Source of the DNA: Lingula anatina
Taxonomy: Eukaryota > Animalia > Brachiopoda
Length of the DNA: 64,000 nucleotides
Assembly (NCBI GenBank): GCA_051362555.1
Contig: CM120642.1
Span: 15,128,001-15,192,000, forward strand
Direction: 5' to 3'
Shown here: positions 1-64,000 of the stretch, piece by piece
How positions within the stretch are numbered: the stretch's first letter is position 1
Layout: the number at the start of each line of letters is the position of its first letter
Translations under genes and position numbers: made by a program
The notes under the pieces: generated by a model
The model's input: the letters and a program-made list of their open reading frames with translations, nothing else
Database searches by the model: none
What the model was told of the DNA's origin: nothing

Positions 1-285
1 TAGTGTCCAGAAGGCGTGTTTAGTAAGGGGTGTTCACGCTATGCATTTACAGTATAGTCGTATTTTCAGCATCTTGTGGTTTCACTGCTTTTTTAAATAA
101 CGTCATTAAGTTAAGATCCACGCATGTTGATTTTTTTGGACATTTTTTAAACTCGGGATGATCATTCAGCAATGAGAAACGAGTTTGAAACAGTGATATA
201 ACCCTGGTGTTCTGGAATCATTTGTTTTTTATATCAAATCAAATTGTATCTTTTAACCGTGTTTGAAGAATATGCATAGAAGAAA

Positions 286-441
286 AGGATCTATAAATAT
301 TTTGATTTATCCTGTGAGAATGAGCGCATGTCACTTGAGATTTTTGCAGGCGAGCACGTTGGCCTAGGATCTAAAAATATTTTTGATTTATCCTGTGAGC
401 ATGAATGCATGCCACTTGAGATTTTTGCACGCAAGCACGTG
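286..441. repeat. Two-copy tandem repeat, ~80 bp unit
   Basis: AGGATCTA.AAATATTTTGATTTATCCTGTGAG.ATGA..GCATG.CACTTGAGATTTTTGCA.GC.AGCACGT occurs at ~286 and ~366. Confidence 0.8.
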
Positions 442-1683
442 GGACTGAAAAAATAACATTTTTACTTTAAATAACTTGACGGTGAAATTATTTCTAGCGA
501 TATTGATTAACTTGATATTATAAACAAACTTATTATTGGGTCAAATTTTGTACACATCAAAAGGAAGTAAAATACTTCAGCAAGAAATACATTTGTTTTC
601 CATGTTTTCCTTTTATAGTATTGCGTAAAGAAGTATTATATGTTTTCACATGAAATAATTGAATCACTTTATCTGTGTTTGACAAATAAACGGACACGGC
701 TCACTAGTTTAAAAAAGAGAAAATACATCAGTAAAGGTGACAAACAGTCATCCTTTTACCTCGTACACTAATCCAGGTCTTAACCACAAATAGCATAAAA
801 ACCGCAATAGAAGGAAAAGATGATGCTCGTGCCTTGCAACAAAAACCATTTTCGAAGAATGAGACCATCCAAATTGCCACATGATTACGAACTTTTAATA
901 GCATTTATTAAATAACTCTAACATATAGCAGGCAGTATTAAGTAACTGCCTAAAGATCAAGACCCGAATGCACAATATCAAATTATGCAAATGAGCATAT
1001 TTATAGCTCAAGATCAGGCTTGAAAAGAATACAAAATTACTATGAGAATGATTGTGAATTTTTTGTTGAAGAAAATTAGTATCATTCTATGTAAAACAAA
1101 GTCACAGTGGTGCAATCATTTTAATTTAAACTCTGTGTGTGGATGACCCGATAAATATGGACATGGGAATGCAATGCACTCTTTTATCAACTTCAAATCG
1201 TATGAAATTCAGAATGACGAATAAAAAAAGTTGCACCCAGCCCTACGTGTGTTCAGTAATGTTGCATCAAGTCTTACGAATCACCGAACAGAGGCAAAGA
1301 ACGACAATCATAATGAATGCAGAATGATATTACAAAATCTGCCAACGACGCAAAAAGACCGCAGTACCTTTTTTCAGCTCCGCTTCACAGCGTAACGTCA
1401 TTTTAAACACATTTATTTCTTCTCAATGTCCCATTTAGCCAAAAGGTAATACACATTCTAGGACGGGCAGTGAAGGCATGAGGTGTCGAAGATAGCAAGC
1501 CAAGTCCAAGGTAAGAGGGAAATTTGGGATTCATTAGATGAACCGAGTGTTATACATCGAGGAAACAAAAAGGCCGCCTCTTACTTATATGTCAAGTATT
1601 CATAATTTATTCATTTGTTTTTATCCTTTAGTTTTTTTTGTACTTGTAGCAAAATCAAAAGCCGTATACACCTTACTGTCTAC

Positions 1684-1915
1684 TTCACCTGAGGAATTAA
1701 GGCGTTATAGCTGGGTCGGTATAACTCCGCAGGGGATTTTAGCTAAAGTGCAATCAGTGGAATCAGCTTAATCAGCACACGATAGTTTATTACCTCCTAC
1801 CTTCTCGAGTAGGCGTGTCAGGCAATTAAGCTGATTACACTGATTACACTATAGCGAGAATCCCCGGCAGAGTTGGACCGACCAAGCTTTAGACTGAATA
1901 AATGCTCGGATGAGG
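1684..1915. mobile_element. Degenerate palindromic MITE-like element
   Basis: Imperfect inverted arms, e.g. GGGGATTTTAGCTAAAGTGCAATCAGTGGAATCAGCTTAAT versus ATTAAGCTGATTACACTGATTACACTATAGCGAGAATCCCC. Confidence 0.6.
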
Positions 1916-3858
1916 ATTATAAAATTGCCAAGAAATCCCTCGTCAGAATAATGATGATATTAAGACATTTAAATGAGGACACAAACCTTACTCTGGTTGA
2001 CTATAAATTCTAATCATAAGTAAACATAAATGAACTGCATAAGTGCTTGATTTAATCGATGTAAAGTATAAATATATCGTCATATACGTATACTTGTGAT
2101 TGTGTACAAATTGCTAATAAAAACAGAGACAGTGTTAGAATAATTGTATAGAGGTTGTGGATACTTAGGCTGGGTATTCTCATACTGACCTATAGTGCAT
2201 GCATGCTGCGGTGGACCAAAATAAAACGTCTACAGACATGAAGATTATTTATTAGTGGTCAACTTTACCCTCAATTTACCCTCGCAAGCTTCATGTTACC
2301 CTGGTAAACTCCATTCATCAGCCTGAAAACCATTGTAAACGGTCAGTTTGAAAGAAACTCGCCCTTCCTTTCTCATTTTTGTAACGTTTCTCACCTGGTT
2401 AACTACTTAAAAAAATGATGACAGGCCTCGGATGCAAAGCCGACCCTTGCCTCCTTGGTGTGGGGTTCGGTGTTTTGGAGAACAAGCGGAGCCATTTTGT
2501 GCGCTTTAAAGCTATGATTCAACTCTTCAAAATGCTAATATCAAGAGGGGAATATTGGGGTGATTTTTTTCCAGAAACCGAAGGGGGGTCTGACCCCCCC
2601 CCCTTCGGTTTCTGGAAAAAATCACACCAATGTTACCCCCCAAAGAAATCACACCAATCCCCCCCCCCCAAAAAAAAAAAAAAAAAATCCGCCACTGGTA
2701 TACACGCATGTTTAAGGCTCACTCATTTTTCATAACTTCAATTTGTGTTATACTTTAACTCATTCATTTGTCATTTGTCTAAATTTCACTTTTTCTATTT
2801 AATTATTTGTGTGAATGCAGGCATGTTCATATAAAACATATCATTAAGCTTTACATAATAAATGTACAGCCTATTCCTAGTTTCCCCTTTCTTCATCTGT
2901 AGATGTGTCTGTCCACACTAACTAGGGAAGTAATGGAAATTGATGTGGAAACTAATTCATTTTCTATTAACCTGTTATTAATTTGGCGATTGCATGTCTA
3001 ACAGTTGGAAATTCAAAAAAATAAATGCACATCTTTCCCAAACAACTAAGTTCTTAGCCTTATACAGTGTATACACACAAGCCTACTTGTCATGCTGCGA
3101 CGAGGCACATTACCATAAACTGGATGCTTTACTGCACGCGCTGATGCGTTCAGCACCATGTCCATTACATGTATTTATCAAGTCTTACAAAAGTTTCAAA
3201 TAAATCATGGACAATGTGCGTTTAATTCCACCAAGGAGTGTTTACTGGTTTATCGAAAGTGCGAGCAAACAGTATATTACGTACTATCATTTCTATCTTA
3301 ATATGATGTTTTGGTTGTTTTACACCTTTTTTGCATTATCATCACGTCTTTTTGCAATCTATAGTATACAGACCTTTAACACGCTCAGACATGCAGTTAC
3401 TAGATAGCAGCTTCCTATAGCCACGTGCACGCTTTCGTGTCCTTTTATTATTTACGAGGCTTATTCTACGAAAATACGTCAGGATGCTGTCCATCCAGTT
3501 TGACTAATTTTCATTTATTTGAAAAAAGATATTCAGAGCACCTACGTGGGTTCTTTTCAGAATGATGGTGTAAACACGTAAAATACATTTTTCTTGGAGA
3601 GCCACTGTTTGTTTCAATTAACAAATCATTAAAGTAAAGGAATACAATAATCGTTTTTATTTACCTTCAGGATAATACATGTACGGCATGATTCACGCAA
3701 GTAGTAACGTGCAGTCTGTAGATCTCTGGGTCAAAAGCGCAATTCAATATTCAAAGGACAAAAAATATTTGCAATTTTCAGTTGTATTGCAAAATATGTC
3801 ATAGTTATGTGACCCTCTTTATGTATTTGGTGAAAGTGTTTATTTTGTGTTTGCCCTC

Positions 3859-3902
<44 letters not shown>

Positions 3903-4283
3903 GTCCGAAAGTCATAGCTCATGTTTGTATGGGTGTACCGCGACAACCACAGAATAACGATTAGCAATAAACGGCATTCCCAACTCAAAATATGCCATCT
4001 GATGATCCTCTGATGATCCTGTGCACTTTCAAATGTATTCTACATGATGAAATATTACATTGAACACAGATTGAATTCTATGTGGTATATAATTCAACTT
4101 ATGTGACCATTTTAATTAGGCCCATGCCAATGAGTGTTTTGAATCTAAGAGAATGTCCCTTACCCCCCACCACACCGCCTCCACCCCGCCTCCCATTTGA
4201 CCCATCTCTCATCTTCTGTGAGTTGACCCATGCTCATATCGTTTAAGAAATATAACAGCTATACTTTACATTTTCAGGATATC

Positions 4284-7200
4284 ATGGAATTGAATCAGTT
4301 GCATTCGATGAGAGAACTCGAATCCAATGTTGATGAACCCGGAAAGGATATCAATGGAATATATCCAAACGCAAATATAGATCCTTCCAATGATGCCTGT
4401 CCCAAAGTTGGACGATACTCGACTTTATCAGATGATTCTGTTGACACACACTCCTTCAATGAGAGAGTTACGCGCACCCATTACCATAAAACTCGAAGGC
4501 GTTTCAAACAGGTGTGCCTAATAACGACCGTTGCGATAGCGGTGATCCTATCTGTCGCGGCAATCGTTGTGATTGTGCTCTTCACTACCGGGCCGATCCA
4601 ACGAGAAAAGGCTACAGCGCCACAGGTAGGCCTTATTCGAGGTGCTTCACGCACGTTTTGGTGGGTGGATGCAAGGGAGACATTTTGTGTGGGGTGTGTA
4701 TGGTCTAGTGGGTCTAGAGTATAAGGCATGGGCGTGCGAAAAGCCAGCTGTCCAAAGTATCGAAGGCAAATATCATTAGAAAGAAATTGCTGGTGTCAAT
4801 CGGTAAAATTCACTTTTTCCAACTAGGCCTACTGGGAACGTTAACGTTATTCATCACAGTATCATTACCAGAGATTAATCAACCAAAGTCAACTATAACT
4901 GTAAGATGTTTCAATAATGTTTTGTAGATGAAGAAAATTATTAGACCTAGTTATTATAACCCTATGATTTACATGTACCCTCGTTGGTTTGCTTTTGGCC
5001 TATGAAACCAGGGTTTGCTCTAAAGTAATGTTTAACATCAGCAATAATGCCAGCTCAGGGCAAGGTGCAAATTCATATTTTAAGTATGACAGATCGCTTA
5101 ACTTGCATAACGACAGTTAAACAGAGAGGGACCACAGACCATTCTTTAAATGTATGTCCTCTATTCGTAGGCTCTTAAAAGCGACCTTGACGAGTCAAGG
5201 GTCGGAAGCTGTCACGTCGAAAACATTGGAATAGCAGATGCGTCCGCAGTGCCTTACAGAAGGGGCTCCGTTGTGTCTTTCAATAACATCTATGGCTGCT
5301 CTCGTCGGAATCAAAACCTTCATTACGAGATTCACGTGCTGGGGGTGACGTCAAGCGTCTCATCTGACGTCAGCATCGATGTCATACTGAACAAACGGGG
5401 TCCACTCACCGGTGATTTGATGGTTGTGTTGCTGTCCAACACTAATACAAATTGGACATTACAGAAAACAGATGCATTATCTCAGGAAATTACCCTTGTA
5501 TATGTAAGTGGACGTCAACATCGGTTACAAAATAAGAATATCATGTTGAAATCATACATAAAGCGATATGTATTCATTTACACATGGAATAGAGATAAAG
5601 CAAAATAGAAATACTAGTAGCACGTTTACCGATAGATTAACGAAGTTAAACAGAATTAAGCTGAACATTCATCTATGTTGTGTTTATTTCTTTAGTGCAG
5701 GCGTGATAGTGTTATCACAAAACAGAAATTAGTTCAGCGGGTCCCTTACTTTTGTTCCAAAGATGGCGACTTTGCCGTAGACGTGGTTTCTAATATCATC
5801 AGTAACATAAATTCTCGTTATGGCGAGATCACGTCGTATACCTACACTCAACAGTGTGAAAAGTGGGTGCTATATTTTGGGGAAGCTCAACAAGGTAAAT
5901 ATTATTTTGAGAAAAATAAACATATTAGGTATATAAAACAAACTTTCGATAAAATTACGTGCATCCTTGCGCATTTATGATAAAAAATGTAAATAATCGC
6001 GCTGTTTATATATAGTTACCTCTTTACAAAATTACACTGGTTCAAAAAACATTTTATATTACAGGTATTTAATCGCTTAATATTTCACTTTCAAATAAGT
6101 CACTGAAGATTTCAAGCTATAACCAGGAATGGTTTCTTTTTACCACCAGCTACCACCGAGAAACCCGAAAAAGAAATGACCACCCAAGCATTAGGTGTAC
6201 TCGAAAATGCCAACATTTCTAACGTGCGGTTAGCCGACAGTTGGGATACGTCATCTGGCCATGTCCAAGTTTATATACAACAGAAGTGGTACTATTTATG
6301 CAACAGATTATTTTCTCCCAATGATGGCACTGTCATTTGCAAAACATTGGGATTTGGGTAAGTGAGTTTGCTGCAGGTGGTGCATTCTTTACACTTAAAA
6401 GGTGCGTTCACAAAGAATCTGTCGAACTAGGTAGTTCGATCTAACTCCGCGGTGACTGTCGCTGAATGCAATCATAATAAAAGATTGTCGATGAAAATCA
6501 TCTTTCGAGACAACATCGTGATTACATTCTGAAGCAAATAAAATATTGTGTAGGTGAAATCATTCTGACATGCATGTATTGGGAAAAAGAGAAACAGCAA
6601 ATTAAAACTGAAAATGTATATTTTACGTGTTTTTTTATTATTTACAGAGATCGTGCCAGCGTGCATGTGGGATCATATTTCAGCACCCCAGTTGTCCCGC
6701 CCTTAAACCTCGGTCTACACTGCACGGGAAATGAATCGTCCGTCTACCAGTGTCTCTATAAGGAGAACTTATCCTCTCCCTGCTCTGTTAACGAATTGAC
6801 TTCGCTTACATGCACACCGGGTAAAAGCATAACTTAGAATGTATAAATGTTTATTTGTAAAAAGGGAGGAGCGGGGTGCACATCAAAGAAACGTTGTTCG
6901 TACGTACGCCTCACTTAATTGCTGAAGTTGCACCATTTTCTCTCCATTTTCAATTTGCTAGAAAATTTGCTGAAAGACATAAATTTCAACACAGTTATTG
7001 CACTATATAAATCTGAATTCCTTTCACAGAATTAACGACCACTACTGAACCAAGTAAGAGTAATATCCGGAATGTATCTGGCGTTCGTCTGGCTGATGGA
7101 ACGGTCAAGAATATCGGACATGTCCAGCTTCTTATCGGTGATAACTGGTATTACCTATGCAATGACCGCTTTGAGGTGGCTGATGCCAAAGTTATCTGTA

Positions 7201-10200
7201 GAACCCTGGGAATGGGGTAAATAATATCTTCACTTTTTCACTTGATTTACCGGTATTACACCTTGCTATATCCACAACTTAGTACTTATGTTTTTTTTTC
7301 ACATAGGGTCTCAGCATCACTGGACATTTATTTGAAAATGCACATTACAGATGTTGAAATAATGTTTCTTCCATATACAAGGACATTACAGACGGGAAAA
7401 ACTATATAACCGGTGAACAAATACATGCACTTCTAAACCGTAACATATTATCATATTCGCTTTCAAATTTACTTATATATAATGAGTTTTATATATAAAC
7501 TTCTTGCAGAAACCAGGCGCGTATACGGCGTGTGATACAGTACAGTGCTGTAGACTCTGTCCCCATGAGTGTGGAGTTACACTGCGAAGGAACAGAGTCG
7601 GATGTACGGAACTGCCCATACCAAACTTGGAGCCCTTTCCGACAGTCGTGTGACAAGAAAAATATTGTTTTCATGGAGTGTGTGCAAGGTAGGCCTACAT
7701 ACCGGTATAGTAATACAGTGCATGACGCCAATACAAAGATTAGCTTGATATGTAGCTATTGATATGTAGATTTACTTCATACATGATGTAGTGTGTTTAT
7801 TGTGTTATCCAATCAAATACAAAATGAAAAAAAAAAAGAATTTAAAACAGGAAAAAATCCGATGATTATTACCTCTGATATCAACTCCGACTATTATCTT
7901 GTAAGAAAGCCAATCTTACATAACAGCATGCCACAGTAACAACAGAACTGGGCATATTGAGTAGTATTTAACGTTTGACTTGTTTTTTTTATTAAAAATA
8001 ACAATCAGAATTCGTTGTTTTATTAAGGCAAACCACATTTTCAATTATTTTCATCTCGTGCTCATAATTACGATGCAGCGTAGATCTCAAGATCTCCAAG
8101 TACAATTACAATGACGAAAGTTCAAATTGTCAAATTGCATTATAATGTAATCTAATATAACCATCTCTTGTTACTTAAAACTATTCTTAAATACGGTAAA
8201 AAAAAGAAATTATATCTTTCACCTGTGTGTTGCTTGTAAAAATAAGATGAAGAGTTAACGAATGATCGAAACGTTCTACCTTTCAGGCATATGAAAACCT
8301 GTTTATATTATCTCTTTAAATTGGTCGATTTTTTTACACTATTCTCAACCACTGAAGCCACCACGACTGTTCAGCCGACCATTCCAAGTCTATCACAAAT
8401 CTCAGACGTGCGCCTGGTAAATGGCAGCACAAGGTACGAGGGCAACGTTCAGGTGAGGTATGGGTCACATTGGCGCTACGTCTGTGACTATTCTTGGGGA
8501 GTCGAGGATGGGAATGTCGTCTGCCAACAGCTAGGGTTTGGGTAAGTCTAAGAAATTGTCCAATTCGCTGAAAATAGAGATTTGAAAATATAAAAAGGAA
8601 CTAGTACGTTCTTTGTCACATACCGTCCCTTACTGCTGCACTTTGAACGAAATAATGAAATTGAGAAATATAGCTGTCCCAGTAAGTCAACAGAGATGTA
8701 TTCTTGGACCGTGGAATTTAAGGGTCAACATTTAAGGCTAAAATGGTGGTGCAATACACGTGACCTGCATGGTTTTCGCTATGACTTACAAAATATGGCG
8801 TCGGCAACCTACCTATTTAGGAATGCATGTTACACAATATAATACCAGATATTTCAGTCGTATCTATGTCGATCTTCTCTTGTTTAGACCGGCAAGCCAA
8901 GTCAACTTTAATTCATACTTTGGAAGTCCGCCTGACGATTCTACGGCAGATATCAGTCTCAGCTGCTCGGGCACAGAGAAAAGTGTTGGAGAGTGCCGCT
9001 ATTCAACCATGTTTGAGCGTTCCTTCTGCTCTAACACTGATGTGGCTGGGTTATCTTGCCACGTGGGTAGGTACCACGTATATTCCAGCTTTTTTAACCA
9101 CACAGGTGTATAGGTTGGATGCCCTTCTTAATTCTTCATACATTTTGCGAATCGAGGCAGTTTGTTTGACTTGCGAGGACCTTCAGCTTGATTTGTCCAA
9201 AAGATATTCTAATTTGCATGCTTACATAAAAATGATCTCATCTTATATGTATATGTGACATTCAGTAAGTTGCGCGCGCGTGTGTTAATTTTGCCAAGGT
9301 TACCATTTCTAAGATTCCTAACGTACATTATTATTGAATGCAAACAACATTTATAGTACCGATTTATTTCCAACTATGATTTTCACAGAGGAGGTTCTGT
9401 CCGATGGCTTTAACTGCACATTTGATAGAGGCATGTGTGGGATTAAATTGGATCTAACATCGTCATACAAGTGGGGTAGGGGAAGCGGAGGGACGCCAAC
9501 AGCAAAGACCGGACCTTCTGCTGACCATACGACTGGGACCGGTAGGTTTTGGGTAATGTTATCACTTCAGAACTTACATTTTTATGATTATGTATCGTTC
9601 CTATGTCCCTTAGAGAAAACCTGTTTAATAGTCATATCACGAATATATTAGTAATTTGTGATACAAGGAGAAACTAAAAAGATACTCTTTTGCTTCGTTC
9701 AATAATTGCAATGTAGTATAGTGAGATTTCCACAAAATGTGAGTGGTAGGGGTATTTTGGGGAAAAAGTTGGGAACCAGGCTTATTAGCATAATTTTGGC
9801 ACGCTGAATCCGATTAACTCGGTTTCCAAGCAAAATGTTGCGTTTTTAACTGTCTAATTTGCAAAAACAAAATGGCCGCCAGATTTCCAATTTACCGGAA
9901 TATCTCTGTAACTAGACAGGCGAATATGACAAATGAAGTGTCTTTAACTATATTTTCAGGGTCGAGGAATATTATTAAGATATTTCTGATATAATTAGAT
10001 TTACACAATTTTTCTTAATATGCAAATTAGAAATACGCCATTACAGAAAAAGCGTTTCACTGTAACTAGGATGCAAACATGACACATGAAGTGCCCCCAC
10101 CCATGTTCTTAGGTTCTCATGAGAATTGGTTCCCAACTTTTACCCCCAAATGCCCTTGCTTCTAATGCAGGGCCTTTTTCAAAAATCCCACTAGACTAAT

Positions 10201-11667
10201 GACGGGGCGAGGAGTAACCCGAAATGAAAGTGAGGTTATTAGAAAAGCAGAATGCTGCGAGAAAGCATTTGATTAGTATGAACATGACAGAAACATTTCT
10301 TTTGTGCAACAGGGCATTTAATGAAGGTGGGGTTAGATAAGTGCAAAAAATATTGCTTCAGTGTACCCGTTGGTATCTTTCTAGGCTACTATGCCTTTTA
10401 TGAGTCAAGTGTCGGCTACAGTGGAATCAGTGCAAAGATGACCACGCCCACTATCCTGGTGAACAGTTCTAACTCCACCCCCGTCTACAATGTCTCCTTC
10501 TGGTACCATATGCACGGCAAGGGAATGGGAACACTAAGAGTCAAGCAGAAAGATAACTATGAGAGCGTCATTTGGCTACGGAGCGGGCCGCAAGGGGACG
10601 CTTGGCTTCATGAAGAGCTGCACATTATGGCGGAAGAAAACTTCAGCGTAGGTGGTCATCTCTTGCACAATAATAATATGGCATTGTATTGTCATACAAT
10701 GCAGATGTTGATAAAGGCGCGGTTGTACTGAAAAGACGCATGGGATTGTTTTTTTTTATTATTATTTTTAGGTGGAGTGGGAACATTTACAAAAGAAGTT
10801 GTCGTTTAACCACTCCAAGTTTATTTTCAGATCGTTTTTGAATATGTTAGAGGGTCAAGCTTCTTAGCAGATGTTGCCGTAGATGATATATACATCAACC
10901 AGATTTTCAGTAAGTTTCATTTCAGGCCAAATTAATGTAGGCTATTAACCTATTTTGATCTTTTGGAGGCATGTAACTACCCTTTAATAAAACGTAGGTG
11001 ACCATAACAAAAGTTAACATGGTTTCTTCAAATTAAATCCTACAAATTGTGTCACTGTTGCACATTATTCCCTTTGTTTCAGATGCTGTTAATGTCACCG
11101 TTCCTGACAGGGCTGAAGGTAGGTGGCCTTGACCTGTGTATCTCTAAGAATGTATAGCAAGAATTTATTGACAATGTTCTGCACCTAACTTCAACCTTTC
11201 TGCTCTAACATGTAATATACACTGCATCAAGATATACATGCAATTCCAAATGTTTACGTTGCAGTATACATATCAGCGAGCCACGCAGACGACATTTTTC
11301 GAGAAATAATTTAAATGTATAAGTGTATACTGTATGTTTTTTCAGTGAGACTGGTAGGTGGCAGCACCAGACGTGAGGGAAGAGTAGAGGTATTCTACAT
11401 GGGGCACTGGGGAACTATCTGTGACGACGGGTTCACTATGTCTGCCGCGCGGCTGGTTTGTAGACTGGTTGGTTTTAGGTAAGTGTAGGGCGCGGTTGGG
11501 TATTTTATATCATATATAAAAAATCGTTTAATACCATTACATTCATACAATTGAAAAGGTGTAGGTGTCCCACATGTAGATGATTCTTTAGTTCAATGCG
11601 TCTCCCTGCATGTTTCCGTACTGATAACGTCAAGGGTGCCTTAAAGACATATTCTTGTTGTGGGCTT

Positions 11668-11722
<55 letters not shown>

Positions 11723-14700
11723 ATGGGCAATTATCTTACTTCACCATAGCGCAATATTTTATTTTCTGAACGACAATAAGTGAACTTTACCAATAATGTG
11801 ACTTTTACTTTTAAGCATATTTATTGTGACCTGCTTCACTACACCCTTGATATTATTATTATTATTTTTTTATTATTATTATTATCGATACTGTAAGTTT
11901 AATAGCACATGCACTACAAACGAATGATAAAAGTAACTAAAACAATTTGACATTGACCACTAAAACAAACATAAGAAATCATTCAGTTTCTTTAAAATAG
12001 TTCAGTAACATAACAGAAGAATTCTTCATTTTTCTTTCCTTCCGCCTGTCCCTCTTGCAGCGATGCAGTGCATTTCAAGGGGAGAAGTCACTATGGTCGA
12101 GGCACAGACCAAATATGGCTCAGTAATCTGAACTGCAATGGCTCGGAGATTTCAATAGACGAATGTCTTCACGGTGGGTGGGGTACACACAGCTGTTCAC
12201 ACAGAGAGGACGTGGGAGTACTGTGCAGAGATCCAGGTAGGACCGACAATAAGTATGCAAAAAAAAAAAAACATACATTTCCTGAAGTAAACGGTATTTT
12301 TCTCTGACTGACCAACATTTCATCCTCCTTTCCTGCAACTCGCCATCCCTTTGTAAAAATTTGGGATAACTAAAAAGTCCTTTCTTTTTCATGTAGATTA
12401 GGGCTAAGCATTAGTTTTTTTCCTTTGACAGGAAATGAAATAATTGAGTGTTCGTTCGAGGGAGGCCTGTGTAACTTTACGCAGGACGCTACAGACGACG
12501 CGGACTGGGTGCTTCACACTGGGGCCACGCCTACTTCCGGCACGGGTCCGAGCTCAGATCACACTCTACAAAATTCACAAGGTAATGTCGTGAACCCAAC
12601 AAAAAAGTAAACACCCAGGGTTTTTCAACTCTCAATATATTGCCTGAATGAATTGGGTAACTCGTGTTGCTCAATGAAGCTGTGTTAGAATCAAAATTAT
12701 TTAGATAAGGCGACCATATTACCACCGACATATTAAATATACCTGAAAACATCTACGATAGATGAATGTACCAATGAAATACACTCAGGATCAAAATTGT
12801 CGCTCTAGAAATGCTTGCGTACGAATCATGCCTTCTTTCTGCCCTATCCAGGTTACTATGTCTACCTTGAATCCACGACTATCTCGGTGAACTCTTCGGC
12901 TCGGCTCGTGTCGCCGCTGATCGATGTCAACGCCACGAGGGACTATAACATCTCCTTCTGGTTCCATATGCAGGGATCGGATATGGGGAGGCTTAGAGTC
13001 ATAGTTTCACAGAACAACACAAACAAAACTCATTTTGACTTACCAAAAGAAGGGGCCTCACGGTGGCTCTTCTACTCTTTCAATGTCACCGTTTATTCAC
13101 CTTTTCAGGTTTGTGACCATTTACTTGAAAATATTTCAAGAACACCGTTGTTTAGACAAATTTATGTGTTACTTTAAAGGTATGCGGTGTTAGGTTCTTT
13201 ATATTCGATATGAGGTAGGGCACACTTTTGTTCTACAAATGAACATGACATACGGCACGCTTTTTACGCTAACATTGCGGGCAGTGATGCATTACAAAAA
13301 ATTTGGTCAATTTTTTTTTTTTCATTTTTAATTTATTTATTTTAAAGTCGAGTGATGTAAAACTGAGTTTCTTATTACTTTCAAATCAGGTTATCTTTGA
13401 GGGAATCCGCGGTAGTGGTGTCAGGTCGGACATAGCACTTGACGACATAGCAATCTCACCTAGTAAGTTCATAAAATATTTGCCGAACAAGAAAAGTCTG
13501 AATGTCAGGAATGGTGTATATTATTAAGTAAAAATACATATCGGGTATGACAAGTAGTGTACTGTGTTTAACCGTTTTTATATCTTAAATTAGGTTCGTT
13601 GACCATTTGAATACCCTTACATTAATTTAACCAGTTTATATGAATCATTATAGTCACAACATTAGATGAACAATATGTTTTTTTTTCTTTTTCAAAGACT
13701 AAATGTTAACATCCCAGATATATCGTTTTATTGAAATTGTGCGTTTCCATGCTGTACACCGTATAGTAAAACAAAATACATTTTAACGAACTACTTTTAA
13801 CTCACAGGTAATTTCAGCGGTTTACAATCGGACGTCTCTTTGCGTCTGTCGGAGGGGTTTGAAGACTGGGAAGGAAGAGTTGAGATCTACTATAAGGGCG
13901 TCTGGGGAACCGTGTGCGACGATGAATGGGACATTGATGACGCAAACGTCGTGTGCCGAGCTTTGGGTTACAGGTAAACAGATATACAATAAGGAGTTTA
14001 CTGTTTTCAAACAGAAAATATTCAGTGAACCACCTTTAGCTGCAGTTGTGATTTAATGTATTCTAGTTTATGATGTCACACAGGGATATATGGGTTGCGG
14101 TTTATTTTAATTCATTAATTCCCCTAAAAACGAAAATTCTCTTGTAATCTTGTAACTATTGATCATTAAAATTCAATTATTAAACTAGTGAATCATTCCA
14201 TCATATCATGCGCATGCTCAACCCATAATATATATAGGCCTACCATAGAACTGAATTTGTTGTTCGTTCGTATTGGCTTGCACTTGCCTTTTTGAGCTGC
14301 GCTAATAGTTAACCGTCATAGTGTAATAAATGACATCCTCGTTCCTTACACAGTGGAGCGGAGGCCGCTTACAAAGCAGCAGCCTTTGGCGGAGGAACTG
14401 GTCGTATCTGGCTGGATAACGTGATGTGCCTCGGGTTCGAGCCGTCCCTAGAATACTGTGGACATAACGGCTGGGGAGTTGAGAACTGTGGACACAGTGA
14501 AGATGCCGGTGTCAGTTGCACAGTTCCAGGTGCGTCATTAATGACATGGAGTAGCCAGGCAGGCACCCAGCCAACACGGAGCGTTATTTTAACGTTACCA
14601 TAACGTTTATATAACCAAAAAGCCTTTTGATAACGTTATGATAACGTTACAAAAATGTTCTGTGTTTGCTAGGCAGGCAGCAAACTAAATGTTTGTTTTT

Positions 14701-17700
14701 TTGTATGTGATTTCAACCTGTGCACTTCCTGTTTTTCACTTGAATATAAAATTATTCGCCCGCAGGTCGAAGTAACATTGTGGACAATGTTCGTGTTCCC
14801 GTTTTCATTCCATTTAATCCTCATATATGTTTGGGTCTTAACCCAAAACGCGTTTGAGTCATAGACAAAAGCTAGAAGTAATAAATTAAGGTATTTTTAA
14901 CGGAAGTCGACTCTCCTGAATCTTACTTGAATGTCCACACTTGCTTCACTATTCCAGATATTACGATATCAGCCAAGCCTAACGTCAGCTGCGACTTTGA
15001 TGGTAACTTTACTAACTTGTGTGGCTTGGCAGACAAGTCCAATACGGAATTCAGCTGGCTTCAAGGCAGTGGGTCTACGCCTTCCATAGGCACAGGACCG
15101 CCTTCTGATCATACAAAGGGGTCAATCTCGAACCAAGGTTGTCTTATCAGTCCTTCATGGTTTAGATATAGTTTAATTAAATTGCCTTTGGAGATAATCC
15201 ATACTTCATTTCATTTGCTGCTTGACTCTTATTCTTAACTATTTTTTCGTAGTTTTATTTGTGCCCACTATCAAAGGTGCGGGTATATGTCAATTTTATT
15301 ATTTTGCAGTGGCTTTAATATGCAACATAATTTAAGCATATCTACAGCTAATGTCTTAGAAGATTTTATATACATATACACTACTGCAATTATGCATCAT
15401 GTAGTTCTTTCTATACTCCAGGATACTATATGTACACTGATGGCACCAAGGGGTCCTCAGGAGACAGTGCTAAACTGGTGGCGCCCACTATCCAAAATAC
15501 CTCTGACGTTTATGACATAGCATTCTGGTATCATATGCACGGTTCTAATATTGACAAAATGAATGTTTATGTTAATACGAAGGCCAATACCAAGGTTATA
15601 TTATGGGAAAAACAAGGCGACCAGGGAATGGAATGGCATTATGGGAAAGCCACACTGTGGACAAATGGCAGTTTTAAGGTATAGCCGGTGCATATCTCAT
15701 GATAGCTTCTGTACATATAGTTAAACTTAAAGATGAATTTTTGAAGTAACTCCCACTTAAACAACGCGCGCGAACTGGCAATAAATAAAGAAATAATTAC
15801 ACTTTCTCTGCATCAATGTCCATTCTGTGTGGTGAATGGTCATTAATTGAAACTGTTATCAAGTAAGCCTAGGTTATGTTCTCAGTTTTTTGTTTGCTTG
15901 AAACTTTTCTTTTGTGTGACTTTATTTTTGTTTATATATATATATGATTTTACGAATAATTTTCTTCTATCACTGGTGCATGCTGTCTGAAGTGGTTTGA
16001 TTTTATATGGTCCGTATTGATTTCACTGTAGGTGGTGTTCGAAGCAATCCGCGGAGACGGCTACAAATGTGATATTGCATTAGACGACATATACATAGGG
16101 CCGTCAACGGGTAAGACACACAACGATTTCTACCATTTTCACACTTACATTATGCTGATCATACAACGTGCTTAAAAATTAATTTGGGTTGCCGTTTTAA
16201 ATCTTCACTGTAGGCTATTTGCTGTTTCTGAACTCTGCTAAACATACATGTAAACGCATTTTGCGTCACTTAATGTTATTCATTCATTTTTGTGTTTATA
16301 TGCGTGTTGTTATTGACAATACAATTCATAATCTTACGTTACATGCGCGAGCAGTTCCCGTCATCACGAACCTGACTTGTACTTTTGAAGACGGTTTCTG
16401 CGGGTTGATATACGACATAGATGAACACATGATGTGGACATTACGTCAAGGGCGCACCCCTAGTGTAGCTACAGGTCCCAGTACAGATCACACCCTCTTC
16501 AACTCACTGGGTAAGGTATATGTGTATATTTCTTGCAGTACTTGGTAGTGATTTTTAGCGAGTTTGACAGCATTTCTTCGTTCAGTTGCCGTCAGAATGG
16601 GACTGTGTAGGAATATTAGGACTCGAAAACATCCATAGATATCAGAAAGTCTTCCTCGATTCGAGGGACTACCACTAGTAGCCACTGTGTTGTAAAAGTT
16701 ACATTATTTCAATCCCATAGACATTAATATTAACCATTCAGATTTTCATTTTTAGCAGATGGTTAAGGAGAAATGAAAAGCATTTTCAAACGGTCTGTTT
16801 GTTATTATTTTTACCGGTGATGAAGCAGTGATATGTTTTTCTTCCAACATCAATTATATATAGAATATGAAAAGTGAGGGGCAAGTGAACGAAAAATAAC
16901 ATCAAACTACCAACGTGTGTTGTTGGAACAAATGTAAATGTCAATAAACTTTAATGGTGTGTCACACTTTCAAACTAAGGAACACGGAATTACGTTGCCA
17001 GTATCTTTCCAGGACATTATATATACATTGAGAGTAGTCAAACTGGAGCCAAACAGGGGCATTCGGCAATATTGAAAACAGCACGACTTCGAGGCGGCCA
17101 GTCCTACGCTGTGAGTTTCTGGTATCATATGTTTGGACAAGACATAGGGAGCTTGGCGGTTTACACCGAGGGACTGGACCAAGTTGTCGACTGGAATGCG
17201 TCTGGAAATCACGGTGACATATGGCAACACGGAAGGATGGTAGTGAATGCCTCAAACGATTTTCAGGTAACATTTCCATAACCATTGGCATATCTTTGAA
17301 GCTTTGGCAAAGATGTCACATGTACCTGAAACACGTCGGTATGTTGTCTTGAGTCCGTGGTTTGTCTCTTCCCACAATAGCTCCGCCATCAGAACAGTTC
17401 TGTACTTTTGCTTTGATGAATTGAGCCTGTGGAGAATAACTGCACTATGCACTAGTACAACATGTAAGTCCGTCTAAAAAGAATGAAATTACGTCCTTAA
17501 CATTATTAAAGAAATCACAGGAAAATGAGGCGTACCTGTTTAGCCTAAAAAAGAATTGATATTTGTTTGATGGTTTACTCCAGCTTGTCTTTAAAGCCAG
17601 CCGAGGCGAATCTTACAAGTCAGACATTGCACTAGATGACATCACAATTCAGCCGTTCAGTGGTGAGTTTATCTACTGTTAGAATGATTATCAATCAAGG

Positions 17701-20700
17701 GTACTTGAACAGCATCATCTTTCTGTATTCGATTGAGTGAATGTGTATAACTCTGAACATTCTACATGGTTGTTTTCCCTCAACCATAATGGACTTTTCA
17801 ATTTTCAAAAATAAAAGTTTGTTACAAATCACTTTTCTCTAAACCCTGCAAAATATCGCTTGGTCTCAGCGCGCACAGTCGCCAGGCTGGGCTACCCGGG
17901 ATAATTTCCCATGGAATCCTCAGTTGAACCAAGCGCTTTATATTAATAGATTAATTTGTTAATATATAGATTAATATATTAATTAATAGTGGCTTTGTGC
18001 CATTTTCATTAATCTATAGGTTCGCTCCCTCCTTTCACAACCCCGGCTCCTTTAAACGTGCAGGTCCGCCTGGCCGGTGGTCTTTATGAGCATGAGGGAC
18101 GGGTGGAGGTGAACTACAGAGACGTCTGGGGCACCATCTGTGACGATAGCTGGGACGTTAAGGACGGCAAAGTGGTGTGCAAAATGCTTGGTTATAGGTG
18201 CGTATAGAATGTTGGTTATCAGTTATTAGACAATAGATATGGCGTACGAGCCAGACACCTCCCACACCACATCCCCACCCCCATTTCGCTAGTTTTTTAA
18301 TGGTTAGACCCACTTTTTGATTGCTGCGCACGTAGTAAATGTAACAGGATTTTGTAACAGATTTATTTTCTCTTGCCTATACATTGCATTCTCAGCAATC
18401 AGTAGATCAGTTATGTGAATTGAGTACTAATTGAGTACACGATGTTTTTTCACGTGTTCTTGCATTCACAAGCCTGGAGTTTGGTTATTTATTTATTTAT
18501 GTTAGTATCGGTTTTGTTGCTTTCACATATCCGGTGAAGAAAGAAATACGAACATTACGAAAAATCCTTTTCACATTTGGCCTTGGAGAAGTGTGGCTTA
18601 GCCAGTCACCACCAAAAAACTTTACCACAATTTTCAAACAAAGACAAACTGACCACTTTACCCAAATATGCAATAGCAAACTTCAAGCCAACAGTAAATT
18701 GTCTTTCTTCCGTATACTTAACCAAAAGTGTGAAAGGGCAACTTACGTTGATAAAATAACAAATTACGACACCTTGTCAACCCTTGCTAAACTACGTCTT
18801 AGTGACCATAAAATCCACATCGAAACTGGGCGGCACACCAGGCCAAAAACTGAAAGGTGCGACAGAATCTGTCACCTGTGCACCCAAGGGGTAATTGAAG
18901 ATGAATACCATTTTATATTCCAATGCCCTATGTACAAAGCAGACCGAGTCACCTTTTTTTAGTAAAACCTCAATCCTAAAAGCTGATACAAGGTCACCAT
19001 ACAGTCAATTATGTCATGTATTTAACAGTGCCAACAAAGATACTTTAGTGTCCCTCTCCAACTTTATAATCAAATCGTTCAGGAAAAGAAGTGAAGTGGT
19101 TGCTCTGCTTGGTAACTCTTAGCATATCCCTTAAAATGTCAGTATATGGCCCCACTGTTGTGAGAAGTGACTCGGCAGTGGGACTGAACATGTCACAATA
19201 TTTATATCTGTGTAACTTAATTATTTACTTATCTGTCTTATGTAATTGTCATTAATCGTAATTATCTGTGTCATCAAACTGGCTTTAAACAGCCATGTAA
19301 ACAGCTATGTAACTGTGGTTTTAAGTTTAAACATATCCTTTTGTGTGACATGTTTATAGTATGTTTATGGTAAATTTTTAATCACACCAAGGTTTATCTC
19401 ATTGCTTAGATAGAATATTTTATGAGTAATTTTACTAGTACGTATGTTCATTATATAAAGATTATTATTATTATTATTATTATTTTCATTCACAAATGGC
19501 TAGGCAACATAATACCAACTAGAGAAATGGTAACGCACTATTTGTATTGTATTGTCATTAATATATCATATTGTACAAGGTCATGACAATCTATGTACCA
19601 GACTTTACGAAAGGCGTCGGACCGTCGGACATGCCTGGCAAATTTCGTCTCGGTCCGATAAAAAATCACGTATCGTCGGACCTTATGTCCGGCGAGTTTT
19701 CAAACTGACTGGGAATGTGTAAATATAAGGAATATGTTGTTGTTTCTTTTCCGAACGATATATTTTACTTCATTCGAAAAGAGAGACGGGGTGAAAATCT
19801 CGTGGAATTCCCAGCTAATTATACATAATTTATTAACCTCAGTTTCACTCACAAATACTATTTTGTGAGTGGCTGAGGTTGGGGGATTCCTGGATGATGT
19901 AATGTACAGACTCGTTTTCGTTTCGTAATACCCCTACACGACAAAATGGCCGCAGCACATGTGCTCGTTCTATTTGCGTTTTTTTACAGACTTGATCCTC
20001 TGTTTCTTCATTATCAGTCGTAAACAGTAATCATGGATAAGCCTTTTGTTTAGAAAATGACGTTTTTGAACTTTAAACACTTCGTTGGTGCAAAACGTGG
20101 CAAAAATGAAAACGAAATGAGGAAGAGAAACGGAAGTTTACTAAAATTGGACAGAAGGTAGGCCCTGTAGGAGAGGAAAATAGTGTGTGCCGAGTGTCAG
20201 GAGTACTAAAGTTATCATTTTGATCAATAGCAACATAAATGTTACAGCTTTATTATGGGTTCTTAAATTATGGAACATATGTACGTATTTGCATGTACCG
20301 TTCACCACGAGTTGGAGAAAGAGCACATGAACTTGATGAAAACTCACAGTTTGAGTTTCTTTTTATAAAAAAGGAAATAAAATGAAGAAGGAACTTAGAC
20401 TCGGGCTGGACAGTCCCTGTCAAAGCTTCAAGTGGATGAAAGAGACTGCCTTACTGTGCTGTTTCAAAATGCATATGTTATTGCCAAAAACAACGCGTAA
20501 AATGGTTATCTGATTAACAGACGTTTTTGTGGACATACATTTGATATTAATAGCTACACATTCTTCATACTTTTATTGTTTTTAGTCCTTGTGTCATTCC
20601 ACAGCGTCTTTTTCATTAAATAAAAAACAAGTAATTTTTTGTCTATTTTTTTTTTTGTTTGTTTTTCTTTCTTATTTTACTTTTTTGAAAATAAATATAT

Positions 20701-23276
20701 ATATCAAAAATTTAATATTTGATTTAATGTCAGTGATTTAAAACGTTAAAAAATACACATGAAAACATGAATAATGGTTCATATTTCTATTATTTTACTT
20801 CGGTCTGACAGATTTTGTTTCAGTCTGACAGAATTTTCAAGCTTGTCAGACCGAATGTCTGACAGATTTTTTGGCCTTTCGTAAAGTCTGATGTACCAGT
20901 ACAGAAATAAATTGAATTGAATTGAATTGAATTATAATCGCATGTTGAGTAATGTACTAATTAGCATATCCTTTTAGGGGTGTACACTTCATTATTCGGT
21001 ATCAGATCTACTTGTCTGGGCATAGACAAACTTTGTGGTGTGGTTTGTTTTCCGTTCACACCAAATGACACTAGTGTACCCACGTGTTATTTCAGCGATG
21101 CAGCAGCCGTCTACAAAGGCGCCCATTTCGGCGCTGGTTTGGGTGCAATATGGCTGGATGATTTACAGTGTAACGGGAACGAAAGCAGTTTGCTATATTG
21201 TCAGCATGCTGGCTGGGGACACGAGAATTGTGATCACACAGAAGATGCTTCAGTCAGATGCTCTCTGGCAGGTAAACTATGAGAGTTTGTGCTGAATATC
21301 GGTTGATTCAGAAAGGAAGGAATCACTAGAAGCGACCGACTGTCAATATATACAGGGTAGCCTCCAATAAATTGCATGCGTAACTATCACATCGGGACAT
21401 TTTATCATTTTATCATTATATTTAAACTTTTTATCAGGTCCCAAAATCAACTGCGGTCCCGCAGTTGATTTTAAAATCTAGGTATTAAGCAACAGAGACT
21501 ACATATGCGCTATACATCTACCATAACCAGAAGTTTCTCATTGACTTTAATGTTTTGTCGCCTTTCAGAAACAACAACCACAGCTGCGACCACCACATTG
21601 TCTGTAAACACGTCGTGGTGCCTTCCAAATGGTACTGTAAGGGCCAAACCCCACCCTACGAGTTGCCGTGAGTTTCTTTTCTGCTCACGGTCTGGCAATG
21701 TGGTTGTCACACCTTGCATAGCCGGGGACTTGTTTCATCCAGAACGAGGCATCTGTGTCAGAGAGGAGCACATGGCCCAACGGTGTTACTCGGATGGAAG
21801 ACGAAAAACCGGTAAAAGTTGTGTAAAGTAAAATAATCAATGCTTATTATAATGAAATATATACGTCATCCTTCTACTAGAAAGGTACAAATGTAAAAAC
21901 ATATTGATAATTTTGATGAAACAAAAACCTCATCGCAACTTTTTGCGATTTGCTTGGCCCTCAGTACTATACCGTACATGTACCGATACAATTCTGGTGG
22001 TTTGCTTTACGCTACTTCCTGCTCGATTATTCCTAGGGTTTTCTAAATATGAAAATTGAAATTTTGTGTACAGCTTTATTATTGGTTTCATCATTTTCAG
22101 GTGTGCCAATCCAATGCCCTGACGGATGGGTTGAGTTCCAGGCTCGTTGCTATAAGTACTTTGATGCCGTAAGCAATTATGATCGTGCTTTGAATACGTG
22201 TGCGACGTTCAATGGGAGCCTTGTCAGTATACTTTCGCAAGATGAGCAGGGCTTCCTTGAATCTATGCTAAGGTAAGAGGTGGTAACCTTTTTTCCAGTA
22301 CAGGTATTCGAAGCTTTTGACTACAATATGGATATGTAATAAGATATGAACATTTTATTGGCTCTATGCCGGTGTAACAGGAATGGAAGTCCGAGGAATG
22401 GAGGTCCGGGCTCCCATATGATTAGTACAGGTTAGGGTTTGTTGGAGTATTGGGGTTAGTATATGGGACGAATAGCACCTGTACAAAGTAATGGGTGGCG
22501 GACTACGGTTCCTAGCGGACTTCCATTTCTGTTACACCGGCATATAAAAAACATACAGATCGATACAGTCCGATGGGAGGAATGGGATACGTGGACCATG
22601 CCAGTTAGTTTCTGAATTTTTTTTTATGCCGAGCCAGTATTATTGGTATAATGAAGACAGTAGTATATCCACTTATTCAAATTAATTGGCCAAATCGAAA
22701 TGTATCACTTTCATCACAACCGCACAAAGTGTTCTGCATTGCAATTATTACGGGCTGTGGATTTTTTTATTCACCTTTATTGTTTTACTGCAGACGACAA
22801 CAAGACCACAATGGGTAATATGTGTACTTAATATTTTTAAATATTTAAGTTATTAAAATAACATTCTCTGATCTTTTTGCCCAAATGCTCCCATCCTTTT
22901 ATATCGGATATATTCCAAACAAATTATTTATGAAACATTGGCAGCTTCAGGCCGTTTGCCAATGTACAAATTATATTTAACACCTCATTTGAAAAATGTC
23001 ATTTCATGTCATTGTTAACGTATACTCCGTGGAACTTACAGCAACTACACGGGTCCTCCAACGTTCATATACATTGGCCTGGATGATATCGCTGTGGACA
23101 GAGACTGGAGATGGACAGATGGCTCCGTTGTCCAGTACACCAACTGGGATGTCCGAAGTGGTCAGCCCACCAAACTGGACATTGGCGAAGACTGTGCTAC
23201 CATAGCTCCCCATATCCTCTACCTGTGGTATGATAGACAGTGCACGCTGGAATACCCTTTCATATGTAAAATATAA
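4284..23276 (+). CDS. Type II membrane mosaic receptor, ~1,890 aa: TM, betaglycan-orphan-like, SRCRx3, MAM, SRCR, MAM, SRCR, MAM, MAM, SRCR, CBM14, C-type lectin
   Basis: 32 phase-consistent GT-AG exons: 4284-4625, 5171-5503, 5696-5894, 6150-6357, 6648-6820, 7030-7216, 7510-7688, 8358-8541, 8888-9066, 9389-9541, 10385-10647, 10831-10909, 11083-11118, 11346-11478, 12061-12236, 12432-12581, 12852-13108, 13390-13462, 13808-13973, 14354-14529, 14958-15137, 15422-15678, 16032-16110, 16355(or 16352)-16510, 17013-17266, 17584-17662, 18020-18197, 21096-21271, 21569-21811, 22101-22272, 22794-22814, 23042-23276. Total 5676 nt, ending TAA. No signal peptide; a basic KTRRRFK precedes the hydrophobic [28 protein letters not shown] motifs (VRLxGG..EGRVE..WGTxCDD..IWLDD..C..H.EDAxVxC) and MAM motifs (CxFE..TPSxxTGPxxDHT, FWYHMxG, DIALDDI) are present. 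Confidence 0.88.
5171..5894 (+). other. Betaglycan (TGFBR3)/endoglin orphan-domain-like module, exons 2-3
   Basis: Translation [59 protein letters not shown] matches the recalled betaglycan pattern SFTVLSGCASR..EVHVLNL..VTLHL..VVFLLNSPHPLVWHL..KEYGAVTSFT..IYIKVGE. Judged by eye, no HMM run. Confidence 0.6.
9714..10198. mobile_element. Non-autonomous DNA transposon, Academ-like
   Basis: Termini TAGTATAGTGAGATTT / AATCCCACTAGACTA; inner IR GGGGAAAAAGTTGGGAACCA / TGGTTCCCAACTTTTACCCC; 3-bp TSD ATG at 9711-9713 and 10199-10201. Confidence 0.7.
14567..14674. mobile_element. Short MITE with ATAACGTT subterminal repeats (EnSpm/CACTA-like)
   Basis: Ends CCCAGCCAACAC / GTGTTTGCTAGG with several internal TAACGTT repeats. 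Confidence 0.5.
18534..19483 (+). mobile_element. 5'-truncated non-LTR retrotransposon (ORF2 C-terminus, 3' UTR, (ATT)n tail) in an intron
   Basis: ORF 18534-18962 contains [36 protein letters not shown], a C-terminal Zn-knuckle typical of LINE ORF2. It frameshifts at poly-T into 18895-19122 and ends in ATTATTATT at 19461-19483. Confidence 0.8.
19599..20890. mobile_element. 1.3-kb non-autonomous TIR DNA transposon with 6-bp TSD
   Basis: 16-bp TIR CAGACTTTACGAAAGG / CCTTTCGTAAAGTCTG; TSD ATGTAC at 19593-19598 and 20891-20896; subterminal GTCGGAC/GTCTGAC repeats at both ends. Confidence 0.85.
21569..21811 (+). other. Chitin-binding peritrophin-A (CBM14) domain exon
   Basis: [38 protein letters not shown] shows the 6-Cys CBM14 pattern after a Thr-rich linker. 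Confidence 0.8.
22101..23276 (+). other. C-terminal C-type lectin domain (three exons, including a 21-nt micro-exon)
   Basis: [56 protein letters not shown]. Confidence 0.9.
22367..22542. mobile_element. MITE with GTTAGGG core; similar elements at ~33622-33790 and ~40120-40332
   Basis: TIR TGCCGGTGTAACAGGAATGGAAGTCCG / CGGACTTCCATTTCTGTTACACCGGCA, flanked by TA on both sides. Confidence 0.75.
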
Positions 23277-24252
23277 AGACTCGTTGCTGAGCTTTCAAAT
23301 ATGTACTAATGAAAATGGCGAAACAGGACGCGTTTACATGCACTATAGTTAGTTATTTTTATTAGGGTATTCAGTTGAAAAATGAAATATGTCGACTTTT
23401 GGATGCCGCTTACTTTAGTAACTCCTGAGATTTGTGAAAGATAATATTCATGTGAAGGATGCACCTAAGCATTTGCTTGTTTTGCTAGTAAATTCAAGCA
23501 AATGTTGTAGCACCGAAGCACAAAGCAATCCAGTGTTTTTTTATATGAATCTACTATATGTAATAGTTATTTTCCACTGTACCCCGTGAAGTCTTATTAG
23601 ATCTACAGTACAGAAAGGTCACTACAGTACAGAACGGTCACTTCTCGTTTTATATATCCACGTTTTTGTTTTTGTTTTTGTTTTGTTTTTTGGGTCTAAG
23701 TGTAATGTATACAGATACGCTGGTAAATTATGATGAAATATTTCCCATTTTCCAGAATGCATTGAATGTTTTAGTACAGAAGTTGATACATATAATGTTA
23801 ATCGGACTACGAGAATTGCATCGGTGATGGCAGTTGATGTAAAGCATGGCGCAACGAGTTTAAAACGTACTCCGTTGTAAAATATGAGCAATGTACGCTT
23901 TTATATATGTATATATGCATTTATCAAGAAAGTGAAATACGTACTGCAAGTTTAACCATTATGTAACCATGTGCCATATTAAAGATTGGAATAAAAATTA
24001 AATTTTCATTGTAAAATGTTACGATAGATTTAAGAAACAAAAAGAGGCAGTAAAGTAAAAAACACATGCCAACATGCATTGTGGTGTTTGTAATGCAGAT
24101 GTATGCTATGTAAAAGGACTTTGCTCACTTGTTTCGAACATTTAAATCCGAGTTACAGAATATATATATGCGAAAAAAGCAAGTTTGGAGAATGAATAAA
24201 ATGTTTCAATTATTGTGTTTCTTTTATCAAGAGCTTATAAAATATGTGGGTA

Positions 24253-24298
24253 TTACCTCCAATATTTCTGTGACTCAGTCACCATCATCAGGGAGTAA
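24253..24298 (-). ncRNA. Minimal type I hammerhead ribozyme motif
   Basis: Minus strand reads UUACUCC-CUGAUGA-UG-GUGAC-UGA-GUCAC-A-GAAA-UAUU-GGAGGUAA. Confidence 0.7.
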
Positions 24299-24380
24299 AT
24301 GACTAGGGTCATTTCACCTGGAATGAAAATCCAGCTCAATTGCCCCTAATCACTGGCCTTGTTTTGTACAACACAGTCAT

Positions 24381-24428
24381 TTACTCCCTGATGATAGTGA
24401 CTGACAGTCACAGAAATATTGGAGGTAA
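24381..24428 (+). ncRNA. Minimal type I hammerhead ribozyme motif
   Basis: UUACUCC-CUGAUGA-UA-GUGACU-GAC-AGUCAC-A-GAAA-UAUU-GGAGGUAA: stem I, conserved core, stem II and palindromic AAUAUU in place of stem III. Confidence 0.72.
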
Positions 24429-25758
24429 TACCCACATATTTTATAAGCTCTTGATAAAAAGAAAAACAATAATTTAAATTGATACATACAGAGCTAATGA
24501 AACTGTTCTCTCGAATAAAATGTTATTTAATAACAATAACTTGGGCACAGTCAAACGTAACAGTTTACTCCAGAGAGCTTTTAATGCTATTTGGAATCTG
24601 AATAAATTAGTATGAAATAATGGGAAAAGCACGGCTTGTTTTCGTTTTGGTCAAATTACTGGGATAATAACAGGGAGTAATTCGCCACACAACGAAAAAG
24701 TAAATTGCTTCAATAATTAAGGGGTACAACACATATAATGGACGTTTTTGCATCGTACCGTGAATGCGTTTCTCCATTTGTCGTCTCTCGTTATCAGACC
24801 GGTAATTTATCGACGATCACTAAAAGATTCCCCTTGTAAATTACATGTATTTAATTTTTTATCTATGAATTTGCATGAATATGAATTTTAAGTTATTTAC
24901 AGAGTGGAATGACCGAAAAGTGCCTCAAACCATTTCAGGTTTCTATCCCTTGATCATATGAAACTATGTTAACTACTAAATTCATGTACATATATTTGGA
25001 GTGTATTCATTTGGGGTGCGTGTGTTGAAGAAAACTTTCAGTCTCAAATAAAGCTAATTCGAGTAGTGAAAAGCGTTCTATTTTGCAGTATTATGAACTT
25101 AAAGGTATTTTTTTAATTTTGAAAGCATATTCAGAAAACAACACCTAAAACTAATGCCACCTAGAAATTTCATTTAATATTATAATTAATTTTATATCAG
25201 ACCAGCCGTTTTCCTGAAGGTCAACCTACAATGTCACATAAGACTATATACCAAATATGTTCTGTGTAGATTTCGTAAAAAGATATAGCAAAAAAAAAAA
25301 AAAAAAAAGAAATATTAGAAATATATGCTACATGTAAATGCCAAAAATGAAAATTCAAAGGCATGTTACTAAATGATACACAACGTAATAAGGCTCAAAC
25401 CGAACAGCATTTCAAAATACTACTTGTCTATCTAAGATATCGAGGAACAATGTTACAGATCAGCGGGATGAACCATTTGGCAGACAGCCAGACAGACATC
25501 ACTTTCACCAAGTAAATGGCGACTCAGACAGACATCAGTTATTGCTACTGCACAACAATTAAGACAACCCATGTTAAGGTCATTTAAACGAGCGCACTTG
25601 TAAACGTCTAAATATGATAATTTTCTCTTGATACTTATCAGAGATACCGTTCGCATGAGGAAACACGAGTCATTTTCATAGATAATTGATGTTATCTAAC
25701 CGTAAGGAGCGGCCTGCAATTTCTGGCATCTTGGTCAATCATCAAATATCACGATCTC

Positions 25759-25766
25759 TATAAATA
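25759..25766 (+). promoter_or_regulatory. Candidate TATA box of PLA2-like gene A
   Basis: TATAAATA upstream of a candidate non-coding exon ending at 25857 (AG|GTATTT), with an acceptor at 26076 just before ATG 26095. Confidence 0.45.
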
Positions 25767-26094
25767 AAGCTTTTGTATACTGTTTGGCACTCTATGCAGA
25801 GGACTTCTTAATCGTCGGAACTCAGGTTTCCGCAAAACAATCTTAGTTTTGTTTTAGGTATTTTAGGTTTAACATATTTTACGCGTTTTTTTTTTTTTTT
25901 TCTTATATGATTTTCACAAATTTAATGCACGGGGAGAGTATACACGGTACTGTAAAAAGTTACTAATTCAGTGTATCCGCCATAAGTAAAAATGTACAGC
26001 TATTCAACGCAAACTATCAAATATAAGTCAGGTGTGGTCATATTATATGCATATATTTTGGTTTTGTCCTCAAAAGGGAATTGCCTGCGTCGCC

Positions 26095-29000
26095 ATGAAG
26101 TGGTTTAGCTCCGTTGTCGTCATTGCCATTACAACTCTGGTAACTGCTCGGCCAGAAAAATTGAACAAGGACCATCCTGCTGCCTTTAAAGAAGGTAATC
26201 ACTTTTTAATAGTATTTCAAAATACTTTTAAAAGTTGTTTGTGGTGTTCGTAATTACTATAGAGTAGCAAAGATAAACGTTTGCCATCCAGTTTACAACA
26301 GTTTGATAATAAATTGACGTAATATAGTAAAAAGATATTAAACATTAAATGGGTATTGAACATGAGACTACGAACAGTACCTAATGTTTCAGCCCTACTG
26401 GCCCATAGTCGTGCCAAACGTGACTTGTTCGTCTATGGAAACTGGTGCGGTGTCGGCATCACTGGAGTGGGGACAGCTTGCACTTGTGAAGATACCGTAG
26501 CAGACTGCGAGTAAGTATTCTTATTTCCTATATAACATTTCAATTTTGTTTATGAGACCGTCGAGACAAATAATCTGAAAGTATTCCTGCATATACGTTT
26601 GCCGAAAGATGTTTGATTTTAGCTTAGAATAACACGTTTTTGTTTTAAAAAATATTATATTGGTTCTCACAAATTTGCAAAGACATTTCCAAAAATTCGT
26701 CAAGGGTTCAAACAATGTTCCATACACTACTGTATATATAACCATATCAGATATTTGGTCAGTTTTATTTTTAATCAGTCATTAATCAGTATCTCCAACG
26801 CGCAAGAAGATCTAACGGTGTAACAACATACCGTTTGTTGATTCCTAAAGATATTAATTTCATCGAACTAATACTCCGATGCATAGTTAGACTGACAGTT
26901 AGGTTTTTATGCGATCTCGACATCTGTACCTACAAGTAAATTATTAGTGAGGAAATCAAGTCAGTTATTGGTGAGAAGATCGATATTTAAAAATGCAGAT
27001 TTAGTGAATCTAATTTACATGTGAGACTCAGTTTGGCTATTCCAGCAGCCAGGTTTTAAGCAGTTGAAAACCTGGTTAAGGTTCAACGGTAACCATTAAC
27101 CGTTAACGCACACACCCAAACAAAAAAGGTTAAAACGTATACCAACACCATTTATATGAAATAAGCTTGCCCTGTTAAAATGATGAAAAGTACTCGTAAC
27201 GGACGCTGGAAACTGCGGTTACCGTGTAGTACCAGAGCGTGGCCTGCATGCTCTCCGTAGAGTCTTGAACAGGCTTGGCGAAAAAAAAGCTTTATTGCTG
27301 CAAATTAACCTCTTTAGAGTTAATAAAGTATTTTACAGACACCTACACTATATAACATCTAGACTAAAGATCCTGTCAGGGCTTTGTTTCTGATTTACAA
27401 AATAATCACTAAATGTTTATGATAACTGTTTCTTTGCAGCATATAGGAGTCTTAGTTTTTTTTCATCGTAGAAAAGGGATAAACGTTCCACCTAAGGAAA
27501 TGATGTATTAAATTATCGTTATAGCTCACATTTTAAGTTTAGATTAACATCTTTATCGGCCACGTTACCAGCACGTCGTGACTGCCTGTAGAATTTCATG
27601 ATGGCGGTCACAGTGTGTAGCCCCCGACCGTTTTACAAGGGACCTCGTTCCTTCCACGACCACAGCAATCATGGAGATTTGTTAACTTTCAAAAGCCTCA
27701 ACCGTTTTTGTTTTGATTGCAGTAAGCTTTCTATACTGCTCCAAAGTGAAACTTAAATCAAAAGTTACGTGACCATCCAATCGTCACCTCACGGATTTGG
27801 GAGTTTGTTACGACACGTTTACACCTAAAACGTATTTATTTATTATTTATTTATTTATTTATTGTCTATCTGCTTTGATACAGTTCAGCTCTGGCCAGTT
27901 AATTGGCGGCGCTGTCTTAATGAATCTATAGTATCCCTTTTTCATGGTATGATATTTCGAAAATATATAAATGATAAAGAAATCAAAATTTCTTTTAGGG
28001 CTGCCCTTGCACCCAAGGACTCACTGGACGCGGCTTGCTTAGAACACGACCTCTGTCTGTGTAACAAGTAAGTAAACCTCACGCCACCTTTAACATCTTG
28101 GGATCATAAAGGTCATAAAAAGGGCAGTGTAAATTTGCTAGCAAATATATTCGCCAGGTGTGCTTCTTCGCGTTGGAATTAAGAGATGTGTATTTAGGTG
28201 ACTATAAGTATTTGTTATGTTTGATACATTCTTTTATTTGTTACAAGTAAAATCTTTGTTCTGTTAATCCGAAAACATGTGCAGTTCAAATATATGTTCC
28301 CACAAATAACATCCATTATACAGCATTGGTCAAAAAGGTTGTCCCACCCCCATTTCCATGTACTTTTATTTACAAATGATCACCTAACAGCTGTTAATTG
28401 TTAGAAATAGTGTTTTTTTATTACGTATACCGTGTCTAACATGATTAATGGTTTAAAAAATACAAAATAGTGGTGAAAATATACATATTTTATACCATTT
28501 AGTAAAATTTATAAGAGGTACCCCCTCAAATCGACTGTTTCACTGTGACTTCTAAAGATGTAAAGAAATGACTATAAAATTAAAAAGACGCCATCAAATG
28601 TCACCAAATTCACACACAATTAGCATTAGGGTGTGCTCATTAAAGATCACGTGCCTAACAGCGTGTGCGTCTACCGCGTACTGCAATTATTTCCTGTAGA
28701 CGGCGCGACAAGCCTTCAACTCGGGTTACAATTCTGTTTTGTGGGATATTGTATTCTTCTTCTCAAACAAGTTGGGGGAGTTGGTCCATGTTTTTATGGG
28801 GTTGGTTCTCCTTTGCATTGCACACTCCAATACATGTCACAGTTGATTAGTAAGTTTGATATCAGGGCTCAAAGATGGTGGTTCCATCCTTAGACCATTA
28901 TGTTTCTTCAACAAACAGTTGCCAGGCGAGAGGTGTGAGCAAGTGTGCAGTCATGATAAAGCCTGAAGTTAACCCCAAAGTCAGTTCTTGAAGATGGAAT

Positions 29001-30279
29001 GAGATATCAGCTGAGAATGCTACGTTCAGTGATCCCACAGGCACCTGAACCTGGCCATCCATCACTGGAAGGAAGTTGATTTTGATGCAGAATCAAATTA
29101 TTTCTTGTATCCCATCGATGGTCAAAGAGGGTCCATAGACATGTTAAAAAATGCCTCTTGGAAGGGTGCGTGCAGGATAATATCGCCTGAGGTGTTAGAT
29201 CAATCCGCATTTGGAGAACATTCCAAGCCCATGGTATTAGTACATTGTTCCTTTTGGAACAAAACGTAACAGGGGCATTTTGATGTAACATTCTCAACAG
29301 AAATCTCATTCCATTTGCAAGAGGTGACTTCAGGGATACTACTGGCTTCATTGTGACGACGCACGTGCTCACAGCTCTCGTCTGGCAAACGATTTGTTGC
29401 AGAAACACAGGGTTCTGAGGATGGGTCAACCGTCTTTGAGTCCTGATATTAATCCTACTGAGCACCTGTGGCATAAATTGGAATGTGCATTGCAGAGGAG
29501 AACCAATTCCTAAATAATCTTGACCAATTCCGCCACGCTCTTTTGGATGAATGGGACAATATCCCACATAACAGAATTGTTACCCATGTTGAAGGCTTGT
29601 CGCGCCGTCTACAGGAGATAATTGCAGTACGCGGTAGACGCACACGCTGTTAGGCACGTGATCTTTAACGAGCACACCCTAATGCTAATTGTGTGTGAAT
29701 TTGGTGACATTTGATGGCACCTTTTCAATTTTATAGACATTTCTTTACATCTGTAGAAGAAACAGTGAAACAGTCGATTTGAGGGGGTACCTCTTATAAA
29801 TTTTACTAAATGGTATAAAATATGTATATTTTCACCACTATTTTGTATTTTTTTTAACCATTAATCATGTTAGACACGGTATCCTTGATAAAAAGCACTA
29901 TTTCTAACAGTTCACAGCTGTGAGGCGTATCATTTGTAAATAAAAGTACATGGAAATGGGGGTGGGACAACCTTTTTGACCAATGCTGTAGCTGGAGAAG
30001 GATCTCGGCATGCTAATTGCGTTTTCTATCATTGTACAATATAGGCCACCAGGGGACTTACCCGAGCTGATCGCATTATGTCAGTGCAATATGGAGATCT
30101 ACAATGATGCCTCAGCCAATAACGTCTGCACGGAGTATAGCTGGTGGTGGAATTTCTTTGCCCGCAGTAGTTGCGAGTCCTACAGAGCTGGGTTAAAATC
30201 AGCATTTCTCTTTGCCCCGTGCTACTGCCAAACGTCGTCTTCGGTTGTGCTAGGTTTCCCACAGTGTCAATCACCATAA
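26095..30279 (+). CDS. Secreted phospholipase A2-like cysteine-rich pro-protein A (173 aa)
   Basis: Exons 26095-26194, 26393-26510, 27999-28067, 30045-30279 give MKWFSSVVVIAITTLVTARPEKLNKDHPAAFKEALLAHSRAKR/DLFVYGNWCGVGITGVGTACTCEDTVADCEAALAPKDSLDAACLEHDLCLCNKPPGDLPELIALCQCNMEIYNDASANNVCTEYSWWWNFFARSSCESYRAGLKSAFLFAPCYCQTSSSVVLGFPQCQSP*. Confidence 0.88.
28321..29988. mobile_element. Tc1/mariner-derived fold-back element (two transposase 3' ends in inverted orientation)
   Basis: TA TSD at 28319-20 and 29989-90; termini CAGCATTGGTCAAAAAGGTTGTCCCACCC; ~680-bp inverted arms. The right arm encodes SPDINPTEHLW...NIPHNRIVTHVEGLSRRLQEIIAVRGRRTRC* on +, and the left arm encodes the homologous segment on -. 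Confidence 0.88.
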
Positions 30280-31356
30280 ATAGTAATGCGAGTCAAACGG
30301 ATATTTTGAGAGCTAAATAGGTCGGACTGAAATAATAACGCCTCAATGTGCGGGTAAAGAATAATCATTTTGAATATATATCAAGATAAGGCAATTTTTG
30401 CTGCACTTTCTACTCATCCATACCATTGTATGATAGCCATTTCTTCCGTAAAATATATAAAACATATGTTATTTTGATCTAATTTTACTACTTTTACACT
30501 GTCGATGAAATAAATTCAATATCCATTTGACGCTTATTCTTTGTTGTTTATTTTTTCCTTTCTTGGATATGAATCACGATTTTAAAAACATAACAACTAC
30601 AGCTGAATGGAAGCATACACGTCGCAAAGAACTGGCATTAAAACCTGACATTAATCTCACCCACATGAGTGCATTAGCTTATTTTGGGGAATAAGCTCGC
30701 CTCTCAGCTGTGATTGGACAATTTAAGACATGCAACCTAAAATGAAATATACTGTGCATAATCTGTGACCAGTCACTATTTTTGGGAACTACTGCCTTCA
30801 GCCACACAAGTATTAAGTTTCTCGTTGCTGTGCGCGTCACTTTTGGTCGGAAACGGTGTGTGGTCTTTGGTGCCAAGTCGATTGCAAGACCAGTGTGACA
30901 GGAATGGTACTCCACTATAGCTAGGAACCGCAGTCCTTCCCCCGTGGTCCTTTATGTACAGGCGAAATTCTTCTCGTATACTGACCCCACAACTCCATTC
31001 TTAGGGCTATCATTCCCGTCACACGGACAAAAACTTTCATATCGACCGACGGTTTATTTCGAAGTCAAATAAACTTCAGGAATTTCACGGCAACAATCGG
31101 CTGTTTGAAGATGGATTTCCCCCATATCTGCATGTCGCTGTACGTAAGTTGGCAAGATTCGTCGAAAAGTAAGCGATTAAACTCAAGAACTTAATTTACT
31201 TTGTCTGCCAAAGCCAAATCCCGCGAAAACTCGATTTTAAGGTAAATCGCGACTTTGGGTTCATTCGGACGATTCCAACTAATATATCCTTTCCCATCTT
31301 ATCTGATTGTCTGTTCGACTGTGCTATTTTGTTGGACTGTATTAAAATTATACTTA

Positions 31357-31583
31357 GGGTGCTTTCCCAGAGATTTAGATCGATCTACAGATTAAGATTT
31401 AGATCGACCTAACTCCCTGGGAGTTCACGCTAAATTGCAGTCAGCAGAGCGGACACCATAGTTAATTACCCCCTTACAGCTTTTAGTAGGCGGGACAAAC
31501 GCTTAAGACCGGCCAAGCTGACAGTAATCTAGTGAGACTCCCCACAGGGATAGATTGATCTAAAAATATATGGAAATGGGGTG
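31357..31583. mobile_element. ~220-bp MITE, probably PIF/Harbinger-like, copy 1
   Basis: TTA|GGGTGCTTTCCCAGAGATTTAGATCGATC...GGAAATGGGGTG|TTA; homologous copies at 34468, 46687 and 52197. Confidence 0.8.
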
Positions 31584-31984
31584 TTAGATATTTTTTAAAT
31601 GTGTTAACTAACATTGCCATTGTTAGAGAAATTAACTAAAATTTTATGATAAAGGGGTGTAAATGGAGAATACGCCAATTTTGTTTTTGTTTCACAGAAA
31701 GCAGTCGCTGTTTATTAGGAGATTAACATTAGGCAGTATACTCTTACAAAAAAGAATAACAATGAATCAGTAATATTACGTAATTATATATTATGTCATT
31801 AAAGCAGTAAGCAATTATGATAATTTGAAAAAGACGACGTTTCACCCACATTAGTTAAATGTGTATAAAATCGTACGAGGGCACAGCCTGAATATAACCT
31901 TATTATCCAAGGAAAGTAAGCGATGACCGTCTTCATCCCCATTGTTTTTGTCGTGCTCCTGTAAGTTAACAAACTATTTGGTTT

Positions 31985-34042
31985 TTAGCAACTAGAAAAA
32001 TTAGGAACATATTTCTGTTTAGAGTCACACCAGCAGGGTAATCCCCCAAAAAGCGCGACCATGGAGGCGGCGTAGGTTGAACACTGAGCACGCTTGAGAA
32101 GATTTTTCCAGCCGCTGTATTGCCGACACACGGAGGATCCTTTAATATTGTTGTAAACCTCTCTCTCGCAGTAGCATTTGTGGAGAACATTTGACGGTGG
32201 TCTGAAAGTTATAATACAGATGGTAAGGGGAAAAGTTGAGGCAGGCGGGTGGTTTGAAATATTGTGAAAAACTAAATAAGATACTTTGATATAAGTACAT
32301 GTAAGCGTGCAGTAGAAAGTAAACACGAAAGTCAAATCCGAAGGCACAGGGGATAATTGTAATAGATAAGCAAGTTGAAATGAAAAATGAACTAAAAAAA
32401 TTAGACAGCAAACGTTCCGTATACATTGTACAATATACGTGGCACACGTCCAAAACAGGAAAGAAAGAATAGAGTCGAAAAACGAGGGAGAACCCTTATA
32501 GACCTGATAGGAGACGGGTGTGGTAATGAAAGATAAAGGTGCGTACAGAGGTCAAAGGACCCCGTTATTTTTTTTTTCGTTTCTAAAAATAATTCCTTAC
32601 GACGAAAACAAGTAATTACGGTTATGTAGGATGTGCAAAAAATGAACTCACTCTTTGACTTCCCATTACTAACAAATGTGTTTTTGAGAACGGTTTTTCA
32701 TACCCTATCTTATTTTATTATGATTTTAATATTTCTTCTTCACATTAACTCATTATACCTGTATCCATGACAATAAATATCTAAATCAAAACAATATCAA
32801 AGGCAGTCGAAGAGTAGGTTTATTTTTGGGTCACCCTGTAGCCTATAGGCAGAAAAGATGGGTATTCTGCTTGGCAATAAAACCTAAAACTGTTTTGTGC
32901 TGTAGAAACAAATGGCGTGAGGAATTGACTTATCTTATCAATATTGTTAAAGAAACCATTTTTGGCAAATTTGTTCTAGCATACTGAAATACTGGTCGCA
33001 TAATCTACATGTACTTTGAAAACAAAAGCGATGCTGTAATTATAGATCTATATACTTACTGATCACAGAGACACATGTCGTGTCTGAGGCACATTTCGTC
33101 CAATTGGTCTTTGGGTGGAAGACAAGCCCTATGAATAAAATAACATAAAGTGCACGCAAATCATTAATAGAAAAAAATCTTTCTGTCGACAAATAATATT
33201 ATTTAAAACTTCTAGTACCCCTATGACAGTTTCATAAAATTTTATAAATGAATATATATTGTTGTAATTGTAGAAAAAAAAATATATAAGGTAAAAACGG
33301 TTAGCCACACTATCTGGAGGTTCTGACATTACAATGACATGATTCAGTTAATTTCGTGCGAATCAGCGACAATAAACGTAATACGTAAAAAAAAGAAATT
33401 ATTAAAGATACCTGCATTCTTCTATTGTGTTGGCACAGGTACAGCAGTCCAAGCCGATGCCGGTCGTCTTCAATCCGCACCAGTTACCATATTTTGTCGG
33501 TGAACGTTTGGAACGAATATGAAATGCTATAAGCAGAAATTAAAACAAAAAATCACGATACCCTCGACTTAACTTCTGACATAATACACGTTGTTCGTGT
33601 ACAACTACATCTACCTCCGCTGTAACGTGACAGAGAGTCCCCCTATGTTAGAGAGTCCACTTCCCACTCATTTGTACAGGTTAACCTCGCCATAGATTCT
33701 GAACCACTTCGGTCAGGCTAACCCTAACCATTATAACTAAATGGAGGGCGGAATTTCTGTTACGCAGACCCTCAGTTTCGTTACACTGGTACACGTGTCT
33801 GTGCATTTACATGTTACTGCACCTGCATGGACATCTACATGTAATTCAGTGAGATATTTATTTTGGCATTTATATTATCGTGATTTGATAACATTTTCTA
33901 ATTTTAATCACGTGGTGAACAGTAGGGATTGCAGTTTAGAAACCATACCAGTACCTCCTACCGGTACATCAGTTCCATGGGCGAAGCAGGCAAGGGTGCA
34001 GGTAAAAACAAATAACGCAGCAAGTGGCGCCAACATTGTCAT
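31985..34042 (-). CDS. Secreted phospholipase A2-like cysteine-rich pro-protein B (164 aa)
   Basis: Exons 34042-33949, 33526-33412, 33128-33060, 32201-31985 give MTMLAPLAALFVFTCTLACFAHGTDVPVGGTAFHIRSKR/SPTKYGNWCGLKTTGIGLDCCTCANTIEECRACLPPKDQLDEMCLRHDMCLCDQPPSNVLHKCYCEREVYNNIKGSSVCRQYSGWKNLLKRAQCSTYAASMVALFGGLPCWCDSKQKYVPNFSSC*. Intron positions and phases match gene A. Confidence 0.88.
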
Positions 34043-34081
34043 TGTGTGCCCTCTACACGTGAAAGTCTCTAAAGAAAGAAG

Positions 34082-34086
<5 letters not shown>

Positions 34087-34158
<72 letters not shown>
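34087..34158. repeat. (TA)n microsatellite
   Basis: About 36 perfect AT units just upstream of gene B's first coding exon. Confidence 0.95.
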
Positions 34159-34160
<2 letters not shown>

Positions 34161-34467
34161 CGCACTTTCAGGGCAGTCGTCGATATCTATATATCTATCT
34201 ATCACATCCTGTCAGGAGAGATTCTGAACCAAATGAGCACAGGCACTAATATATTCAACATATAAGATAAAGATGAAATTAGAATTTAATAAAAGTTAAA
34301 ACTCTTATACTGGAGCTTCAACGAAGTTAGCCGAGGAAGACCTTTAGAAAGTATTGCGGCTGAGACGTACATGTAGTAACCTCAATTTCAAACGTTATTT
34401 TCAGTATAAAACTTAATTATCTCACATGTACATATACCCTGTACATGTAACTGAACAGTGTATCTAA

Positions 34468-34699
34468 GACCCCATTTCCATAGATTTTAGATCGATCTAT
34501 CCCTGTGGGGAGTCTCACTAGATTTCTGTCAGCTTAGCCGGCTTAAGCGTCTGCCCCGCCTACTGAAAGCTGTAAGGGGGTAAGGGGCAATTAACTATGA
34601 TGCGTGCTCGGTTGACTGCAATTTAACGTGAACCCCCAGGGAGTTAGGTCGATCTAAATCTTAATCTCTGGATCGATCTAAATCTCTGGGAATACACCC
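34468..34699. mobile_element. ~220-bp MITE copy 2, inverted relative to copy 1
   Basis: Reverse complement of 31357-31583 along its length, with scattered substitutions. Confidence 0.82.
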
Positions 34700-37450
34700 T
34701 CAGTTTAAAACCTCTAGATACTTCAATTCTTAATTTCATCTTGACATTCGACACTATCCATGCTGAATACAAACAATGTAAGCGCTAAGAAAAATGTGGC
34801 TAATCCAGGAGACATAATGACCCTTAACAGCTGAGGTACGTTCATCCAACTTTCCCTCCCAAAATAATTAAACAGGATGGCTAAAGGAGACTAAGTCAAT
34901 CAATTTCCGTCAATCTACTCTTCACATGTACCCTTACCATGTGCAGCATTTCAGTAAAATTCCCTTCGTCTTCTATATACTAATAGTCGAACAAAGCCGA
35001 AAAAATCACCTTGGTCCCCACCACTATCTTAATTAACAACATATTGGCTCCGCCAGAGATAGATCACGTACACAGCTTGGAGTATTCACAAATATTATGG
35101 ACAATGTCCGGTTAATGCTTCTATATGCCTAAGACCCAAGTACCGGGGTATGCTTGTATCCGAGGAAAGCCGTAACAAACGTTTGTCACTTAGAGCTACC
35201 AGTGAATTCACAAACGGACACTCACCTTTCCCTGTCTTCGATCAAACTGACTTCAGAGAGCGTGTCTCACCTGTGCCAGCGTGTCAGCTATAATCTTCTT
35301 GTCACATGCTCGTGATCAATTGTTGCATTAGTCCAACGAACCAATGGACGGACCCCACGCACCCTTTGGTGTTCACCGGGCGTTTTCTCGCGAACACAAT
35401 GAAAAAGTCCGGCTAAATTACTTCCGATTGTATCTCGGAGATGGATGCTCTGTAGCTTTACTGTAATCTTTGCCGGGTAGTCGGTATACGCAAAAGAAAA
35501 GTTGTCGTACCTGCCACTTAGTATCTTCGAACGTTACATCACGTGTCCTTAGACCAATGATTAAGTGGACTATCTTATGACAGTGTACATGTACAACGTA
35601 CAGTCTGCAAGTATATGTACATGTTCCAGTATCTTATAATCTATCGAGAGGTACAATAAGCTATGACACAATTCAGGCAGAAAGTTTATAAGATTTGGCC
35701 ATTCTTTTTTACCCTTTTTATCGACATTTCAGTCTGAATTTAACTGTGCACTTTGACACATTTTTTTCCTATTAATTTCTTTAACAATTCATGCGGACCG
35801 TTTCGAGCACTTTGCTTGTCTAGAAACATGCTGGTCTACCGGTACATGAGAATGGGGTCTAAGAGAAAATATTAATGACGGTGACACGGTTGGAACGGTG
35901 ACAGGCACACCACAGTTATTTCCTTATTAAACGGAGATCCGGAGAACTACGTCCACATGTTAAAACATGTCAATTTGTAAACAAGAAATTTGAAGATATA
36001 CTTTGTATGCTTTTTAATGAACAAAAAGAACATATAGAAGACGAAAATCATTACTAAATTAATGAAAACCCAGCCGTAGTCAGCCAGCAATTTCAAAGGG
36101 GTTCTTTTTCTGAAAAAGTGGACCTTTCATAGCGAAACCTCCGTGCTTTTATTATTTTCCAAGTTTTCATTAAGGAAAAACTGAGTCGATGTTACAGTGT
36201 AGTAACTTAAACCATGGAACATATAGTTCCATGCTTAAATATATTCTATTTGCTGAAAAGTTTTGAAAGACCCAAAAAGACAAAAAGACAAAATATTTTG
36301 TTCTTCATGTTCTTAAATAAATATCACATTAAGACAATGATAAGTCAGGCAGTTAAACACAAAAAAGAAAATTGATTACTCATTAGAAGCACAATATAGA
36401 AACCTGAGTTTTGCTTTATCATTGTTCTAAGAGTAACTTCATAAAACACGTACATGCATGCTGTGAAACAGTCTCAAACAACACTGTACAATAAACTGCC
36501 TCAAAGAGAGTAGAGGGAGAAGAAAAATATCACAGCAACATTAGTAATATGCAGCGTCATCTTATGTATAAAGCTGAAATTGCGCAATGGATCATCACTA
36601 GCATTACACAAAATCATCCACGTGATATACCGTTGTAAAGTACAACAGCACCAAGTATATTGCATATATAATACAACAGACATTTACACCTCAAATAAGA
36701 CAACATAAATTTGCACCATATTATACGTGTACCAGTTTTAAAAGGTACCACAATTATATTTCTCTTGCCCAAAGGATAACTTGGCCTACCTGGGTGGATC
36801 ATTTTCTACAATATTATATAAAACTACGAGAAAGTGTAATCACGTAATTCGCTTTTCCAATTTTATTTATTGAAGGTAAGAAAACTATACAATAAGAAGG
36901 AAACGCCAAGAGCAAAAACACACCTTATGGCAGTCATCAGGTTTACTTGGCCTACCTTCTCATATTTCAAAGATTGAGGGTAGTATCACTAGTAATTACA
37001 ATAAACAAAGGAGATGAATTGTAAACCGCCTACATCCGGCTGGCCTTTGTGTAAGTTGCATTCAGGACACCGTAGTTAATGCTGCCAACTTCGGGACAAA
37101 GCGAACGTCGCGAGGCGAACAGCGATCAACCGTGCGATAGCGATCGGCTTAACTAATGTATCACTGCGGTAAAAGGGCTATCTGACTATTGTTTGTAATA
37201 AACAAGCATTTTACACGAAGACTTACTCGTGTAACTTTAACTTGTAAAAGTGCCAGATTGTGCTGGACAGCGAGCCCCCCACGCCGACCCAGTCTGAGAA
37301 ATGACAGAACAGGATGAAATGTACAGCGGTTTACACCTGGACGATTTTACTTGTGGTTTTGAGTATAGTCTGTTATTTCAAATGTCAACTGTGGAGTTGC
37401 TCTGGGTACCATGCTGGTATGTAATTACCGGTATATGCACATTATTACAT

Positions 37451-37773
37451 CCAGGGCCCCGTTTCATCAACTTTGGATATCCCTATCATATGGATAACGC
37501 TATCCTTTGGATAAATTGTTATCCTCTGGACAGTTATCCTGAGGATAGCAGACTTTTTATTTAACCAATGAAAAGCAATATCAGAGACAAAAATAAGTAC
37601 CGGGTATCTACTGTTTAGTAAACATTACTTTACTCACAGGATAATTGCCCAGAGGATAACAAAGTTATTTAATTGACAGTATTATCCAGAGGATAGCACT
37701 ATCCAGTGTTGATGAAACCAAGGAGTTATAACAGTTATAACTGTTATAACTCCTTGATGAAACTAAGCCCAGG
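37451..37773. mobile_element. MITE with GGATAA/TTATCC subterminal repeats
   Basis: Ends CCAGGGCCCCGTTTCATCAA / TTGATGAAACTAAGCCCAGG with many internal GGATAA/TTATCC units. Confidence 0.65.
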
Positions 37774-39174
37774 GTCCAAAAATGAGGGAAGCGAAAAAAA
37801 CGTTTAAATGGGTGAAAACTGGGTATCTTTCTAGTCAAGCAACAAGGTCGCCATATCTTATGAGAAATTATTACTAGTATATGGAGGTTTCGCAAACTGC
37901 CGAAGCAGGAATACTAAGTGCAACATGTGAACTACTGGTAGGTCTTCACCTTGAGCTTATTACAACCTCAATTTTCGTAATTCGTCAGTCCAAGTTACGA
38001 GGGTTTTTGGAAATCGATCTTCATGTTCAATCTCCAAGACAATTCTAGCCTTTGTGTACTATAAGCACTGTACAAGTGTGATCTTAAATGTATTTGAAAA
38101 ATGGATTTTAAAAAAGTGCAGTTAAAATTTTTTAAAAGAGCAGAAATACAAAATTCATTTTTTCTTCATATTACAGAATTTATGCATGTACTTTGGAAAG
38201 GAAGGGCTTCTATAAATTACATTGTTTATCACATATCGATACCTTAACAATTATAGCAAATTCACGAAATTGTGTACCTGTAATGAATGAAATTGGAATG
38301 TTTGAAATAAATAAATTCCCCCTTCCCAAAATAAAACAATGATTTTAATAGTCGGTTGGTTTGGATTTTAATTAAAATTTGGATTTATCTAAATAAGGCC
38401 GACAGCTGCTAAAATCTCAAGTTTCTAATTGTTTAAAATATATATATATATATATTTTTTTTAACATTGACTTAATGTAGGTTGTTTCTTTTTTCTACAA
38501 GACTGCCAATAGACTGTTTATATGCAGTGAGAGCATGTTACGGCGCGTAAAAATTCATGATCATCAATTTTAAGAAATTACATGTACCCGGTATTTATAC
38601 CCTAGTGGAGTTCAGGTTGGTCTGAACGTCAGGAAAGAAAGTTTTATACAGCTCTGATCCAAGATAAATCTACAGTAGTCCAACTACATGATAATTATGA
38701 ACCTGTTATACTTGAATTTAAAAGTGCCTTTATATTACCTGTATACTGAACGAAGATATACTAAATATTCACCGTTAACCGAAGAATAGCAGTTTTCGCT
38801 ATAAACGTTAACTGCAATGCTTTTCTACAAACCCATTACAAGCAATCACGCGTTGAGACTTAAGCATCGTTTGATCGAAACATTTACTGAAATATGCGAG
38901 ACGCCACCCTCTTCACCAGTAGCGATCTATAACTTAATGTATAGAATCAAATAAAGGAGAATAAACGTGTGATACAGTTAGGGTCATTTTTATTCTGAAA
39001 GTTTTAAATTTTATCTAACCATATTACTTGATTTCTAGTTCTAATTTCGATTCTCAGTAAAATTAAAGTTCCAGGAATCGTATTTATTCATTTTTTAGGT
39101 TTGATCTACCCACTTGTGCTCATATAAGATGGGCATACTAGTGCTTGCAACACTAGTACTGAGGAAATAGTCAC

Positions 39175-40670
39175 TTAACATTTACTGAAGTTGAGAACAA
39201 GTTCCTTTTTCTTGTCACACCAACATGGTATAGCCTTGAATAACAACTGCATGCTCTTTCTGTAAGCTAGGCAATGTTTCTTCTCAAAATATTGCCACCA
39301 TTTGCCATATTCACAGCAAATGTGATCCTGCCCTACGGCATCGTACACCTGCTTCTCACAGTAACACATGTGCACTAATCCCACCGGAGGTCTGTAAAAT
39401 ATCACATATTTTAAAATACATCACCCAATACAATGTGCTTTCACGGCATTAATGTACGTACAAAGGTAAATTTATATTTAAATGGACAATCAATAATTTC
39501 TTGTACCAAACCATACCTTAGGATTGTCATAGAATTAGGCTTCGTTCACATGCAATGTCTATTTTCTAAATTCTATTTTCTATTTGCGGCATGTCTTATG
39601 ATCACGGTCTGTGCACTGAATATCCCGCCGCGTAATTACTGGCAGCGCGAGCCAGTTACTATAAGTTACTATAAGTAACTGGCTCGCGCTGCCAGTAATT
39701 ACACGGCGGGATATTCAGTGCACAGACCGTGATCATAAGATAGCGCGAATAGAAAATAGAATTTAGAAAATAGACATTGCATGTGAACGAAGCCTTAGAT
39801 TATATAACGATAATAAAAGGACATTTACAAAGTTACTAATATGTGTATACAAGAATACGATTGAATACAAGAATCGGCGAAGTCACAAAGTGTAAAGAAA
39901 CTGAAAAGTGACAGGAAAGTCTTTTGTCTGATGTTTACCGCTGTACTGTTTAAAGGCATATACCGGTATTACCTTAACTATAATGATAACTTGGGTAGCG
40001 TCCGCTAACTCAAAGCGAAAATGCATGGTGACGTAAAAGGTCGACCAAAGCATACAGGTAATGGACACCACAATTTTGTCATATGCAAATTTAACATTAA
40101 AAGACGACAGAAAACCACTCCCGGGCTGACAGGAATGGTAGTCCTAGAAATTAAGACCAGGGTCCCATATCATTTCAGATTAAATGTACCCGTAGAACAG
40201 GTTAGGGTCAGTATAAGACGTACTAGTACTAGGGGTAGTACTTCGTACATCTATATGGCGCGAATGTCACCTGTATAAAGTGATGGGAAACTGAATACGG
40301 TACCCAGAGAACTACCATTCCTGTCACACGGGTAGACGTTCTCGGTCAAAATACTCACTTATCACACAGACACATATCGTGTCGAAGACAGGTTTCGTCT
40401 AGGCTGTCCTTTGGTTTCAGACATTTACTAGATGGATGAAAAATATAACCGGGTTAAGAAAGTGAATGGACTCTCTAATAATGTAGTACAAAGTCCTTTA
40501 TTTTTGCGGTGAAATCACTGAGAATTGAATAGAACATACCCTGTACATGCAACTCAAGTTGTTTAAACATACAATAACGTACTGTGATTCCCAAGTGTTT
40601 TTACATTCACTACATCTACTACTACTTGCATATGAGATCAACCAGTCAATTACGTTCAGTTTAACAAAAA

Positions 40671-40726
<56 letters not shown>

Positions 40727-41370
40727 AAAAAACACACCGGCATTCGTCTACTGTATTATCACACGTGCAGCAAGGCAAGCCCTTTCCAGTGGTCTCCGCT
40801 CCACACCAATTGCCGTAATCGGCCAACCCTCGCTTTGAGCGAATATGATGAAGTTCTGAAATGAAATTGCGTTACTCGTCCAGCAATTATTCCTTTGACT
40901 AAATAAAGGTCCAAAAGGCGCGTAATTTGACAGCAGTATCTGGATTAAAGGAGTTTTTATCGTATTTTGACATTATGTCCTTATTTTCCAGAGTCAAATT
41001 CAACTTACTAATATGTGTTTATGTATTTATTCGTTTAACATACTGTGACAAAATGGGTCTTCCAGATCATTTTTTTTATTTCAGTCATCCCGACCTGAAA
41101 CTATTACCATCTTCTTTAAGATTTTCTTTTGTTATCAAACTAATTATTTGTCACTTTGATTACGGAAAATCACCTCTTGAACATTTACACCATTAATGTG
41201 TTAGTGATGACATAAGGAAGTTAAACCATATTTATAATAAAACTCTCAGGGATTGTACAAAAATTTAGATAATCGAATACTGTCTGCATGCTTATACCTT
41301 CGACAACCCCACCAGCAGTGCAGCAGACAAGGCTGGTGAAGATAACGGTCAAAATGAATGACGACAACAT
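39175..41370 (-). CDS. Secreted phospholipase A2-like cysteine-rich pro-protein C (158 aa)
   Basis: Exons 41370-41298, 40855-40738, 40427-40359, 39391-39175 give MLSSFILTVIFTSLVCCTAGGVVEELHHIRSKR/GLADYGNWCGAETTGKGLPCCTCDNTVDECRKCLKPKDSLDETCLRHDMCLCDKPPVGLVHMCYCEKQVYDAVGQDHICCEYGKWWQYFEKKHCLAYRKSMQLLFKAIPCWCDKKKELVLNFSKC*. Confidence 0.88.
39538..39794. mobile_element. Near-perfect 257-bp palindromic MITE, TTA TSD (PIF/Harbinger-like)
   Basis: TTA|GGCTTCGTTCACATGCAATGTCTATTTTC...GAAAATAGACATTGCATGTGAACGAAGCC|TTA; arms of ~120 bp meet near 39665. Confidence 0.88.
40670..40726. repeat. (TAAA)n microsatellite
   Basis: Tetranucleotide run in intron 2 of gene C. Confidence 0.9.
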
Positions 41371-42073
41371 GCTGGCTGTACGGTGAGTCTGGTCAACTGA
41401 AAAATAAATATGAATATGTAAGATAAAATGAAATGATGTTAATAGCAACCTGGGGTCACGTTTAGTATGGTTTTTACCCAAATATGTTTTAGCCTTATTT
41501 AACCGCTGGAAATAGACGTTGGTATCTGTCTATACGAGAGTTGTTGGAGCGATTGGCCCAACTAAAAAAAAGCGGGAATATACCTAGACGAATTAAAAAC
41601 ACACTGATCTTCTTGTAATCTCCAAACTTCATAATGCAAGTCACAGTACCGGTAAGCCTATGTTGTGGAGTGGAGTGGTAAGGAAATATCTGGTGAAGAA
41701 CGTATTGTATTTCGCAATGTATGGCTTATGCATAGTTAAGCATGACAGGAATTTTCTAATCAAGATTACAAAATATGGTTCAACATTCAAACTTAATTTT
41801 GAGAAAGAAAAATACTTTGATATCATTTTAGATACCGGTAGAACCAAACGCGGAGAGGTTATTTAAGACGATGAAAACCCTTGTTTTCTCTTTAAAAAAC
41901 TTAGAGTGGATATTCTTTTGTTAAAATATTGTCAGTTTCAAGTATAATTTGATCAGCCTCAAGTTACATTTATTTTTTATCCATCAATCTGTTTATTTCA
42001 CGAGTATAAAAGACATCAAAGAGTATTTGATGTCTTTTATACTCTAACACGAGATGACCTCTCCAGGTATATA

Positions 42074-43726
42074 CACTGATGCTGATAAGTTAAGCAACAC
42101 CCCGATTTTTTCAAAAGTTCCTTCTATCTTGATCATTATTTCATTTGTTGGTGGAATTATGCATATTTCTTTCATATTTTATAAATAACTTATTCAAGTT
42201 GAATATTTCGGTAAAGAAATACACCACATAGCTTATTGTAATAATCAAAATAGCTTTATTAACCAAACGGTACTAAAATATGCCAAACCATATGTCAAAA
42301 AAGTATGCTCACACAGCAAAAAGTGCGTGCTGATTAAAACAGCTTATTATGAAAAAAATAAAGTCCAATCATCTAAGAATAAGTTTTAATAAAGAAACAC
42401 TGTAGATAATAGATGATTAATCGTCTATTATGCAATAATATCGGGTGTGCCTTCCCCGGTTTTGAACAACAGCTTCACATTGTCTCCTGCAACTTGCCAC
42501 CAAATTCTGCCAATCTTGCTTTTGGTGCCGGTTCCATTCTTCATTTATTGCCTGCTGGACCTCCGTAATGTTTCTAACTGGAGGTTGTCTCTCATTTACT
42601 GCCCTGTCAATCATATCCTAAGCATGTTCGATTACATTGAGAATTGGTAAATATGCAGGCCAATCCAAATGTGGGATACGGTGCTGTTGCAGCGGGTCTT
42701 GCACGGACCGTGCTTTCTGGATGGGCGCTTTGTCCTGCACCAAAATGTTTTTTCTTCCTGGATTTGCTTGAATGTGTGTTTGAATGCGCCCCAATGGTAT
42801 TTCGTCTCTGTAATGCTGACCAGGGTACCTCACTTGAATGACTTACAGTGCCAATTTTTCATCATATGAGAAACCGCACCATACTATGACGGATACTCCA
42901 CCATTCTGAACACGCAGAAGAACACAGTCATCCTGAAACGCTTGGTTTGGACGTCTCCAGACACCTAGTTGACCATCTGCATACATCAAAGTGAATCTGG
43001 TCTCCTCAGTCCACAGGACCTTTCGCCCAGTCCTGAGATTCCATCTTTCTGGCTCATGTCAGTCTTATTTGCTTGTGTCTGTTGGTCAACTGTGGCTTTT
43101 GACGAGGTCTTTTAGATGGAAGTTCAGCTTCTAAAAGATGCCTGTTGACTGTTTGCCTTCTGATTCGAGCCGTTCCTAATCCAGGCCAGGTGTTCCTCAG
43201 TTTTTTTGGCCGATATGAACTGGTCCTGGTGGCATAATCGAACCAGATATCTTCATCTCTTGCTTCAGTTAATATTGGTCTACCGGAAAGAGGCTTGTCC
43301 AATACATGATGAGTTTGGCGCCATTTTGCTACCAGCTTGGACACTTGACTTGGTGCTACTTTTTTGTTGCCTTGCAATCTGTCTTTGGCACCCCAGCACG
43401 ATGGCTTCCCATTATTTGCCATCTGATTACCATGTTGAGTCCTCTTATAACCATTGGTTGGTCCAATATAACAAATTGTGCCCATGAAACCAGCCAAACT
43501 GGAAGCTCCTCATAGCATGGCCAAACTGTGTTTTTCGCAAGTGGCACCCCCATTGCATATTCTACCGTGTCCAACAGTAAACAGTACTCTAATGTCACGG
43601 TCCAGTAAGTCAAAGTAAAAACAAGAGAAATATCTAGCTACTGTACAAATTTTGCCTCAATAAAAATTTTGGTTGCTGAGAAATTCGAGAAATAAGAAAG
43701 TGTTGCTTAACTTATGAGCATCAGTG
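42074..43726 (-). mobile_element. Full-length but decayed Tc1-family transposon
   Basis: 27-bp TIRs CACTGATGCT(G/C)ATAAGTTAAGCAACAC with TA TSD. Frameshifted transposase on - (~43450-42430): SGRP..T..RD, KRPRQKPQLT.RHK, LWTEETRF, VQDKAP, LDWPAYLPILNVIEHA, QNRGRHTRY. Confidence 0.9.
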
Positions 43727-44149
43727 TATATTGTAGACCAAATGTGTCATTAAGTGTCAACAGAGACAGGTAACTACATTATATTTATGGTGACAAAGAG
43801 AACCAAGACCTTATGCAAAATACTAATGTTAAAATGAAAAACTTTGTGGTTTTGCTGCCACGGTTAGTTTTAAATTAGCCGCAAGGATTTCCGAATCGTG
43901 TCTTGTGAAAAACCTATATTATTTCTGTTTACTGTACTATAACCACTTATCGTTCGACACTGGAAAGCTTATAATAGCACTGGGAGAACTTTTTAAAGAA
44001 GAAATGGGCGATTTATTCCATCAGAATACTCCATTTGTGTACTTTTCATTTAATATTCCAAATGCCGATCTTGAAATACCATTCAATGAGAAAAAGGAAT
44101 ATCAAATGACATTTTTTTTACTTTGATTTTTTTTTTATTCCACCCCTAT

Positions 44150-44445
44150 TCCCAAACGACTGCACTGGCTACCTATAAGAGTATGGATTCTCTTTTTTAA
44201 CTTTTCGTATATGCTCAAGCTGCTCTTTGCAATTTGGTCCCACCTTGTTTATGCAATCTTGTATCAACTTACGGACACCACTCCCGGACCAGCTGACCAT
44301 CCACTCTAAACACCTTTTAAAACTTAACTTCTCACATATGGTGACAATTCTTTTAAAGTCGCTGCTCCAAGGGAATGGAATTTACTTCCACTTTTACTAT
44401 GAAGGATAGATTCTCCAGCTTCTTTTAGAAGGGGGTAAGGATGTC
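44150..44445 (+). mobile_element. Degraded L2/CR1-type LINE 3' fragment
   Basis: Across frameshifts reads LHWLPIRV...YGDNSFKVAAPREWNLLP, typical of the L2/CR1 ORF2 C-terminus. Confidence 0.65.
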
Positions 44446-45964
44446 TTTTTAATTGTAAATAAAAATTTTATATAAAGTAGTAACATTTTTAATTTCCACG
44501 ATAATTTGTTTGCAAAATGGAATTTACGATGCAAATGATGTACTGATTAAAATTTGAAAGGATTTGAAGGCTTTTTCCAAACTTGCTGGAAACTTAGATG
44601 GTCTCGCAAATTTTTAGCAAATTTGCAGTAACCACTTTTTTTTGCAACAACCTGCAAACAGTTTCTAGCAAACTCTTTTGTTTGCAGCAAATTCGCAGCA
44701 AATTATTCGTTAGCTTGCTGCAAACATTTCAGGGGGGGACCAACGCGTCATTGATAATGAGTGCTTATTTAATGCGTCCAAATTTCAGTCCTTTCAAACA
44801 GTGCACTGTAAAATGTAATTGTTATTTTGTCATAAAACATCTGTCAAATGCACAAAAACTGTTGCACTGATCATGAATGATTTCTTACAACGCACACAAA
44901 TAGCTGGTAGTACTGTACGTAGAACTCAAGTCACAATTTATAATTAAGTGACATATTTTAAGGCAGCAAACAACCAAAACTCACCTGATTCAGAAAGACT
45001 GGCGTTGAAACAACCTAAGGCAAGTCAGGCCAAGGAATCTAATATTTTTCACCTCGATCATGGTTTTTAATAAATATTCTGTCACCATGTGACATATTTG
45101 AAAGTAACCAATCACGCTCGGTTTAACATGCATTTAAATCGTGGCAACATAATTTTCTACTACCCTTCCTTTACCTTTAGGATATGTCACCTGTTACTAT
45201 TTTTGTCGCATAACAAATGGCAAGGGGCTTGTTTGAAATCATGTATATGTAATTTTTCTGTACCACAAATGATGGATTTATTTATTAAATCCCACGCAGT
45301 ATGTATCCGTTCAATGAAGCACCATCCTACCTGCATTTACTGGTATTTTATGCGGCATATAGGCCTACAGGCTGTGAAAAACATAATACCCTGCATGTCA
45401 GGCTGTTACAAAAGAATATAAAATAATCTCAGGTGAATCTGCATGCGAAAGATATTCACCCCCTTAGGTTTGTAACCTTTAGCCATGTGCATGAACATCT
45501 TGTTAAACATTTGGTAAATAAGCTATTTTCATAGCAGACATTAAGGCACCTTATAAAGCGCGAACGAAGACATCCCTATTAACGTCATGTATACTAGTAC
45601 AGTGTATGTAGGCGGAGGTTTTGCATAGAAATAAATATCTATTCATTTATCTAACTTTATCTAACGAGGGTAAAGACATGGTAAACATAAAAATTCATCT
45701 TCGCCCGTGGCCCTCATGAGGTTAGAACACAAATAAAACATCTGTTACACAAGTAAATGATAATAAACGATTGTGTTTAAACTAACGCAATATCTTTTTG
45801 TACGAACTTGAACAGGTACATGATGTTTTTTCTTTCTTACCGGACTGAGCCATATATACTCAGCATATTTGAATGTTTACCCGAATATTTTTATAAAAGG
45901 GGGCCACCTATGGGCATATTGTTATTCTGAACTCAGGGTTCGGTCAACTTTTTCGTTCGGTTAT

Positions 45965-45966
<2 letters not shown>

Positions 45967-46009
<43 letters not shown>

Positions 46010-46021
46010 TGTGTGTGTGTA
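45967..46021. repeat. (TG)n microsatellite
   Basis: About 27 TG units with one interruption. Confidence 0.95.
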
Positions 46022-46686
46022 TCAAAGGTGAATTAGGGTCGTTGGGATTTTTTATAAAACACCCAGTGTCATGAATGATAATGATACACATGTAGCTGAT
46101 GTGGGGTCCGGTTCCCATTGATTTTATAGGTAAGCGCTGTCCAAGGTTATAACACATTTACGCCATACTGATTTTATAGCCATTTTGGTTCCACAGTAGA
46201 GACCTACAGCTAGAAGTCATACATATAACCATTGATTGGCCTGATGACATTTAATTTATTTATTTACTGGTAGAATTTGCACTGTCCATTTTTTAAGTGA
46301 TTAATGTAAAATGGCTGCCATGGCAATTAGACAATCCCGAAACCAAAAATGACAATTTCACTTAATAGACTGTAGGCCTACTATTTCCCCATTTTTTCCA
46401 GCAAGGTGTTTAAAGGAATTACTTCTGTGTTTTCTAAAAAGTCACGTTTTATTCATCATTTGCACGCAATAGTAGTTATTTAAGTCCTATGTGGCAACAC
46501 TCCCAACTCAAGAGTCACATCAATCACTGGTCAATGTTAGTAGGGCATAAATTAACATTTTTAATGATTAAACATCATATTTAATTTAGAGATCTTCTCG
46601 GCTTCAACTTGGCCATTATGTTAATTCATTGGCATTCGTTCACCACATAGTTTGTATCTTTTGGGGGAGGCCAACAATGAATTACA

Positions 46687-46901
46687 GGGCGTATTCCCAG
46701 AGCTTTTAGATCGATTTATCCCCGCGGGGAGTCTCACTAGATTACTGTCAGATAATCCGGCTTAAATGTCCGTCCCGCCTACTACAAGCTGTAAGGGGTT
46801 AATTAACTTTCGTGCCCGCTCGGCTGATAGCTATTTAGCGTGAACCCCCAGGGAGTTAGGTCGATCTAACGTAGATCGATCTAATCTCTGGGAATGGGGT
46901 C
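46687..46901. mobile_element. ~220-bp MITE copy 3
   Basis: GGGCGTATTCCCAGAGCTTTTAGATCGAT...CTCTGGGAATGGGGTC; interior homologous to copies 1 and 2. Confidence 0.8.
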
Positions 46902-47692
46902 ATAGGGCCTACTTCCTCAGACTTTCGATGCAAAGTAAAATGAAAAGCAACAATGCTCCCATAAATCAATAGTAAATTATGAAGACCATTTAGTTATATA
47001 TAAGTGATAAATGCCCCTTCTCCTCAAGCTGTATATGTCTATATGAACATACCTGGCGAATCGTAGGCCTATTCTCTTTCGTCCTATTTAGGAACATGTA
47101 AAAGATGTACTTGAATGTGTGCTTCATCACAGCATTTTTTTCTTTGCTTGATTTTTTATGTGGATTTATTTTAAAGGAATGCAGTCTTACCACCAGCTTT
47201 TACACTGTACAAAGAATTTCAATGAAGAAAATTTCAGTTTTAATTGCGATTAATCATTATAAATGAGGCAACAAAGACACCACTAGAATGCTACAGTGAG
47301 TGTGTTTACTAATGTAATGTACCTGCAGCCTAGGGACACTGCTGCAGATTATGTGCTTACTACAGTGTATGTACACAGTATGATTTTTTTTTTTTTTTTT
47401 CATATTTCACACATTCTCCATAAAAAGCGCCTAAATTGAAAAATGATAAAGCTGAAACCATCAAACTAATCAAAACTGGTTCAGTATTTTTTAACCAAAT
47501 TCACCGAAAAATCACCAAGAGTTTTTTATTTATTTATTTATTTATTTAGTTCACTAATGGGGCATGTTATACCGGTATATTAATTAGGAGCCAATCTGAC
47601 TTTGGGCGCAGACCTGCGCAGACCACAATCTGTTATGGCACTCTACTGTGCCAGGAGTCTTGAAAAGTCAGAGTCGGTGATGACGTAACAAG

Positions 47693-50600
47693 ATGGTGGA
47701 CACGGGCACCTGTTTATCCTGGATTTTTGTAATTTTTTTAGTTTTTGTCCCTACAGCACAGGAGAATAAAGGCGGACTGTATTCAGAAAATGGCCCTGTG
47801 ACAGTTCTCACAGGCTCAAACTTTAAAGACACTGTCCCTAACTCTGATAACACATGGATGGTGGAATTTTACAGCAGCTGGTGTGGACATTGTGTACGGT
47901 TTGCGCCGACTTATTTGAAAGTGGCACAGTTTGTGAAAGGTAGATAAACTTTATGTGTCGTGCTACTTTGATTTCTTTGCCTTTTTCGTGCAGAAAATGA
48001 GGCAATGTTTAAATCGATTAATTTCCTTTGATTTGGTGTGCTTCCCACTGAGCAATATTGTTTTGTAGTGCTACTAGTAATTTATGATTGATCACGTGTG
48101 ATTTCAGTCACGTACCGTCCATATAAAACATACCACCATTTTGTATTATGCTCTGAGCGAATAAATCCACATAAGCAGTATAAAATGATGTATTATGACT
48201 GTTTATTGCTGATACAGCTGTCTCATTGTTTTACACTGTGCATCTTTTGGTAGCTGGTAAGGCATATCATGTACATGTGCCTTGTACTAAACTTTTCACA
48301 GTACCCCAGTAGGTGATACAGTTTGTGAATGCATTAGCGACAATACGTAATTTTTACATTATCCATAGGCCCAGATATCAGAATTTATCATTTGATGTTA
48401 ACAGTAAGATATGACATTATGGTTTTGATAAGAATTTCATGTTCCTGTATCTCATCATTTAAACTGGGAACATTATTTGAACTGCTGTAAGCTGCTATAT
48501 AGATAATTTTTCTGATGACAGTGTATTTGTACGGATCATAAAGGTTGAAGCAAATTTGAAAATCCATTCTGTTGTACCTAATAACTAAATATCAATAATA
48601 TGTTTTTCTGCCCCCTCCCCAACCCATGTCAGTTTACTTTTTAATTTATGCTACATAACCAACAATATTGATTTGTTGGTAATAACATGGAAAAGATTGG
48701 ATAATACATTTTTAACTTTTGAAAGACAGAAACATTTAAGAAATTCCACTTGAGATGAATATACATGGTTGTGCAAAGAAATATTTTTTACTATTTTATC
48801 TTTTATCTTCATAGGCTGGCGGCAAGTGATAAGGGTAGGTGCAGTTGACTGTGCTCAGGATTACAATACAGCTCTCTGCAAAGAATATGGGATTGATATG
48901 TATCCCACAATTAAGGTGAGTGGAAAATATATTGACGTGAATGAGATTTAAATTTAATTTGATTTAAATTAAAAATAACAAAAGAATTATGAAATTAGCT
49001 AACTGGACATGTGTGTTGACATTTGAAGTTTGAATATGACATACAGATGAAAGTGGACAAGGGGAAAGTTGCTTATATGTATTGTAGAGTGTCAACAAAC
49101 ATCATTTGTCAATGAACACCCTACAGTATTTAGCTGTAGCTTTCTTAAGAACTTGATAATGTCAGAAGTATATTCAATGTAAAAATATGGATATAAGTCT
49201 GTAAAGATTTAATGCGCACAATTATATTATGGATTTAGCAAACTTGGAGGATAGAGCTTCAAAATCTTGGTGAGTTGTTGCACGGGCAATATAGTGTAGA
49301 TAAATAGTGGTGATTGGAAATAGTGGTGTGTCAGCAGTCCTTGTAGTCAATCAGCCCGTCTTTATAAATATAATACATGTTAAATGTCATTATATATCTT
49401 TTTGTTTGAGGTGATAAAGGCTTCTTGAAGGCAGGTGTCATCATGCTGGATGATTTCAAACTGGTTCTGTTTTAAGCTAGGACAGTAGAGATTGCATTCA
49501 AAGACATAAAGATATTAGTTACAATGTGGAGGAACATGTGAAAAAATGCATGTTCTACACCCCACAATTTTTACTTTTTTTTTTTTTTTACTATAATTCA
49601 GAAGTGGATTTTGATTCATAATATAGTGTGAGGAATAAATGTGAATTTTTAAATGTTTTTTGGTTCTCATTTTAGTTCTTCGACTTACATTCCAAAAGTG
49701 GAGACCTTGGCAGGGTTTTTAATGGCAGTCAAGATGACCAAACTATACGCCACGCTATGGTGGACCACATTAACAGACAGAGAGATTTAAAATCCAAGTG
49801 GCCTTGGCTTCTGCCAATAAGGTAAGGTGTTTTTGTTAGTGGGCATTTTTATGTACAGACACAGATGTGTCTGTACATATAGCCATCATCTGCGTCTGTC
49901 GTCGCCGTCGCCGTCGCCGTGCACTTTTACCGATAACACAATAAGTGGAAAACCATTTTACCTTTTGACTTGAAACTTGCAGAACTGATGAATATTCATA
50001 ATACGCAGGTCAAGTTCGAAAATCAGCATGATCGGGTCACTTTTAGGGAATTTATGCTGTTTTTTCACTTTTTTCAGCATATATGCAGCACCGATAACAC
50101 GATAAGTGGAAAACCATTTTACCTTTTGACTTGAAACTTACAGAACTGATGAATATTCATAATACGCAGGTCAAGTTCGAAAATCAGCATGATCGGGTCA
50201 CTTTTAGGGAATTTATGCTGTTTTTTCACTTTTTTCAGCATATATGCAGCACCGATAACAGGATAAGTGGAAAACCATTTTACCTTTTGACTTGAAACTT
50301 ACAGAACTGATGAATATTTATAATACGCAGGTCAAGTTCGAAAATCAGCATGATCGGGTCACTTTTAGGGAATTTATGCTGTTTTTTCACTTTTTTCAGC
50401 ATATATGCAGCACCGATAACACGATAAGTGGAAAACCATTTTACCTTTTGACTTGAAACTTACAGAACTGATGAATATTCATAATACGCAGGTCAAGTTC
50501 GAAAATCAGCATGATCAGGCCATTTTTAGGGAATTTATGCTGTTTTTTCACTATTTTCAATATAAATGCAACACTGATAACACAATATAAGGAAAACGGA

Positions 50601-51398
50601 TTGGCCAATTGTAATTATACTCACAGGAGTGGTCAATCTTACTAAAACGCAGGTTGAGTTCAAAAATCAGCATAATCGGGCCATTATTTTAGAAGTTATA
50701 CTGTTTTTTCACATTTCCTCAGATTCAATTATTAGGCATGTTAACAGTCTCATTATTTAACTAATAAGATGCCTAAAAGTGTTTGTTTGATATTTCCTGC
50801 ATCTTTACAACATTGTTAGTTGATTATGTAAAAGACATGGTAAACTTGTTATCATGTATTGTGTAATAAAGTGTCAAAAATGGAAATAAACTCATATCAT
50901 TGCAGTTTGTCAGATTCAATCATCCACTATGTTCAGAATCTCAGAATGGAGGAAATTGGACATTTAACACTGTTCTATTGATACTTTTCCCATCTCATCA
51001 ATTTTCTTAGTTGGTCATATAAAAATGGCAGTAAAATGTTTATTTTGTTTTATGTTAAAAAAGTGTTAAAAATGGAAATAAACCCATTTCAGAACAGTGC
51101 TGTCTTGTTTACATTTTGGCATTTTCAAGGTGTGACTTTGAAGTTCCATGGGCCTGAAGACCTTTGCTAGTCACATTTTCTGAATATCTGTGATACAAAT
51201 ATTTTATAATTAAAAATTGATGGTCATTAAGCTGTTAAACATTATGTAATATTGCATCAAAATTTGAAGAAACCCCTATTTTGGGCACTGCTTCCATGAT
51301 GACCATTTAAGGAAAATCATGTCACTTACTGTTCTCAAACTTACAGGAAAGAAACATGGGACTAAAATACAGCTTCAGTAGGCAATGCAGTCTGTTTG

Positions 51399-51433
<35 letters not shown>

Positions 51434-54400
51434 GCAGTTAAACAGTTTTTTGTGAAAATTTAATTTTTCACATATTGGCATTTTCAAGGTGTGACTTTAA
51501 AGTTCCATGATCCTGAAGACTTTTGCTTGTCACATTTTCTGAATGTCCATGTTACTAATATTTTATTAATAACATTTGATTGTCATTATGCTGTTAAACA
51601 TTATGTAATGTTGCATCAAAATTTGAAGAAACCCCTATTTTGTGCACTGCTCCTATGATGACCATTTAAGGGAAATCATGTCACTTACTGTTCTCAAACT
51701 TACAGGAAAGAAACATGGGTCTAACATACAGCTTCAATAGGCAACGCAGTCTGTTTGGTGAATTTTTCTGGCAATTTAACAGTTTTTTGTGAAAATTTAA
51801 TATTTCACTTATTTGCATCTTTATTTTCTGTTTTTTTGTCTGTACATTTGACAGCTTTGCTGCCTTGTTCTTATATGAAAATTCATTTTCACTTGTTGAA
51901 TTTGTACTTTTTATGTAAGATCAATTGAATATGAATTAGAAAATAAGACTGTCTTGATCAGATTGTGATAATAATAATTATAATTAATCTCATTTCTTGC
52001 TCTGTTTTTAATCATAATCACTCTGTCTTGGAGTAATAAAAATAAATTGATGTTTCAGGAGTATGCAGAGTGTCTGGAAAGATCTTGGAGATACAGAGAA
52101 GGATCAGAAGATGGTGACGGCTGTATTGTTTGAAGAAGAAGGTTCATATGTTGGGCAGGAGGTAAGAGCACACAGAGAGGTCATCATGCTGTCTTTGGCT
52201 GTATTCCCAAAGCTTTTAGATCGATCTATCCCCGCGGGGAGTCTCACTAGATTGCTGTCAGATAATCCGGCTTAAATGTCCGTCCCGCCAACTACAAGCT
52301 GTAAGGGGGTAATTAACTTTCGTGTCCGCTCGGCTGACAGCTATTTAGCATGAACCCCCAGGGAGTAAGGTCGATCTAAAGTAGATCGATCTAAAGTAGA
52401 TCGATCTAATCTCTGGAAATGGGGTCTTTGTTATTGATGAATGTCTTCCAAGACAATATAAAAACCTCCAATTCTCTTCTGTCAATTAATTCCCATCTTG
52501 TTTTTATATGGAAAAGGGATGAAGGTATTTGTAATTTATATAGATATATGTGTGTTGTATTTGATAACCCCTATACAGAGCTGCACGGCTTTTGTGCTGG
52601 TATATTTAAATATTTTTAAATGTCTGCTTTCTTCTCTGACTGCACATTAAAGGGATAATAACTCTTCGTATGATATCTATATTTCACAATAAAAACATTG
52701 TGAACAACTCATAGAAATATAATATATTCTGTTTTACCACAAAAACGGCAGTTATAGCTATTATTCTGATATCTGAGCTTGTCTTCAGATCACGTGACCT
52801 CCATTGATGGCTGTACTCTGTTATAATCTCTTAAGAGATTTTAACAAAAAACCAAACTTTTTAGAAAAAAACCAGGGACTAACTTTGAATTTAAAAATGG
52901 ATTCATTAACCATTGGTAAGTATGGGAAAATTGTTGTTTACTCCAGGAAAATTCATTTTTTGGCCAAAACAAAGAGTTATTATCCCTTTAAGTGATACAT
53001 ATTTTCACAACACAGTTGGACCCCTGAATCCATCAGATGACATTTTTGATCATGATCAGAGATTTCCCAGATCATACCACTTAAGTCTTTTTACAACCAT
53101 TGCATGGTAGCAAGATAACAGGTGTGACACAGTGATTGACTACCCCCCCCCCCCCTCCTCTTCTTTACCAATTTGCTTCACTCTTAAAGCAGTGACTGTG
53201 TCAGAGAAGAATTTCATCAGCTGTGTTATGTTGTAAGAATAAAGTATTTTTTTCTGTCAAGAGCTTAAATAGTTTACCTCCAATAGTTCAATGTCTCATC
53301 ATAACAATCATTCCCTGATGAAGATGTCCTGTTAGACAACAAAATATTTGAGGTTAACTATTTCAAAATTAAGCTGTTGATTGAAGAAAAATTACTTTAT
53401 TCTTAAAGCAGTGTGTTTTAAACATGGCTCCTAACCCTAAACAATATGATTAATTGTAGTTAGAGAATAAATATAGTTAACATGTTGAATGCATTGTATT
53501 ATATTTCAATCTTGTGTCATCAGGTGATCCTCTCTGTCTTGCCATACCGTGAGAAGATAATCGTGCGGCGTATGCTAAAGCAGGATATGAGGAAGATTCA
53601 AGTAGACAGTCTGCCAGCACTTGTTCACCTTGACAAAACTGGGAGCTACTCAGAACTAGCACTGTAGGTTGAAATGTTACTCTTAGTATGGTTTGAGTTA
53701 TCTTGATTGCATCATTGTTACAGTTGATACTCATAGTTCACCAGATAGAGTTAAAGCAATGGTACAAAATTATAACGTGTATGCTTCATACTTTGAATTT
53801 ACTAATACAGCTTTATTTCAACTTCACATTTGTTATCAATACTTTCACTAGCCAAATTTCAAAAGATTTTATAATCCAACACTGCCTCAGAGCATATGGG
53901 AACTGCAGCTTACAGTTACTATTCATTCCTGACTATTTTCTACTTAAGAGAAAGAAGGTAGACCAACTGGCACATTTATCTCATCTTTTTTGTTTATTAG
54001 AGGAGAAACAAAGAGTCTTGTATTCATTCGAGAACTGTATAACCTAGCTGGCATAGATGAGGAGGAAGAAGAAGGAGAGGTTCAAAAGGATGATGGCAGT
54101 TTACTTCTTATTGATGCTGGGTAGGTGCCCATCACAACAAAGACACACTATTAGTTTAGCCTGAATAAGTCATTACTTTTCTCAGTAAGAAAAGAATGTA
54201 AGCATTTTCATGTGGACACTAAAATTCTATCATTTTCTTTATTTATTCTAAATCATTTGTTTTTATTTTTATTTTTGATAATTGGCTAACCATTCCACAT
54301 TAATGTTGTAAGCAATTGTTATGAGGTAGTGACCATCTTTATCTTGGTCAAAATTGTCTGCTTCCCCAGATGATGGTAGGTATAAGATCAGTAACTTATG

Positions 54401-57400
54401 TAAGCAGGTGTGCCATTTGGCCACATTTCTTGGGGAAAAGATTTGTCAAGTATTTATTATGTGTCATACTATTATTGACTCCTAGATCTTTTTTTTCTTT
54501 TTTGTTTGTAGGTTGAGAGTATATATGCAAGATTTGGAGTCCACCCTTCATTACTCATTTAGAAAAGAGATTTGCAACTTTAAAGTGGTGAAAGGTGAAG
54601 ATCTGGCAGCATTGAAGTCATATGTCAGTGTTTTGTCCAAGGTATATATCACTTCTAATACTGTGACATACAGCACATGGTGTGTACTACTATTAATTAT
54701 AAGAAAGTAACTTTCCATTGCAAAGATCATTTTATTATGCTTTGCAGAGGAACCGAATGCAGTTCTTTTTATTGATGTACTAGTACATTTCTTCTCCTGT
54801 TTGTAGTTACTGTCAGTAGTGATTTTGACGTGTTTTTTTTTTTTTTTTTTTTTTTTGTTTTGTTTTGTTTTGTTTTTTTATGAGTGTGTGTGCGTGTGTT
54901 TGAATGAAAATAAAACTTGATACACATTTATATGTGGACTGTTAGGATACATGACAAGGTCTCTGTGGTAATGGGACAATGCAAAACACTTGAAAAGTGT
55001 AATTAGAAACCTACAATCTTGCATTTGCTGCATCTTTAAGAATTCATCACATATCATCTTGTAGAGATACAGTAACTGCACATGTCTGTGAAAATCTTTC
55101 TGTTCTCAAAAGATGCTATTTGTAAAAGAAATCCAACCATCCGGCATATCCAGTTAACCAGGCAGAGAGCCTTCCATAATTGATTTAATATAAGTCTAAT
55201 CTCATAGTTTACATTATAGGATGCCATTCAAGAGAAGTTAATATTAAGCAACATTTTATTGGCCTTTGTTCATCTATTTCAGTATTTCCCTGGACAGCCC
55301 CATGTGGTCAAGTACCTGTGGTCACTAAATAAATGGATGCAGAGTGTCAGTGGACAGGTCACAGACAAAGAGTGGGAAGCTAAGGTTAAGGAACTTAAGG
55401 TGGGTGACCAAATACATATAGCATGCAAAACAAAGGTTAAACCATTAAGAGCCATGATTGGGAAGAACTTGTTATTTCTTTGTAATAGAATGCTAAGGGA
55501 CCATGTGTTTTTGTAGTGATTTTCATTAAATTATTTTCACACTTTCTTTTAAGACAGATGGTGCTTGTGATAAAGGATAAGGCTAACAAGTAATATTATA
55601 TAAAGAAACCTAATGGTTCACAAAAAGGAGGTCTCTTAAATAGTTATACATTTATTGAGTATTTTTACATTATAAAATTGAGTGGTTGATTACCAGAAAA
55701 TGTATATTATTTTCAGAACCACTGGTTTTAGAAAACCAAAATTTGTTAAAAACTCAAACAATTAGTTAAGTTTTAAAACTTAACAGTTTTAAAAACTGAC
55801 CATCATAAACAATGAATGCAACTCATGAATTTAGAAGTGAGACAATAGTAATGTTATTTACAGAAAATAAAAATAAATAAATAAATAAATAAATAATTCA
55901 ATTTCATTTCTGTTCTAGACTAAGGATGCTTACCTGCCAGAAGTGACCAAGTGGGTTGCCTGCCAGGGGAGTGCAGAGAAGTACAGGGGCTATCCTTGTG
56001 GACTCTGGACCCTGTTTCATGTATTATCAGTACAGGCTGTGGATGTCAACCTAGACAGTAAGTTCTCTTTTCCATGGCATTATTCTGTGGGTAGAACCCC
56101 CTTTACACTGGACAGTGTCCTTTTTGCGTCCTTTGTGCGACCATGAAACTGGCATCGCTGTGGTCATAGAAAGGAGACACAAGCATTGCTTTGGTTGCAG
56201 AATGAATGCTCAATGATCAGCCAGTTGTTGACAAGTATTTTTACACTCTCAAACGGGCCGTACTCCTGGGCGTAGAAAGGATGCCATCCAGTGTAAAGGG
56301 GGCTTAAGTAGCGATTCAGTAATCTGAGTATATTTTTGTAGACCCTCTCTGCTCAGCCATTCTTCAACTTATTAATTCTTGGTTGTTATGACCGGAGAAG
56401 TTTTAAAGTATTAGCAGAAATTTAGTTGATGTCTTTCACCCAGCATTATATTTTTCCAGACCCCTTTCTGCACAGGTGCACCTTCACTGATATCAATTTA
56501 GATTAAGATTTTACATATCCATGAAGTTTGGGTTCCTTTCTCTTTAAAATTTATATCTGAACTCCTTTTGTAATAAATATATACATAGATTTAATAACTG
56601 GGAATATTACCAAGATTTTATTAATCAGCATCACAGTGAAGTCTGGTGGGATTTATCTTTATTATGTAATATGCTGTTAAGTTAGACATGCTGCATGCTG
56701 ACAGAGTCATGACAGATCAGGTGTCATCTGTTTGTAAGCGCTTTTCTCCAAGTGGTGGTAAGCTTAAGTCCAGCGTAACAGGGGCTTTAAGGTATAGGAT
56801 ATAGAGCCCATCATCACCATACTTTATCTATATAATTTTATCATATCTTAATTATACACATAATATTTCAGTTTTAGAATTATATTTCACAAGCATTTTT
56901 TTTTTTAATTCTAGGGAAGTAAATGTAGATAATTCCCATATAATGCTTAGCAGAAGGCAGCATCGTCACCGTTGTCACAATCTTAGTCGTCTTTTGTAAC
57001 ACATATCTGATGCTTCCACCACTTTTATAATGGTAAAAAAACGCAATAACAGAAAATATTCAGGTGTGCTGTGTACCCCATTATTACTTGGACAAGATTC
57101 ATTTACTGTAACACCACCTGCTCATCATTATAAGGTAATTATTTTACATAACACTTCATGTCACTGTAGGCAACAGTGTAACACAATGGACTTTTAATAA
57201 GAATCCATTTAGAATGGTTTTTATGGAAGTTGAACTCGTTAAAGGTGCTTCCTATGGGAAAATGGATCTAGCCATCTCCATGTGATGTTAAATGAGCCCC
57301 AGGTACCTGAATTCACTACAGCTTATCTTTATTCTCTGGCAGGATGCTGTGTAAGCCAAATGCAGAATGTAAAATTAAAACATTTAACGGGTCTTCTTTT

Positions 57401-60060
57401 GTTACAGGTAGTCAAATTATCTTGCACGTTTGGCATAACCTTTAAATGCTAGTATGAGACAAATTAGGGCATGTAGGTGGAGACAAATTGTGTGGTAATT
57501 TGAAAAATTAAATAAATGGCAGTCGTATAATTGCTTGTCGTAGCAGAAAATATTTTAAGGTTCTTTTGTCTCAACACATTAAGTGTTTTTGAACAGAAAC
57601 CTCTGGTAAGGTTATTATTGAATTTACTTTTTTGAAAGGCGAACCACAGTGCTCATGCCCGTAAATAAACCATTGTTAGAGAATATGGAAGATATTTGAT
57701 TTTCTGACTTTGTACCATTGACAAATCTGTAGTCTGTAGTTGCGTAAGTTGCCTGTGAAAGCTGCAGCCATTTTTTTTTTAACACTTCTCCTTGTGAAAT
57801 AAGTGATATGTGTGCTTCTAGATAACTTGCATCAACACTTGTGAGTGATCAGGCTGATAATATAAGATAAGCAGGATTTTTGTGATTCTTTGTCAAATTA
57901 CGCCCAAGTACAGAAATTTGACTGGATAACTGTGTGAGCTGTGATTCTTTCATAATTGAGAATGTTATAAAAGAGCAAGCTTAAATCTACCACCTGTCGA
58001 CCTGCTGCAGGTAAAATTATGTAAAACCAGTTCTTACCGCAGGCAACTTTAAGTTAATATATTATACCTAAAATAGTCAAATTTCAAAGCGTCAGAAGTC
58101 AAGAATAGAGTCAGACCCCCCCCACCCCCACCCCCCCACCCCCCACCCCCCCCCACCCCGTACACATCATTCACAGTTTTTAGTATTTCTGTTTTACATT
58201 GTTAAAACCAGATCTTTAAAATAAGGTAATCAGTTGCTCCTATTTTAGAAGATATGTGCCAGTCTGTACTAGTAGGTGATTTAATGGAAAGAGCTTTGTG
58301 AAACAATTAAAATTGTGTGTATTTCTCACTTCAGTTGTCATATCTTATCTCGCCTAGCACAAAATCCATAAAGTTGGCTTTGCAAATCAGCAAGAGCACT
58401 TCACTGCCATATGGTGTGACTGCACAAAGATAAGTGTCCTACATGAGTTAAAGAGTTCCTGGAATTTATAGCTAATACCTTACAAAGGCACATCAATTAG
58501 CTTCATTGTCTTTCTGTTGAAAGTCTCTTATCTTGAGCCTTTAATTAATAATACCTAGAAGTTCAGGGTTGTGTGGTATTGATCTTTTTTTCACTTTTGG
58601 TCTTTGTAAACTACATTTCTTTCATGCCAGTAATGTAGGCAGTGTTTTTCATGGCTGATAATATGGCAATTCTTTTAGTTGCAATTATTTTTGTTTATAC
58701 CCATTGGAGCCTGGAAAGAGTTGAAATAAACCTGTATAAAAGAAAACACTTTGCTCCTGTTTAAGAGATCTTGTGCCATCATATTTTCAAGTTCTGTTTT
58801 GGAAGCCATATTGCACAATGAGTTCAGAAGATTTTAAACATTTGAAGATGCATCTCAAGTGATTATTACTATGACTTAATCAGTACAATGGTGCTTTATG
58901 GATTATTATAAAAAGTCTCATTAACCTAATGGATATTGTTTGATATTTTAAAGAGCCACGTATGTTGAATGTGCTTCATGCCAACTTGCATGACTAGAGC
59001 ATAGAAATTATAATAAATATCTAATTAACAAAAATGAATATTGGTTCATGCTTTAAGGAATTGGCTGTTACATTATTGATGTTTTGAAATGCTCTTACAG
59101 GTATTACACTAAAAAAAAAAAGAAAGGTCAGATAATGTAACTTATTGTTATTGTTTCTATTATTATTATATGAGGTAATTGTTTGGAAGGAGGGGATTAC
59201 CCTTGAAAGATATCATCAGAGGCATATGTATTAATTGTTTTTCCTTTTGTAGGGAATCTTTTTGATTTAACTGCAAACAAATGCTCCATTTCTTCATTGT
59301 TAAATGTTATTGATAATTAAAACCAATAAAACTGATTATTTTGTACATTTCAGATGAAGACTTTGAGGCTGCTGAGGTATTATTTGCCATGGATGGCTAC
59401 ATCACACGTTTCTTTGGCTGTCGAGAGTGTGGAAAGAACTTCAAATACATGTCTTCCAAGCTGGAAAAAGGGGTTGGTGATATCAATTATGGCATCATGT
59501 GGATGTGGGAGGCCCACAATAAAGCTAACAAGAGACTCCATGGAGACCTAACGGAGGACCCCAAACATCCAAAAATTCAGTTTCCCACTTACGAAACCTG
59601 CCCAAGTTGTCATCATAGTACTCCAAGTTCTCCATTTAACAAAGATATGAAAATTTGGGACAGAAAAGAGGTATTGAAATTTTTAAAACTTTTATATGGC
59701 AAGCAAAATATTATAATGGACCTAGGGGACACAGAGAAAAGTAGGGGCCAGGCCATGGTAGACAGCAGAGAACAAAAGCAGGAGTTGGCTAAGCTACAGG
59801 CCATTAGAAGACAAAAACAACAGGCCATGGAGACTGAGGCAAAAATTAGAAATGACAGAATACAGAGACTTCGAGAACAAGAGCTCGAGACGCGTCATTT
59901 ACCAGGACAACGGGTCCCAGGCTCCTGGAACTTCACCTCCGTGGATTTATCTCTATGCGTGCTGGTCTACTTTGTGGCCACCGGGATTATAGTTCTGCTG
60001 TATTTTCATATATCTAGAAGGAGAAAGAAGGCAGCCAGTTTGAAAAGTTGTTGTGTGTAA
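47693..60060 (+). CDS. QSOX: Quiescin sulfhydryl oxidase (Trx + Erv/ALR domains, C-terminal TM), 649 aa
   Basis: Exons 47693-47939, 48815-48915, 49676-49821, 52059-52161, 53524-53663, 54001-54120, 54512-54641, 55283-55399, 55919-56057, 59354-60060 (1950 nt). Signal peptide; VEFYSSWCGHC; VYMQDLES; CQGS..YRGYPCGLWTLFH; FFGCREC; WEAHNKANKRL..EDPKHPKIQFP..CPSC; TM followed by RRRKK. Confidence 0.95.
49929..50715. repeat. 161-bp tandem satellite (4 near-identical units plus 1 diverged)
   Basis: Unit starts A(C)CGATAACAC.ATAAGTGGAAAACC at 49929, 50090, 50251, 50412 and a diverged start near 50573. Confidence 0.93.
51108..51810. repeat. ~350-bp two-copy tandem repeat inside the HINE
   Basis: TTGGCATTTTCAAGGTGTGACTTT...GCAGTCTGTTTGGT repeated at ~51116 and ~51475. 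Confidence 0.85.
52197..52426. mobile_element. ~220-bp MITE copy 4 in QSOX intron 4
   Basis: Closely matches copy 3 (46687-46901), with a duplicated TAGATCGATCTAA. Confidence 0.82.
53195..53400. mobile_element. Second, more degenerate Penelope-like inverted pLTR/hammerhead remnant
   Basis: Inverted arms share TCAAGAGCTT and TACCTCCAATA with the 24.2-kb element. CTGATGA-AGA-TGTC-loop-GACA-AC-AAAA-TATT at 53315-53348; 13-bp direct repeat TCTTAAAGCAGTG at 53182 and 53401. Confidence 0.6.
56096..56304. mobile_element. MITE in QSOX intron 9
   Basis: TIR CCCCCTTTACACTGGA / TCCAGTGTAAAGGGGG. Confidence 0.7.
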
Positions 60061-62722
60061 TTGCTTGCCCTTCATCAGTTTGGTTGTATGTAGTGCCATG
60101 GTGTGGACTGTGAGGGGGCGGGGGGGGGGGGGGGGGAGGGACTGGGGGTGAGTCAGAATGGTAAACCACAAATGCCCCCTTTTCGTCTTTGTATTCAGAG
60201 TCCTATTTATGAGTTCTGCAAGATCATTGAGGAGAGTGGAAGAGAAGTAAACATTTAGCAGAATTGTTAGAGTATTTGTTATCAAGACATGCTTATTAAC
60301 ACGCAAAAGAAAAGCTTATTTATATTTATAAACAAAGAGTGATGGAACAGTGATAATGAAATGCTAAACAGCTTCCCATGCATGGTCCTTTTTTTTTTTT
60401 TTTTTATATAATATTTATATTTATAAGGAGAGAGACTGCTGAACTGTTAACTTTCATAACCATGCTCTCTGACAACTGCATGTTAACATTATTTTGTAAA
60501 TAAACATGGTTAGAAATATATATTTTAGCTTGAAAATACCATTTCAATGTTTGAAGATCAATTATATGTAGCAATCTTAATGTCTACTTATTTTTAATAA
60601 CTTTATTTGCTTGCCCTCTTAGACAGCTGAGCACAATTTTCTACAGCATGATATGTCATTGATAAACTGCAGTCATTCCATCTTGAATATAAGGATTACC
60701 TTAAGTGACCAAAATATGAGAAAATGAAAATATCTTATTTGTTCTGATTACCTGCTTTACATTTCATCTTCTGTAAAATGATATTTGGTAGTGAGACATC
60801 GAGATAAGTTTTATTTATAGGAGTTTGAAAAGAAATCTTATTTTCAGAGTATGAGCTATAATAGTGCCGGGCCCTGGTAACAGGCTCCTTTAATTTATTT
60901 GAGTATGATAGTAGATCTTATTATTGTGTTTGATATTTTATTTGTATTACCTAGTTCTCAAAATATGTTTCTCTTGTGAATGGTCACTGACATTAATAAA
61001 TATTAATCAAAAGAAGAAATGGTGCTGACCCACATGAAAGTATAAACAAGGATTTTTTAGTGGTCTGAATTAATGTATTAATATAACACAGTTGTTTTCA
61101 TGAAGGTTGAAGACATTTTTGTCCATAAGATTCTTTCATGGTAGGTTATTATTTTTCATTAACTACGCAATGGTTCTTATCAGTATCGTTTATAATTATA
61201 TGTTTCAAGTTGCACACAAATATATCATATTTCTAATTGAAGCATATTTTCTTACCTATTATTTACAATTATATTATTTAATTACAAATTCATGATCTTT
61301 TCAACATGCTTTCCGTCAATCGGCTTACGTGGGCGATGGGCTAAAGTAGTTAGCAAGTATTTAGGCGATTATAATGAAAACGTCATACCCTATACCAGGG
61401 CCACAGATTGATTTTTTTACTAGAAATTTACAGATAACGTCTCTGGCTAATTTATTGCACATTTCCCCACCGTGGAGAAACGTGCGCTCAGTTATTCTGC
61501 GGCTCTGGTAGAGGGTTGAAACGTCAGGCCAAACAGAAAGGTGTTACACTTTGTTCGTCCATATTACAGCGAAGTAACGCTCTAGAATAAGAGTCCTGCA
61601 AATGAGAACTTGTAGGCTGAAGTATTTTTAAAAATAATTTAACCTCCTTATCTCTACGCCATATTCAAGTAATGGTTGACATACATACTGTTACAATATA
61701 ACACTCAGAGCTGAAAAGCATAAGTGTAGGGTTTTTAGCAGCGTGAAGTCTGTGAGTTAATTGATTGGCAATATGCGACTTCATTTACTAAGTTTATAAA
61801 GTGAAAATTGGATTAACTGCAAAGGAAGCAACAAAAAAATGACATGTCTACAGACATGTTACGGTGAAGTGTGATAATGAATCCTTGTGGAGGCGACGAA
61901 TTAAAAAAAAAGACCAAAAAATTGGTAATTGAAAGGAGCGAAAAGGGCGAAAATTACATATATAACTTTATGATATTGGGTGAACAGAGTCAAAAGCGAT
62001 CAATAGGCGTCATATGGTATCCATGCATCTCTCTGACGGTATTGCTTTAGTTTATCATTAGTTTATCATTTTTAACCTATGTATATCGGTACAAAATATG
62101 TGACACCCACCGCTGTTTCAAACATTCCATTGAGTCTACGCGAGGACAGAGTACTTGTGAACACTTGCAAATTATTTTGTACAAGTAGGTAATGATATTG
62201 TTTTTGCATAATATTCAGAAATGACTTGGTTCAAATATTTTTCCATGTATCCAAGCGATGTGTTAACTAGAAAAGTGTCAGCATAAGTGGTTATAATTTG
62301 AATCTTTAAAAAAAAAAGAAGAAAGAATGAATGAATTATGAAAGTTTGTGTTGCAGTATCGCTTTTAACGTACATAACATACTTGGTGCATGCATATGCG
62401 CGTCATTATCTGGGGAAAGGTCCATTAGTAACACTTGATCCTGTCTAAGTGGATTACTGAAAAGGATTTACTGTAAGTAGTGACGATAAAGATAATGTTG
62501 GCAGTATTTCAGGTGTTCATGAATCACCTAACCAATGCCGACTTTTTGAAATAAATTGCAAATATTCTGAAATTGTTGATTAAGGCTGCTTTCTGCTTAC
62601 CTTTCAAATTGTCAAGCAGTTACAGGTATAACATTATAAGAGTCCCGATGCCAAAAACAAAGTTGGATTTAAAAAAAACGACCTGACAGTGTAAACTCTC
62701 GTCTGTACGTATGACGGGTCAT

Positions 62723-62870
62723 CAGGGCCCCGTAACTCGAAAGCATTGCGAATTGCGACCGAGCGCAAGCGTCTCTATTCTGTAACTCGCTCATACCCGC
62801 CTCATGTAATACATAGTAGCCTCCATGTGATAGAGTTATTCGCAAATACTTTCGAGTTACGGGACCCTGG
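62723..62870. mobile_element. Short MITE
   Basis: CAGGGCCCCGTAACTCGAAAG / CTTTCGAGTTACGGGACCCTG inverted ends. Confidence 0.7.
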
Positions 62871-63209
62871 GATTAACAGCACATTCTAGCAATATTGATG
62901 AGCACGGTCAGCTACAATCCAGCAACAGAACTCGAGTTTCGAATCTCTTTTCATCCCAAAGAGCCCAATTAAGTGATGAATAGCCCAGAAATCATAAAAG
63001 ATCAGTCTTCATTGTAGCCGTGGCAGTTGGAGTTTCATCCCATCGATCTGAAATGACTTTAGGCTTTCTGTCAATACCCATTCTCAATTTATATCCGTCG
63101 TTGATAAGAAATATATCTTTACGAATAAAATAACACGTTTCCTTGTGAACCTCAGTTTATTACACTATATGATTGTCTTAAGGCTGCTGCACTCAGTCCC
63201 CATCTGGGA

Positions 63210-63545
63210 TAATAATAAGAATAATATTTTATTTAAGTCTAAAATCCGCTTAATATAACATGTTTGGTAGACTTTAAACAAAACAAGTGCTTTACAACAT
63301 AATTACCAAGACATAAAAATTTTAAAAGAATAACAAAGATTAACATTTTACATTACATCAGCCTAATTTTCATAAACCAATTACAATTAAAATGAACAAT
63401 AAATTATTGTAAAAAGACATGTTTTTAAATCCTTTTATAATTATCAGTTGATTCAATTGAGCGGATTTCAATTGGTATCATATTCGATTCCATTGGATTT
63501 GGAATAAAGCCCAGATAACATTTGCCATGCGGTGCTCGTATACTG
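63210..63545 (-). mobile_element. Possible CR1-like LINE 3' end remnant
   Basis: Minus strand ...IPIEIRSIESTDNYK followed by an AT-rich UTR and a (TTA)n-like tail. Weak resemblance only. Confidence 0.35.
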
Positions 63546-64000
63546 CTCTTGAATCCCATTTCGTGTGGCGTCTGTGTGGAGGCAGGTAGTGGTCGTGCGA
63601 AATCGTACAAATCGCACGGATTTGCCTCCAAAGCCTCTATGAATTTCACAAATTTAAAACTTTTGACAAAACTTTAACATCGCGTAATAGACCGTAGTAT
63701 TATCGTATATGACAACGGAGGTCCCGTTCGGGCTTTGTTCAGTGGTCTTGCGGCGACCGTGATTCTTGTTGTTCTTTTCAACCATTTTTGGAAGGCATAA
63801 CGATAGTACCGATGTTTTAACTGGCGTGTGTACTTTTTGCATGTATTTGATTTGTGCTTTTCCTTCTTACCTCATGGGTTGAAAATCGTAGGGCACTGCA
63901 CCGTCAAAGCGTCAATCTGCAAAAAAACCGCACTGAAGGCGTGCGGCAACTTTCGAAAAGGGCTCCGTACGACCACTTTTCAGCCGAAAAGCCGATTTCC

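Follow-up and report, generated by a model that had tools for sequence, protein, structure and literature searches.

Do three neighbouring genes of the brachiopod Lingula anatina encode secreted phospholipases A2 (sPLA2s) outside the described groups, and what might such proteins do? The groups of sPLA2s are defined by the cysteine frame together with the catalytic set, and the family considered here fits none of those tested. We analysed a stretch of 64,000 nucleotides (the window), for which an earlier note had proposed a locally expanding sPLA2 subfamily with an unfamiliar cysteine framework.

Gene structure, transcripts and alleles

We scanned the window in six frames and found three YGxxCG and three DxxCxxHD motifs, all at 26-41 kb (means in 60 mononucleotide shuffles of the window, 0.15 and 0.08, respectively). 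The locus holds three intact four-exon paralogs without internal stops, A on the forward strand and B and C on the reverse strand (Table 1). All nine introns are GT..AG, and the shared layout that the earlier note had given (phases 1, 2, 2 and a third exon of 69 nt) was recovered when the genes were spliced by coordinates. The spliced models are identical to the RefSeq proteins XP_013421079.1 (A), XP_013421083.1 (B) and XP_013421084.1 (C), which are annotated as "uncharacterized". No fourth copy was found in the window by tblastn.

The precursors are 173 (A), 162 (B) and 158 (C) residues long. Each begins with a hydrophobic stretch (11-residue Kyte-Doolittle peak 2.5-2.7) that is likely a signal peptide, and these small proteins are likely exported. 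The mature chains of 130, 125 and 125 residues follow RAKR in A and RSKR in B and C, have masses of 14.0-14.4 kDa, and carry 14, 16 and 17 cysteines.

Table 1. Features of the three genes and of an insertion, in window positions.
Feature	Position	Strand	Content
Gene A exon 1	26095..26194	+	Likely signal peptide and start of pro-region; LOC106181296; matches RefSeq
Gene A exon 2	26393..26510	+	RAKR, YGNWCG (Ca2+-loop), Cys-rich insert (3 Cys)
Gene A exon 3 (69 nt)	27999..28067	+	DxxDxxCxxHD catalytic helix
Gene A exon 4	30045..30279	+	CxCN (Asn at partner-acid position), helices, PCYC tail, stop
Tc1/mariner-like insertion, gene A intron 3	28319..29990		TA at each end, long terminal inverted repeats; outside the protein
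Gene B exon 1	33955..34042	-	Likely signal peptide, pro-region; LOC106181297
Gene B exon 2	33412..33526	-	RSKR, YGNWCG, Cys-rich insert (5 Cys)
Gene B exon 3 (69 nt)	33060..33128	-	Catalytic helix with His-Asp
Gene B exon 4	31985..32201	-	HxCxCE (Glu at partner-acid position), Lingula-specific extra helix, PCWC tail, stop
Gene C exon 1	41298..41370	-	Likely signal peptide; LOC106181298; matches RefSeq
Gene C exon 2	40738..40855	-	RSKR, YGNWCG, Cys-rich insert (5 Cys)
Gene C exon 3 (69 nt)	40359..40427	-	Catalytic helix
Gene C exon 4	39175..39391	-	HxCxCE, one extra (odd) Cys, PCWC tail, stop

Splicing was seen in RNA for B and, at one joint, for A. All three coding joints of B occur on the expected strand in run X1 (62, 73 and 52 reads, the last two flanking exon 3). 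Its RNA depth was 0 in runs X4, X7 and X9; B is therefore regulated, being expressed in one of four runs. For A, the joint of exons 2 and 3 (26510-27999, GT..AG) was covered by 3 reads, in run X7 only. For C, there was no joint among the stronger ones listed and no sense-strand exon coverage in runs X1, X2, X3 and X8, of each of which 6-26% was read. RefSeq gives exon 1 of B an additional donor 6 nt further on (33949).

We searched for copies elsewhere in Lingula through protein databases, and the only ones found were a near-identical set on a 175 kb scaffold. There, C is identical, B has a two-residue deletion that is also present in RNA reads, and A is annotated as a fusion to an RRM that is absent from the window. 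We read this set as an allelic haplotig (genome heterozygosity is 1.6%); it may instead be a recent segmental copy. Thirteen coding differences were listed for B, nine synonymous and four non-synonymous (expected synonymous share 21%, p 3e-4); by this set, to which the stretch adds 27 unlisted differences, the gene is under purifying selection.

The trio forms a Lingula-only clade (support 98/98 with 44 rows, 99/97 with 33 rows), but the idea of a locally expanding cluster is not supported. The paralogs are only 42-54% identical and saturated at synonymous sites, which makes the trio old. Between them, dS is saturated or >0.9 and dN is 0.2-0.8; recent expansion and positive selection between the paralogs were rejected on these values.

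Predicted fold and comparison with known groups

The AF2 model of mature B reached a pLDDT of 90.2 and a pTM of 0.81. We compared it with 48,161 chains and found sPLA2s in the first two places: rice PLA2 (2WG7; Z 8.0, rmsd 3.4, 92 residues aligned), a moderate match, at a level that the comparison tool grades as uncertain and on a helical protein, and bee venom PLA2 (1POC; Z 5.5, rmsd 3.2, 89 aligned, model residues 3-123). The next chain was unrelated (Z 4.8), and rice PLA2 chains gave Z 8.2-8.7. Foldseek placed PLA2s at ranks 1-5, though with E>1; nothing reached E<=0.001 in the PDB or viral libraries, and the weak viral matches include parvoviral PLA2 domains. When a family profile (A5) was searched against PDB sequences, all 13 matches at E<=10 were PLA2s (best, rice, E 0.0016), and the Glu of the family CxCE lay opposite Asn in the CN motif of the rice enzyme. 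The nearest ESM Atlas clusters were plant, nematode and bacterial PLA2s (0.85-0.87). The modelling gives us very high confidence in an sPLA2 fold for the mature proteins, as the earlier note had supposed, and a non-PLA2 fold was not obtained.

Members of the superfamily are described as small, Cys-rich secreted proteins of 13-19 kDa with 5-8 disulfides (PMC7583969, PMC11594849). The Lingula chains agree in mass, cysteine content and hydrophobic leader, with disulfides predicted. Among 18 aligned family members from three phyla, D38, D41, H47, D48 and six cysteines are invariant, and WCG of the Ca2+-loop is present in 16, the other two being partial. The position of the remote partner acid (Asp99 type; position 66 by sequence alignment) holds Glu in 16 members, Asn in gene A and Gln in one; the earlier note had not mentioned this substitution. 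His61 is present in 15 of the 18, and covariation predicts a disulfide between C20 and C33. Neither a His-Glu pair nor a working His-Glu sPLA2 was found in the literature searched.

The best match is group XI, the group of rice PLA2 (2WG7, 2WG8, 2WG9). Both have a YGxxCG loop, a P-x-D-x-L-D-x-x-C-x-x-H-D-x-C helix, three antiparallel helices and a non-Asp residue at the partner position (Asn in rice). However, the identity is only about 22%, and the family lacks the N-terminal Cys region, has DxxCxxHD for the rice DACCxxHD, carries 14-18 cysteines in most members against 12, and adds a Cys-rich insert, the Glu partner, a PCxC...C tail and a pro-peptide. The group XI signature (YGKYCGxxxxGC, DACCxxHDxC, 12 Cys) is absent from A, B and C, whose YGNWCG has W for Y and no following GC and whose helix has a single Cys before HD. 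Group III (PF05826) shares the WCG loop and a CxC motif immediately ahead of the partner acid, and the context of Asp64 in the bee enzyme is presumably CxCD. In that enzyme, Asp64 is the partner acid (PMC6635587). The family differs from group III in its Glu or Asn for Asp, its insert and its cysteine number (identity 17%). No match of A, B or C to PF05826 was found at E<=10, and the best score of any family member (P0022) was E 0.013.

The remaining groups are more distant. Groups I/II/V/X, IX, XII, XIII (PF08398) and XIV have the His-Asp helix in common with the family. The animal motifs are CGxGG in the loop and DxCCxxHD in the helix (PMC7583969, PMC6635587); B and C lack the second Gly of the former, the first Cys of the latter is missing from the helix, and the gathering score of PF00068 (groups I/II/V/X) was not reached. 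There was no match at E<=10 to PF09056 (IX/XIV) or PF06951 (XII). Structural similarity was weak for group XIV (1FAZ and 4AUP, Z 4.2) and for 1MH2 and 4BP2 (Z 3.3-3.4), and no conodipine (IX) or group XII chain was among the fold matches. Helix 3 may resemble that of conodipine, and the tail that of group XII.

No full-length match to a described family was found in Pfam (exons and whole proteins), NCBIfam or PDB sequences (phmmer), and A, B and C matched no Pfam family at E<=10. Nevalainen and colleagues have reportedly surveyed invertebrate sPLA2 domains. We found no description of this family in the full-text literature searched; the supplements of PMC11768458 and PMC12846013, which lay outside that scope, might hold members. 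The five family motifs are absent from one supplement of PMC9132205, and the nemertean toxin papers, in the parts available, name PLA2s only as group I/II-like or group III. It is plausible that A, B, C and their relatives are an undescribed sPLA2 subfamily.

Relatives and origin of the family

The cysteine frame fits no tested group, yet it is not specific to Lingula. We found it in 15 further relatives, from Owenia, two nemerteans and other assemblies, that is, in three or four lophotrochozoan phyla. The named genera are Lingula (brachiopod), Owenia (tube worm) and Lineus and Tubulanus (ribbon worms), and trees show small, independent expansions in Lingula, Owenia and the nemerteans. This range is a lower bound, because the sole HMMER scan used a three-sequence profile and missed the bacterial relatives described below; word-indexed searches returned Lingula proteins only, or four members already known. 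The RxKR site, present in all three Lingula genes, occurs in 7 of the 18 family members; of all 18, four are N-terminally partial. Pfam does not detect the family, and every named genome annotates it as "uncharacterized", so homology-based surveys of spiralian venom, mucus and digestive proteins would miss it.

The closest relatives found are mostly bacterial. The closest non-animal sequences come from the cable bacterium Ca. Electronema sp. JC and from metagenome contigs (L011, L003/L004, L001), with 24-36% identity and family-HMM E values of 5e-11 to 2e-8 scaled to 1.8 billion sequences. They share with the animal family the loop, a T, HDLC, HxCxC, Y..A...F..PCxC, the terminal Cys and the predicted order of helices; the tail, which the earlier note had not recognised from known groups, is common to both. 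By contrast, they lack introns, the Cys-rich insert (14 residues, adjoining the active-site loop) and RxKR, have only 10-12 cysteines, and keep the canonical Asp after CxC. They lie in a mobile context and are themselves uncharacterised. These relatives (the bridge, three proteins) score E 1.5e-5 to 5.7e-4 against Pfam PLA2 families, below gathering, and align with the animal family at an HHalign probability of 99.5 over 121 columns; their predicted fold matches rice PLA2 at Z 10.8 and bee PLA2 at Z 7.7. We set aside an N-terminal decapeptide that gene C shares with the Electronema protein, because the search pattern had selected for it.

Two origins may be considered. An early spiralian may have acquired an sPLA2 from a sediment bacterium and added disulfides, the Cys-rich insert and the His-Glu pair, and the gene, as an effector that attacks the membranes of microbes, may then have expanded separately in brachiopods, ribbon worms and oweniid annelids; taken as a whole, this scenario is doubtful. 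We give an even chance to vertical descent from an ancient eukaryotic lineage of group XI type that most animals have lost, a reading in which the bacterial look-alikes are eukaryote-derived or reflect sampling bias and no gene passed from bacteria to animals. The nearest solved structure is a plant enzyme, which accords with vertical descent, as do the nearest ESM Atlas clusters. Among bacteria the gene occurs sporadically (1 of 119 family genomes; in the Electronema phylum, 6 of 401 genomes match, five of them distantly) and sits in a low-GC island, and was therefore itself recently acquired. One bridge contig has a coding density of 9% and is probably not prokaryotic, and the insert-bearing relatives P0026, P0029, P0034 and P0035 have no assigned taxon. 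Against vertical descent stand the confinement of the named animal members to four spiralian phyla and the 17 positions, tail included, that are invariant across three bridge and nine animal sequences. The tree cuts both ways. The bridge and animal proteins are sisters at 99/94 when 11 rows are dropped (33 rows, 14 of them outside this clade, of which 11 are prokaryotic or phage loci). However, neither is nested in the other, the support is 87/92 with all 44 rows, and the tree was built without plant PLA2s and animal groups I/II/III/IX/XII. Plasmid and phage matches were distant PLA2s only, and none of 24 pattern matches in viral contigs was a relative. The family offers a testable case of exchange of a membrane-attacking enzyme between bacteria and animals.

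Proposed function and its alternatives

We propose that the old tandem paralogs encode pre-pro-proteins that would be exported and then cut after RxKR by a furin-type protease; judged by sequence, secretion and processing of the three products are highly probable. By analogy with known sPLA2 chemistry, Ca2+ would be coordinated by carbonyl groups of the loop and by the Asp that follows the His, and the His would activate water. The residue after CxC would orient the His, being Glu in the family, Asn in A and in rice, and Asp in the bacterial relatives. In a Ca2+-dependent manner, the enzymes would hydrolyse membrane lipids at the sn-2 ester, and these lipids may be those of microbes taken in as food or encountered in gut and mucus. 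Compared with a simpler, bacterial-type scaffold, the insert and extra cysteines would provide additional disulfides, and they may shape the face that binds the membrane. Catalytic activity is likely; the catalytic residues are kept across phyla. Microbial membranes as the main target are a more tentative suggestion: sPLA2-IIA is described as bactericidal (PMC12638318), and a pI of at least 8 in 9 of 14 mature family chains is as expected for binding anionic microbial membranes, but A (pI 4.1) and two further members are acidic. On balance, we favour with some reserve the full explanation of a furin-matured, Ca2+-dependent sPLA2 that acts on microbial membranes.

Alternatively, the proteins may have the PLA2 fold with weak or no catalysis and act by binding, as receptor ligands, membrane-active defence proteins or toxin-like factors, with the Glu and the insert disabling or blocking the site. 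The non-canonical acid and loop, the position of the insert and the abalone relative P0033, which keeps the frame and has wholly lost His-Asp, point in this direction, as does the fact that the listed non-synonymous allele differences of B all fall within exon 2. However, the His, its Asp and both upstream Asp residues are invariant, and plant enzymes are described with Asn, Ser or His at the partner position (PMC6635587), which makes this reading improbable. The partner-position series, from Asp in bacterial relatives through Glu in most animals and Asn in Lingula A to the loss of His-Asp in abalone, is a natural test of the acid's weight in sPLA2 catalysis.

The proteins may also be active sPLA2s with a commonplace role in digestion or lipid signalling, in which microbes and defence have no special part. 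Lingula has 12 canonical PLA2 genes with high expression in the digestive cecum (Luo 2015 Supplementary Table 14), activation by a pro-peptide would suit a digestive zymogen, and the charge is varied (pI 4.1 to 9.6). However, the cecum set is PF00068-positive and A, B and C are not, and independent small expansions would be typical of effector genes, so we regard this reading as unlikely. Far less probable is co-option as shell-matrix proteins for the phosphate biomineralisation of Lingula. Canonical PLA2s are reported in its shell proteome (genes 09129 and 09130, Supplementary Table 25) and in Nautilus and limpet shells (PMC8700984). However, A, B and C have no counterpart in length and composition among the 14 no-homology shell proteins of Supplementary Table 26, the nearest having 159 residues with A 6% and G 8% against 158 residues with A 3.8% and G 6.3% in C, and the family occurs in the shell-less nemerteans and Owenia.

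Structure, surroundings and expression of the three genes

We scanned the whole window in six frames and found YGxxCG three times and DxxCxxHD three times, all inside 26-41 kb (shuffled-sequence means 0.15 and 0.08, respectively). Spliced by coordinates, the three sPLA2-like genes A, B and C each have four exons, an open reading frame, GT..AG introns of phases 1,2,2 and a third exon of 69 nt, and they are identical letter for letter to Lingula anatina RefSeq LOC106181296/7/8, annotated as 'uncharacterized' in every case. These results bear out the three intact paralogs with a common exon layout described in the earlier note, and the cluster it observed is real. Identity among the mature parts is 42-54%, and synonymous sites are saturated. 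The cluster is flanked by a mosaic gene and a QSOX-type gene. In a RefSeq model from a second scaffold (P0010), an RRM protein is joined to a copy of gene A; nothing in the window corresponds to the RRM part, and the fusion is probably annotation read-through.

Features in and around the gene cluster
Feature	Position	Strand	Remarks
Mosaic gene	4227-23300	+	large; MAM, SRCR and chitin-binding (CBM_14) domains
Gene A	26095-30279	+	173 aa
Tc1/mariner-like element	28319-29990		intron 3 of A; TA at each end; inverted repeats 62 nt perfect, 466 nt 87%
High-copy repeat, two copies	31348-31565 and 34485-34708		inverted orientation, either side of B; abundant in RNA reads
Gene B	34042-31985	-	162 aa
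Gene C	41370-39175	-	158 aa
Palindromic MITE-like element	39537-39795		intron 3 of C
Tc3-like transposase remnant	42069-43731		32-nt terminal repeats; PF01498 E 4e-6
QSOX-type gene	47300-60060	+	thioredoxin (WCGHC) + Erv1/Alr; spliced, expressed; adjoins disulfide-rich A-B-C

Pfam found no intact transposase ORF in the Tc1/mariner-like element. The inverted repeat pair around B could mediate inversion.

RNA reads supported the splicing in part. All three coding junctions of B were present in one of four runs (62, 73 and 52 reads) and one junction of A in a different run (3 reads), and C had no RNA support in a set of four runs. At the first junction of B the reads carried two letters between its sides; we read this as the 33955 donor combined with a 6-nt deletion allele, the deletion also being found in the RefSeq protein P0006. 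The listed allele differences of B comprised 9 synonymous and 4 non-synonymous ones. All four non-synonymous differences lay in exon 2 (33412-33526: pro-region, Ca2+-loop and the Cys-rich insert between loop and catalytic helix) and the 9 synonymous ones elsewhere (Fisher p 0.001, post hoc, among the differences listed). Diversification of the N-terminal surface is a possible explanation.

An animal family with a predicted sPLA2 fold

The whole proteins matched nothing in Pfam, NCBIfam or PDB sequences. A HMMER search of 1.84 billion representatives gave 29 matches at E<=0.001. Lingula apart, 15 of these show the same frame, complete or partial (5 from Owenia fusiformis, 3 from Tubulanus polymorphus, 4 from Lineus longissimus and 3 Logan proteins); those with a species name are all annotated as uncharacterised. 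The full-text literature searched held no description of the family. An undescribed subfamily, as the earlier note suggested, is plausible.

In an 18-row family alignment, D38, D41, H47, D48, C21, C23, C50, C52, C63 and C65 are invariant; F105, P109, C110, C112 and C125 occur in all 16 rows long enough to show them, H61 in 15 of the 18 and RxKR in 7. Position 66 is Glu in 16 rows, Asn in gene A and Gln in one. C20 and C33 are together in 7 rows, both missing in 10 and discordant in 1; this pattern suggests an optional disulfide within the insert, although its p value is inflated by the relatedness of the rows. The mature chain of C has 17 Cys; one (exon 4, 39175-39391) is likely unpaired, and a covalent dimer is possible. 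Two abalone (Haliotis) proteins of 530 aa (P0033/P0039), without a Pfam match, have an N-terminal hydrophobic segment, RTKR and then the family frame with His-Asp gone, and are likely pseudo-enzyme members.

The AF2 model of mature B (28-row alignment input) had pLDDT 90.2 and pTM 0.81. Against 48,161 chains, rice PLA2 ranked first, with Z 8.0 and rmsd 3.4 over 92 aligned residues. Bee PLA2 came second (Z 5.5, rmsd 3.2, 89 aligned), followed by an unrelated protein at Z 4.8. Re-alignment gave 8.2-8.7 for rice, 4.2 for bacterial and fungal PLA2 and 3.3-3.4 for group I. Foldseek returned no significant match, and its rows 1-5 were nonetheless PLA2s. All 13 matches of the family profile to PDB at E<=10 were PLA2s (best E 0.0016), and Glu66 aligns with Asn in the CN motif of rice, the position at which plant PLA2s replace the animal Asp (PMC6635587). 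ESM Atlas look-alikes were plant, bacterial and nematode PLA2 clusters, with lead-level scores of 0.85-0.87. An sPLA2 fold is therefore predicted for A, B and C. Plant group XI and group III are structurally nearest, and the family fails the sequence definitions of the testable groups, XII included.

An extra helix before helix 3 (exon 4, mature residues about 76-92) is confined to Lingula and ends with KR in B, KK in C and R in A; AF2 draws the region as a continuous helix. In the abalone relative this place is taken by a long insert that contains RKKR. The extra helix could be an internal cut site giving two chains. Conodipine has two chains made by such a cut.

Putative catalysis and role

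The family would work like an sPLA2 (chemistry after PMC7583969). The proteins would be exported and cut at the furin-type site to give the mature enzyme; loop carbonyls and Asp48 would bind Ca2+, and His47, oriented by Glu66 (Asn in A), would activate water for sn-2 hydrolysis. A, B and C are probably active, though not certainly, because the loop of B and C has no second Gly and the helix is short of one Cys.

The biological role is the least secure part of this reading. Three observations fit an effector that attacks microbial membranes: 9 of 14 mature chains in the family are basic, B appears in some samples only, and the family has repeatedly undergone small, independent expansions. A purely digestive role comes close behind, given that 12 canonical Lingula PLA2s are expressed in the digestive cecum (Luo 2015 supplement, PMC4595640). 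None of 14 orphan Lingula shell proteins compared with A, B and C fits. None of the findings indicates toxicity, and Lingula is not known to be venomous.

Bacterial-type relatives and possible gene transfer

Pattern scans of prokaryote genomes gave 19 matches, of which 1 locus was confirmed (in Ca. Electronema sp. JC), and scans of metagenomes gave 111, of which 10 were confirmed, with three distinct bridge proteins, bacterial-type PLA2 relatives, among the confirmed loci (L011 from Electronema; L003/L004 and L001 from metagenome contigs). Features in common with the animal family are the loop, HDLC, HxCxC, helix 3, PCxC and the last Cys. The insert is absent from the bridge proteins, and their residue 66 is Asp. 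Profile-profile comparison with the animal family gave a probability of 99.5 over 121 columns, and Pfam PLA2 families were matched with scores below gathering.

We built unrooted trees with the insert columns removed, on rows chosen by likeness to Lingula. Bridge and animal proteins joined at 87/92 in the 44-row tree, with 7 other rows within the same branch. After 11 partial, long-branch or near-duplicate rows were left out, support was 96/90 for the animal family, 97/95 for the bridge and 99/94 for the two joined. A, B and C formed a separate Lingula clade in each of the two trees. Gene transfer between the bacterial-type and animal lines, in either direction, is a tentative hypothesis that we hold slightly less probable than its opposite, because the two are sisters in an unrooted tree sampled by Lingula-likeness, with no plant or group I/II/III/IX/XII rows.

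L003 and L004 are one protein in two bacterial-looking contexts. The L001 contig has a coding density of 9% and is probably not prokaryotic. The Electronema protein model (pLDDT 86) scored Z 10.8 against rice and Z 7.7 against bee. Its gene occurs in 1 of 119 genomes of that bacterial family and sits in an island of 36-48% GC within surroundings of 56-64%, where it lies side by side with a YiiX/C92 peptidase (L011:1801-3300).
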